Assembly: GCA_964016885.1 (NCBI GenBank)
Contig: OZ024740.1
Location: 278,752,001 to 278,816,000, forward strand
Origin: Eledone cirrhosa
Taxonomy: Eukaryota
Reading direction: 5' to 3'
Length of the DNA: 64,000 nucleotides
Part shown: positions 1 to 64,000 of the stretch, piece after piece
Numbering within the stretch: position 1 is the stretch's first letter
Layout: each line of letters opens with the position of its first letter
Notes under the pieces: generated by a model
The model's input: the letters and a program-made list of their open reading frames with translations, nothing else
What the model was told of the DNA's origin: nothing
The model's database searches: none
Made by a program: the position numbers and the translations under genes

Positions 1-3000
1 GTACTTCAGTGAATATGTGGGTGCTTCAGTGAGTATGTGGGTGCTTCAGTGAGTATGTGGGTACTTCAGTGAATATGTGGGTACTTCAGTGAGTATGTGC
101 GTGCTTCAGTGAGTATTGGGTACTTCAGTGAGTATGTGGGGACTTCAGTGAGTATTGGGTACTTCAGTGAGTATGTGGGTACTTCAGTGAGTATGTGGGT
201 GCATCAGTGAGTATGTGCGTGCTTCAGTGAGTATGTGGGTACTTCAGTGAGTATGTGGGTACTTCAGTGAGTATGTGGGTACTTCAGTGAGTATTGGGTA
301 CTTCAGTGAGTATGTGGGGACTTCAGTGAGTATTGGGTACTTCAGTGAGTATGTGGGTGCTTCATTGGGTATGTGGGTGCTTCAGTGAGTATGTGGGTGC
401 TTCAGTGAGTATGTGGGTGCTTCATTGAGTATGTGGGTGCTTCAGTGAGTATGTGGGTGCTTCAGTGAGTATGTGGGTACTTCAGTGAGTATGTGGGTGC
501 TTCAGTGAGTATGTGGGTGCTTCAGTGAGTATGTGGGTGCTTCAGTGAGTATGTGGGTGCTTCAGTGAGTATGTGCGTGCTTCAGTGAGTATGTGGGTCC
601 TTCAGTGAGTATGTGGGTGCTTCAGTGAGTATGTGGGTGCTTCAGTGAGTATGTGGGTGCTTCAGTGAGTATGTGGGTACTTCAGTGAGTATGTGCGTGC
701 TTTAGTGAGTATGTGGGTGCTTCAGTGAGTATGTGGGTGCTTCAGTGAGTATATGGGTACTACAGTGAGTATGTGGGTACTTCAGTGTGTATGTCGGTAC
801 TTCAGTGAGTATGTGGGTACTTCAGTGAGTATGTGGGTGCTTCGTGTGTATGTGGGTACATAAGTGAGTATGTGGGTACTTCAGTGAGCTTGTGGGTACT
901 TCAGTGAATATGTGGGTGCTTCAGTGAGTATGTGGGTGCTTCAGTGAGTATGTGGGTACTTCAGTGAGTATGTGGGTACTTCAGTGAGTATGTGCGTGCT
1001 TCAGTGAGTATTGGGTACTTCAGTGAGTATGTGGGGACTTCAGTGAGTATTGGGTACTTCAGTGAGTATGTGGGTACTTCAGTGAGTATGTGGGTGCATC
1101 AGTGAGTATGTGCGTGCTTCAGTGAGTATGTGGGTACTTCAGTGAGTATGTGGGTACTTCAGTGAGTATGTGGGTACTTCAGTGAGTATTGGGTACTTCA
1201 GTGCGTATGTGGGGACTTCAGTGTGTATTGGGTACTTCAGTGAGTATATGGGTGCTTCATTGGGTATGTTGGTGCTTCAGTGAGTATGTGGGTGCTTCAG
1301 TGAGTGCTTCATTGAGTATGTGGGTGCTTCAGTGAGTATGTGGGTGCTTCAGTGAGTATGTGGGTACTTCAGTGAGTATGTGGGTGCTTCTGTGAGTATG
1401 TGGGTGCTTCATTGAGTATGTGGGTGCTTCAGTGAGTATGTGGGTACTTCAGTGAGTATGTGGGTACTTCAGTGAGTATGTGGGTGCTTCAGTGAGTATG
1501 TGGGTGCTTCAGTGACTATGTGGGTGCTTCATTGAGTATGTGGGTGCTTCAGTGAGTATGTGGGTACTTCAGTGAGTATGTGGGTGCTTCAGTGAGTATG
1601 TGGGTACTTCAGTGAGTATGTGGGTGCTTCATTGATTATGTGGGTGCTTCAGTGAGTATGTGGGTACTTCAGTGAGTATGTGGGTACTTCAGTGAGTATG
1701 TGGGTGCTTCATTGAGTATGTGGGTGCTTCAGTGAGTATTGGGTACTTCAGTGAATATGTGGGTGCTTCAGTGAGTATGTGGGCGTTTCAGTGAGTATGT
1801 GGGTACTTCAGTGAGTATGTGGGTGCTTCAGTGAGTATGTGGGTACTTCAGTGAGTATGTGGGTGCTTCAGTGAGTATGTGGGGGTTTCAGTGAGTATGT
1901 GGGTACTTCAGTGAGTATGTGGGTACTTCAGTGAGTATGTGCGTGCTTCAGTGAGTATGTGGGTACTTCAGTGAGTATGTGCGTGCTTCAGTGAGTATGT
2001 GGGTGCTTCAGTGAGTATGTGGGTACTTCAGTGAGTATGTGCGTGCTTCAGTGAGTATGTGCGTGCTTCAGTGAGTATGTGGGTACTTCAGTGAGTATGT
2101 GGGTGCTTCAGTGAGTATGTGGGTGCGTCAGTGAGTATTGCGTGCTTCAGTGAGTATGTGGGTACTTCAGTGAGTATGTGGGTACTTCAGTGAGTATGTG
2201 CGTGCTTCAGTGAGTATGTGGGTACTTCAGTGAGTATGCGGGTACTTCAGTGAGTATGTGCGTGCTTCAGTGAGTATGTGGGTGCTTCAGTGAGTATGTG
2301 GGTACTTCAGTGAGTATGTGGGTGCTTCAGTGAGAATGTGGGTGCTTCAGTGAGTATGTGGGTACTTCAGTGAATATGTGTGTGCTTCAGTGAGTATGTG
2401 GGTGCTTCAGTGAGTATGTGGGTGCTTCAGTGAGTATGTGGGTACTTCAGTGAGTTTGTGGGTACTTCAGTGAGTATGTGGGTACTTCAGTGAGGTTGTG
2501 GGTACTTCAGTGAATATGTGGCTGCTTCAGTGAGTATGTGGGTGCTTCAGTGAGTATGTGGGTACTTCAGTGAGTATGTGGGTACTTCAGTGAGTATGTG
2601 CGTGCTTCAGTGAGTATTGGGTACTTCAGTGAGTATGTGGGGACTTCAGTGAGTATTGGGTACTTCAGTGAGTATGTGGGTGCTTCAGTGAGTATGTGGG
2701 TGCTTCATTGAGTATGTGGGTGCTTCAGTGAGTATGTGGGTACTTCAGTGAGTATGTGGGTACTTCAGTGAGTATGTGGGTGCTTCAGTGAGTATGTGGG
2801 TGCTTCAGTGAGTATGTGGGTGCTTCACTGAGTATGTGGGTGCTTCAGTGAGTATGTGGGTATTTCAGTGAGTATGTGGGTACTTCAGTGAGTATGTGCG
2901 TGCTTCAGTGAGTATGTGGGTACTTCAGTGAGTTTGCGGGTACTTCAGTGAGTATGTGCGTGCTTCAGTGCGTATGTGGGTGCTTCAGTGAGTATGTGGG

Positions 3001-6000
3001 TACTTCAGTGAGTATGTGGGTGCTTCAGTGAGAATGTGGGTGCTTCAGTGAGTATGTGGGTACTTCAGTGAATATGTGGGTGCTTCAGTGAGTATGTGGG
3101 TGCTTCAGTGAGTATGTGGGTGCTTCAGTGAGTATGTGGGTACTTCAGTGAGTATGTGGGTACTTCAGCGAGTATGTGGGTACTTCAGTGAGTATGTGGG
3201 TGCTTCAGTGAGTATGTGGGTATTTCAGTTAGTATGTGGGTGCTTCAGAGAGAATGTGCGTGCTTCAGTGATTATGGGGTACTTCAGTGAGTATGTGGGT
3301 ACTTCAGTGAGTATGTGGGTACTTCAGTGAGTATGTGGGTACTTCAGTGAGTATGTGGGTACTTCAGTGAGTATGTGGGTACTTCAGTGAATATGTGGAT
3401 ACTTCAGTGAGTATGTGGGTACTTCATTGAGTATGTGGGTGCTTCAGTGAGTATGTGGATACTTCAGTGAGTATGTGGGTACTTCAGTGAGTATGTGGGT
3501 ACTTCAGTGAGTATGTGCGTGCTTCAGTGAGTATGTGCGTGCTTCAGTGAGTATGTGGGTACTTCAGTGAGTATGTGGGTACTTCAGTGAGTATGTGGGT
3601 ACTTCAGTGAGTATGTGGGTACTTCAGTGAGTATGTGCGTGCTTCAGTGAGTATGTGGGTACTTCAGTGAGTATGTGGGTACTTCAGTGAGTAGGTGGGT
3701 ACTTCAGTGAGTATGTGCGTGCTTCAGTGAGTATGTGGGTGCTTCAGTGAGTATGTGGGTACTTCAGTGAGTATGTGGGTACTTCAGTGAGTATGTGGGT
3801 AATTCAGTGAGTATGTGGGTACTTCAGTGAGTATGTGGGTGCTTCAGTGAGTATGTGGGTGCTTCAGTGAGTATGTGGGTACTTCAGTGAGTATGTGGGT
3901 ACTTCAGTGAGTATGTGGGTGATTCAGTGAGTATGTGGGTGCTTCAGTGAGTATGTGGGTACTTCAGTTAGTATGTGGGTGCTTCAGATAGAATGTGCGT
4001 GCTTCAGTGAGTATGTGGGTACTTAAGTGAGTATGTGGGTACTTCATTGAGTATGTGGGTGCTTCAGTGAGTATGTGGATACTTCAGTGAGTATGTGGGT
4101 ACTTCAGTGAGTATGTGGGTACTTCAGTGAGTATGTGCGTGCTTCAGTGAGTATGTGGGTGCTTCAGTGAGTATGTGGGTACTTCAGTGAGTATGTGGGT
4201 ACTGCAGTGAGTATGTGGGTAATTCAGTGAGTATGTGGGTACTTCAGTGAGTATGTGGGTGCTTCAGTGAGTATGTGGGTGCTTCAGTGAGTATGTGGGT
4301 ACTTCAGTGAGTATGTGGATACTTCAGTGAGTATGTGGGTGATTCAGTGAGTATGTGGGTGCTTCAGTGAGTATGTGGGTACTTCAGTTAGTATGTGGGT
4401 GCTTCAGATATAATGTGCGTGCTTCAGTGAGTATGTGGGTACTTAAGTGAGTATGTGGGTACTTCAGTGAGTATGTGGGTGCTTCAGTGAGAATGTGGGT
4501 GCTTCAGTGAGTATGTGGGTACTTCAGTGAATATGTGAGTGCTTCAGTGAGTATGTGGGTGCTTCAGTGAGTATGTGGGTGCTTCAGTGAGTATGTGGGT
4601 ACTTCAGTGAGTATATGGGTACTTCAGTGAGTATGTGGGTACTTCAGTGAGTATGTGGGTGCTTCAGTGAGTATGTGGGTACTTCAGTTAGTATGTGGGT
4701 GCTTCAGAGAGAATGTGCGTGCTTCAGTGAGTATGTGGGTACTTCAGTGAGTATGTGGGTGCTTCAGTGAGTATGTGGGTGCTTCAGTGATTATGTGGGT
4801 GCTTCAGTGAGTATGTGGGTGCTTCAGTGAGTATGTGGGTGCTTCAGTGAGTATGTAGGTGCTTCAGTGAGTATGTGCGTGCTTCAGTGAGTATGTGGGT
4901 CCTTCAGTGAGTATGTGGGTGCGTCAGTGAGTATGTGGGTGCTTCAGTGAGTATGTGTGTGCTTCAGTGAGTATGTGGGTACTTCAGTGAGTATGTGGGT
5001 GCTTCAGTGAGTATGTGGGTGCTTCAGTGAGTATGTGGGTGCTTCAATGAGTATGTGGGTACTACAGTGAGTATGTGGGTACTTCAGTGAGTATGTCGGT
5101 ACTTCAGTGAGTATGTGGGTACTTCAGTGAGTATGTGGGTGCTTCGTGTGTATATGGGTACATAAGTGAGTATGTGGGTACTTCAGTGAATTTGTGGGTA
5201 CTTCAGTGAATATGTGGGTGCTTCAGTGAGTATGTGGGTGCTTCAGTGAGTATGTGGGTACTTCAGTGAATATGTGGGTACTTCAGTGAGTATGTGCGTG
5301 CTTCAGTGAGTATTGGGTACTTCAGTGAGTATGTGGGGACTTCAGTGAGTATTGGGTACTTCAGTGAGTATGTGGGTACTTCAGTGAGTATGTGGGTGCA
5401 TCAGTGAGTATGTGCGTGCTTCAGTGAGTATGTGGGTACTTCAGTGAGTATGTGGGTACTTCAGTGAGTATGTGGGTACTTCAGTGAGTATTGGGTACTT
5501 CAGTGAGTATGTGGGGACTTCAGTGAGTATTGGGTACTTCAGTGAGTATGTGGGTGCTTCATTGGGTATGTGGGTGCTTCAGTGAGTATGTGGGTGCTTC
5601 AGTGAGTATGTGGGTGCTTCATTGAGTATGTGGGTGCTTCAGTGAGTATGTGGGTGCTTCAGTGAGTATGTGGGTACTTCAGTGAGTATGTGGGTGCTTC
5701 AGTGAGTATGTGGGTGCTTCAGTGAGTATGTGGGTGCTTCAGTGAGTATGTGGGTGCTTCAGTGAGTATGTGCGTGCTTCAGTGAGTATGTGGGTCCTTC
5801 AGTGAGTATGTGGGTGCTTCAGTGAGTATGTGGGTGCTTCAGTGAGTATGTGGGTGCTTCAGTGAGTATGTGGGTACTTCAGTGAGTATGTGCGTGCTTT
5901 AGTGAGTATGTGGGTGCTTCAGTGAGTATGTGGGTGCTTCAGTGAGTATATGGGTACTACAGTGAGTATGTGGGTACTTCAGTGTGTATGTCGGTACTTC

Positions 6001-9000
6001 AGTGAGTATGTGGGTACTTCAGTGAGTATGTGGGTGCTTCGTGTGTATGTGGGTACATAAGTGAGTATGTGGGTACTTCAGTGAGCTTGTGGGTACTTCA
6101 GTGAATATGTGGGTGCTTCAGTGAGTATGTGGGTGCTTCAGTGAGTATGTGGGTACTTCAGTGAGTATGTGGGTACTTCAGTGAGTATGTGCGTGCTTCA
6201 GTGAGTATTGGGTACTTCAGTGAGTATGTGGGGACTTCAGTGAGTATTGGGTACTTCAGTGAGTATGTGGGTACTTCAGTGAGTATGTGGGTGCATCAGT
6301 GAGTATGTGCGTGCTTCAGTGAGTATGTGGGTACTTCAGTGAGTATGTGGGTACTTCAGTGAGTATGTGGGTACTTCAGTGAGTATTGGGTACTTCAGTG
6401 CGTATGTGGGGACTTCAGTGTGTATTGGGTACTTCAGTGAGTATATGGGTGCTTCATTGGGTATGTTGGTGCTTCAGTGAGTATGTGGGTGCTTCAGTGA
6501 GTGCTTCATTGAGTATGTGGGTGCTTCAGTGAGTATGTGGGTGCTTCAGTGAGTATGTGGGTACTTCAGTGAGTATGTGGGTGCTTCTGTGAGTATGTGG
6601 GTGCTTCATTGAGTATGTGGGTGCTTCAGTGAGTATGTGGGTACTTCAGTGAGTATGTGGGTACTTCAGTGAGTATGTGGGTGCTTCAGTGAGTATGTGG
6701 GTGCTTCAGTGACTATGTGGGTGCTTCATTGAGTATGTGGGTGCTTCAGTGAGTATGTGGGTACTTCAGTGAGTATGTGGGTGCTTCAGTGAGTATGTGG
6801 GTACTTCAGTGAGTATGTGGGTGCTTCATTGATTATGTGGGTGCTTCAGTGAGTATGTGGGTACTTCAGTGAGTATGTGGGTACTTCAGTGAGTATGTGG
6901 GTGCTTCATTGAGTATGTGGGTGCTTCAGTGAGTATTGGGTACTTCAGTGAATATGTGGGTGCTTCAGTGAGTATGTGGGCGTTTCAGTGAGTATGTGGG
7001 TACTTCAGTGAGTATGTGGGTGCTTCAGTGAGTATGTGGGTACTTCAGTGAGTATGTGGGTGCTTCAGTGAGTATGTGGGGGTTTCAGTGAGTATGTGGG
7101 TACTTCAGTGAGTATGTGGGTACTTCAGTGAGTATGTGCGTGCTTCAGTGAGTATGTGGGTACTTCAGTGAGTATGTGCGTGCTTCAGTGAGTATGTGGG
7201 TGCTTCAGTGAGTATGTGGGTACTTCAGTGAGTATGTGCGTGCTTCAGTGAGTATGTGCGTGCTTCAGTGAGTATGTGGGTACTTCAGTGAGTATGTGGG
7301 TGCTTCAGTGAGTATGTGGGTGCGTCAGTGAGTATTGCGTGCTTCAGTGAGTATGTGGGTACTTCAGTGAGTATGTGGGTACTTCAGTGAGTATGTGCGT
7401 GCTTCAGTGAGTATGTGGGTACTTCAGTGAGTATGCGGGTACTTCAGTGAGTATGTGCGTGCTTCAGTGAGTATGTGGGTGCTTCAGTGAGTATGTGGGT
7501 ACTTCAGTGAGTATGTGGGTGCTTCAGTGAGAATGTGGGTGCTTCAGTGAGTATGTGGGTACTTCAGTGAATATGTGTGTGCTTCAGTGAGTATGTGGGT
7601 GCTTCAGTGAGTATGTGGGTGCTTCAGTGAGTATGTGGGTACTTCAGTGAGTTTGTGGGTACTTCAGTGAGTATGTGGGTACTTCAGTGAGGTTGTGGGT
7701 ACTTCAGTGAATATGTGGCTGCTTCAGTGAGTATGTGGGTGCTTCAGTGAGTATGTGGGTACTTCAGTGAGTATGTGGGTACTTCAGTGAGTATGTGCGT
7801 GCTTCAGTGAGTATTGGGTACTTCAGTGAGTATGTGGGGACTTCAGTGAGTATTGGGTACTTCAGTGAGTATGTGGGTGCTTCAGTGAGTATGTGGGTGC
7901 TTCATTGAGTATGTGGGTGCTTCAGTGAGTATGTGGGTACTTCAGTGAGTATGTGGGTACTTCAGTGAGTATGTGGGTGCTTCAGTGAGTATGTGGGTGC
8001 TTCAGTGAGTATGTGGGTGCTTCACTGAGTATGTGGGTGCTTCAGTGAGTATGTGGGTATTTCAGTGAGTATGTGGGTACTTCAGTGAGTATGTGCGTGC
8101 TTCAGTGAGTATGTGGGTACTTCAGTGAGTTTGCGGGTACTTCAGTGAGTATGTGCGTGCTTCAGTGCGTATGTGGGTGCTTCAGTGAGTATGTGGGTAC
8201 TTCAGTGAGTATGTGGGTGCTTCAGTGAGAATGTGGGTGCTTCAGTGAGTATGTGGGTACTTCAGTGAATATGTGGGTGCTTCAGTGAGTATGTGGGTGC
8301 TTCAGTGAGTATGTGGGTGCTTCAGTGAGTATGTGGGTACTTCAGTGAGTATGTGGGTACTTCAGCGAGTATGTGGGTACTTCAGTGAGTATGTGGGTGC
8401 TTCAGTGAGTATGTGGGTATTTCAGTTAGTATGTGGGTGCTTCAGAGAGAATGTGCGTGCTTCAGTGATTATGGGGTACTTCAGTGAGTATGTGGGTACT
8501 TCAGTGAGTATGTGGGTACTTCAGTGAGTATGTGGGTACTTCAGTGAGTATGTGGGTACTTCAGTGAGTATGTGGGTACTTCAGTGAATATGTGGATACT
8601 TCAGTGAGTATGTGGGTACTTCATTGAGTATGTGGGTGCTTCAGTGAGTATGTGGATACTTCAGTGAGTATGTGGGTACTTCAGTGAGTATGTGGGTACT
8701 TCAGTGAGTATGTGCGTGCTTCAGTGAGTATGTGCGTGCTTCAGTGAGTATGTGGGTACTTCAGTGAGTATGTGGGTACTTCAGTGAGTATGTGGGTACT
8801 TCAGTGAGTATGTGGGTACTTCAGTGAGTATGTGCGTGCTTCAGTGAGTATGTGGGTACTTCAGTGAGTATGTGGGTACTTCAGTGAGTAGGTGGGTACT
8901 TCAGTGAGTATGTGCGTGCTTCAGTGAGTATGTGGGTGCTTCAGTGAGTATGTGGGTACTTCAGTGAGTATGTGGGTACTTCAGTGAGTATGTGGGTAAT

Positions 9001-12000
9001 TCAGTGAGTATGTGGGTACTTCAGTGAGTATGTGGGTGCTTCAGTGAGTATGTGGGTGCTTCAGTGAGTATGTGGGTACTTCAGTGAGTATGTGGGTACT
9101 TCAGTGAGTATGTGGGTGATTCAGTGAGTATGTGGGTGCTTCAGTGAGTATGTGGGTACTTCAGTTAGTATGTGGGTGCTTCAGATAGAATGTGCGTGCT
9201 TCAGTGAGTATGTGGGTACTTAAGTGAGTATGTGGGTACTTCATTGAGTATGTGGGTGCTTCAGTGAGTATGTGGATACTTCAGTGAGTATGTGGGTACT
9301 TCAGTGAGTATGTGGGTACTTCAGTGAGTATGTGCGTGCTTCAGTGAGTATGTGGGTGCTTCAGTGAGTATGTGGGTACTTCAGTGAGTATGTGGGTACT
9401 GCAGTGAGTATGTGGGTAATTCAGTGAGTATGTGGGTACTTCAGTGAGTATGTGGGTGCTTCAGTGAGTATGTGGGTGCTTCAGTGAGTATGTGGGTACT
9501 TCAGTGAGTATGTGGATACTTCAGTGAGTATGTGGGTGATTCAGTGAGTATGTGGGTGCTTCAGTGAGTATGTGGGTACTTCAGTTAGTATGTGGGTGCT
9601 TCAGATATAATGTGCGTGCTTCAGTGAGTATGTGGGTACTTAAGTGAGTATGTGGGTACTTCAGTGAGTATGTGGGTGATTCAGTGAGTATGTGGGTACT
9701 TCAGTGAGTATGTGGGTGCTTCAGTGAGTATGTGGGTGCTTCAGTGAGTATGTGGGTGCTTCAGTGAGTATGGGGGTACTTCAGTGAGTATGTGCGTGCT
9801 TCAGTGAGTATGTGCGTGCTTCAGTCAGTATGTAGGTACTTCAGTGAGTATGTGGGTACTTCAGTGAGTATGTGCGTGCTTCAGTGAGTATGTGGGTACT
9901 TCAGTGAGTATGTGGGTACTTCAGTGAGTATGTGTGTGCTTCAGTGAATATGTGGGTACTTCAGTGAGTATGTGGGTACTTCAGTGAGTATGTGGGTAGT
10001 TCAGTGAGTATGTGGGTGATTCAGTGAGTATGTGGGTGCATCAGTGAGTATGTGGGTACTTCAGTGAGTATGTGCGTGCTTCAGTGAGTATGTGGGTACT
10101 TCAGTGAGTATGTGGGTGCTTCAGTGAGTATGTGGGTACTTCAGTGAATATGTGGGTGCTTCAGTGAGTATGTGGGTGCTTCAGTGAGTATGTGGGTGCT
10201 TCAGTGAGTATGTGGGTACTTCAGTGAGTATGTGTGTGCTTCAGTGAGTATGTGGGTACTTCAGTGAGTATGTGGGTACTTCAGTGAGTATGTGGGTACT
10301 GCAGTGAGTATGTGGGTAATTCAGTGAGTATGTGGGTACTTCAGTGAGTATGTGGGTGCTTCAGTGAGTATGTGGGTGCTTCAGTGAGTATGTGGGTACT
10401 TCAGTGAGTATGTGGATACTTCAGTGAGTATGTGGGTGATTCAGTGAGTATGTGGGTGCTTCAGTGAGTATGTGGGTACTTCAGTTAGTATGTGGGTGCT
10501 TCAGATATAATGTGCGTGCTTCAGTGAGTATGTGGGTACTTAAGTGAGTATGTGGGTACTTCAGTGAGTATGTGGGTGATTCAGTGAGTATGTGGGTACT
10601 TCAGTGAGTATGTGGGTGCTTCAGTGAGTATGTGGGTGCTTCAGTGAGTATGTGGGTGCTTCAGTGAGTATGGGGGTACTTCAGTGAGTATGTGCGTGCT
10701 TCAGTGAGTATGTGCGTGCTTCAGTCAGTATGTAGGTACTTCAGTGAGTATGTGGGTACTTCAGTGAGTATGTGCGTGCTTCAGTGAGTATGTGGGTACT
10801 TCAGTGAGTATGTGGGTACTTCAGTGAGTATGTGTGTGCTTCAGTGAATATGTGGGTACTTCAGTGAGTATGTGGGTACTTCAGTGAGTATGTGGGTAGT
10901 TCAGTGAGTATGTGGGTGATTCAGTGAGTATGTGGGTGCATCAGTGAGTATGTGGGTACTTCAGTGAGTATGTGCGTGCTTCAGTGAGTATGTGGGTACT
11001 TCAGTGAGTATGTGGGTGCTTCAGTGAGTATGTGGGTACTTCAGTGAATATGTGGGTGCTTCAGTGAGTATGTGGGTGCTTCAGTGAGTATGTGGGTGCT
11101 TCAGTGAGTATGTGGGTACTTCAGTGAGTATGTGTGTGCTTCAGTGAGTATGTGGGTACTTCAGTGAGTATGTGGGTGCTTCAGTGAGTATGTGGGTACT
11201 TCAGTGAGTATATGGGTACTTCAGTGAGTATGTGGGTACTTCAGTGAGTATGTGGGTGCTTCAGTGAGTATGTGCGTGCTTCAGTGAGTATGTGGGTACT
11301 TCAGAGAGTATGTGGGTGCTTCAGTGAGTATGTGGGTACGTCAGTGAGTATGTGGGTACTTCAGTGAGTATGTGCGTGCTTCAGTGAGTATGTGCGTGCT
11401 TCAGTGAGTATGTGGCTTCTTCAGTGAGTATGTGGGTGCTTCAGTGAGTATGTGGGTACTTCAGTGAGTATGTGGGTACTTCAGTGTGTATGTGCGTGCT
11501 TCAGTGAGTATGTGGCTTCTTCAGTGAGTATGTGGGTGCTTCAGTGAGTATGTGGGTACTTCAGTGAGTATGTGGGTACTTCAGTGAGTATGTGCGTGCT
11601 TCAGTGAGTATGTGGGTGCTTCAGTGAGTATGTGGGTACTTCAGTGAGTATGTGGGTACTTCAGTGAGTATGTGGGTACTTCAGTGAGTATGTGCGTGCT
11701 TCAGTGAGTATGTGGGTGCTTCAGTGAGTATGTGGGTACTTCAGTGAGTATGTGGGTACTTCAGTGAGTATGTGTGCGTTTCAGTGAGTATGTGGGTGCT
11801 ACAGTGAGTATGTGGGTACTTCAGTGAGTATGTGCGTGCTTCAGTGAGTATGTGCGTGCTTCAGTGAGTATGTGGGTACTTCAGTGAGTATGTGGGTACT
11901 TCAGTGAGTATGTGGGTGCTTCAGTGAGTATGTGGGTGCTTAAGTGAGTATGTACGTGCTTCAGTGAGTATGTGGGTGCTTCAGTGAGTATGTGGGTACT

Positions 12001-12357
12001 TCAGTGAGTATGTGGGTGCTTCAGTGAGTATGTGGGTGCTTCAGTGACTATGTGGGTACTTCAGTGAGTATGTGGGTACTTCAGTGATTATGTGGGTACT
12101 TCAGTGAGTATGTGGGTGCTTCAGTGAGTATGTGGGTACTTCAGTGAGTATGTGGGTACTTCAGTGAGTATGTGGGTACTTCAGTGAGTATGTGGGTACT
12201 TCAGTGAGTATGTGGGTGCTTCAGTGAGTATGTGGGTACTTCAGTGAGTATGTGGGTGCTTCAGTGAGTATGTGGGTGCTTAAGTGAGTATGTACGTGCT
12301 TCAGTGAGTATGTGCGTGCTTCAGTGAGTATGTGCGTGCTTCGTGTGTATGTGGGTG
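1..12357. repeat. 20-bp minisatellite array, consensus CTTCAGTGAGTATGTGGGT(A/G), ~620 units, runs off the window start
   Basis: Continuous 20-bp periodicity with occasional 19-bp units (TATTGGG). Diagnostic variants recur at +5197 (1-4481 = 5198-9678) and +900 (9361-10260 = 10261-11160). Ends abruptly at ~12357. Confidence 0.98.
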
Positions 12358-13289
12358 TGTTAACGAGGTTAATTCCCTTTCTCTCGAGAAAACCAACATG
12401 TCCGAGACGTCAAATGTATCGTGGCAATCATCTCAATAGTAATAGTACAATTAAAGAGAATTGATAAGAATTAAAAACTAGAAATTTAAAATTAAGTGTT
12501 GAGGTAAGTTTTTTTCATCTTCCTTGTTGAGAAGGAGACTGGAAAATGAACTCTTCGGGAATAGAAAGATAGATAAAAAAATAGTTATAATTTTCTATAA
12601 AAATCTGAAATTAACACATGAGCCACATGACAGGCGCATAGTGTCCGAACACGGAAGAGCCGAACTCCCATCGTCATCGCCCCCATCTCTCTGTATGGTC
12701 AGCAAATGGCGTCCCACGTTCTGGTGTCCTTGACCGTAGGGCTACCTCTCTACTCACCACCATAGGCGCTGAGCTGGCCAGCCGTAGGTGTGAGCCGCGC
12801 GAGATGGAATGACTCTTCGAACGCATCTCCCTTACCATCCTCCAGGGAACGCCTTCTTCGTAGTAATAATTATTTTAATACTTTCTCTGCCAACTTTTAT
12901 GCATTAACTTTGCCTGACACAGACCATCATCAGTTTCCTTGGATTACAGACTTTCTTTATAAATTACAGACACTGTAAATTCTATAAGTTCAGTTATAAA
13001 TTGATGTGCTCGCTTATGATTCTCTGTATAGGTGTGCCTGTGTATGTGAGGGGCATAAGTGATTCAGTGTGTGTGTGTGTGAGTGCGTGTGTGTGTGCAT
13101 GTGTGTGAGTGCGTGTGTGTGTGAATGTGTGTGAGTGTTTGTGTGTGTGTGTGTGTGCGTGCGCGTGCGTGTGTATCGATGTAAATGTGTGAATGCAGGT
13201 AAATATTTTCTTTACTTGAGTTAATAGAAACAGTCTTAAAATTGATGCACAACACATGAAAATGGCAAAAACACATACATACATACATA

Positions 13290-13331
<42 letters not shown>

Positions 13332-13383
13332 CACACACACATAAATATATATATATGTATATATGCATACACACACATATACT

Positions 13384-13417
<34 letters not shown>

Positions 13418-13618
13418 CACACACACATAAATATATATATATGTATATATGCATACACACACATATACTTATATATATATATATATATATATACATATAT
13501 ATAGAGACACATACTTATATATATATACATATACTTTATATCTATATTTGCATGCATATATATATATATGCAAAAAGAAAATCACGGTTGTTCCACTCTC
13601 ATTATCTAGTTACATATG

Positions 13619-13798
13619 GTGGATTGGCAGTATCGGTAGAGGGTCGGACGCCATGCTTTCCAGCATAGTTACGTCCCTTTATGATCTGAGTTCAAATCCC
13701 GCCGAGGTTGACTTTGCCTTTCATCCTTACAGGGTCGATAAAATAAAGTACCAGTAATGCACTGGGTAATTGCTGGCCTTGTGCCTAAAGTAGAAACA
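13619..13798 (+). mobile_element. tRNA-derived SINE with 18-bp target-site duplication
   Basis: A-box-like TGGCAGTATCGG, B-box GTTCAAATCC, conserved core GACTTTGCCTTTCATCCTTAC-GGGTCGATAAAATAAAGTACCAG. TSD ATTATCTAGTTACATATG at 13601-13618 and 13799-13816. Confidence 0.9.
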
Positions 13799-13834
13799 AT
13801 TATCTAGTTACATATGTGCGTGTTTGTGTGTGTT

Positions 13835-13870
<36 letters not shown>

Positions 13871-13898
13871 AGTATGAAATTTCGTTTCATTTTTTCCG

Positions 13899-14007
<109 letters not shown>

Positions 14008-14382
14008 CGAGAACGCTGCAAAGACAAAGAAGAATCTATTGATTGTCTAAACATTCAGAGCAGGCCTTCTGGCGACAAGATAATCGAAATTGAAGACATT
14101 CAAAATCCCTGTTAATGTTTTGTTTTCCTTTGTTGTGTTACTTCACCCATTTTAAAGTATTTCTATTCATATGTTTCTCATTTTCTTTTAGTTACCTTGC
14201 CAAACTAGGATTTCACGTGTCTATTACCAACAATGAATGGATGGCTGTGTGTGTGTATGTGACTGTATATTTATTATATAAGCAAGCGTCAATTATGAGT
14301 TGGAACTAATGTATAAGCGGCGCATGTGTGCATAGGTATGTATATATTCATATATATATACGTATGTGTGCTTGTAAATATA

Positions 14383-14492
<110 letters not shown>

Positions 14493-14530
14493 ATATTAAT
14501 AAATGGTAACTATATTTATAAAACCATAAT

Positions 14531-14595
14531 TATTTTATTATATATATTTCAAGGGCAACCAAGGCAGACTTGGTGCGCTTTCATCAGATAAAATA
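14531..14595 (-). ncRNA. Type I hammerhead ribozyme (family D)
   Basis: Minus strand: TATTTTAT-CTGATGA-[AAGCGCACC..GGTTGCCCTT]-GAAA-TATATA-T-A-ATAAAATA. 8-bp stem I, palindromic stem III, AUA triplet. Lies in a short insert between (TA)n tracts. Confidence 0.75.
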
Positions 14596-14658
14596 CAAAA
14601 TTTTTTTATCAATAGTGACATAGCCATGGAAAACAACCTTGACGGTTGAAAATTCGCT

Positions 14659-14724
<66 letters not shown>

Positions 14725-14725
<1 letters not shown>

Positions 14726-14765
14726 GCTGCTGATGATAGCTAATAAGCTTGAAACTAGTTCATCG
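14725..14765 (+). ncRNA. Minimal hammerhead ribozyme, family A (GUU variant, one stem I mismatch)
   Basis: CGCTG-CTGATGA-T-AGCT-AATA-AGCT-T-GAAA-CTAG-T-T-CATCG. Confidence 0.7.
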
Positions 14766-15271
14766 TCCCTTTGTCAGTGTTGAACAAAAGGGCGACGATG
14801 GTTGCCGAACACTGTACGGCTTAATTCGGGCTGTTTGTTTACAAAGAAACCGAACATTATAATAAATGTTCGGTAAACCCATACGTACATATATATATAT
14901 ATATATGTGTGCATGTATGTATATATATACATACTACTGTACGTCTGTATACATATATGTATGTACGTATACATACTTATATTTAAGTATCAGCCGTACT
15001 AAGAGTGAGAAATTTCATTTCATTTCATTCTTTTCCATGTGTATATATATATATATATATGTAAGTATGTATGTATACGTACATACATATATGTATACAG
15101 ACGTACAGTAGTATCTATATGTATACATACATGTACACATATATATATGTACGTATTGGTTTACCGAACATTTATTATAATGTTCGGTTTCTTTGTAAAC
15201 AAACAGCCCGAATTAAGCCGTACAGTGTTTAGCAACCATCGTTGCCCTTTTGTTCAACACTGACAAAGGAA

Positions 15272-15312
15272 CGATGTACTAGTTTCAAGCTTATTAGCTA
15301 TCGTCAGCATCG
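15272..15312 (-). ncRNA. Minimal hammerhead ribozyme, family A (intact core)
   Basis: Minus strand: CGATG-CTGACGA-T-AGCT-AATA-AGCT-T-GAAA-CTAG-T-A-CATCG. Confidence 0.85.
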
Positions 15313-15746
15313 TATACCTTCCTGCCAGATAATTGAACGTCTGAAAGTATATACTTTCCTTATGCATATTAACGGCTGAGAAGCCTAATTTGCATATCGA
15401 ATTTGCATATTTCGGGCTGTTTGTTTACAAACAAACCGAACATTATAATAAATGTTCGGTAAACCGATACGTACATATATATATGTGTGTACATGTATGT
15501 ATATATATATACATACTACTGTACCTCTGTATACATATATGTATGTACGTTTACATACATACTTACATTTAAGTAACTGCCGTACTAAGAGTGAGAAATG
15601 AAATTTCGTTTCATTTTTTCCATTTATCGTTTTCGGTACCCTGGCCGACTAAACTCACTCGATATGCAAATTAGGCTGCTCAGCCGTTAATATGCATAAG
15701 GAAAGTATATACTTTCAGACGTTCAATTATCTGGCAGGAAGGTATT

Positions 15747-15787
15747 CGATGCTGACGATAGCTAATAAGCTTGAAACTAGTACATCG
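15747..15787 (+). ncRNA. Minimal hammerhead ribozyme, family A (intact core; predicted cut after 15782)
   Basis: Stem I CGATG/CATCG, core CTGACGA, stem II AGCT/AGCT, GAAA, palindromic stem III ACTAGT, GUA triplet. Confidence 0.85.
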
Positions 15788-16053
15788 TTCCTTTGTCAGT
15801 GTTGAACAAAAGGGCAACGATGGTTGCTCAACACTGTACGGCATAATTCGTCTGTTTGTTTACAAACAAACCGAACATTATAATAAATGTTCGGTAAACC
15901 GATACGTACATATATATATATGTACATGTATGTATATATATACATACTACTGTACGTCTGTATACATATATGTATGTACGTATACATACATACTTACATT
16001 TAACTAACTGCCGTACTAAGAGTGAGAAATGAAATTTCGTTTCATTTTTTTCC

Positions 16054-16114
<61 letters not shown>

Positions 16115-16116
<2 letters not shown>

Positions 16117-16420
16117 AGGAAAAAAGATGAAAACGAAAATGCAACTGGAGTCTTTTTTTTTAAATATATTTATTTGTTTCCTTTACCGGTTTCGCAGTTC
16201 TTGTGATTTTCAAAAGTAGAATTGATGTGAGAAAAACCACAAACCCTTCATCTCAATTCTACTTTTGTAAAGCACAAGACCTGTGAAACCGGTAAAGGAA
16301 CCAAATAAATATTTTTTTTTTTAAAAGGCTCCACTTGCATTTTCGATTTCATCTTTTTTCCTTATACTTTCACTCGTCTTATTCATTTTGTAAAAAAGCC
16401 TCACTCTCTAATGTATATAT
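16115..16420. mobile_element. Solo PLE-type pLTR foldback (~115-bp inverted arms) with U3-A8 hammerhead variant
   Basis: 16115-16230 is the imperfect reverse complement of 16248-16364. Arm consensus CTT-TTGAAAA-GCA..TGC-GAAA-CCGG-T-A-AAG. Follows a (TA)n tract. Confidence 0.65.
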
Positions 16421-16648
16421 AAATCAGCAACGCTTTTACTAGTTGCAGTCATTAAACAACATCCATGCTGGGACACCACCACGAAAAGATTTACTCTATC
16501 ATACGACCTCAAAACCCATTAAATTTGGTACTTATTTTAACGTTCTTTATTTCTTAAACCGCTGTAGTACATGACATAAAAAATCCTGTAAATGTAAACA
16601 CACGCATGGACAGATATACTCATATACATATATATATACATATATGTG

Positions 16649-16722
<74 letters not shown>

Positions 16723-16775
16723 TAAATGTAAACACACACATGCACAAACACTCATATATATATACACACACACAC

Positions 16776-16932
<157 letters not shown>

Positions 16933-17171
16933 ATTACATAACTAAGCATTCTAACCATCCTGCCAGCATAACCAAGAACCTGGAAAGAAACGTTTCTTTG
17001 AGGCTTTCCCGTCTATCTACTAACGAGCATATTTTCAACGACCATTCCACATATTACAATTAAACTCTTGCTAGGAGTGGATTTGTCGATAAGGTAGCAT
17101 ATACAGAGTACGAGAATAGACCTAGAAGAAATAGATCCCGACGCATTATATGGTATAACCCACCATATAAT

Positions 17172-17822
17172 ATGGAGGTGGCCACACCATTAGCTAAGAT
17201 CTTTCTCTCCCTTATTATGAAGCATTTTGCCCCAACACATAAATATAGTAAAATTTTTAATAGAAATACCATTAAAATTTCTTACTCTACGACTCCTAAC
17301 CTTGCATATAACATCACAGCTTCAAATTTAGCTAAACTACCTAGCCGTAGGAACACGTGCAACCCTGTAGCTAGTACTAACTGTAATTGTAGGAATCGGG
17401 TTGACTGCCCCCTATCCGGGAAATGCCTCTCTAGTAACATTATCTACAAATCTAAGGTTGAAACATCCACGTCCCGTAGGGCCTACATTGGGTTAACCGC
17501 CAATAGATTCAAGCAGCGTCTTTACATGCATAGCCATTCTTTTCTTAACCCTTTAAGAAGGAATATGACGTCACTTTCAGCTTATATCTGGAGTCTAAAA
17601 GACAACCACACCCAATATAAGTTACACTGGGAGATCCTAGTTAGGGCTAGATCGTATAACGGAAATAAAAGACCATGTGACCTCTGCGCCGCTGAGGCCC
17701 TGGAAATACTCTACGCCAAAGACCACATCTTAAACAAAAAATCTGAGGCAATTTCAACTTGTAAACATAAATTGCACAAAACTTTCCTGTATTACAGCTC
17801 CATATTATACGCTAACGGATAG
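17172..17822 (+). CDS. PLE C-terminal GIY-YIG endonuclease ORF fragment
   Basis: IIY..YIG motif, RFKQRLYMH, Cys-rich linker CNC..CPL..C and CDLC. Confidence 0.85.
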   Translation: MEVATPLAKIFLSLIMKHFAPTHKYSKIFNRNTIKISYSTTPNLAYNITASNLAKLPSRRNTCNPVASTNCNCRNRVDCPLSGKCLSSNIIYKSKVETSTSRRAYIGLTANRFKQRLYMHSHSFLNPLRRNMTSLSAYIWSLKDNHTQYKLHWEILVRARSYNGNKRPCDLCAAEALEILYAKDHILNKKSEAISTCKHKLHKTFLYYSSILYANG

Positions 17823-18867
17823 TACGAGCTATACGCGGATATTTTACGTCTTGATGTGGTAGCTAAGTGTATGTTATTTTTATACCATTACTTATTTGTA
17901 TAGGTAAGTATATATTACCTGTATCTTTTGTGAAGGTACGTATACTTTCTCGTACGCATATTTGTTTGTATATGTTATGGCGTATATATTATATATTCTG
18001 GTACATATGCATTTGGTTATGTGTATACGCGAGTTTTGCGTCTGTGTGCGTATGCGGGTTCGTACGTATGTAGGGTGTGTATATATGTGTACTTTGTGTT
18101 TTGGTTGACGTACGTCTCCGAACATATGTGTATTTACATGTAGGTATGTGTGTGCCCGCGTTATATACGTATTTATTTATTTATATACGTTTATTTAATT
18201 ATATGTATACACGCACAAACACACACATATATATATATTTTTTTTAATATATATTTTTATGTGTATTTTATATATATTTTTATGGTGTATACATTCGTAT
18301 GTGTGCGAGTACAGGCGTTGCGTGGGTTCTGTCTGTGCGTGTGGGGTTTTTTGTGTACATGCTTGTATTTATATACCTATGGCGAGTGTTTTCGCGTATG
18401 CTTGTGTATGTACGTATATGGATGCGTGTATGTATTTATTTTATTTCAATTACCTGTATTTTATTTACTTTATTCTTAACTCTGAAGCCGAGAATCATTC
18501 GGTTTCCTAGTTAGAATTTTAGTCTACGACTTCAGTTATACCATTTACGTGGTTTTGTCTTTGCGTGCAATTGTTCTTCCGCGCCACATAATGACGTATT
18601 ATCTTCGTTTTTTCCGTTCATTACCAGAGAACGTCTCCATGAACCACCTAATAGAATATTAGTCTACGACTTCTTTTATACCATAAACGTGGTTTTGTCT
18701 TTGCGTGTAATTGTTTTTCACCGCTCCAAATAATGACGTATTATCTTCGTTTTTTCCCGTTCTTTGCCATGGAACGTTTCCACGAACCAAAGTATCGTCT
18801 TCCTGTCTTCCTCCGGTTGCAACCTTTTTTGAAATATTTACTTCTGCGTTCACAGATTGACATTTTT

Positions 18868-18918
18868 AGTTTCAGAAGATCCCGTTAAGGGTGAAAGCAG
18901 CGATTCTTTGCTTAAACT
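18868..18918 (+). ncRNA. Variant hammerhead in PLE 3' end (core CAGAAGA, CUU triplet)
   Basis: AGTTT-CAGAAGA-T-CCC..GGG-T-GAAA-GCA..TGC-T-T-AAACT. Identical in the minus-strand copy at ~49691-49741. Confidence 0.55.
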
Positions 18919-19021
18919 TTAATCTGTTATTTTAATAAATATTTGCTCTACGGTTCTTATATATTTGATATATATTTATCCTTATCGAGCCCTCTTTGGA
19001 TTTTATCTAATTTATTATTAT

Positions 19022-19931
<910 letters not shown>

Positions 19932-20182
19932 TATGTCTGTCCATGTGTGTGTTTACATTTACAGGATTTTTATGTCGTGTGCTATAGCGGTTTGAAAAAT
20001 AAAAAGCGTTAAAATACGTAGCAAATTTAATGGATTTTGAGGTCGTATGATAGAGTAAATCTTTTCGTGGTGGTGTCCCAGCATGGATATTATCTAATGA
20101 CTGCAACGAGTAAAAGAGTTGATGATATATATATATATATATATATATAGTTAAAAGAATAGAGGTGTAACACACAAGTTAT

Positions 20183-21802
20183 TATATATTGGTAAACGGA
20201 ATAGAAAATGCTGACAAATTGTTCACAGTTGAAAAATGGTTTAATTAGGAATAAAAGAGTATTAGTGATTGTATGGGTTAGTATTCAGTTGTGGTTTTAA
20301 GTTTTTAAGTTTTTACCGGTTGCGCATTTCTAAATGCTTTTCAAAAATAATTTTGAGATAGAGTGTCCGTGCTGTTTGCTCTGATCTGATTAGTTTTGGG
20401 AATTCTACCTGTTTTTATGTTAAAAAAATGGCTCCAGCGTTATTTTTGTGTTGCAAAAATGCTTGTGGTCAAAACAATTTTGATTGGTCGGTAGAGGTCA
20501 TGTGAATGTAAAAAGTTGATTTTGCGCCAAGACTGTTTTTATGTTTTTTTATGGCAACCCCTATATCAGGCGAATGAATTCAGTTGTGTATATTTTTGCA
20601 AGAATGCAAAAACATCACAAATCGAATAGAGTTCTCAACAGAAGGGTTTAAATTAACATAAGCTATTCATCAGTCAATAGAATCAACTAAAAAATCAAGA
20701 AAATTAACTGGTCAATAGCTAGAGTCTGGAGAATAATACAAACATAAATTGGGATGATTTTGGGCGGCACAGGTATCAATGTGTTCACTCAGTAAAAAAA
20801 TGCGATAGACCCAACTGTGGCATTTGCATCAACCTAATAGAGGGTTCGGAATTCTATTTCAAAGATGGACAACGTTTTATAGTAAAACACAATTTCACAT
20901 GTGCATCGGAAAATCTAATATATGTATTAACTTGTTCAGGTTGTCGAGAACAATACATAGGCCAGACCAAAAACAGCCTCCGCCAACGCATGACTGTCCA
21001 TAGATCCCAAATTAAAATACGGGAATACAGGAAAATACCACTGAGTGAACACATTGATACCTGTGCCGCCCAAAATCATCCCAACTTCAGAATCTTTCCC
21101 CTCTACAAATTTAAAGATAATGCCACCCACACCCAGCGCATCAGCAAGGAATCTTACTTCATTAACAAATACGGACCCCGTCTAAACACTTCTCCCTAAG
21201 ACGAACCCACAACATACACACGTCAACATACATACCTACATCAGCACACATCTCTACCCACATATAAACACAATGACACACGTAAACACACATGCTCTAT
21301 GGTGCAATACAAAAAAATATATGTGCATATATGTGTATGTATATATGTATATATATATATATGTAGTGAAAATATATATGTGTGTGTGTGTGTGTGTATA
21401 TATATATAGTGAATATCATTTCACACCTTTTATTGTTAAGATTGTTGATGTTCTATTAAGAGAACCGATTTTACTGAAAAAATCGAATAATGTACACCAT
21501 TTTACCAGGGGGGAAAAAAATACTGGTCCACCCACACACGCACACACACACACACACATATATATACACAAACACATACACACGCGTACATCAACATACA
21601 AAGAGACTTATACACACACACACACACACGCACTTCTCCGTATAAGACAAAAGCTGAAAAATATCTTTTGACCTTCGAATGACTCTGCTGTGTGTATGTA
21701 CGCTCACACACACACACACACACACACACACTTATCTTAATAGCCATTTGACACACATCGCTGGTGGCTATTGTCGCAGCATCGAACACCTTACTACTAC
21801 TA

Positions 21803-21884
<82 letters not shown>

Positions 21885-22360
21885 TTGTTGTGAAAGAGTC
21901 ATTTCTCAATGTTGGCGCAAAACCAATTTTTTATCCACATGACCTCTACCGACCAATCAAAATTGTTTTGACCATAATTTTTGCTGGAGCCACTTTTCTA
22001 ACATTTTAACATAAAAACAGTCTTGGCGCAAAATCAACTTTTTACATTCACATGACCTCTACTGACCAATCAAAATTGTTTTGACCACAAGCATTTTTGC
22101 AACACAAAAATAACGCTGGAGCCATTTTTTTAACATAAAAACAGGTAGAATTCCCAAAACTAATCAGATCAGAGCAAACAGCACGGACACTCTATCTCAA
22201 AATTATTTTTGAAAAGCATTTAGAAATGCGCAACCGGTAAAAACTTAAAAACTTAAAACCACAACTGAATACTAACCCATACAATCACTAATACTCTTTT
22301 ATTCCTAATTAAACCATTTTTCAACTGTGAACAATTTTTCAGCATTTTCTATTCCGTTTA

Positions 22361-22370
<10 letters not shown>
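20183..22370 (+). mobile_element. 5'-truncated Penelope-like element (Neptune-like Cys linker + GIY-YIG) with inverted pLTR
   Basis: Frame 20801-21199: CDRPNCGIC..FTCASENLIYVLTCSGCREQYIGQTKNSLRQRMTVH..KESYFINKYGPRLN. 363-bp inverted arms at 20183-20545 and 22008-22370. Degenerate U3-A8 hammerhead at 22206-22242. Confidence 0.9.
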
Positions 22371-22396
<26 letters not shown>

Positions 22397-22468
22397 GAAG
22401 GTCTAGCAAATAGAGAAAAAGTTTTAAAATAAAAACAAAAAAAATTCGCTGTACTTACTATATGTGCC

Positions 22469-22544
22469 TTTACCGCGGTTTCATGGTCCAGAATAAACGG
22501 AAAATCCAAGCGGATTTCCATTGAGAAGGGACCAATCTTCAGAA
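22469..22544 (-). ncRNA. Hammerhead ribozyme motif (stem I truncated)
   Basis: Minus strand: CTGAAGA-T-TGGTCC..(inner hairpin)..GGACCA-T-GAAA-CCGCGG-T-A. Palindromic stem III ACCGCGGT, only 2 bp of stem I left. In a ~180-bp insert between (TA)n tracts. Confidence 0.65.
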
Positions 22545-22572
22545 TATAAAATTCCCGAGTTCAAATCATAAA

Positions 22573-23636
<1,064 letters not shown>

Positions 23637-24231
23637 TTAATATTTTTTTAAGGCAACGCTTGTAATAACTCTAGTTAAACAGGATATATATTAATAATAA
23701 ATTATCGTTGTAATGTAATTAGATTATGTAATTGTTATTATAAATTATCTTATAAATATTAGTGTAAGGTGTATAAAAATATTTTCAGACTTTTAATATA
23801 AACAACTACAAAAAACAATCAATATTAAATCAATATATTATACATAATAGAAAACATAAAATATACAATACAAAAACAAAATATTTACATACAATTGCAA
23901 TTATCAGTGTATATACATTTTCTTTATATTCCCTGAGCAAATTAATAAGATTTGTTTTTATTGTACATAATTTGATGACTTGTTGGAGTGTATTAAAAGA
24001 TAGCAACAATTTGTGATTAAATTGTTATCTTAAGCAACTCACTTTTTAATAGTTGTTGGCTGAGCGAAATTGTAAAAGCCTATGAGCAAATATAAAAAAA
24101 AATACACAAACAACATTTCCTTGTGTTATTACAACATTAGATAAAATAATTGAGCAATGTCGTTATATTTTGCTCTTATTGCACATTAATAGTGTTTCTA
24201 TTTTTCGGCACAAATCCATTACGGCAGTCCA

Positions 24232-24360
24232 TTACTGGTACTTTATTTTATCGAATTAGTAAGTATGAAAGTCGAAGTTAACCTCGGCAGGATTTGAACT
24301 TAGAATGCAAAGGACCATAACAATACTGCAAAGCATGGTGTCTGACGCTCTACCAATACT
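24232..24360 (-). mobile_element. tRNA-derived SINE, same family as 13619
   Basis: Reverse complement of core and B-box (TACTGGTACTTTATTTTATCG..GGATTTGAACT). A further core fragment lies at 25166-25210. Confidence 0.75.
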
Positions 24361-24753
24361 TGTGTTGAGCTGGTCATTAATTTATGGTGGTCGTGCGTGG
24401 AGTAGAGCAATCGCTAGTTGAAATATTATGAACAAAACATTTTTATTTGCCGAAGAACATATTTTCAATACTGTTTGTGAATGTGACGAAGGAAATACAT
24501 TCTGATATGGAACAGTGTACAAAGTGTGTCTGTGAATAACATAATGTTACCTCATGTTGTTGTCAAGACATAATGGATTTCGTATATCCAGTTAGAAGAT
24601 GAAACCTAGCCATCTCGGATTAGTTATATTTCATGCCATGTCTAAACGTGTTTGAGGATAGCAAAATATGCGCGTTAATTATAATAATTAGTTAATAATA
24701 TTACAAAATATACCTAATTAAACTCTTTGCTTGAAATTTTATCATTCTTCGTT

Positions 24754-24788
<35 letters not shown>

Positions 24789-26224
24789 GGAGAGAGATTT
24801 ATCTAGTCCTTCGCTCAAGATTAATCTATAAGTTTAGATGTTTGCCTTCGTTTAAGTAAATATTACAGTAAGATTTTTAATATAAACAACTACAAAAAAC
24901 AATTAATATTAAAACGAAAAAATTATCAATGATAAAAGAAGCGGATGCAACTTTTTTTTTTATAAAGTTATATTCCTGTTTCTTTAAAGAACATTTCATT
25001 TTTGTTCTATTGTAGGCGAAATAATGCAATGGTTTAATAGGGAAGATATAACTTACGAATTATGTCTCTAACCGTGTAACGCTTTTTAAGTAGATAACTA
25101 CAATTGAAAATACTAAAGAAATGGAACCAACAATTCAATTTGAAAGTCGTCTAGTGACAGTGTATTACTGGTACTTTATTTTATCGACCCCGTAACGATG
25201 AAAGGCAAAAATGAAAATGCTTAAAATTTAAATTGCCTTAATTCTATCGTCTGCTGTTTCATTAAAGGGAGATTATCGTCTGTATTTAATTCTATCGTCT
25301 ACTGTTCCACTAAACAGATATACCTCCACTATCGTCTCTATTTATACATTTTAACTTATAACTTATACACATTTGATTTGAAATATTTTATCTAGTCCCC
25401 CCTCTCAATATTATGATGATTTCTTTCGAATGAAACAGTTCTAGTCCTGTAGAAACCATTTATATATATAATTGAACTGAGTTAAAAATTCACAATATTT
25501 ATAATTAAATAAGCTCATATATATATGTGTGTATTTATCTGTTTATTGTATTATATATAATGTGTGTATATACAGGATGTCCCCCAAAAATATATACACA
25601 CTTCAACAGCATTCTAATAACTATTGCCTGTACAGGTAATCAAAGTGTCAATCGAATGTTAGTTTCGTGTTTTAACAGTACAAATTTACAATACACACAT
25701 AAAACCAGTGTATATACATACATGAGTGTGTATACACATACATGAATGTGTATATACAATATATATGTATATATATATAGACACATATATTCACGGTGCA
25801 ACGGTACATTAAAATATAGATGCGGGAGAGGGGGGGGGTGTATATATAGGGGCGCTGGGGATAAAGGAGTGTAAAGCGTGTGTAATTGATATATTGAAGG
25901 AGAGGAGCGTGCAGCGATAGAGTAACAAATATATAGAGAGGGGGAGAGATGGTATTGAAGGGGAGGAGTGCAAAGCGAAAGAGTAAGAGATATATATAGA
26001 GACGGAACAGATAGAGAGAAACAGGCGTAAGTAACAGTGGAAGAGATATAGAGAGAGGTACTCTGATTGGTTGAAAATTAGCCAATGACATACGATCACC
26101 ACCACCACGGCTATCCCCGAAAAATTTTTTAAGAAGCTACGCATATATGTTAGAACACGAAAAGTGAACATTCTGTTGTTTCACACTTTTCGTATTCTAA
26201 CAGATATATATATATATATATATA

Positions 26225-26286
<62 letters not shown>

Positions 26287-26305
26287 TATATATATATGCA
26301 TATAT

Positions 26306-26517
26306 ATTTCACGTGTCTATTACTAACAATATATGGATGCCTGTGTGTGTGAGTGTATGTTTATTATATAAACAAGCGTCAATTATGAGTTGGAATAAAT
26401 GTATATACGTGTGTATGCATATGTGTGTATATATTCATATATATATATATACATATGTGCTTGTAAATATAAATATATATATATATATGCATATATATGT
26501 ATATATATATATATGTA

Positions 26518-26595
<78 letters not shown>

Positions 26596-26661
26596 TATAT
26601 ATATATATATATATGCATATATATATATATGCATATATATATATGCATATATATATATATA

Positions 26662-26749
<88 letters not shown>

Positions 26750-26959
26750 TACATATATATATATATACATATATATGCATATATATATATATTTATATTT
26801 ACAAGCACATATGTATATATATATATATGAATATATACACACATATGCATACACACGTATATACATTTGTTCCAACTCATAATTGACGCTTGTTTATATA
26901 ATAAACATACACTCACACACACAGGCATCCATATATTGTTAGTAATAGACACGTGAAAT
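26306..26959. repeat. Foldback: ~215-bp inverted arms around a compound (TA)n centre
   Basis: 26306-26520 is the reverse complement of ~26745-26959. A diverged copy of the arm lies at ~14210-14380. Confidence 0.85.
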
Positions 26960-26989
26960 CTTACTTTGGCAACATAGACTAAAAGAAAC

Positions 26990-27097
<108 letters not shown>

Positions 27098-27399
27098 TAG
27101 AACTGGTGCTCTGAAATAGTGATATATATATATGAATGTATATATAGTGTATTTTGCAATACACAGTATGCTTAATTAAAAGCATTTTAAAGACTATACG
27201 CTATTGCTTTAAAGTAGCGACATTGTCGCTTACTTAAATAGTACGAAACAGCGCTGTCAACTAGTCTCCCACTGTCTGCAGAAAAGCTGAGAAATAATTT
27301 GGTTATGACTGGTTGTTTTTAGGTTTAGATGGTCTGTTCCATACTCGGCAAACATCTGCCGCTGCAGGCAGTATACTGGATGCATTACCATTTGTGTTA

Positions 27400-28610
27400 A
27401 CCTTGGAGTGGTGGAGCTTCTGTGGAAGAAGATCAAGAGACATCGTTCATAATTTCCAGTTCATATCTCTGTTGAAAGCCGAGTCTATTTGAACAAAGAT
27501 ACTTCCGAAGATGTTGGCGTCAGTTGTCAGTTCATGAATTTTCAGACATGTGCAATTGCCGGCAGCTCTATCCACAGTAACCTCCATTTTATGCGATACA
27601 TCGTAGAGGGAGTAGGTAATAAATCCGGCTTTGGTGAGGTTACAATCAATTTAGATCAATCTAAAACTTGACATCGTATCGACCGTCGCTTCTTAGCAGC
27701 TTCCCAGGCTGAAGTCAGTTACGGTCGTATTCTAAACGGTTGGATTACTTCAACTTATTGCGGCGTCTACTCGGTTATCAGACTAAATGGTCGTCTATTG
27801 GAACCGTTTCAAATGCTATGATTGATCTGTCGCGTTTGTCCCATCTCTCATCGCTCTTATACGACTTTTCTCTTATACCATTGTTGCAAAAGTGTTAAGG
27901 ATCATCCCACTCAATCTTGGATGCGGCAGTACAGTATAAGAATAGATGGACGATGTAACCGTCATGGTGTCAGGCACCACAGATTTCGTTGTGGTCGATA
28001 CAATACTAAAGTAATATGTGGTGGTATCAGGAGCATGTAACAACCATAAATTGTCGATGGCCTTGTAACTAGAGAGGCAAGTGTACGCCGACCAGCGTAG
28101 TGATTTATTATGACCGAGGGTTTTATTATGTCGCTTAGAGATTCAGCTGCCGAAATTGAGAGGACTTGAGGTACGTTTTTAAGTACCGCTTGGAGAATTC
28201 ACTGAAAGTGTAGAGGGAGTTGCTTGGCTCCAGTATATTGACTGAAAATTGGGTGCGAATAGGGAGTATGGCCTGAGTACATGGACATACTGACAGCATG
28301 CAAATAGGAGATTATACCTTGGAGAGGGTACCTACCCTTGGTAGTCAGAATAATCCTGAATTTTGGTTATCCCTTGGCTCCAGGTAAATGTCTCTCTGTT
28401 GTGACTAATCTTATCATTTTCCTTTAAACTGTTTTCTTATACTTTTCATGTCCGTTTTAATCATATCGTATATAGTTTTGTAAAACCCCACGTCTATCAC
28501 CATTGTTTTGTAACATGACATTGTTATCTACAGTGAGTAGAAACGAGAATCCAACTCATTTCTTTGTAATTCTCGGTTTTTGTGAATCCTCGTTCCATAA
28601 AGAATAAATG
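27400..28610 (+). pseudogene. Degenerate L1/Tx1-type LINE reverse transcriptase remnant
   Basis: QTCAIAGSSIHSNLHFMRYIV..TINLDQSK resembles the GRSIHDN..LDQSKAFD RT motifs. Many stops. AATAAA at ~28603. Boundaries approximate. Confidence 0.65.
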
Positions 28611-28793
28611 ACTATTTTCAAATCGAGTATTTTATTTATTTGGAAATGGAAGATAGATGCAAAAGATCAACAGATATAATTAACCCCAGACTCTCTAATG
28701 CTGATAGATGTACATTATATTTAACCAGGAAATGTTTAAAAACTACACACATTTCTTTCCAATTATCATCTACAAGAGGATAGCTTTTGCATG

Positions 28794-28823
<30 letters not shown>

Positions 28824-28826
<3 letters not shown>

Positions 28827-29371
28827 GAAAGACGTAGATAAGAAAGTTATGAAAATTGACTTAATTACTAAAATTTCACTCCAACTAATTAGTTTCTGTA
28901 AGGGGATAAATATGGTTACGGAGTGTACCCATAGAGAAGCCTTACGTCATCAGGGAGTCTATTCTCAGCTAAGCTTCCAGGCAATGCGGGGACACTGGGA
29001 ACTTATATAAAAATAATTCAGTGGATGGAAAAAAGCGAGCGGAGCTAGATTCCAAGACACTGAAAAATTCACTGCCTACTTGGTCAAGTGGCAAATTCAA
29101 AAGAATCAATCACGTGACACTGAGGTTAATCAGCTAGGAGTGGGGGTGCTATTAAGACATAGCCTAGCCACTACTATTAATCACAGTAGTAATTTCGGCA
29201 AATTTTGCTCAACAAATAATTTGGAGTTAATTATAAAGAATTAATATATCTACCGACATATGTATACAGATGTATACCTATGTTAGCAAATATATATGTT
29301 TTGTCTTAGTAACTTTGTGGTTCTATGCAAGGGGATGCAGAACAATTATATGAAAGACGTAAATAAGAAAG

Positions 29372-29375
<4 letters not shown>
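28824..29375 (-). mobile_element. Retrozyme-like monomer (525-bp period, 27-bp terminal redundancy) between (TA)n tracts
   Basis: TATGAAAGACGTA(G/A)ATAAGAAAGTTAT at 28824-28850 and 29349-29375. Contains a hammerhead. Non-coding. Confidence 0.75.
28878..28958 (-). ncRNA. Type I hammerhead ribozyme
   Basis: Minus strand: ACTCC-CTGATGA-C-GTAAGG..CCTTAC-A-GAAA-CTAATTAG-T-T-GGAGT. Palindromic stem III, GUU triplet. Confidence 0.85.
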
Positions 29376-29425
<50 letters not shown>

Positions 29426-29522
29426 TGAAGCGAATAACTATGTGTATACTCTATTGAGTACGTTGAGATGCAACCAGTCCTAGCAGTGATACCTATGCTG
29501 AGTCCGTCAACTTCTTATTATT

Positions 29523-29558
<36 letters not shown>

Positions 29559-29563
29559 AACAA

Positions 29564-29638
<75 letters not shown>

Positions 29639-29643
29639 AACAA

Positions 29644-29708
<65 letters not shown>

Positions 29709-29734
29709 AACAAGTATATATAGGAACAAGTATG

Positions 29735-29830
29735 ACCCCGACGGCAGAGATCAAGCCATTTCGACGGCTATTTCTGGACTAAATAAGAAATTTTAGCCTG
29801 GTAAATAAATAGCCGAACTTCTCAGGGGGT
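29735..29830 (-). ncRNA. Hammerhead ribozyme with one core mismatch (family C)
   Basis: Minus strand: ACCCC-CTGAGAA-..CGGCTATTT..AAATAGCCG..-GAAA-TGGC..GCCG-T-C-GGGGT. Related 3' halves at ~31381-31410 and ~49514-49542. Confidence 0.65.
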
Positions 29831-30047
29831 ATTTCCTTATATGGGAAGATAATAATTGTCAAGAGGATTGGTCAAAATTTTGTTGTAAAGACAGATAAAT
29901 CTATCATGGCATTTGGTGAGAGGTAGGGGTGGCTGAACTTGCCGGTAGAACAAAGAGGGATATTGGGGGGAAACCCAGTCAGGCGTTGAAAGTATTGAGT
30001 ACTTTGGTGAGTTGTGGTCCATCTGGTTCCTTACCACAATTCCTTCG

Positions 30048-30084
<37 letters not shown>

Positions 30085-30091
30085 GAGAGAA

Positions 30092-30126
<35 letters not shown>

Positions 30127-30135
30127 GAGAGAAAG

Positions 30136-30209
<74 letters not shown>

Positions 30210-30318
30210 GGAGAGAGAGAGAGAAACTTAGTTCCACCAACAAATTAGCAAACCATACTCGAGGACGCGCGTTTCATTGAACGGATTTTCAACTTGTGTA
30301 TGGCTGCGGTGGGAACGG

Positions 30319-30491
<173 letters not shown>

Positions 30492-30956
30492 TTAACAAGA
30501 TATCGTTTAAGGTAATCCAAGTAGAGGTTATGAATAATCTGTGTTGAGGTTAGTTTTAACGTTCGGCGTTGTTTGACTCAACAAGAAGTTTCATTATTCG
30601 GGTGACCGATTTATGAGAGTTCCTAGGTAGGCGGTTCTTGGTGTAATAATAGTAAATGTGTGCTAGTATTTATAGATGCATTTACAGATGCATGTATCTA
30701 TCAATATTAGCACACTGTATCATGTACACAGATCAGTATTCTGATGATTTGGTCGGGTATCGACTGTAATTAAAATCGAGTGACGTAGCTTCTAGCGATC
30801 AGCGATTTTTAGACACACCGGACTAATGAAAGAATGGTTTAAATAAACCCTATTGTATAACCAACCTATTTACTATATATATATATATTTTTTTTTTTTT
30901 ATTAAGGCTAAATCGTGAGTCTTGTTACTCTGGAGTTTCGATTGTTTATCACATGG

Positions 30957-31011
<55 letters not shown>

Positions 31012-31067
31012 ATTAAGGCTAAATCGTGAGTCTTGCTACTCTGGTGTTTCGATTGTTTATCACATGG

Positions 31068-31148
<81 letters not shown>

Positions 31149-31223
31149 CAGAAATAATAACACAATCGGTACAGTATATGGAAGGGATGTATTGGGTTAA
31201 CGCTTGATATAGCAGGAAGAGGG

Positions 31224-31255
<32 letters not shown>

Positions 31256-31266
31256 TACTAGAAGAG

Positions 31267-31329
<63 letters not shown>

Positions 31330-32478
31330 TAGAAGAGGGTATATATATATATATATATATATATACTATAATTTGCTGTCGAAACGGCAAGAGCTCAGTC
31401 ATCGAGCTCTGATTCTTCACTATACTTACATTCCACTATCCCAGGTATCGTATACTCAGTTTAAACCGGTATAATCCTGATCTCATACAACCATTTTCCT
31501 ACGCCTGGCGATCTTAATCCGACAAGAATAATTCTATCTAACAAAGTTATGCCAGCAATTTGAGGACAGTAATACCTCTACCATCGTGATAAGACATTTC
31601 AGCACTTAATTCTCCCGAAATTTAGAACTTCGTAGTCATCTGTCAATACGTTTACCATTTTCTTCTGCCATCTTAGATTCTATGATAGTGAAACTAAGTT
31701 TAAAAAAGGAATCTCATTTGTCACGTTGTTATTACCTGATATTGATGACGGCTGTAGATTCTTTATAAACAATAAAAAAATATTTTTCATCCATATACAT
31801 TTTTTATATGCGTTTTGTCTTGAAAACTTTCTCATATATCTTGAAGTGTTATTGGGCTGCTTTTTTTTAATAGTTTTAAAGGAAGTGAAGTAAATATTGA
31901 TTTCAGCTCTCTCTTGATAGATCTTGCTTTTTTCACCGATCATTCTAGTATTATTTACAACTTTCCAAATATCTCGTTTTTTTTTAAATATATATTGTGT
32001 ATTTCTTGGTTCGGATCTATTTTTATTTGGTTGCATAAGCTTTTCTATCCTATTCTTTTTGTGTTCACTCGTCTATATTTCAGCTAAATGTGTATGTGTG
32101 TGTGTGTGTATGTGTATGTGTGTGTGTTTGTGCGTATGCGTGTGTGTATGCGTGTGTGTGTATGCGTGTGTGTGTGTGCGTGTGTGCGTGTGTGCGTGTG
32201 TGCATAAACAGGGGAGCAGTTTTTCCTTCAAACATGTTATATTAAACATGTTATATTAAACATGTTATATTAAACATGGCTGTCTCTTATATTAAGGATA
32301 CTTTTTTTATATATTTCCTTATTAGTTCTTTGTGCTTGGTTTGGGATAATAGCATTCCTAAGTCTATCAATATTTCGAGACCCTCTCAGGAACAGGGCTG
32401 GAAGAGATAAATTAGTCTTTTATTTCTAGGATAAAATAACATAAAAATGATAAAGTATTTAATATTTAGTCAATCAAT

Positions 32479-32676
32479 GGTGGTGGATTGGCAGTATCGG
32501 TAGAGCGTCGGGCAAACAGCTTTGCAGCATATTGTTACTGCGCTTTATGTTCTGAGTTCAAATCCCGCTGAGGTTAGCTTTGCCTTTCATCCTTACGGGG
32601 TCGTAAGGATGAAAGGCGATTAAATCGACTTTTCCATCCCACCAATATTTTTGGCCTTGAGCCTAAATCAGAAACC
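32479..32676 (+). mobile_element. tRNA-derived SINE with internal 16-bp foldback
   Basis: Same family as 13619. Imperfect TSD AATA(T/C)TTAGTCAA. Perfect hairpin at 32582-32617. Confidence 0.85.
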
Positions 32677-32862
32677 AATACTTAGTCAAACATATAGAAA
32701 AAGAAAGTAACATTGCAAAAGACTATAATTGAGAGGAAAAGAAGGGAAAGGGCAAGGATTTGTTGTTTGCGTGTTTTCCAGTAGTGTTAAAGGATCATGA
32801 GAGAACTAGTATACTATAAAAATTATCCAAAGATTAAGTCCTGCTAATTTTCAAGTTAATTA

Positions 32863-33013
32863 TCGTATTTCCCGGCATCGATAACGCTACTTTTTTCCGA
32901 AAATAAGTCTCAAAATTCTACCATGCATCCTGGAGGCCGAAGGTTGTTTATTATTTCTTTTCAAATTTTTGGTTGTCAAAATTATGGTGCGTCCTCGGCG
33001 CCGGGAAATACGG
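32863..33013. mobile_element. Tc1/pogo-type MITE
   Basis: TIRs CGTATTTCCCGGC / GCCGGGAAATACG flanked by TA. Confidence 0.7.
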
Positions 33014-33488
33014 TACGTGTATGGTTTATTTGTGTAATATCCCGTATTGAATATTTTATTAATAATCTCACGATCCTTCGTAACCACTGCCATCATTTCT
33101 TATTCTGAAAAAGAGGAATAAGGTCTTGAAACATTAATACACTTATGGATTTTGGAACGCTATTGTTCCAAACTAAATACAAGAAATAACTAAGGCACTG
33201 ATAACACTCAAACATAGGACACATAAGCACTGCTCCCGCCTCTGCTACACCTCCCGACGTGACGACACTATAGAAATGACGATATTTCATTGGCGCAACT
33301 TCATGTGACATCCCAATAGCTGCAGCAATAAGCTCAATGTCTATCTGGTGTCAGGATTTCAGCCCCAGCATCCATTGGCTTGAAAGATAGAATGACAGAT
33401 GAGAGATGGTGAATGAGACATCTGAACATCGTGGACTATAGTGAAAAACAATTGTACAACATGAGTGTCACTCTCTAAGTCTCAGTGA

Positions 33489-33670
33489 GGCAGTATCGGT
33501 AGATGGTCGGACGCCATGCTTTTCAGCATAGAATTACGGCACTTTACGGTCTGATTTCAAATCCCGCCGAGGTTAACTTTGCCTTTCATCCTTACGTGGT
33601 TGATAAAATAAAGCACCAGCAATGGACTGGGATAATTGGTGGCCTTGTGCCAAAAGTAGGAACAATTATT
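33489..33670 (+). mobile_element. tRNA-derived SINE, same family as 13619
   Basis: Colinear with the 13619 copy from the A-box to the GGCCTTGTGCC..AAGTAG tail. Confidence 0.85.
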
Positions 33671-33716
33671 ATCAGTGACAGGCTTAAACAAGATGACCAG
33701 TAATCACGTAATCTGA

Positions 33717-34040
33717 AGGTTTCACTTCAGAGTTTTCTTTTCTTAGAAGAATACCGTAGGAACAGCTCGGAACCCTTCACTCCCAGTGTACTTATTACGC
33801 ACCCTCGCATCAACTAGGGGAATTTCTGAGTTCCCGCGCACAGGTAGATTGTCATAACTATGACTAAGGAGCCCCATCTAGGCAGGTTTTGAACCTTCTC
33901 CTAGACAGACTGCCACACAAAACTGACGAATTCTATCTACCAAGAGCTATTGGTTTTAAGGCGCCAGTATCTCGTCTTTTCCCTTTCTCCTTGTCAAACA
34001 TTTCCGCCAGAGGCTGGGCTTCGGTTGTCAGAGGCTATAT
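33717..34040 (-). mobile_element. Degenerate RTE-type 5' UTR remnant
   Basis: Minus-strand motifs AGAAAAGAAAACTCTGAA and GTCTAGGAGAAGG, recognised from memory of RTE 5' UTRs. Boundaries approximate. Confidence 0.4.
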
Positions 34041-34051
34041 ATGAAGGATTA

Positions 34052-34340
34052 GACACGTGACATAGTGGTTAAAGTGTTGGGCTTACAATCGTAGGATTGT
34101 GAGTATGATTCCCGGACAGTGCGGTGCGTTGTGTCTTTGAGCAAGACTCTTTATTTCACGTTTCTTTAGTTCCCTCTGATACCAAGCTGCCTCGGCCTTT
34201 GCTTTTCTCTTGGATAACATCGGTGGCATGGAAGGGGGAGTTTTCTAGTCTTCCACAAATACACTTTGCCCGGACTTGAACCTCGGAACTTTCCATGTGA
34301 AAATCCTATGGTCATTTGTGACCGAAGGAGGAATAAACCG
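34052..34340 (+). mobile_element. Second tRNA-derived SINE family (degenerate)
   Basis: TGACATAGTGGTTAAAG A-box, GTATGATTCC B-box-like, GTGTCTTTGAGCAAGACTCTTTATTTCAC core. Confidence 0.55.
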
Positions 34341-34501
34341 TTTTTATCTTCTAAGGTTTTCATTGCCGGGGTGAGAATAGGTCTGAAAATCTACTCTCTA
34401 CTAAAATGCCCCAACCGGTTTGTGTCTCATACATACATACATACATACATACATACATACATACATACATACATACATACATACATACATACATACATAC
34501 A

Positions 34502-35110
34502 TGGTGGCTGCCAACTCGTTTTCGAGTACGGCCACTACTTTATATCCATGTAGGAGAACCCTTGCCGATGCTCTGAACGAGTGTGACTTTTTAGTCCAGC
34601 CAGCGACTTGAAAACTCTGGTACAAACACTACACTTGTGACAATTATTGACACATAGTGCTGGGCCCATGGTTCCATGTAACGACAAGTGCAGAGAGATC
34701 TCCAGATATAAAGCAATGCCTGTGCCGTGAAGCTTTTATGGTGAGCAAAGGCACTGCACAAAGCCAGTCCCACTCTCTTAACCAAGATGATATTTACCAA
34801 AAAGAATAACAAGTCTACATAATTGGATACCATCAGGGTTGCAGGTGTTATATCAGAGTTTTCCTTCTCCTGGAATTCTGCCTTTACAAAGGCTAAGGGG
34901 TCATCTCTCCCTGTGATTTTGGATGACCATTGACCCTTAAGAGCTCCTTTGCCCTTTGACAAGTTTTGTTTATAGTCCTGCTGGATGTCCAAAGTCACCC
35001 TCCTCACCAAGAAACCTTGGTGGGGTTGCCAGTTTAGTCGCCAAAGACCCGACCATGAGACAGGTTGTACTGGGATACATGTTACCAGTAGCACCAACTG
35101 GTGACCTGAC
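34502..35110 (-). mobile_element. ~610-bp non-autonomous RTE-related element (family B1) with (ATGT)n tail
   Basis: Three near-identical copies (34502, 58545, 63631) all end at the same point against (CATA)n. Carries the CCAGGAGAAGGAAAACTCTGA motif. No credible protein. Confidence 0.7.
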
Positions 35111-37749
35111 ATAACACCACCAAAAACACCATCATATATAACCAAAATAGAAAAAAAGATTCCGAAAGAACTATTGCTCCAAAACTACAACAAAAACATA
35201 CGAAATAAGTGAGGGTACCCTTGAGACTGTGATAGGAAAACTCCAAGATAAGAAGACACCAGGAAGAGACATGATTGTCGGCTACTGGTATAAAAAACTG
35301 ATATTCTATTGGAGGTATCTTACTGACCTCTACCAATAAGTTCTTAAGGGAGATACACTTATACCAGAATGGTTGACATTAGTAGAAACATTACTGGTCC
35401 CCGAGAACAAAGACACCCACTTGGCAAAATCCTACTGACCCATTGCATGCCAGAACCTGATGTAGAAGATGTATACAGCCTGCCTGAATCTATTCCTCCA
35501 AGATCACTGCGAAAATAATAACATCATCACAGATGAACAAGCAGCTGGAAAGAAAGGGGTTTGGGGATGTGCTGAACAACTCCTAATCAACAAAACTGCG
35601 ATGTCGGAGGTGCGACAACTTAGGAGGAATATGGCTGGACTACAGGAAAGCTTTTGATTCTGTTCTCCACTCTTGGATGATAGAGGCCCTCCAACTTGCT
35701 AAAGTCCCAGACATTATTGTCAGAGCCATAGAGAGGCTGTCTTCTTCTTGGGCTACTAGCCTAAGGTTAACGACAGAGAGGGAGGACTCTATTTTCACAG
35801 ATAAAATAAAATATCGCAGGGGTATATTTCAGGGAGACAGTCTCTCTGTAATATTATTCATCCTGTAATTAAACCCCTTGTCCTTTCTGCTCAAGAAATG
35901 TGAGGGATACATCATTGGCTCACAGGAAGACAGAAATACGAACCTAACCCATAATTTCTTTGTAGATGATCTGAAACTCTATGCCAAGAACATGGATGGG
36001 ATGAAGAAAAATCTTGACCTGGTTACAACGTTCTCAAAGGATATAGGAATGGAGTTTGGCCAAGATAAATGCTCATATACGACTGTAAAGCGGGGAAAAA
36101 CAACAACCCAATCTAGCAACATTGTCATTAATGGCCTAACTGTTTCACCGATATCTGATGAGGACTGCTACAGATACCTGGGCATAGATGAGAACATATC
36201 CTATAATGGTATCTGTAATAAGGAACGCGTAACCAGGGAATACTACACCCGATTAAGAAAGATTTGGTCATCGGAACTCTCTGAGCAAAACAAAACAGTG
36301 GCTCACAATGTGTTTGCTGTGCCTGTCCTAACACCAGCGTTTGGAATACTCAATTGGACGATAGACGAAATCCGAGCAGTTGATGTTGGAACTCGAAAAA
36401 TACTGAACAACACCGTAAACTTCCACATCAACAGTGACATAGGCCGTCTTTACTTGAACGGTAAGCAGGGAGGCAGAGGCATAACATCAGTCCAGACAGC
36501 ATTTGAATGTCGCATCATATCTCTCCGACAACATCTACGAACCTTAAAGCGTAGGAGCCCGTCTCTCGAGCAAGTCTATCTGCATGAAACAGATAAGATC
36601 ATGAGAGTTGGGAAGGAACTCCTCCAGAGATATTCCCTGTGTGATAATCAAAAACTCACACCCAGGGAAATCGCTCAGCAGTTTCGCAGCGAATCCATGG
36701 ATGAAAAACTGCATGCTTATCAGCAAAAAATCATGCATGGGTATGTTGCCAGGAAGCTGCAGAGTGAGAGTAATATAAATAAGCAAAGTAGTCTATCTTG
36801 AACCAACAACCGATATATTGGCTCCCACTTTGAAGGATACGCTTTTGCAATCCAAGAACAGGAAATTAACACGAAATACCTGATTCACAAAAGAGATAGG
36901 GATACAGGCAAAACACCTAGATTTGATAACAAGTGCAGACTCTGCAGAACTAACATCGAAGATGTCACCCATGTCATCAGCAGCTGTCGAAAGATGTCAT
37001 CGCGGTACTATCTGCCTATGAGGCATGATGTAGTGGCCAAAACATTGTACAATGCAATCCGTAAAAAAGATAGCCCCGATAATAAACACATTAAAGGCTA
37101 CAGTAATGGAAGACATCCATGTACATAATATGAAATAGTACTGGTGGAATGTTCCAGTAAAAACCCCAATAAAATGCAGGCATAACAGATCAGATATGAT
37201 ATGGGACAGGGAGAAGAAAACATGCACAGTAGTGGAAATTAGCTGCCCATCAGATGCCAATATAATATCAAAAATTACTGAAAAGGAGAATATTTATGCA
37301 GAACTGATGAGAAATCTGCAGATACTCCACCCTGATTACACTTTCAGATTTATGCCTGTGATTATTGGGGCACTGGGGTATGTTAGTAACTGCCTCAATA
37401 CAAATCTTGAAAATCTAGGCTTCACAGGAACAGAAAGAACACAACTAGTTAGGAAATTACAAGTACAATCCATTAATGGAACAGTAAAAATATGTAAAAC
37501 ATTCCAAATATTTTGCATCTAATAACTGCATATACACATGTACAGATACAAAGCATATACACATGCACACATACAACTCAAAACATCCACATCCACACAT
37601 ACAATAACATCCATATCTACACATGCATACATACATATCTACCTAGTTGATTTTGTGTAAATTCCAATGAGAGAGTCTTGTGTCTATGTTAGAAATCGAC
37701 TCTCTCTCTCTATTGGTAAAAAATTTTTGAAATTATAAAACCAGAAGAA
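35111..37749 (+). mobile_element. 5'-truncated R4/Dong-like non-LTR retrotransposon (RT + CCHC + restriction-like endonuclease), disrupted
   Basis: GIFQGDSLS, FVDDLKLY, CRLC..HVISSC, RHD, VVEISCP motifs with stops and frameshifts. 3' end joins (CATA)n. Starts at a position equivalent to 60643, followed by a ~390-bp deletion. Confidence 0.9.
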
Positions 37750-38033
37750 CATACATACATACATACATACATACATACGTACATATATAGATACATACAT
37801 GCGTGGGAGTGTGTGTGTGTGCTATATAGGTAATATTTCTACCTTCTAAAACCTAGTGTTCCCGCAGTTCCTTCCAAATTTAATTTCGATTACATTGCAC
37901 AATTTTATATTATTTTATTTCATTTTAACAAAGAAACACTGACATACAACGCGAATACGCTTTTGATTGAAATTATTCGTGTCAATATGTGTCTATTTGT
38001 GTCTTTGTAGCACATGTATGTTCTTGTGTATGT

Positions 38034-38118
<85 letters not shown>

Positions 38119-39413
38119 GTGTGTATGTGTGTGTATATTTGTGTGTGTGAGTGTGTGATGTGTGTGTATGTGTGTGTGTGAGTGTGTATGTGTGTATGTG
38201 TGTATGTGTGTGTGTGTAAGTGTGTATGTGTGTGAGTGTGTATGTGTGTGTGTTTGTGTATGTTTGTGTGTGTGAGTGTGTATGTGTGTGTGTATGTGTG
38301 TATATATGTGTGTGTAAGTGTAAGTTCGGGCGTATGTATTGTGTGTGTGTAGGAATGCGTGCTATATCTTCCACCATAAAGCGCTGTTCACCATCTGGTT
38401 TAATTGTTTGATTGTTTTTTTAATCGTAAGTTTTTTTACATGTTCAGTTTATTCAGCTGTCGCTTTTTTTTAATTAAGAAACTCCCACTTTAGTTAAAGA
38501 AACTCCCACTTTGAAGGAGGAAAAGAGATGAAAAAAGAAAAAAACTGTAGCAATTTATTGTAACTACCAAATTAGTCTCACCGTTGCCACGAATGTTATT
38601 TAGTCAGATATTAGCAATGTGTTAGTCATATGGAAGACTAGTAACACAAGCACGACTGTTTTAGTGACACTTTTTTGTCATATTTGTTGTTTTGACTAAT
38701 CTAATCAAAAACCATTTGCTTATTTGTTTGTAGAGGCATTTCCGGGTACTTAAACAAAACACACGACCATTTTAGCTTCTCTGTTGTTACATGTGATATA
38801 TTAACTAGTCAGAGACTAAATCCCTCACTTTCTCAACCAGATTTGACAACATTCAAAACTTATCGATCATTGATTAATGCAAATAAAAAAAGACTATGCT
38901 CGCTTCAAACTGAACATATATATATATATATACCTTTGAATTACATTCTAAGAGCATATTGTAGAGATTCACCTCCATGTTCTTGTGGTGACGTCCTAGT
39001 GTAGAAACTATCAGTCTAAGAGAGCGACCACATTGAAACCAATCTTTAAAAAACTATGAAGATTGGATGTTCAATATATGATTACAGGTCTACCAAATAT
39101 AAATAAAATATTGAGTACATGGAAGCTTCGAAAAGATTCAATCAACAACAGAAAGTTCTAGCTGTTTTCCATGCTTTGTTCTCTATTTTCCTTTCATAAT
39201 CTGCCTAATTGGCCTATTTGGTGAGATCATAGTACTGGCTTTAACACGAAATTACGTGGCCTCTGCTGTCATCCAAATATATATATAACGGCCTTTTCAA
39301 TAAAGACATTTTAACATCTAAACAACTTTGTATTTCATTATTCTATAAATACTCCGTCACTCCTATGCGGATAAAGTACGTTGAGTTCTTGAATGGAATT
39401 GCATCAATATTTT

Positions 39414-39460
<47 letters not shown>

Positions 39461-39611
39461 ATACTTTGGGAGGGTCATGTTGCCAATAAGAAACACACGC
39501 ACCAGTTGCTTTCACTTCAATTTAATTTAATATATATTTATAAATTTACAAATTTATAAATTTCTGGTTGGTTGGTTGGTTCCACAACCAGATAGTTGTT
39601 TATATATATAT

Positions 39612-39656
39612 AGTCATAGTTCTTTCGTCACACACTCTGTGACCTCTTCAGTGACT
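39612..39656 (-). ncRNA. Mirror copy of the pLTR hammerhead
   Basis: Exact reverse complement of 42355-42399. Confidence 0.85.
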
Positions 39657-40353
39657 GGGGATTTCTTTCTTCGTTTCTGTGCCTTTCCTTTCTTCTATCC
39701 TACGCCATTTTGTTTGTGTGTGGGTTGCGTGCTCAGTTTGCGCATGCGCCACATCCGGGTGTCTGTGTGTGTTTGTGTTCATTTTTCTATTTTTCTATTT
39801 TTATATTTATATTTGTTTGTTTATTTATTTATTTATTGTTGGTTGGTTGTTTGTTCTATGTGTGTGTGTGTTTTCATTTTGTCTTGTGTGTGTTTTCATT
39901 TTGTGTGTGTTTTCAATTGTAAGTTGTTTATATATGTGTGTGTGTGTTTTCATTTTGTCCTTAATTGTAAGTTGTGATGTTGCTGTTCCACTCATATTTT
40001 CTATTTAATTTTGGTTTTAATTCTTTTATGCTTACTGCCTCTGTAATTTGCCTAAACATTGCGTCTTTCTTGTGTGTGGATTCTATTTTTATTTCTATGC
40101 TCTCTAATTTACCCCTGTGTTCTATCTTAGCATGTTGGTAGAGCACAGATGATTCTTTACTATCTTGGAGGTCTCGCCAGTGTTCATTTATTCGTTCCCC
40201 TATACTACGAGCTGTCTCACCTATGTACACTATATTTTTGTTTCTACATTGTCCCTCAGTACATCTTATGCTATATACTACATTTCTAGTTTTACAGTTA
40301 ATATGGGGGCTTATTTTACAGGTTATACATTTCTTATCTATACATGAGGGTCT

Positions 40354-41394
40354 TTGGAACGATCTGGGGACCTAACAAACTGCATAATAGGCAGTATGGA
40401 TGTTGTGTCCCTGTATCCATCTATTGACGTGGATTTTGCTGTGGAGAAATGCGTCGAAATGATCAGCGAGAGCAAGGTTGAGTTCCGTGGGATTGATACC
40501 AGTGAGCTGGGACTTCTACTTAAGCTTACCCATAGTAATAGTTACCTAGACACTTATGACCTTAGCAACCTGTGCCCTACAAGACCAGCAAGAGGCAGAC
40601 CACCTACCATTACCTCAATGGCCAAGAAAACCCACACAGATAGATGGAACGGGTGGACCAGAGCCATACGGACACCCGAAAACCACGATGAACTGAAGAA
40701 AATGATTGCACATGCGGTAGGGGCCAGCATAAAATTAACCCTTAAGGAACATATGTTCAAATTTAATGGTAAAACATATGCCCAAGAGGAAGGAGCAGCC
40801 ATTGGTGTTAGCATTGCAGGCGACATAGCTAACTTGTTCATGGTATGGTGGGACAGTAGACTTAAACAAAAACTTAAAGAACAATTAGAAGACAGATTAA
40901 CCCTGATAATGTACTCCCGCTACGTAGATGATATAAACATCGTAGTTAAGACACCCCCACTAAAGAACAGTCAGGAACCTGAGAAAAACACAATGGAAAG
41001 CATCCAGCAAATAGCAAACTCCATCCACCAGAGCATTAGAGTTACTATAGACTACCCAAGTAGACACCCCAACCATCGATTACCTGTACTAGACACAGAG
41101 CTCTGGTTAGATACTATTAACAACCAAAAACAAATCCTCCATTCCCATTATGCCAAACCCATGACTTCCAAACATCTGATCCACCGAAACTCGGCCATTT
41201 CGGACCATACCAAAATCAACATACTGATTGCGGATTTGATACGGGTGATGAGAAATGTGTCCCGCATGTGCAACCCCGAAGAACTAGAGAGACACATACA
41301 ACACTTCATCCACCGTATGCAGTTCTCTGGCTACAATCAGAGAGATAGAATCAGAGTGTATAAAGGAGCCAGAACCAAATGGAAAAAATGGTAA
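40354..41394 (+). CDS. PLE reverse transcriptase (N-truncated)
   Basis: SMDVVSLYPSI, QEEGAAIG..IANLFM, RYVDDI, LPVLD, HYAKP motifs. Confidence 0.93.
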   Translation: MERSGDLTNCIIGSMDVVSLYPSIDVDFAVEKCVEMISESKVEFRGIDTSELGLLLKLTHSNSYLDTYDLSNLCPTRPARGRPPTITSMAKKTHTDRWNGWTRAIRTPENHDELKKMIAHAVGASIKLTLKEHMFKFNGKTYAQEEGAAIGVSIAGDIANLFMVWWDSRLKQKLKEQLEDRLTLIMYSRYVDDINIVVKTPPLKNSQEPEKNTMESIQQIANSIHQSIRVTIDYPSRHPNHRLPVLDTELWLDTINNQKQILHSHYAKPMTSKHLIHRNSAISDHTKINILIADLIRVMRNVSRMCNPEELERHIQHFIHRMQFSGYNQRDRIRVYKGARTKWKKW

Positions 41395-42050
41395 ATAATG
41401 ACATAAATGGGACCTGCCCCTTGTATAGGAGCAAATTTTGGAATAGAATAGAAAGAACTAAGAACAAGGCCAATAGAATAAACTCATGGTATGATAGCAA
41501 TAAATACCAGAGTGTAATGTTCATCAATACAACCCCTAGAGGTGAACTAGCCTACAAATTTAGAAGGGCCCTAAAGAAACATAATCTCAATATTAAGATA
41601 GTAGAAAGACCTGGTACCTCCTTAAAAACACTTATTAGCAAGACATACCCGTTCCAAAGACCCTCATGTATAGATAAGAAATGTATAACCTGTAAAATAA
41701 GCCCCCATATTAACTGTAAAACTAGAAATGTAGTATATAGCATAAGATGTACTGAGGGACAATGTAGAAACAAAAATATAGTGTACATAGGTGAGACAGC
41801 TCGTAGTATAGGGGAACGAATAAATGAACACTGGCGAGACCTCCAAGATAGTAAAGAATCATCTGTGCTCTACCAACATGCTAAGATAGAACACAGGGGT
41901 AAATTAGAGAGCATAGAAATAAAAATAGAATCCACACACAAGAAAGACGCAATGTTTAGGCAAATTACAGAGGCAGTAAGCATAAAAGAATTAAAACCAA
42001 AATTAAATAGAAAATATGAGTGGAACAGCAACATCACAACTTACAATTAA
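41379..42050 (+). CDS. PLE Cys-linker + GIY-YIG endonuclease, separated from RT by a 1-nt frameshift
   Basis: CIDKKCITC..NCKTRNVVYSIRC..YIGETARSIGERINEH..RQITEAVSIKELKPKLN. Confidence 0.9.
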   Translation: MEKMVNNDINGTCPLYRSKFWNRIERTKNKANRINSWYDSNKYQSVMFINTTPRGELAYKFRRALKKHNLNIKIVERPGTSLKTLISKTYPFQRPSCIDKKCITCKISPHINCKTRNVVYSIRCTEGQCRNKNIVYIGETARSIGERINEHWRDLQDSKESSVLYQHAKIEHRGKLESIEIKIESTHKKDAMFRQITEAVSIKELKPKLNRKYEWNSNITTYN

Positions 42051-42354
42051 GGACAAAATGAAAACACACACACACATATATAAACAACTTACAATTGAAA
42101 ACACACACAAAATGAAAACACACACAAGACAAAATGAAAACACACACACACATAGAACAAACAACCAACCAACAATAAATAAATAAATAAACAAACAAAT
42201 ATAAATATAAAAATAGAAAAATAGAAAAATGAACACAAACACACACAGACACCCGGATGTGGCGCATGCGCAAACTGAGCACGCAACCCACACACAAACA
42301 AAATGGCGTAGGATAGAAGAAAGGAAAGGCACAGAAACGAAGAAAGAAATCCCC

Positions 42355-42399
42355 AGTCACTGAAGAGGTCACAGAGTGTGTGACGAAAGAACTATGACT
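42355..42399 (+). ncRNA. Minimal hammerhead ribozyme in PLE pLTR (predicted cut after 42394)
   Basis: AGTCA-CTGAAGA-G-GTCACA..TGTGAC-GAAA-G-AA-C-T-A-TGACT. Confidence 0.85.
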
Positions 42400-42612
42400 A
42401 TATATATATAAACAACTATCTGGTTGTGGAACCAACCAACCAACCAGAAATTTATAAATTTGTAAATTTATAAATATATATTAAATTAAATTGAAGTGAA
42501 AGCAACTGGTGCGTGTGTTTCTTATTGGCAACATGACCCTCCCAAAGTATAACAATATCGGTTTCAACACACGATTTCAGATAAAGAATCTTGCTAAACA
42601 AATTCAGAAACG

Positions 42613-42680
<68 letters not shown>

Positions 42681-42931
42681 TACATATATATATATATATT
42701 ATACGTATTTTTGTATATATATATATGTTTATTTTATATAAATCATATATATATATATGTGTGTGTGTGTGTTTATATTATATAAATCATATATATATAT
42801 ACATATTTATATGATATATCATATTCATGTATTATCTACTTCGGAATTGAGTACTCGTTTCTTTTGTCTCTCGGCTACATACAAATATATATATATATAT
42901 TATATTATATATATCATATTTATATAGTATA

Positions 42932-43007
<76 letters not shown>

Positions 43008-43122
43008 CATTATACATATATTATATATGCATATATATATTAAATCTATATGCATATATATTATATATGTAGCTATTATATATATATATATATTAATATC
43101 TATATTATGTATATGTATTTGA

Positions 43123-43178
<56 letters not shown>

Positions 43179-43190
43179 TTATGTTTATAT

Positions 43191-43271
<81 letters not shown>

Positions 43272-43276
43272 ATTAT

Positions 43277-43735
43277 AAAATATGAGGAAATAATAGACAA
43301 AAATATTCCTATTCTTTCTTCAAAGTCCCGACTGCAGTTTCGCCGATCTGTGTGCCCCGATTTCTGCACTTTAAAAGAGCATTATCGCTGTGAGGTTGAT
43401 ACGGCTTATCAAGCGACCCCTCAGAAAAAGGATTGTTTCCTGGCGCGCTTATAGCAAGTGAGAAAATCTCAGAGGCGGAGGGAGAGATTAACACGTGATA
43501 CAGTGGTAAAAAAAAAGAAATGTTTCTTTCGTAACAAGTGATAATTTCTCGAGAGGCGTGGAGGGAGGTGCAGAAATCGGTGCACACGGATCGGCGAAAC
43601 TGCAGTCGGGACTTTGAAGAAAGAATAGGTATATTTTTGTCTATTATTTCCTCATATTTTGTAATTTGATAAATAGATCTGATTATGGAGTTGATTTAAT
43701 TATTTTAGTTATTTTAACTCTTTCGGTGATCGAGC
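43277..43735 (+). mobile_element. Solo pLTR-like foldback (93-bp arms) with the 3' half of a hammerhead
   Basis: 43277-43369 is the reverse complement of 43568-43660. GAAA-CTGCAG-T-C at 43596-43607 (palindromic stem III). CUGANGA box not identified. Follows (TA)n. Confidence 0.6.
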
Positions 43736-44142
43736 AAAACTTGTTAAGGCGGACACCGCACACACACATATACATATGAATATATGTGTGTGTATTTCAT
43801 TGTTATATATATAAACGTTTGTATATGTATAATAAAGCCAAAACAATGCAGGTATGGACATAGAATAAAGAATGAAAATGCAAAAGATATTGTTGACAAT
43901 TAGTCTTTTACCTTAGATTTATTTAAATGTCCTTAATTTTCGAGATAATATCTCTTCTTCGGAGGGAAGTAAAGCGGTTAAACCAGTGTTCTAAATAGCT
44001 TGCCAACATATATATACATATACATAATATAGATATTAATATATATATAATAGGTACATAAATATAATATATATGCATATATATATATATATATATATTA
44101 CTCCAAAATATTAATAAATATAGACATTCATGTGATCAAATA

Positions 44143-44208
44143 TATTTTATTATACATATTTCAGAGGTACTGAGCTATTTCATCAGTACGTCCTCATCAG
44201 ATAAAATA
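44143..44208 (-). ncRNA. Type I hammerhead ribozyme (family D)
   Basis: Minus strand: TATTTTAT-CTGATGA-GGAC-GTACTGA..TCAGTAC-CTCT-GAAA-TATGTA-T-A-ATAAAATA. Confidence 0.75.
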
Positions 44209-45396
44209 AATTGATATCTGACATACCTCAACTGTGCTGATGGTTCAATTCCAGTCTTGGCAGTGATTAGTTATGACAAAACTCAATATATATATATACC
44301 ATAATTTGTAACATGACAAACTACATATAATTGAGAGGGTACGTAGGAGAAAGTGTATAGAAATATAATAATAAATATAAGTATATATAAAGGCAAGTAA
44401 AAAATATAAACATATAACTACATAATTGTCAAAAATTTAAATAATTAAATATGTAAACCTCCATATTATAGAAGGAGCAAATGAGGGAGCGAGAGAGTTA
44501 AATAGAGGATAGAAAGAAAGGATAGAGAGATGATACTAAAAACAAAGAAAGGGAGTTATATATGGTAAAATATAATTACATAAGAAGGAGAATAAAGGTA
44601 TATGATGCGTGACCGTTTTTTTTTTTTCAAATATTAATTTAGGTAGAAATAATTAAATAATTAAATAACTTGAAATTTTTAGTCTATATTATTTGAAAGA
44701 AAATATATTAAATTAAAACAAATATATAGTGAAAAAGATAATTCAATTTAACATAATTCCAAGGGTAATCATGCGTATAATTAAATTATTAAATATACTC
44801 AATAATTTAGTTAGAAAGATCAAAATTAAAAATTAAAAATGTTAGTAAATATAATGTTATAAATGTAGTAAATATGATATTATTAAACCAGATTTATTTA
44901 GATATTAGCATTTGTATAGTTCTTTTATAAACTATAAGATTTAAATCGATATTTGTCAATTATATATAATAATTATTAGGTATAATTACACTTAAGAGTG
45001 TTATAACTTTGATTTAACTAGATTTTACTGTATTCAATACTATAAATCAAGTTAAGTACAGATTATTAATCAATTTACATAAAACGAAACTTTTATACGA
45101 TAAATGTAAACAATATCTTCGTACGACGTATTCAAACATTTAAATTAATTAAACGGTTTAAGAGTCTGAAGATATTACAGATATTAAATTTATAAAATAC
45201 AGGATTTGAAAAATACTAAATCAAAACTACGGGTATTTAAACAATCAAGAGATTAACATACTCATTAAAAGAGTAGGTATACATTTCCTAAGGTTAGGTA
45301 GAAACATTATACACAATATTAATAATAGCATATAAATAAACATATATATATATACAAAAATACTTATAATATATATGTAGTATATATATATATATA

Positions 45397-45445
<49 letters not shown>

Positions 45446-45564
45446 GCATATATATATATACATACATACATACATACATACATACATACATGGTAATATA
45501 TATATACACATATATATGTATGTGTGTGTGTGTGTGTATGTGTGTGTGTGCGTGTGTGTGCGTG

Positions 45565-45707
<143 letters not shown>

Positions 45708-46388
45708 GGTTCCTTAGGCATTACTTTATTATTTCTTCCATGACAGAACCTCGTGCCTCATCTTAATTTTTATTTTCATGACTTTCAAATATGTACAGTT
45801 TTCTTTTGTGCTTGTTTGTTTTTCTTCAGCTGTAACTGTTTTTTAATTAAATTAGATCATTTGATCATCTTTTTCTTGTGCTACAATTAGATTTGGCACG
45901 TTATTTGCATTAACCTCTAATTCAAGCTTCTTTGAAAATTATACTTCATTATAAACATGTGTTTATTTTCCCCTAAACCTTAAACATCAAAAACATTCCA
46001 AGGGATCATTTTCTTTTCATTCTTCTTGTTTGTTTTTTATAAACTTTATTCTTGTTTGCTTGTTTGTTTGTTTTTGTTGTTTGTTGTTGTTGTTGTTTTT
46101 TGTTTTGTTTTGTTTGTTTGTTTGTTTGTTTTTGTTTTTTGCAAGAGTGAGAACTTGCTAGAAGGTCTATTTACTAAGACATTAATTTTCTACTTAATAC
46201 TTTTCCAAATTACGTTTCACCTATAAATAAATATTTTTATGATAGTTTTTTTCTTATATTTTTTTTTACATATATTCTCATCGTGTTTTACAATGTCTAA
46301 AATATTTTAGTGAATAATAAATTAATTCAGAGTCGTAATTATGTCTGTTTATGAGCCCCGGATTGACTATGGCTAAAGAAAAAAGATA

Positions 46389-46580
46389 CCAAGGTGTGCT
46401 GAAAAGTCCCTGGCTTTCAGGGTATCGCGAAATGGTAGAGATGTTACCTTTACAGGGGCGGTAAGACCGCTGCAAGAAGTGTGTGAATCTGGGAGGGGAA
46501 TATGTTGAATAAAATCATGATTAACTGATCCTCGGGTATTTTCTTTTATCCAAAGCCGGGAACTTTTCAGTAACCGCTTA
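46389..46580 (+). mobile_element. Internally deleted mariner-like element
   Basis: TIRs CTGAAAAGTCCCTGGCTTT / AAAGCCGGGAACTTTTCAG, TA flanks, transposase C-terminus RCKKCVNLGGEYVE*. Confidence 0.75.
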
Positions 46581-47549
46581 TATGTTCATCATGGCTGGAA
46601 TGCTTTTAATCAGATGTCTCCTCGACTGCGTTCACATGCGAGGATGTTAAATAACAACTGTAAGAAATCCATAGGATATTAATGCAAATAACGCTGTCGA
46701 TCTCAACCCTACATTTGACATGATCTTAATATGAATTTGATTCGACCGTTAATATGAATTTGACTAAATATGAATTTGACTACGAACAGAACAGAATAGA
46801 TATATTGTCGATCCAAAGTGGAATAAAGAGTTACAAAGAGGAAGAAAGTAACTGAAAGAAAGAGAAAGATGCGAAAAGAGGGAGAATTGTGGGAAATAGG
46901 AGGAAGTGGAAGAAGGAGAGGGAATTCGGCTAAACAAAGGTAAAGAGATGTAAAGAGGGTAAATGTGGCCGAAAGGAAGTGAAAGAAGCCAAAAGAAGCA
47001 AAAGTGGCGAAATGGGGGATAAGAGAGAGGGGAGAAAAGGGCAATGTGACCTAAAGAATGTTAAAGAGACATAAAGATGACGAAAGTTAAAGCGACACAG
47101 AGATAACGAAAGTGGCTGAAAGGGAGCAAAAGAAGAAAAAAGGCAGAATGATAATATAGTTGTGATCAATAATAATAATAAACAATTAAATAACAACACC
47201 AATAATGTAAGTACGCCTAATAATATATTGAATAAGGTTAACCAACGTGTCACATAACACCACTGAAATACAATCCCTCTCAAATACTGATCGTACAACA
47301 TATGCAACAAATAGCAATACAGTAGATAATACCGTGGCCGATAGTAGAAAGTGCAATTGTCATATCCCTGCTCAATGCCCTCTAAAAAACTAGTGCCTTA
47401 CTGAAAATGTGATATATATAAATGCATAATATCAATAGGTAACTAAATATTTTATTATATAGGGGGACAACGTTCGCCTTTTAAGGGAAGATTTTACAAT
47501 CACATCTATTCATTTAAAAATATTAATAAGAAACAAAATACCGGCCCAA

Positions 47550-47810
47550 ATGGGATTCCTCCGAAGGGTCTTTGGAGTAACGTTACTTGATAGAGCGCGT
47601 AGCTCGGAGATTAGAGAGCCACTCCAGGTAAAGCTGCTACTACTCCGAATTGAGAGATCACATTTCCGATACTGTGGGCATGTAGTTAGAATGTCTCAGG
47701 AAAATATCGCTGGACTGATTTTACGAACAAAACCAACTGCTAGGAGACCTAAGGATCGACCCCGAGCAAGATGGTTGAATAACATCCATGAGTTCGGCTG
47801 GTCTCGCTTA
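47550..47810 (+). pseudogene. RTE-clade LINE C-terminal fragment
   Basis: MGFLRRVFGVTLLDR.RSSEIRE..GHVVRM..RPKDRPRARW. Confidence 0.8.
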
Positions 47811-48389
47811 GAAGAAGAATTACTTTTCCTATCTTTAATATTTTTCTAATCAAAATTTCATGCCTAATTCTTTTGTAAATCCGTGTACAGTATTGTCTCA
47901 ATTTCTCTATCGTCTGTGTTGTCTACTTTCTTATTTCATTTAAGATTAAAGGTTCTTTTCCCTATGTTCTATCTTTGTTTTGTATTTGTTTTCAAACCTT
48001 GTGTGGGTTTTACTACTCTTGTTTGTGTAGATCTAAGCCAATACCCCTTTATTTCGTAACAACAGTGGTTGAAATATATATTATGTAATTTAGTCTTGTG
48101 ATACTAATGTTTCTGTTCATGTTACGTCAACGATGGCCAAGTTAGTGTTTTGTAATCACTGCTGCTATTTTATTACGGAGTTTTATGGTTAGGAAGTCTA
48201 TTTGTTGATCTATAGGGAGATGTATTGTTTGACCGTTTTAGATTATTTCCACCTTTATCCTACTGTGGAGCTGAATTCCACTTTAGGGTTTCCTTTTCCT
48301 ACATCTTTCTCCTCATATTCCCTTTCATTTGTATTTTTCTTTGTGTGTTCCTGAAGTGGTTTTTGTTGTAAATCTATGACAAAGCAGCA

Positions 48390-48890
48390 GCAACAACAAT
48401 AACATTCTTACGTACACACGTACTTTATCAAATGAAAATCTTCCAAACATAAATCTCAATTTATTTGATTACAAACGTTCTTTCAGGTAAAAAAAGAATC
48501 ATATAAAACATTTTGAAAAAATACAAAACGTATAACATTGTGTCAATAAGACAAACACTAGAATGTATTACTCAAGCGCAAAAGAACGTTATATATCCAT
48601 ACTCTGTGAAAATCACTGGTGCTTTTTATGTTCTGACAAGGGGCCAAATAGATGAAAGCCCTGAAGGTATACGCAATGAAATATGGAGAGAAAATCATAT
48701 AGAATCTCAAAACGATAACTACTGAGTACACGTTATCTATGTCTCTAATTCTAACCGGTAATTGCTATACGACAGGTAGAGAAGAATGTGATCTATGTTC
48801 TATGAACATTGTTCAGATGAGACACAAAATTGGCTTGATCAATAAACACAGCGAAATATTAGCTAATTCTGCACAAATATTACCAATCAT
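48390..48890 (+). pseudogene. Highly degenerate PLE GIY-YIG remnant related to the 16930 element
   Basis: YTTGREECDLC..LINKHSEI resembles YNGNKRPCDLC..LNKKSEAI. Confidence 0.4.
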
Positions 48891-49170
48891 TCTTAAAAGC
48901 TTCAAATAACCTCTAAGAATCTCATAAAAATAAACGTCCTTACAAATTTGATATCACCTAGTAGCTATTTAAGTGCCACCTCCTGTTCTCCTATATACAT
49001 ATATTCAATGTATATCTGACATATATGTATTAATATGTACATAATAGAAGCCTCATAAACATGTAATTGTCAGAGTAATCATCTCATCTACTTTGAGTTA
49101 CATAGCGCCCAATGCTTGGAGGAGAAACAAGATATAAAGACACACATACATCACCGACACACATACACAC

Positions 49171-49408
<238 letters not shown>

Positions 49409-49839
49409 TGAATAGAACACATCAGAACAAACAAAAGACACAAAGAAGCAAAAAGCCACAATAATCATTGAGAAAGTCACAGGATCTGTAACAAAAGAGC
49501 TTTGACAATTAACGAAACGGCCAGAGCTCAGCCGTCGGGGTCATGACTCTTTTCCTATTACCCACTCTACTACCCTAAGTATCGAGTACCCTGGTACGTT
49601 ATGGTCCACCTGGTTTCTTACCACACTTTCTTTGCTTTTTATATATATATATATATATATATTTATTTATTTATTAAAATAACAGATTAAAGTTTAAGCA
49701 AAGAATCGCTGCTTTCACCCTTAACGGGATCTTCTGAAACTATATATACATTGGAATTTCGTATTTCAGAAGAAATACGGTATGTTTAAAATAAATATTT
49801 AGAGCTATGCCAAAACACCAGCGACTAACGCCGTCTAGC

Positions 49840-50420
49840 CCCCTCATTCTTACTCTTGTGTTGACCTACCAACTGTCAGAACTAGTGAAAATATATGATA
49901 TTTTCTAAAATATACAGTGACTGCTTGGCCTGATTTGCATATTAGCAGACTGGTTGGTCAGTCAGATCTGCATATTAGCAAGCAGATCCACTGATCAGCC
50001 AGATTTGCATATCAGCAGCCTGGCCAGTCAGTTTCCTGTATACAAGCGATCAATGGCCGGCTTTGCCATATTCAAATTTTACAAAAAAGGATTTTCGCTC
50101 TACATAGCTGAATACAATAAATGTAATCTAAGCTTTTCGAATATTAATAATAATATTCGATTCGTTTGCAATTATGCAAACAAGCCTCATTTTTAAAGCC
50201 ATGTCAGTGGAATGACCCCCTTATTCTTGCTCTTATGTTGGCATGTAAACAGAACTGCAGACGCTAATGTTTCTGGGTATCACCCTTCATCAGTACAGTT
50301 CACTGTTCACCTGCCAACTGCCAGAGCTAGTGAAAATATATGATATTTTCTAAAATATACAGTGACTGATCGGCCTGATTTGCATATTAGCAGACTGGCT
50401 GATCAGTCAGATCTGCACAT
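49840..50420 (-). mobile_element. Retrozyme-like partial tandem, family F (445-bp period) with octamer repeats
   Basis: 49864-49975 is repeated at 50309-50420. ATTTGCAT at 49933, 50003 and 50378. Hammerhead at 50252-50301. Confidence 0.75.
50252..50301 (-). ncRNA. Type I hammerhead ribozyme (family F)
   Basis: Minus strand: GAACTGTA-CTGATGA-A-GGGT-GAT-ACCC-A-GAAA-CATTAGCG-T-C-TGCAGTTC. GUC triplet. Stem I extends to GTTGGCA/TGCCAAC. Confidence 0.85.
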
Positions 50421-52267
50421 GATATTTCTATCCGGTGCGGAGCGGAAGAGATATGCAACATGCAGTTTCATGAAACTAGGTAGTAACAAGCCACCTTTTT
50501 CTGTTAGTTACAACGAACGGTCTTGGGCTTCGGTCCTCTGTTATACTGACATTGCTCGTATTTCTTTCTCATTGGTCTCCTGTTGTGTCCATATCAACAA
50601 GGCTCTCCTCAACAAAGTAAATACTAACATGATCAATGCATACAAGGCTGCTCGTGCGACTTGGCCTTCATCCTGTGGCTGTTTCCTCTATCCAACACAA
50701 ATGGGACGCCATCCAATGCGTCAAAACCTCAGGCAGCCTTGTGCACCTGCTTATCCAGCATGTTTCAGCTCCACCGTCCAGCCTGACAGCGTCACCTTAT
50801 TGAACGCCATACTCCCGCACTCAACACAGTTTGGCAGTGACTGTCTCTGCATTGACGTCTCCTTCAGGTTCAGTCTCTGAATCTACAAGCAACACAAATA
50901 CGGTTACGGGTCTATAGCAGACGCTTTGGGACTCACTGTTAGTTCATCTCAGCGCCGGTCACCTCCCAGGACATGCCACTCTCAGCCAGATCGTTAAACA
51001 TAGCTTAGGCACAGCTGGCTTCCCCTCTCAACTGCAACCTACTGGCTTAAACCAATGGCGAAGTAAAAGCTCGGACTGCATCACAATATTCCCGTTCCGA
51101 TGTGCTAAGCCACTTATTTCGAGATTCAACACGCAGTGATACTTTCTCTGGTGGTAACCTGATGATATCCCCGTCAGACCGAATCTGAGGATCATAAGCT
51201 GTCAAAGTACTAACCACTCTCTGATGGGTTTATCATCGAATCCTGGTTTCTCATCGAACATCTGGCGTCGTGAGTCTTCGAACCAACACCCAATTTACAG
51301 TGAAGATGGTCAAAAAAGAACAAGATCCATGAGTTGAACTGGCTCTCATCTTCTTCGCCATCTTCTAAGATAAAGCATTTACCATTCTAGCCGCCACAAC
51401 CAAGAAGCGACAACAATAAAATAGATACATTTCTTCTAAAAGTAAAAATTAAAAATACACCTCAAAAAACTTAAACTGAAATCAGTATTCTAATAATTGG
51501 CATACATATCAATATCTATAAATAAATGAAAGCCAAAAGGCCTCTGAAAGAAGAAGACAGAGAATAAGTTACATATGACAAAAAATCAGAATATTAGAAA
51601 ATAAAACTAACAAGTTTTTCCGTAATTTCCCACACTGCGACGCTGTTTCATCTAACTCGATTTGTTGATGTGAATATCAATTTCTAGCATCTTATTTTCT
51701 GTTTGATAAATGTTTGGGTGTGGGCGTGTGTGCGTGTGTGCGTGTGTATGTGTACTTGTATGTGTATGTATGTATGTGTGTATTAGCAGACGACAGATAA
51801 ATAGATTGATTTAATTATGTATAGAGACATATAGACAGACAAACAACGATATGTACTCTAATAATGATAAAATTAAAACATATATAACCAAAATACAGTA
51901 CAGAAAATACAGAACATAAAACCAAATATTGTTTTGTTTTATTTTACTTTGAGTAGTTTTAAAATAACAGAGGAATTAGAAGCTGTCAGAATCAAGACCA
52001 ACTTTTTTGTGCTTGTGGTTATTTTGCCATCAATAAAATAGAAGATTCGCTACTGGCTTGATATTATCTTTTAAAATCCCACTTGTAAATCTGGCTAATC
52101 TCCAATATAAATGTGCAGAAAGAAAGATGTTTCCATTTTCTATCACTAATATGAGACGCCAATATCTCTGGTGATAAACGTGACAATTTCTGAAGTTAAG
52201 AGAACTAATTTTGTATATACATACATACATATATATATATATGTGTGAGTGTGTGTGTATATATATA

Positions 52268-52313
<46 letters not shown>

Positions 52314-52429
52314 AAATCTGTTATTTTAATAAATATTTGCTCTACGGTTCTTATATATTTGATATATATTTATCCTTATCGAGCCCTCTTTGGATTTTAG
52401 TCTTCAAATTTATTATTATTACTATATAT

Positions 52430-53862
<1,433 letters not shown>

Positions 53863-54006
53863 AATAATATTGTCAGAAATAATTACGGAACACACTCACT
53901 GTTTGGTTGGTTTTCGCTTCTGTATCTTTTATATCTCCACAGTTAATTCATTTGGCCATCAATGTTTATCACTGACTAACCAACGGTCAAAAATACAGAT
54001 ATAAAT

Positions 54007-54794
54007 ACATATTAAATGTATAAATTGAGTTAGGAACTCAAAATAGTCTCTTACAATAAAATAGCTCTAAGAAAGAGATATTTCTGAGCCGTATATTATA
54101 ATAGAATATAAAAGAAAAGCGAACACAGATATATATAGATATATGTGTTCAAATCGTAAGGGACCTGATTCGCTAAGGTATAAAGAATACTAACTATAGA
54201 TAATTGGGTTCGCTTGTCTCAATTTAAGAAAAAATTAAGAAAATAAATACAAACCGGAATTGTGCTAACTACCAATCACCCAGACAACTTGTTGTTGTTT
54301 CGCAAATTTAGTTGTGAATAGAAATACTAATCCAAGCTCATCAGTGGGTGATAAATTAGTATCCTAGACACATCTATGTATGTTATATATAAAAAATAAA
54401 ACACCGCACATGGCATCCTAGCGAGTCTCACAAACCCACACCACTAAAAATAGCAGCCAGGTTTACTCGACATTTGAAATGTGTTCGCTTTTCTTTTATA
54501 TTCTATTATAATATACGGCTCAGAAATATCTCTTTCTGAGAGCTATTTTGTTGTAAGAGACTATTTTGAGTTCCTAATTCAATTTATACATTTAATATAT
54601 TCGGCTCCGTTAATTTGTTGAGCTATTTCAAATGTCGAGTAAACCTGGCTGCTATTTTTAGTGGTGTGGGTTTGTGAGACTCGCTAGGATGCCAATGTGC
54701 GCTGTTTTATTTTTTATATATAGCATACATAGATGTCTCTAGGATACTAATTTATCACCCACTGATGAGCTTGGATTAGTATTTCTATTCACAA
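54007..54794. mobile_element. Hammerhead-bearing non-coding element, A-X-B-A'-s-B' arrangement (~500-nt permuted monomer)
   Basis: 54007-54127 is the reverse complement of 54481-54599. 54312-54480 is the reverse complement of 54626-54794. Confidence 0.8.
54275..54352 (-). ncRNA. Canonical type I hammerhead ribozyme
   Basis: Minus strand: ATCACCCA-CTGATGA-GC..TTAGT..ACTAA..GC-GAAA-CAAC-AACAA-GTTG-T-C-TGGGTGAT. 8-bp stem I, full stem III, GUC triplet. Confidence 0.9.
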
Positions 54795-55085
54795 GTTTTT
54801 ATACTAGTTTCAGTCATTGAGCTGCGACTATCGTGAAGCACTGCTTTCAATGATTTTGTACTTTTGGTTTGTTTGTTTGTCAATTATATCTACTTAGTCA
54901 GAGGTGGAACTCATTCATTAATCTCTGCTTATCAAATGGCTAAGTTTACCTAAGTTAGGTTTCTTTATAAAGTTAGATCATTGTAAGGACTTAAATCCAG
55001 AAATACTCCGAGATTTATACCGATGTTCACACATATATTTGGTAAACGGAATTTGCGGAAGCCTATCAGGCAAAATATATATCTT

Positions 55086-55209
<124 letters not shown>

Positions 55210-55329
55210 AACAGGCTTCCGCAGATTCCGTTCACCAAATTTCCCTTACAAAGCAATAAACGACATTCTCCCATTTATACCAGAGAGGGTGATGGCGGGC
55301 AAAGTAGTCAAGCACTCCTTCCGGCGGAT

Positions 55330-55690
55330 CCTGTCAGAAGCAACTATCTCCAATTGATGCAGTTGGATACCCAGCCAAGCTCTTGAATGTTATCCAACCA
55401 TCTTACTCGCGATCTACCCCTAGGTCTCCTGTCACTTGTCCGTAGTTTCGGAGCTGTGATCTCTCAATTCGGAGAAGTAGCGACCCTACCTGGAGTGATC
55501 TCTGATCTACGAGCTACACATTTTATCGAATAACGATACTCCAAAGACCCTTCAGAGGAATTTCATTTCAGCCGCTTTTATTCGCGATCGTATTATTTTA
55601 TTTATTACCCAAGATTCATGACCATAGGTAAAGGTTGGCACGAATACCGAATTAAAGATAGCGAGTTTGGCTTTTACACTTACCCACCAA
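55330..55690 (-). pseudogene. RTE-clade LINE fragment
   Basis: KAKLAIFNSVFVPTFTYGHESWV..IRSRIKAAEMKFL. Homologous to the 47550 fragment. Confidence 0.8.
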
Positions 55691-57139
55691 CTTTTGATGA
55701 AGATTAATATATAACGCTTGTCCAAACGACCACGTAGTGGAATTGAACTCGGAATTATGTGATCACGAAGGAAACTCTTTAACCACACAGCTATACATTT
55801 GTTCATATGTGTATAAAATATAAAAAGCTTTATTTTATAATTTTCTTATTTCTCCTACAAATAAACTTTATTTATGTATATCCACGTTCGAATCTTAGCA
55901 TTCTTACTATAATGTCGTTCGATTACGAAAAACAAAAATCAAATACTGTCAAATTTGTCAAACACTTTAAACAATCGGATCTATAGAAGGTAAACATCTT
56001 TTACACTCGTTGTTCAAAAAAATAATCAAAATTGTCTGAATGAACCAGTAAGTGACTAGAACAAGTAAACTCTTATTTATTTCTAATAAGAAGTATGTCC
56101 TGAAAATTATAACATTCACTATTGATCTAAGTGTATCACTGTCAAGTACGCCCAGTGTAATTACTGCCAGCAAACTTTATTCCAAATAAAACAATAAATG
56201 TTACTAAAAACATTCATAGAACTTTTCATGAATTTCAGATGGCATCTAGAAAACAAAGAGCTAGCTAATTAAATAACATGAATGTATTTTTCTCACGGGT
56301 TTTAACGTCTTTGGGATAATATATGCTATTCACGATGGACAATTACCTTAGTAAATACTACCTTTGGGGAAGACATGTAAAAACAAGAATCTCAGATGCT
56401 ATCCGTTAATGAATTGTCCTAAGAGAAAGAAAGAAAGAAATATCACCTTATAAAAGTCCATAAGCTTCCACGACACATAAAAATGAAATGTGTATTAGGA
56501 AAAAATATTCCAGTCTTTTTTATTGTTTTGGTCTTAAGGCCATCTGAAACCTGTGGGATTGAAAAGTTTAGTTTATTTGGTGTTTCTACGAAAATATATG
56601 TTGTAATAACCGACAGAACCAAGTTTTACTGAATATCTGTATAATAGTTTCTTTCTTTTTGTGGTCTTTTAATGTTATGATCTGAAGTCATATCGTTATC
56701 ATTATTTTCTAGTCTCTAGAAGCGGGATTTGAACTCAGAACGTACACCTCTGGAACGAATTTTGCCTTCCAGCGGATTCTGTCAGAATTGGTCCGGCTGG
56801 ATCCTCAAGCAAGACCATATCTAACCCTGGGTCTCATGCCGGTTGATTTTGAACTTAGATTTTTCTTGTGGCACCAATTCTACCACAGAACAGGATGGAC
56901 TAGGTGTTTTTTGTCGTGGCACCAGCACTGCAAGGGATGTGTCATGAGTGGGACATTGAGTAGAGTTAGTTGCTCGTAGCAATATATTGTGGAGTGTGTC
57001 TGGCTTTCCATGCATGCAGGGTTTATACACGTAAGTTATATCAGGGACGTGCCAGGAATTGCGAGAGTGGAAGGGGGTAAGAAGCAGATCATTATCATCA
57101 GAAATTGGTATCAATTGGATTTCTCGATTCGCCATTTTA

Positions 57140-57292
57140 GGGCGGCGAATTGGCAGAGTCGTTAGAACATCGGATATTGCTTTGCGCTATTCGTTTCGGC
57201 TCTCTGCTCTTTGAGTTCAAATCACGCCAAGATCAATGTTACCTTTCATCCAAGCAAGGTCAATATAAAAAAGAACTCGTCTAGTACTGAGG
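57140..57292 (+). mobile_element. Diverged tRNA-derived SINE
   Basis: GGCGGCGAATTGGCAGAGTCGTTAGA..GAGTTCAAATC..CCTTTCATCC. Confidence 0.65.
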
Positions 57293-58544
57293 TCTATTCT
57301 TCCTCTATAATTCTTTTTCACTTTCATTCACTCTTTCTATCCTTCTCTAGAAGAAATCAGCTGTATTCAGACCTGGTGAGGAGATGGGCTCTGCCAGGTT
57401 TGTTTTAAAACAAAAAATGCCCTAGAAACGCCGTATGTCAATACGACACCCTCTGGAATTACGGATCCGTTCATACATTCACCAGTCTGGGTGTTGTTTA
57501 TCTTTCAATTAGTCGTGCAGCTGTTTCAAAACCTGATCATGCAACATGAGCTGTTTTAATGTTGACTCTCCAAAATCAATATAATAGCTTTTGGGGCTTT
57601 ATTATATTGAAACTATGTAATATGAGAGCTGCAGCTTGATAACGTCTGTCTCCCCCATTTGGTGGCTGTTGGCGTCCGGTTACGTAAGCCGAGTTTGGGA
57701 TGGTAGATGGTCCGCATTTGATTTGGAGGGTGAATGCAGTTTGGTTTGATTTGAGTCGTAAGTACAGGTTGGCGTTAGATTTAGGTTGTTTGCTGAGTTT
57801 TAATAGACTGATAGGAGCAATCACTGTCTTATTCACATATGTATAAATATCCACTTGTTAGTAACCTAGACTCTGTTAGGGGATATTGCCATAGTGATAT
57901 ACGTACCTATTGTTTATAATCTAGAAAAGCTCTACTCTTCAATAGAGAGTCTGTCCGGAGCAAAACATCAGACCCGACGTGTTCATTTGACGTCAGTATG
58001 AAGTGGTTTTGACAGTGTAAATATGTACTATCATATCTTAAATACACAGTAAGAAACTTAAACCATAAATATTTGGCCTGTTTAATTTATCGTACAATTG
58101 TTTCATAAAACCTACAATTTGACAAATATGCCCGAACACGGAAGAACCGGACTCCCACTGCCATCGCCTCCATCTCTCTCACCCTCCAAAGAGGAGAGGT
58201 TCACTGAATACCAACAGGCCAGTGGAGATATATTAGATAACTTTAGAAAAATTCTTAATTTATACGTTTAAAATCGTCTGCCTAAAAGTGCTGATAACCA
58301 CTAGAAATAGAATCCTTGAATGCTTAAATGTTACTCTCAATTATTCCCAGATAAATACAAACTTTATAGCGAATCTAATGAAAAGTTCATATGGATTAAT
58401 GTAGACTTTATCATCGCTAGCGGTATTAGTTGGACAGGCATTAATGCCCAACTAACACATACATACATACATACATACATACATGCATACATACATACAT
58501 ACATACATACATACATACATACATACATACATACATACATACAG

Positions 58545-58840
58545 GGTGGCTGCCAACTCGTTTTCGAGTACGGCCACTACTTTATATCCATGTAGGAGAA
58601 CCCTACCAATGCGCTGAACGAGTGTGGCTTTTTAGTCCAGCCAGCGACTTGAAAACTCTGGTACAAACACTACACTTGTGACAATTATTGACACATAGTG
58701 TTGGCGCCATGGTACCATGTGACGACAAGTGCAGAGAGATCTCCAGATATAAAGCAATGCCTGTGCTGTGAAGCTTTTATAGTGAGCAAAGGCACTGCAC
58801 AAAGCCAGTCCCACTCTCTTAACCAAGATGATATTTACCA
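58545..58840 (-). mobile_element. Family B1 element, 5'-truncated, between (CATA)n tracts
   Basis: Near-identical to 34503-34799. Confidence 0.8.
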
Positions 58841-58896
58841 TACATACATACATACATACATACATACATACATACATACATACATACATACATACA

Positions 58897-58928
<32 letters not shown>

Positions 58929-58929
<1 letters not shown>

Positions 58930-59428
58930 GATGGCTACAACTCGATGCCATTACTTGATACTTAAGCATGAGCATCACAGATGCGGCTTTTTAGTCCTTC
59001 TAGGGACTTGCCTATGAACAGCAATATCATACATCGCAAAAAATGTCCCATATCAAGTGATGCCTGTGCTTGAGGCTTTGCACGGGGCCAATACCACTCT
59101 CTGAACATCGAATGCATTTACCCAAAGTAGTTCAGGTCCACATCATTGGATGCAAATGAAGTCGCAGGTATCAGAGTGACCTTCTGCTAAAGAAATGTCT
59201 TAATGAAGACTAGGAGTCTCTCGCTCGACAAAAAAAATATTGGAAGGCTGTTGACTCTCCTAAGTCCCTCCACCCTTTGGTGGGTTTCGTTTCTCATCCT
59301 GCAGACTTTCCAAAATCACTCTCCTCCCCAAGCAAGCTTGGTGGGGTTGACGGTTTAGTCACTGACGAACCGACCATGCACAGGTTGTAGTGGGTCACAT
59401 GTTACCTGTAGCACTGAAGAGCGACCTC
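58929..59428 (-). mobile_element. Family B2 element (diverged relative of B1) between (CATA)n tracts
   Basis: Shares colinear blocks with B1 (TGGCT..CAACTCG, CTTTTTAGTCC, TGGTGGGGTTG..GTTTAGTC, CCGACCATG.ACAGGTTGTA, ACATGTTACC.GTAGCAC). Confidence 0.7.
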
Positions 59429-59471
59429 ACATACATACATACATACATACATACATACATACATACATACA

Positions 59472-59507
<36 letters not shown>

Positions 59508-59530
59508 TACATACATACACACACACACAT

Positions 59531-62500
59531 AGTCAACGCGATCAGTCGCATATTTTGGCGTGGGAGACTATTTATTAAATTTAAGATGAATACTATCTCC
59601 GACAGTAATGCCACAACTACAGTCATGTTGAATAACTGGTTATTCTTCTAACTATCCCTTCTGAAGACACCTTTTATTCGAATTCGTAGAGATATCCGAC
59701 TAAATACATAATCCATTTTACAAGGATTTGCTACAAACAGCATGGCTGAACACAACATCAACAACAAAATTAAGGAAGTACCGAAGACAAATAACAAGGA
59801 AGGTAAACAAACTTTATTCAGGTGTAGCTACAGAAGAAACCGAAATTATAAATCGCATTTCTCTTGGAGTTGCGAACTTAATAATGATTTATTTAATTGT
59901 TATAAAATGGCAAAAAAACAATCCCTCCATTGGCTATATGAACAGAATGAAGCTACACTGGGACGAAATACACCCAGAGCTAAATTATTTCACAGCGAAA
60001 CAATTACACCAACAAGCGACGTTTGTTGAACGTAAAAATAAGATAAATATTATGAATTGTAAGTCCCCCCCCCCCCCCCCATCACACACACAACAAGCAT
60101 GTTATGAACAACACGTGCTACAGGTCGCCATGCTACTAGACTTCCTAGCAGCCAGGTCGAACAGTGCCTTGAAACAACTATTCCTGTAAGAAACTTGACA
60201 CCACCTGTACCATCTAAGTCTACCTCGAATGCTGGGGAAAACACTATCGATAATAATAATAATCGAAGAAATAATAATAATAATCGAAGAAATTTGACAC
60301 CACGTGTACCATCAGAGTCTACCTCGACTGTTGTGGAAAATACTATCGATAATTATAATAATCAAAAGTATAAACAATTGAAATTTTCCCTCAACGAAAT
60401 CTTCCAGAGAGAAATTAATTCCTGTATAAATATTTCTCTTGCTGAACGTTTTAAAACGACAATGTTTAATAAAAAAAATTAAAAAAAACAAATAATGAAA
60501 TATTACGTGTTATTGACGAAATAGGGGATGAATATTTACGACAGATAAAAACACCATTTTGGCAAATCAACGCCTGTTTATATGCTTTAGCAACGACAGT
60601 GAAGCATTATCTTGGTGATAGCAGAGATATTAACAAGAACAGAACACCACCAAAAATACAATCATATATAACTAAAATAGAAAAAAAGATTGCTGACCTA
60701 CGAAAAAACATAGGATATGTGACAATGCTCCTTACATGCAAACAAACACAAAAAAACCTCACTCCTCACCAAGAAAGAGTGAAAAATAAAATAGAGACGA
60801 TGTTTGTTAACAGTAGAACCAGAACTCTCCAATATAAGCTGATCACCCTCAAACAAGAATTGAGAGCTGTTAGCGAAAAACGCCGATACCTGAAGAAGGT
60901 AGATGAGAGAAAAGTGCTTAATAAAAGCTTCAGACGAAACCAAGCATCAGTCTATAGAGATATGAAGGGCAAAATAATAAGTGTCACTGAGGCCCCATCT
61001 CAGAAAGACATAGATTCCTTTTGGAGCAAAATATGAGGTGAAAAGAAGAATTTCAACCAAGATGCAGTGTGGCTAAGAGAAATCCGAAAGAACTATTGCT
61101 CCTACACTACAACAAAAACATACGAAATAAGTGAGGGTACCCTTGAGACTGTGATAGGAAAACTCCAAGATAAGAAAACACCAGGAAGAGACATGATTGT
61201 CGGCTACTGGTACAAAAAACTTATATTCTTTCGGATGTATCTTACTGACCTCTACCAACAAGTTCTTAAGAGAGATACACTTATACCAGAATGGTTGACA
61301 TTAGCAGAAACATTACTGGTCCCCAAGAACAAAGACACCCACTTGGCAAAAAACTACCGACCCATTGCATACTAGAACTTGATGTATAAGATGTATACAG
61401 CCTGCCTGAACCTATTCCTCCAAGATCGCTGCGAAAATAATAACATCATCACAGATGAAAAGCAGCTGGAAAGAAAGGGGTTTGGGGATGTGCTGAACAA
61501 CTCCTAATCAACAAAACTGCGATGTCGGAGGTGCGACAACTTAGAAGGAATATGGCTACAGTATGGCTGGATTACAGGAAAGCTTTCGATTCTGTTTCCC
61601 ACTCTTGGGTGATAGAGGCCCTCCAACTTGCTAAAGTCCCAGACATTATTGTCAGAGCCATAGAGAGGCTGTCTTCTTCTTGGGCTACTATCCTAAGGTT
61701 AAAGACAGAGAGGGAGGACTCTATTTTCACTGATAAAATAAAATATTGCAGGAGTATATTTCAGGGGGACAGTCTCTCTGTGATATTATTCATCTTGTCA
61801 TTAAACCCCTTGTCCTTTCTGCTCAAGAAATGTGAGGGATACATCATTGGCTCACAGGAGGACAGAAATTCTTTGTGGACGATCTGAAACTCTATGCCCA
61901 AGAACATGGATGGGATGAAGAAAAATCTTGACCTTGTTACAACGTTCTCAAAGGATATAGGAATGGAGTTTGGCCAAGATAAATGCTCATACATGACTGT
62001 AAAGCGGGGAAAAACAACAAGCCAATCTAGCAACATTGTCATCAATGGCCTAACTGTTTCACGGATATCTGATGAGGACTGCTACAGATGAGAACATATC
62101 CTATAATGGTATCTGTAATAAAGAACGCGTAACCAGGGAATACTACACCCGATTAAGAAAGATCTGGTCATCGGAACTCTCTGCGCAAAACAAAACAATG
62201 GTTCACAATGTGTTTGCTGTGCCTGTCCTAACACCAACGTTTGGAATACTCAATTGGACGATAGACGTAATCCGAGCAGTTGATGTTGGAACTTGAAAAA
62301 TACTAAACAACACCGGAAACTTCCACATCAACAGTGACATAGACCGCCTTTACTTGAAACGTAAGCAGGGAGGCAGAGGCCTAACATCAGTCCAGACAAC
62401 ATTTGAATGTCGCATCATATCTCTCCGACAACATCTACGAACCTCGAAGCGTAGGAGCCCATTTCTCGAGCAAGTCTATCTGCATGAAACAGATAAGATC

Positions 62501-63604
62501 ATGAGAGTTGGGAAGGAACTCCTCGAGAGATATTCCGTGTGATAATCAAAAACTCACACCCAGGGAAATCGCTCAGCAGTATCGCAGTGAATCCATGGAT
62601 GAAAAACTGCATACTTATCAGCAAAAAATCATGCATGGATATGTTGCCAGGAAGCTCCAGAGTGAGAGTAATATAGATAAGGAAAGTAGTCTATCTTGGA
62701 CCAACAACCGCTATATTGGCTCCCACTTTGAAGGATACGCTTTTGCAATCCAAGAACAAGTGATTAACACGAAATACCTGATTCACAAAAGAGATAGGGA
62801 TGCAGGCAAAACACCTAGATGTGATAACAAGTGCAGACTCTGCAGAACTAACATCGAAGATATCACCCATGTCATCAGCAGCTGTCGAAAGATGTCATCG
62901 CGGTACTATCTACCTATGAGGCATGATGTAGTGGCCAAAACACTGTACAATGCAGTTCGTAAAAAGGATAGCCCCGATAATAAATACATTAAAAGCTACA
63001 GCAATGTGGAAGACATCCATGTACATAATATAAAAGAGTATTGGTGGAATGTTCCAGTAAAAACCCCAATAAAATGCAGGCATAACAGACCAGGTATTAT
63101 GATATGGGATAGGGAGAAGAAAGCATGCACAGTAGTGGAAATTAGCTACCCAGCAGATGCCAATATAATATCAAAGATTAGTGAAAAGGAGAATATTTAT
63201 GCAGAACTGATGAGAAATCTGCAGACACTCCACCCTGATTACACTTTCAGATTTATGCCTGTGATTATTGGGGCACTGGAGTATTTTAGTAACTGCCTCA
63301 ATACAAATTTTGAGAAGTGCAATCCATTAATGGAACAGTAAAAATATGTAAAACATTCCAAATATTTTGCATCTAATAACTGCATATACACATGTACAGA
63401 TGCAAAGCATATACACAAGCACACCTACAACTCAAAACATGCACATCCACACATACAATAACATCCATATCTACACATGCATGCATACATACATATCTAC
63501 CTAGTTGATGTTGTGTAAATTCCAATGAGAGAGTCTTGTGTCTATGTTAGAAATCGACTCTCTCTCTATTGGTAAAACTTTGTGAAATTATAAAACCAGA
63601 AGAA
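59531..63604 (+). mobile_element. Near full-length R4/Dong-like non-LTR retrotransposon, disrupted ORF
   Basis: ORF pieces from 59742 (SWSCELNNDLFNCY; GYMNRMKLHWDEIHP) through RT (WLDYRKAFDSV, QGDSLS) to CRLC..H..C, RHD, HNRP..VVEIS. (CATA)n on both sides. Confidence 0.92.
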
Positions 63605-63630
63605 CATACATACATATATACATACATATA

Positions 63631-64000
63631 TGGTGGCTGCCAACTCGTTTCCGAGTACGGCCACTACTTTATATCCATGTAGGAGAACCCCTACCGATGC
63701 GCTGAACAAGTGTGACTTTTTAGTCCAGCCAGCGACTTGAAAACTCTGGTACAAACACTACATTTGTGACAATTATTGAAACATAGTGCTGGGCCCATGG
63801 TACCATGTTATGACAAGTGCAGAGAGATCTCCAGATATAAAGCAATGCCTGTGCCGTGAAGCTTTTATAGTGAGCAAAGGCACTGCACAAAGCCAGTCCC
63901 ACTCTCTTAACCAAGATTATATTTACCAAAAAGAATAACAAGTCAACATCATTGGATACCATCAGGGTTGCAGGTGTTATATCAGAGTTTTCCTTCTCCT
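63631..64000 (-). mobile_element. Family B1 element, runs off the window end
   Basis: Near-identical to 34502-34871. Confidence 0.82.

Follow-up and report, generated by a model that had tools for sequence, protein, structure and literature searches.

Mobilisation of non-LTR retrozymes by Penelope-like elements (PLEs) was proposed from the co-occurrence of the two, from their shared ribozyme type and from pLTR homology (PMC7229834; 10.64898/2026.07.22.740005; all papers are cited here for the portions of their text that were available to us). Such retrozymes are expressed as monomers in linear and circular form, and they cleave themselves better as dimers. In Xenopus, eight of nine retrozyme dimers did not cleave (10.64898/2026.07.22.740005). 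PLE insertions themselves carry a published mark, namely a tail that only one of the two inverted ends carries; this tail is optional or often one-sided and has a length of 30-40 nt (PMC8557442, PMC3846280). Both strands are cut and extended by a PLE protein in purified form, which has been modelled as a dimer and uses two internal starts that bracket the tail; PLE insertion in vitro did not require hammerhead cleavage, and none of the reads had its end at the cut site (PMC11167929). The minimal hammerhead ribozyme (min-HHR) possesses a helix II of 7-8 bp, a helix I of 4-5 bp, a bulge after A9, a G10.1-C11.1 pair and a helix III that is palindromic or missing (PMC4209133). For newt satellite 2, an internal promoter of the snRNA type has been reported (PMC2220036). 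How animal retrozymes enter DNA and how PLEs build inverted insertions with one tail are both left open in these sources (PMC7229834, PMC8557442, 10.64898/2026.07.22.740005).

We analysed a stretch of 64,000 nucleotides from Eledone cirrhosa (the window). All coordinates are window positions, and numbers preceded by "m" are positions on the reference monomer at 15624-16055. At the locus described here, three segments of one 432-nt unit lie in one (TA)n target microsatellite, the left flank of which is 14661-14720 and the right flank 16060-16114. Taken alone, the locus is an unremarkable copy that shows mild decay. We consider it fairly probable that it represents two insertions of a high-copy, non-coding hammerhead repeat in one (TA)n, written by a PLE enzyme that primed both sides of the break and used for this two fixed sites inside an RNA that was probably circular.

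Segment A (14721-15038, + strand) is a lone, 5'-truncated copy of m120-432, which ends at a site that we call Y. A 17-nt remnant of the TA target (15039-15055) separates its 3' end from that of segment B (15056-15400, - strand). Segment B is the left arm of a head-to-head pair, covers m36-379 and has its 3' end at a second site, X. Segment C (from ~15405/15411 to 16059, + strand) is the right arm; it comprises 1.5 monomers (m ~223-432, then 1-432, then 1-4), has its 3' end at Y and includes the full 432-nt monomer (15624-16055, +), which is non-coding and has a GC content of 35%. A tail of 57 nt (16003-16059, +), lying between site X (16002) and site Y (16059), is present on one arm only. Thus, B with its X end and C with its Y end are a standard head-to-head pair. 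Their junction (15388-15410) is a joining scar with a 13-nt-offset duplication that includes an octamer: ATTTGCATAT is present twice, at 15388-15397 and at 15401-15410, and the 5' end of B is 5 nt upstream of the duplicated octamer. The first-pass annotation of this DNA had described a unit of ~435 nt laid down in the order +, -, + with different starts. The three segments and their differing starts are as it described, and the period is 432 nt. It had taken C for a partial monomer, where we find a head-to-tail tandem 1.5-mer. The octamer repeat to which it had drawn attention at the B/C junction is real, but a special meaning of it is not supported: a similar short repeat is present at 7 of 50 junctions. 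No ORF of at least 120 aa was found across the locus. Directly to its right, there is a 250-bp fold-back with ~86-bp arms (16115-16364), which may be a MITE or a PLE stub; related copies flank two of the fetched genomic copies (L098 and L149).

Each of the three segments contains the order CUGAnGA, stem II, GAAA, ACUAGU and N17, so that there is one ribozyme core with the stem III palindrome ACTAGT per arm. The ribozyme is a type I hammerhead; its stem I has 6 bp, and its stem II has 4 bp with U.U at the base. The hammerhead of B (15271-15313, -) is the intact, family-majority form (stem I 6/6, stem II 4/4 plus U.U, stem III ACTAGT, GUA) and is predicted to be cut between 15277 and 15276. In the hammerhead of C (15746-15788, +), stem I is 5/6, and the predicted cut site is between 15782 and 15783. 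The hammerhead of A (14724-14766, +) has a GUU triplet and two stem I mismatches and has lost the upstream extension of stem I; judged by these letters, it is predicted to be weak or dead. Elsewhere in the window, a short CTGATGA...GAAA core with flanking complementarity is present at 50270-50293 (-), and 21767-21795 (-) resembles the 5' half of the family ribozyme without a valid core.

Among the aligned genomic copies (130-144 per position), the core letters are 98-100% conserved. The common variants lie at N7, in loop II and at a single position of stem I, which keeps its pairing, and 242 of the 266 covered cores have no core change at all. Each position of the ACTAGT stem III is 97-100% conserved. 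U1.7 and the last adenine of loop II are 99% conserved, presumably as a tertiary contact would need. Rare changes occur at 1.0% in the core as compared with 1.9% in the rest of the unit; we did not use this difference as evidence, because many loci were found by the core pattern. Between the 432-nt family and a sister family described below, the core is invariant, whereas in stem I and in stem II alike, three pairs are changed on both sides; the base of stem II is U.U in the former and G-C in the latter. These compensatory changes imply selection for folding, which argues against a ribozyme that is simply carried along. A circular fold with a z of -9.1 was set aside as evidence of selection, because TA-rich palindromes inflate z.

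Stem III with its 2-nt loop cannot be scored as a hairpin, but as a duplex it has -4.8 kcal/mol in the energy model. This supports the earlier suggestion that stem III can pair only between two monomers. In the same model, the double hammerhead has -20.2 kcal/mol as compared with -14.2 kcal/mol for two open monomers, and dimer-dependent cleavage is predicted. The lowest-energy cofold of two ribozymes is not the active form but another structure of similar energy. In contrast, the name "minimal PLE hammerhead", which the same annotation had used, does not apply: a stem I of 6 bp and a stem II of 4 bp plus U.U belong to the canonical class. The U.U departs from the G10.1-C11.1 pair. A search with Rfam at the gathering threshold gave no hammerhead match in the whole window, and among the 132 sub-threshold matches (E up to 5) in 14600-16200, which are mostly to TA-rich miRNA models, none is a hammerhead.

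Exact matches to a 35-nt pattern of the ribozyme core number 14,975 over the 3.0-Gb genome, a count of monomers and not of loci, whereas the reversed control has 0. A relaxed pattern found 11,342 further cores, and 95 of the 100 listed belong to the sister family, which has a unit of 466-469 nt (L098, L105, L155 and L156) and can be aligned end to end with the 432-nt unit. The octamer ATGCAAAT, the stem III palindrome and a tail hairpin are common to both families. One sister insertion has an arm of 31 monomers and X/Y ends. This arm contains two adjacent 461-nt periods, which suggests some array growth after insertion. The 432-nt family is also present in contigs from four of six sequencing runs, representing three organisms, with one opposite-strand joint. 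Within the window, there is a second head-to-head locus (52444-53811), in which a 2.2-mer + arm ends at X. It belongs to a younger subfamily with 99-100% identical copies elsewhere. Both ribozymes of its + arm have independent core changes (G12 to C at ~53005 and G5 to A at ~53523), and its - arm has a short fold-back at the end, adjoining the Y end of a PLE copy (PLE-1). The unit has the size and composition of a non-LTR retrozyme (432 nt, in the range of 150-450 bp; 35% GC; non-coding; many copies). It contains no ORF, and with it no ORF encoding the RT and GIY-YIG domains of an autonomous PLE. These features fit a new member of the non-LTR retrozymes that works like a non-autonomous PLE passenger.

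The fetched copies, named by L and a number, comprise 164 loci, which were merged into 136 regions. For 213 uncut arms of at least 100 nt, the 3' end is at Y in 97, at X in 84 and elsewhere in 32. Site X is mostly m379 or m369 and site Y is mostly 4 nt into the next monomer; the two are 57 nt apart. At 127 of the 181 X/Y ends, at least 70% of the flank consists of TA/AT steps, and a target-site duplication is unreadable inside such a TA microsatellite. In contrast to the 3' ends, the 168 5' ends that could be placed are scattered over the unit, and four are within 5 nt of the cut site (five expected). The first-pass annotation had called for a survey of permutation points and would have given up its model if all copies shared fixed linear ends: the 5' ends are free, but the 3' ends are fixed at X or Y in 181 of the 213 arms.

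Head-to-head arrangement was found for 145 of 220 arms. In the 81 head-to-head pairs, both ends are assignable in 49, one is unassignable in 22 and both in 2, and 8 pairs are cut by the end of the fetched stretch. All 49 assignable pairs are X/Y, and X/X and Y/Y were not found (0 each; p ~1e-15 under independent choice). The same applies to all 26 pairs at the loci found by pattern, which were taken in chromosome order and not by similarity. Therefore, the 57-nt tail is always on exactly one arm. This is the Penelope tail rule, and it is the main signal of the family. A genome-wide pattern search found 8 minimal two-armed stubs, all of which are X/Y. One of these eight is in the window (13864-13897), where ~10 nt of an X end (-) are joined via ATG to ~27 nt of a Y end (+) in (TA)n. 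A single Y/Y match to the stub pattern is in fact an internal junction, and an apparent X/X pair at L034 was a match to an internal palindrome, which disappeared when such matches were filtered. In the 49 X/Y pairs, the lengths of the X-arm and the Y-arm are negatively correlated (rho -0.39, p 0.006). This correlation may reflect competition on one template or may be an artefact of locus selection.

The same footprint is present in two autonomous PLE families of the window. PLE-1 (16931-19025) is a 5'-truncated copy of a 713-aa element, which is of the Hydra type by its motifs (RWR, DKT, CxCx5C, CxxC and CxH, compared by eye with those in the available portions of PMC8557442). PLE-1 gave no sequence match in Pfam or PDB and no significant match to the RT of PLE-2. 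There are 76,133 first-look candidates for PLE-1 in the genome. It has two 3' ends in (TA)n, and these are used one per arm in all 7 distinct inverted pairs (one of them read by eye). In the 3' region of PLE-1 (~18872-18918), we observed a hammerhead-like fold with CAGAAGA in place of CUGAnGA and U.U at the base of stem II. PLE-2 (39455-42616) is an inverted pair with hammerheads at 39651 (-) and 42360 (+), and has weak matches to RVT_1 and GIY-YIG. Its tail is 60 nt long, and its ends are X/Y in 5 of 5 pairs including the window copy, the ends being paired by proximity. The PLE-2 family is a very young one: its copies are 98-100% identical, and there are open frames of ~1279 aa. PLE-2 is the best candidate for the partner of the 432-nt family. 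A third PLE is represented at 20723-21199 by a GIY-YIG fragment; this has a CxxxxCxxC linker, by which we take the element to be Neptune-like. At 13600-13800, there is a ~200-bp insert bounded by a repeated 15-mer, which is probably a SINE or a small mobile element; in L040, an insert related to this one splits a copy of PLE-1.

We compared the family and the PLEs at the sequence level. An A+B profile was compared with 84 PLE loci, which represent at least three families and leave most PLE families of the genome outside the sample. No sequence common to both was found, and all profile matches in these loci are neighbouring retrozyme copies. The same 84 loci gave no pLTR homology in resident PLEs. 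Against the three PLE 3' regions of the window, blastn gave one 29-nt match (E 0.004), which is not a hammerhead. TATCG is present at the start sites of PLE-2 and at site Y of both retrozyme families, which would be a weak lead to the partner. In PLE-1, a hairpin of the form RCTC...GAGY-RC follows each start site and is thus present twice. Neither of the two subfamilies nor the sister family has this hairpin, which speaks against the family being a passenger of PLE-1, a PLE of the Hydra clade.

The published tail mark of PLE insertions, the extension of both strands by the PLE protein in vitro and the footprint of PLE-1 and PLE-2 together make it likely that a PLE enzyme made the insertions by priming both sides of the break. 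The proposed series of events is as follows. Tentatively, arrays would be transcribed, possibly from an internal octamer-type promoter. Neighbouring hammerheads would then, on balance, pair via ACUAGU and excise monomers, which would be ligated into circles. The next step is the one on the enzyme, and here our confidence is high: a PLE endonuclease/RT, likely as a dimer, would cut (TA)n, and one DNA end would be primed at X and the other at Y. Very probably, each RT would then read on past the cleavage junction over a length that varies, and the cDNAs would be joined head-to-head by microhomology or a few extra bases. The most specific version, in which a dimeric PLE RT/endonuclease acts on one A-to-I-edited circle at two obligatorily different sites and copies it both ways by rolling circle, so that a self-promoting ribozyme RNA would be mobilised without any sequence shared with its helper, is possible but somewhat doubtful.

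The nature of the template was judged from the passage of the cleavage site and from the sequence variants. In 177 of 220 arms, the cleavage site is read through without a scar, up to 21 times per arm. Therefore, simple run-off from cut monomers is excluded. At the family level, 35 of the 220 arms are tandems that span at least two cut sites. The first-pass annotation had proposed copying from a circular or multimeric RNA, and the read-through and the scattered 5' ends bear this out. The discordance at diagnostic sites is 2.9% within arms and 3.1% across arms, whereas it is 20.4% between loci. This test replaced a nearest-neighbour-within-locus test (32/154), which was uninformative because age inflates within-locus distance. 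Moreover, rare changes were polarised in the RNA sense and counted at three rarity cut-offs. The ratio of A>G to T>C was 8:0, 11:5 and 25:6 for variants shared within an insertion and 7:0, 8:1 and 17:2 for variants on both arms. In contrast, it was 26:33, 28:49 and 36:53 for singletons. A first pass with fewer loci had given 13:2 for shared variants and 20:25 for singletons. The excess of 11:5 in shared variants at the middle cut-off is not significant (p 0.21), nor is the 5:2 in the youngest insertions, a subset that is too small. Editing of A to I before reverse transcription is read as G and would explain the A>G changes. The bias in shared but not in singleton variants speaks for a single edited RNA, probably a circular one, that was copied repeatedly, and we lean slightly towards a circle as the template.

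The alternative that survives best keeps the priming at two sites by a PLE enzyme; here, existing arrays would supply the template as an uncut linear multimer, the ribozyme would be a passenger at this step, and long arrays would grow later by DNA-level exchange. The X/Y ends, the read-through and the scattered 5' ends are explained equally well by such a multimer, and a uniform source array copied in this way would give the same uniform haplotypes and inherited A>G. Cleavage is dispensable in vitro in the available account (PMC11167929), 144 of the 220 arms span one cut site only, and in old arrays the monomers differ by 3-7% and the internal TA tracts vary. However, the arms with 13 and 21 cut sites and the 31-mer arm of the sister family would call for RNAs of several kb that are filled with dimer-competent ribozymes and yet stay uncut. 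Furthermore, the multimer is at odds with an A>G excess that is found in shared variants and not in singletons, and with stem changes that point to selection for folding. We regard the uncut multimer as rather unlikely and retain the circular RNA as the preferred template.

A second alternative concerns segment A. The first-pass annotation had read the locus as a single event, in which A, B and C came from one reverse transcription with two template switches on one RNA. A and B do have one rare allele in common, at m244, and the arm closest to A among 180 is B, by a small margin (4.1%; next 4.2%). Conversion within the 270-bp inverted repeat that A and B form could account for the shared allele; otherwise, it would be due to chance. 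In contrast, A has its own 3' end at Y and its 5' end is joined to (TA)n, and A is separated from B by 17 nt of target. The two face each other tail-to-tail over this TA repeat, which is the sole X/Y tail-to-tail case for arms of at least 60 nt in the 136 regions. Of the diagnostic sites, 4 of 30 differ between A and B and 5 of 29 between A and C, as compared with 2 of 41 between B and C. A carries the alleles of another subfamily at ~11 positions or blocks, including a 4-nt deletion that is present in 16-17 other insertions. We consider a single event very improbable. Because of the Y end of A, its start in (TA)n, the tail-to-tail facing and the foreign subfamily alleles, we read the locus as two insertions in one (TA)n. 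By its letters, A belongs to a subfamily that differs from that of B and C and is likely a separate insertion; that it would have arrived apart, as a one-armed insertion, is a step of the proposed series on which our confidence is again high.

If RT copied cleaved linear monomers and jumped between the cut ends, tandem arrays would also result. However, the cut site shows no excess of 5' ends (4 of 168, with five expected), and m159-160 are 97-98% conserved, with one gap in ~148 insertions. We judge such copying extremely unlikely. Spread at the DNA level as a satellite, fold-back or MITE-type element, with inversions from repair at TA repeats, would suit a monomer rich in palindromes and TA tracts but has a practically negligible probability, because fixed 3' and random 5' ends, the X/Y rule, the match to autonomous PLEs and the strand-biased A>G need an RNA step and there are no terminal inverted repeats of fixed length.

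The unit contains a ATGCAAAT octamer (15664-15671, +), which is a candidate element of an internal promoter of the snRNA type. It is kept in the 432-nt and sister families and is 95-99% conserved per position. Its 31-nt context has 7,236 exact matches. The rare-change rate of the octamer is 2.2%, which is no lower than the 1.9% in the rest of the unit. For this reason, an internal octamer-type promoter is no more than a lead. The conserved octamer of newt satellite 2 is said to have a role in that satellite.

In other parts of the window, a 20-bp satellite (4-12357; ~620 copies, 92% matches) has a strong G/T skew. At 35869-37522 and 59704-63341, there are broken ORFs of non-LTR retrotransposons with RT and, by eye, C-terminal Cys-rich and nuclease-like stretches.

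The comparison with known systems is as follows. The 432-nt family resembles metazoan non-LTR retrozymes in its non-coding, low-GC unit, type I hammerhead, thousands of copies, range from monomers to arrays and occurrence with PLEs. As in amphibian retrozymes, helix III is weak and palindromic (PMC7229834, 10.64898/2026.07.22.740005), and as in HHR_Amex2 of axolotl, according to the available description, there is U.U at the base of helix II. In contrast, head-to-head arms, two fixed 3' sites and a one-sided tail are not described in the available portions of the metazoan retrozyme papers. The pLTR homology of the retrozymes of Li 2026 (10.64898/2026.07.22.740005, as far as its available text goes) has no counterpart in the 84 PLE loci. 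With the min-HHR, the family shares the palindromic positions 15.2-16.2 and loop 3 and the prediction as a dimer, but helix II is 4 bp instead of 7-8 bp, helix I is 6 bp instead of 4-5 bp, and U.U stands in place of G10.1-C11.1 (PMC4209133). Newt satellite 2 is a hammerhead satellite that works as a dimer, as is predicted for the 432-nt family, and it likewise has a conserved octamer upstream of the ribozyme.

In a literature search, supplements aside, we found no paper that describes a retrozyme from a cephalopod, or that reports for retrozymes a tail on one side, insertions with two arms or scars of editing. Mobilisation by PLEs and copying of a circle have already been proposed in print; the footprint evidence is new relative to the parts of the literature covered. 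The family provides this footprint in a countable form in the genome: each arm has its own start site in 49 of 49 pairs, two resident PLE families match this, and A>G changes in the RNA sense are shared by both arms. Moreover, it provides exact start sites and a 432-nt substrate for an in vitro assay with a PLE protein, so that the circle and dimer-priming models are directly testable.

The 432-nt family lacks an RT and an endonuclease, its tail is 57 nt as compared with 30-40 nt, and an arm can hold up to tens of successive units; in these respects it is unlike a PLE. It is like PLE insertions in the 5' truncation, the partial tandems, the inverted truncated arm, the tail on one end, the AT-rich or (TA)n target and the two internal RT starts. 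Whereas the tail of PLEs is optional or often one-sided in the published descriptions available, it is on exactly one arm in all 49 assignable pairs of the 432-nt family.

Follow-up and report, generated by a model that had tools for sequence, protein, structure and literature searches.

Do the tandem hammerhead repeats at this locus carry a promoter of their own and, if so, which polymerase would read it? The window, by which we mean the whole 64-kb stretch of DNA that was analysed, contains two families of such repeats, A and F, that share a module upstream of the ribozyme core. The first-pass annotation had read this module as a conserved internal promoter of the snRNA type, built around an octamer and analogous to that of newt satellite 2. 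The motifs of A and F and both hammerhead cores were all found where it had placed them, and the distances it gave from octamer module to core, 81 nt in A and 85 nt in F, are correct. That the two families share the module beyond chance is also borne out, since the pattern has 21,777 exact matches genome-wide against 0 in the reversed control (a count in which F may match several times per copy) and the A-F module alignment has a z of 5.7 (0/300 shuffles). From the sequence evidence set out below we consider it probable that the module acts as a promoter; its polymerase class is less certain.

Two related retrozyme families

By their structure, A and F are recognised as related high-copy non-LTR retrozyme families with monomers of about 430-470 nt and a type I hammerhead. 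A first look genome-wide gave 1,342 candidates for A and 1,546 for F in a genome of 3.0 Gb. The copies are 400-600 nt long and circularly permuted, in many cases with the 5' part inverted, and they end in (AT)n between unrelated flanks; in tandem arrays the period is 427-502 nt. The A and F ribozymes differ in their helix sequences, as had been stated (alignment z 0.1). The accompanying claim that the rest of the monomers differs as well does not hold, since outside the module and the ribozyme A and F align with a z of 9.8 (0/300 shuffles), and alignment shows A, F and a further family, J, to be homologous. The sharing of the module by A and F is, to judge from these alignments, partly plain common descent.

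Four copies of family A with the putative promoter are present in the window (15663 +, 15396 -, 52895 +, 53431 +), together with an A copy that lacks the promoter and a single insertion of family F, which has two heads. In the first of these, on the + strand, the motif ATATGCAAAT (15662-15671) overlaps the box TATGCAAATTAG (15663..15674), which matches the element found at -77..-80 of host type-3 Pol III genes. The box is followed by a hairpin, GGCTG-CT-CAGCC, and by its own inverted pairing partner in the predicted RNA (15674..15698), and then by an AT-rich palindrome with the TATA-like stretch GTATATAC (15701..15716), whose first T, at 15706, is 43 nt past the box. CTGGCAG (15731..15737) includes the A at 15736 where transcription is predicted to start (TATA+30), and the type I hammerhead with its extended helix I occupies 15738..15792, with the core CTGACGA at 15752 and a predicted cut after 15782. 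The remainder of the monomer (15793..16056) is hairpin-rich; close to its end there is a T-run, and (AT)n comes next. An inverted second copy (15056..15400, - strand) has its own box at 15396, a TATA and a hammerhead core at 15307, and the copy without a promoter (14721..15038, + strand) starts just ahead of the hammerhead. Two tandem units (52726..53811, + strand) with boxes at 52895 and 53431 are preceded by an inverted piece.

The family F copy (50420-49859) lies on the - strand. Its counterpart of the ATATGCAAAT motif is at 50387-50378, and its proximal box, TATGCAAATCAG (50375..50386), is a weaker match to the host model and the last of up to three box-bearing sub-repeats of 33 nt; 16/30 family F copies have three. 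Downstream are an AT-rich palindrome (50332..50350), in which a weak TATA-like stretch lies 44-46 nt past the box, CTGGCAG (50324) and a type I hammerhead (50252..50301; core CTGATGA at 50293, predicted cut after 50260). The monomer is completed within 49859..50251, which also holds a second head; this unit has three sub-repeats, at 50011, 49974 and 49941, but its hammerhead, the ribozyme domain, is missing.

Each monomer of A and F carries a predicted type I hammerhead. Rfam returned no hammerhead for A or F at gathering score; below it, A gave a weak HH9 match (17.3 bits, E 0.054) and F gave none, even weak, so the ribozyme call rests on the core nucleotides and the compensating helices. The cores have the type I form CUGANGA...GAAA...GUH with a very short helix III and a helix I of 5 bp in A and 8 bp in F, and in the sister families the helix sequences are swapped while the pairing is kept. 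The tally of copies puts a non-canonical pair at the base of helix II, U-U in A and A-A in F, and ribozyme activity is therefore not assured. Rfam microRNA matches were discarded as AT-repeat noise.

The ends of family A copies were determined from 101 anchor matches in copies chosen by their downstream pattern and not by the module. The 3' ends are strongly clustered, 72 of the 83 resolved lying at +257..267 or +307..319, two narrow zones that precede (AT)n; 46/86 copies run upstream beyond the box. Copies that extend across the cut site, or are longer than a single monomer, are numerous and require a template that is circular or multimeric. The 5' ends have no sharp peak at the predicted start (5/86 at -2..+5) or at the cut (0/86); 16/86 fall at -20..+5, mostly upstream of the predicted start, which means that the start cannot be read from genomic 5' ends. 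The 3' ends of A, fixed internally at (AT)n, resemble the fixed internal priming at AT-rich targets that the relevant part of PMC11167929 gives as the mechanism of Penelope-like elements.

Fragments of a Penelope-like reverse transcriptase (RT) and of GIY-YIG are present in the window. In one Penelope-like element (39651-42480), RT and GIY-YIG fragments occupy 40348-42047, with a hammerhead-like core at 42360; an inverted copy lies at 39651. Further Penelope-like fragments lie at 17064-17819 and 20723-21196, the second with a Pfam GIY-YIG match. Hammerhead-like cores that lack the box were also seen at 54344 (-), 28953 (-), 44200 (-) and 60890 (+), and helix I is well paired by eye in those at 54344 and 28953. 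A 12-kb satellite with a 20-nt unit and a strong strand skew occupies positions 4-12357.

The host snRNA-class promoters and their likeness in the retrozymes

In the host, the octamer forms the core of a 12-nt box, TATGCAAAT(T/G)AG, that begins at -77 to -80 and is followed by TATA at -30 in seven independent type-3 Pol III promoters (three U6, U6atac, RNase MRP and two tRNA-Sec). The three independent U6 promoters have TATGC(A/T)AAT(G/T)AG, its first letter at -77 to -79, and TATA at -30. The U6atac and RNase MRP genes were fetched by Rfam with no use of the motif and thus provide an independent test: the best U6atac locus has TATGGAAATTAGG at -78 and the sole RNase MRP match has TATGCAAATGAGG at -78, both with TATA at -30, and the MRP sequence ATATGCAAATGAGGC differs from family A at 1/15 positions. 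Two host versions of the box are not canonical octamers. The distance from box to TATA in host genes is 47-49 nt. The host model left out 14 lower-scoring U6 and five lower-scoring U6atac matches, all without the box, and these look like retrocopies. Five of the 12 top U6 loci, all of them array members, have an insertion of ~190 nt between the box and the U6 gene. Downstream of each of the two tRNA-Sec genes, short hairpins (CCCTT...AAGGG) occur as repeats and end in T-runs.

Among 34 U1, U2 and U5 loci with 23 distinct upstream sequences, none has the box within -100 at a level of at least 10/12 positions; YCAGT is found near -56 in 34/34, and a TATA-like stretch at -30. This proximal core of the host Pol II snRNA genes bears no evident likeness to the Pol III box. 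The presence of the box in U6, U6atac and MRP makes the octamer the proximal mark of host type-3 Pol III genes, and the comparison with host U1 and U6 upstream regions that had been proposed finds a likeness for the U6 class and not for U1, U2 or U5. The newt analogy would imply the Pol II class, which the octamer does not mark in this host. As for the distal enhancer position, the octamer is not there: the distal motif, about -265 to -250 (near -260) upstream of most U1, U2 and U6 genes, is ATTAYYTCCCTT(G/A), which is not an octamer, and the octamer of the first reading keeps its place only as the core of the box. TCCCTT was not found upstream of U5, U6atac, MRP or tRNA-Sec. The host Pol II snRNA genes, with a TATA-like stretch and a core of no evident likeness to the Pol III box, differ in this from the vertebrate arrangement.

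The host signal also leads back to the ribozymes. A search pattern made from U6 promoters only, with no ribozyme term, gave 37 matches (0 in the control). Six of the loci did not belong to U6 genes: three had a hammerhead downstream, two were tRNA-Sec genes and one was a U6 fragment. When the box was required with a hammerhead core 70-100 nt on, and the main A and F forms were excluded, 8,422 matches were obtained (control 0), including families labelled J, K, G and H. In at least six families the order of box, TATA-like stretch and ribozyme is maintained; all of J, K, G and H have the box, most have the TATA-like stretch 41-48 nt on, and their cores are at 89-109 nt. Between-family anchored identity reaches 0.94 in the box and drops to about 0.3 to both sides of it; since the box was a search requirement for J, K, G and H, its conservation in these families is ascertained. 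Neither AGGCNGNTCAG nor CTGGCAG is kept in these four families. Of the proposed conserved internal promoter module, the snRNA-class part is supported, by a box and TATA that match the upstream regions of host U6, U6atac, MRP and tRNA-Sec, and the other two motifs fall away; in the predicted folds AGGCNGNTCAG and CTGGCAG are explained as RNA helices.

Within family A, 50 copies collected by a downstream anchor have non-majority letters at 1.7% in the box, 2.4% in the TATA hairpin and 6-9% in the flanks, and the box is thus the least variable part of the monomer. Columns with shared variants number 1/53 in the module and 23/187 elsewhere (p=0.034, with CpG content uncontrolled). No variant at 10% or above falls in 15662-15691 (A) among the variants listed, and none in 50359-50420 (F), where eight variants in all give low power; the contigs are of unrecorded kind in both cases.

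How closely do the retrozymes follow the host model? The 12-nt box and the TATA-like stretch are in the same order as in host type-3 promoters and likewise upstream of a structured RNA. The four A promoters rank first to fourth in the window on a model made solely from host Pol III promoters, with 13-16 bits for the box; the combined A score is 21.7, and window-wide shuffle maxima reach 20 bits in 8/100 and 22 in 2/100. F scores 4 bits for the box, the first 9 nt of which are exact, and 0.3 for TATA, against 21-28 bits for host boxes. Once host spacing is enforced, the A and F promoters fall out of the top matches. The box-to-TATA distance is 43 nt in A, 44/46 in F and K, 42 in J, 41-45 in G and 48 in H, so that TATA lies at the host distance in H only, not in A or F, and the spacing is 3-6 nt shorter than in host genes in 5/6 families, which speaks against Pol III. 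In insects, according to the part of PMC1761439 that deals with it, snRNA promoter spacing is tightly kept. The retrozymes also depart from the host promoters past the box, where CCT(A/G) gives way to YCA, and no -260 element was seen by eye in their monomers.

A probable internal promoter and the alternatives to it

The reading we prefer, that the host U6-class signal in a monomer of A or F acts as an internal type-3 Pol III promoter, is in our judgement as likely as not. The broader model, which we put forward tentatively and with slightly less confidence, is that a retrozyme radiation of about 30,000 genomic sites and at least six families spreads via a U6-type Pol III promoter inside its circular RNA, that cutting and rolling reverse transcription avoid the loss of an upstream promoter, and that the octamer-like box at -78 is an unusual code of the host's Pol III snRNA genes. 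Transcription would start about 30 nt past TATA, at 15736 in A and 50310-50312 in F, 15-20 nt before the catalytic core and at the beginning of the ribozyme's extended helix I. The read-through transcript of a tandem copy would then pass the next promoter and the next ribozyme, and two ribozyme cuts would release a circle enclosing the promoter. A Penelope-like reverse transcriptase may prime within the circle at AT-rich targets and copy more than one turn, which would bring the promoter back ahead of the ribozyme in the new insertion. Every monomer examined has T4-T9 runs inside it, before the next promoter, at which Pol III would stop before the second ribozyme, and leaky termination is therefore needed. 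Runs of T4+ are absent from the first 200 nt in 28/28 A and 18/24 F copies, which is not significant, and neither is T-run avoidance in the first 240 nt (P 0.18-0.36).

It also speaks against Pol III that A and F fit the geometry of Pol II snRNA promoters. The alternative would be an internal promoter of that type, as in newt satellite 2, with the octamer as proximal activator, TCAG(T) and the TATA-like stretch as core, and the T-runs read through. The TCAG of A lies 26 nt before TATA and 56 nt before a C|A start, and the ATCAGT of F 57 nt before its C|A start, much as YCAGT is placed in the U1/U2/U5 core of the host; the F sub-repeats, moreover, resemble U2 cores (GATCAGTGGAT, ATCAGTCACT), and the newt repeat is a precedent in the portions of PMC2220036 and PMC6765202 that concern it. 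We nevertheless think Pol II transcription unlikely, since J, K, G and H do not keep the TCAG, the host Pol II model gives only -1.3 bits for A and 6.6 bits for F, and the box is in no host Pol II snRNA gene. Type-3 promoters in humans are able to drive Pol II transcription as well (PMC6023835).

The module might also have no present role as a promoter. Descent would then account for its persistence, together with RNA folding or the need to be recognised by the reverse transcriptase that moves the element, and transcription would be supplied by external read-through. The homology of A, F and J favours this, as do the strong folds of the monomers as circles (z -5.8, -8.4 and -10.1). The box is paired at 11/12 positions in the predicted fold of A and J and its partner in K changes along with it, and this predicted pairing weighs against a promoter. 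The AT-rich palindrome is a hairpin and CTGGCAG a helix strand in the predicted RNA, where the CTGGCAG of A can pair in the circular fold with TTGTCAG immediately beyond the ribozyme. The motifs thus also fold as hairpins and are under a second, RNA-level constraint. Folding and descent leave unexplained, however, the match to seven host promoters unrelated by descent and the position relative to TATA, and the box is fixed while its partner changes and is unpaired in the local fold of F; we rate this account a little below the Pol II one, as improbable. Much the least credible, to our mind, is descent of these families from an autonomous Penelope-like element whose ordinary pseudo-LTR promoter the module would be. 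Retrozymes have been argued to derive from Penelope pseudo-LTRs (bioRxiv 10.64898/2026.07.22.740005, in the passages on their origin), and one K head adjoins a truncated element of the RT/GIY-YIG type, but the 3' end of that element has no K head, and the box is absent from the 130 nt upstream of the hammerhead-like core at 42360 in the window, beside the Penelope-like ORF, and of four other core-like sites. A shared terminal repeat was considered for the K head beside the RT fragment and rejected, as there is adjacency only.

Relation to known hammerhead repeats

If the U6-type reading is true, it would show how passage through an RNA intermediate is possible for an external promoter. The SINE-like Sm-alpha repeat of Schistosoma has an internal promoter of the tRNA type, whereas the signal in A and F is a gene-external U6-type box with TATA. 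In the pages of PMC6765202 on this repeat, the Pol III promoter precedes the ribozyme, and cleavage leaves it at the 3' end of the monomer, which makes tandem copies necessary; the proposal for A and F follows the same promoter-restoring logic. Newt satellite 2, also a tandem hammerhead repeat with an internal snRNA-type promoter, is reported to use Pol II in the corresponding parts of PMC2220036 and PMC6765202, while the box here marks the Pol III snRNA class of the host. Promoters of animal hammerhead repeats could be traced, in the portions of the literature cited here, for these two, Sm-alpha with Pol III and newt satellite 2 with Pol II.

The closest relatives in other respects are the metazoan non-LTR retrozymes of Cervera and de la Pena 2020 (PMC7229834), which, in the sections of that paper that describe them, share with A and F short, low-GC, tandem non-coding monomers, a type I hammerhead and co-occurrence with Penelope-like elements. 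The copy structure of A and F fits a circular template as proposed there; their monomers, at 430-470 nt, are at the long end of that range and lack the usual G-C at the base of helix II. Those sections describe no promoter, the word 'promoter' is absent from the portion of the 2026 preprint on retrozyme origin (bioRxiv 10.64898/2026.07.22.740005) considered here, and the word 'ribozyme' is absent from a published octopus repeat annotation. In the mainly open-access literature surveyed, we found no retrozyme described as having an external promoter of the U6 type.

The strong transcription of animal retrozymes is largely unexplained, and the 80-nt element offers a predicted start, a predicted polymerase and a natural spacing series of 41-48 nt. 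It would also be a source of compact native U6-class promoters for the expression of small RNAs or guide RNAs in the animal group of the host. A U6atac retrocopy was found joined directly to an inverted family F copy, a fusion which suggests that one enzyme copied both RNAs.
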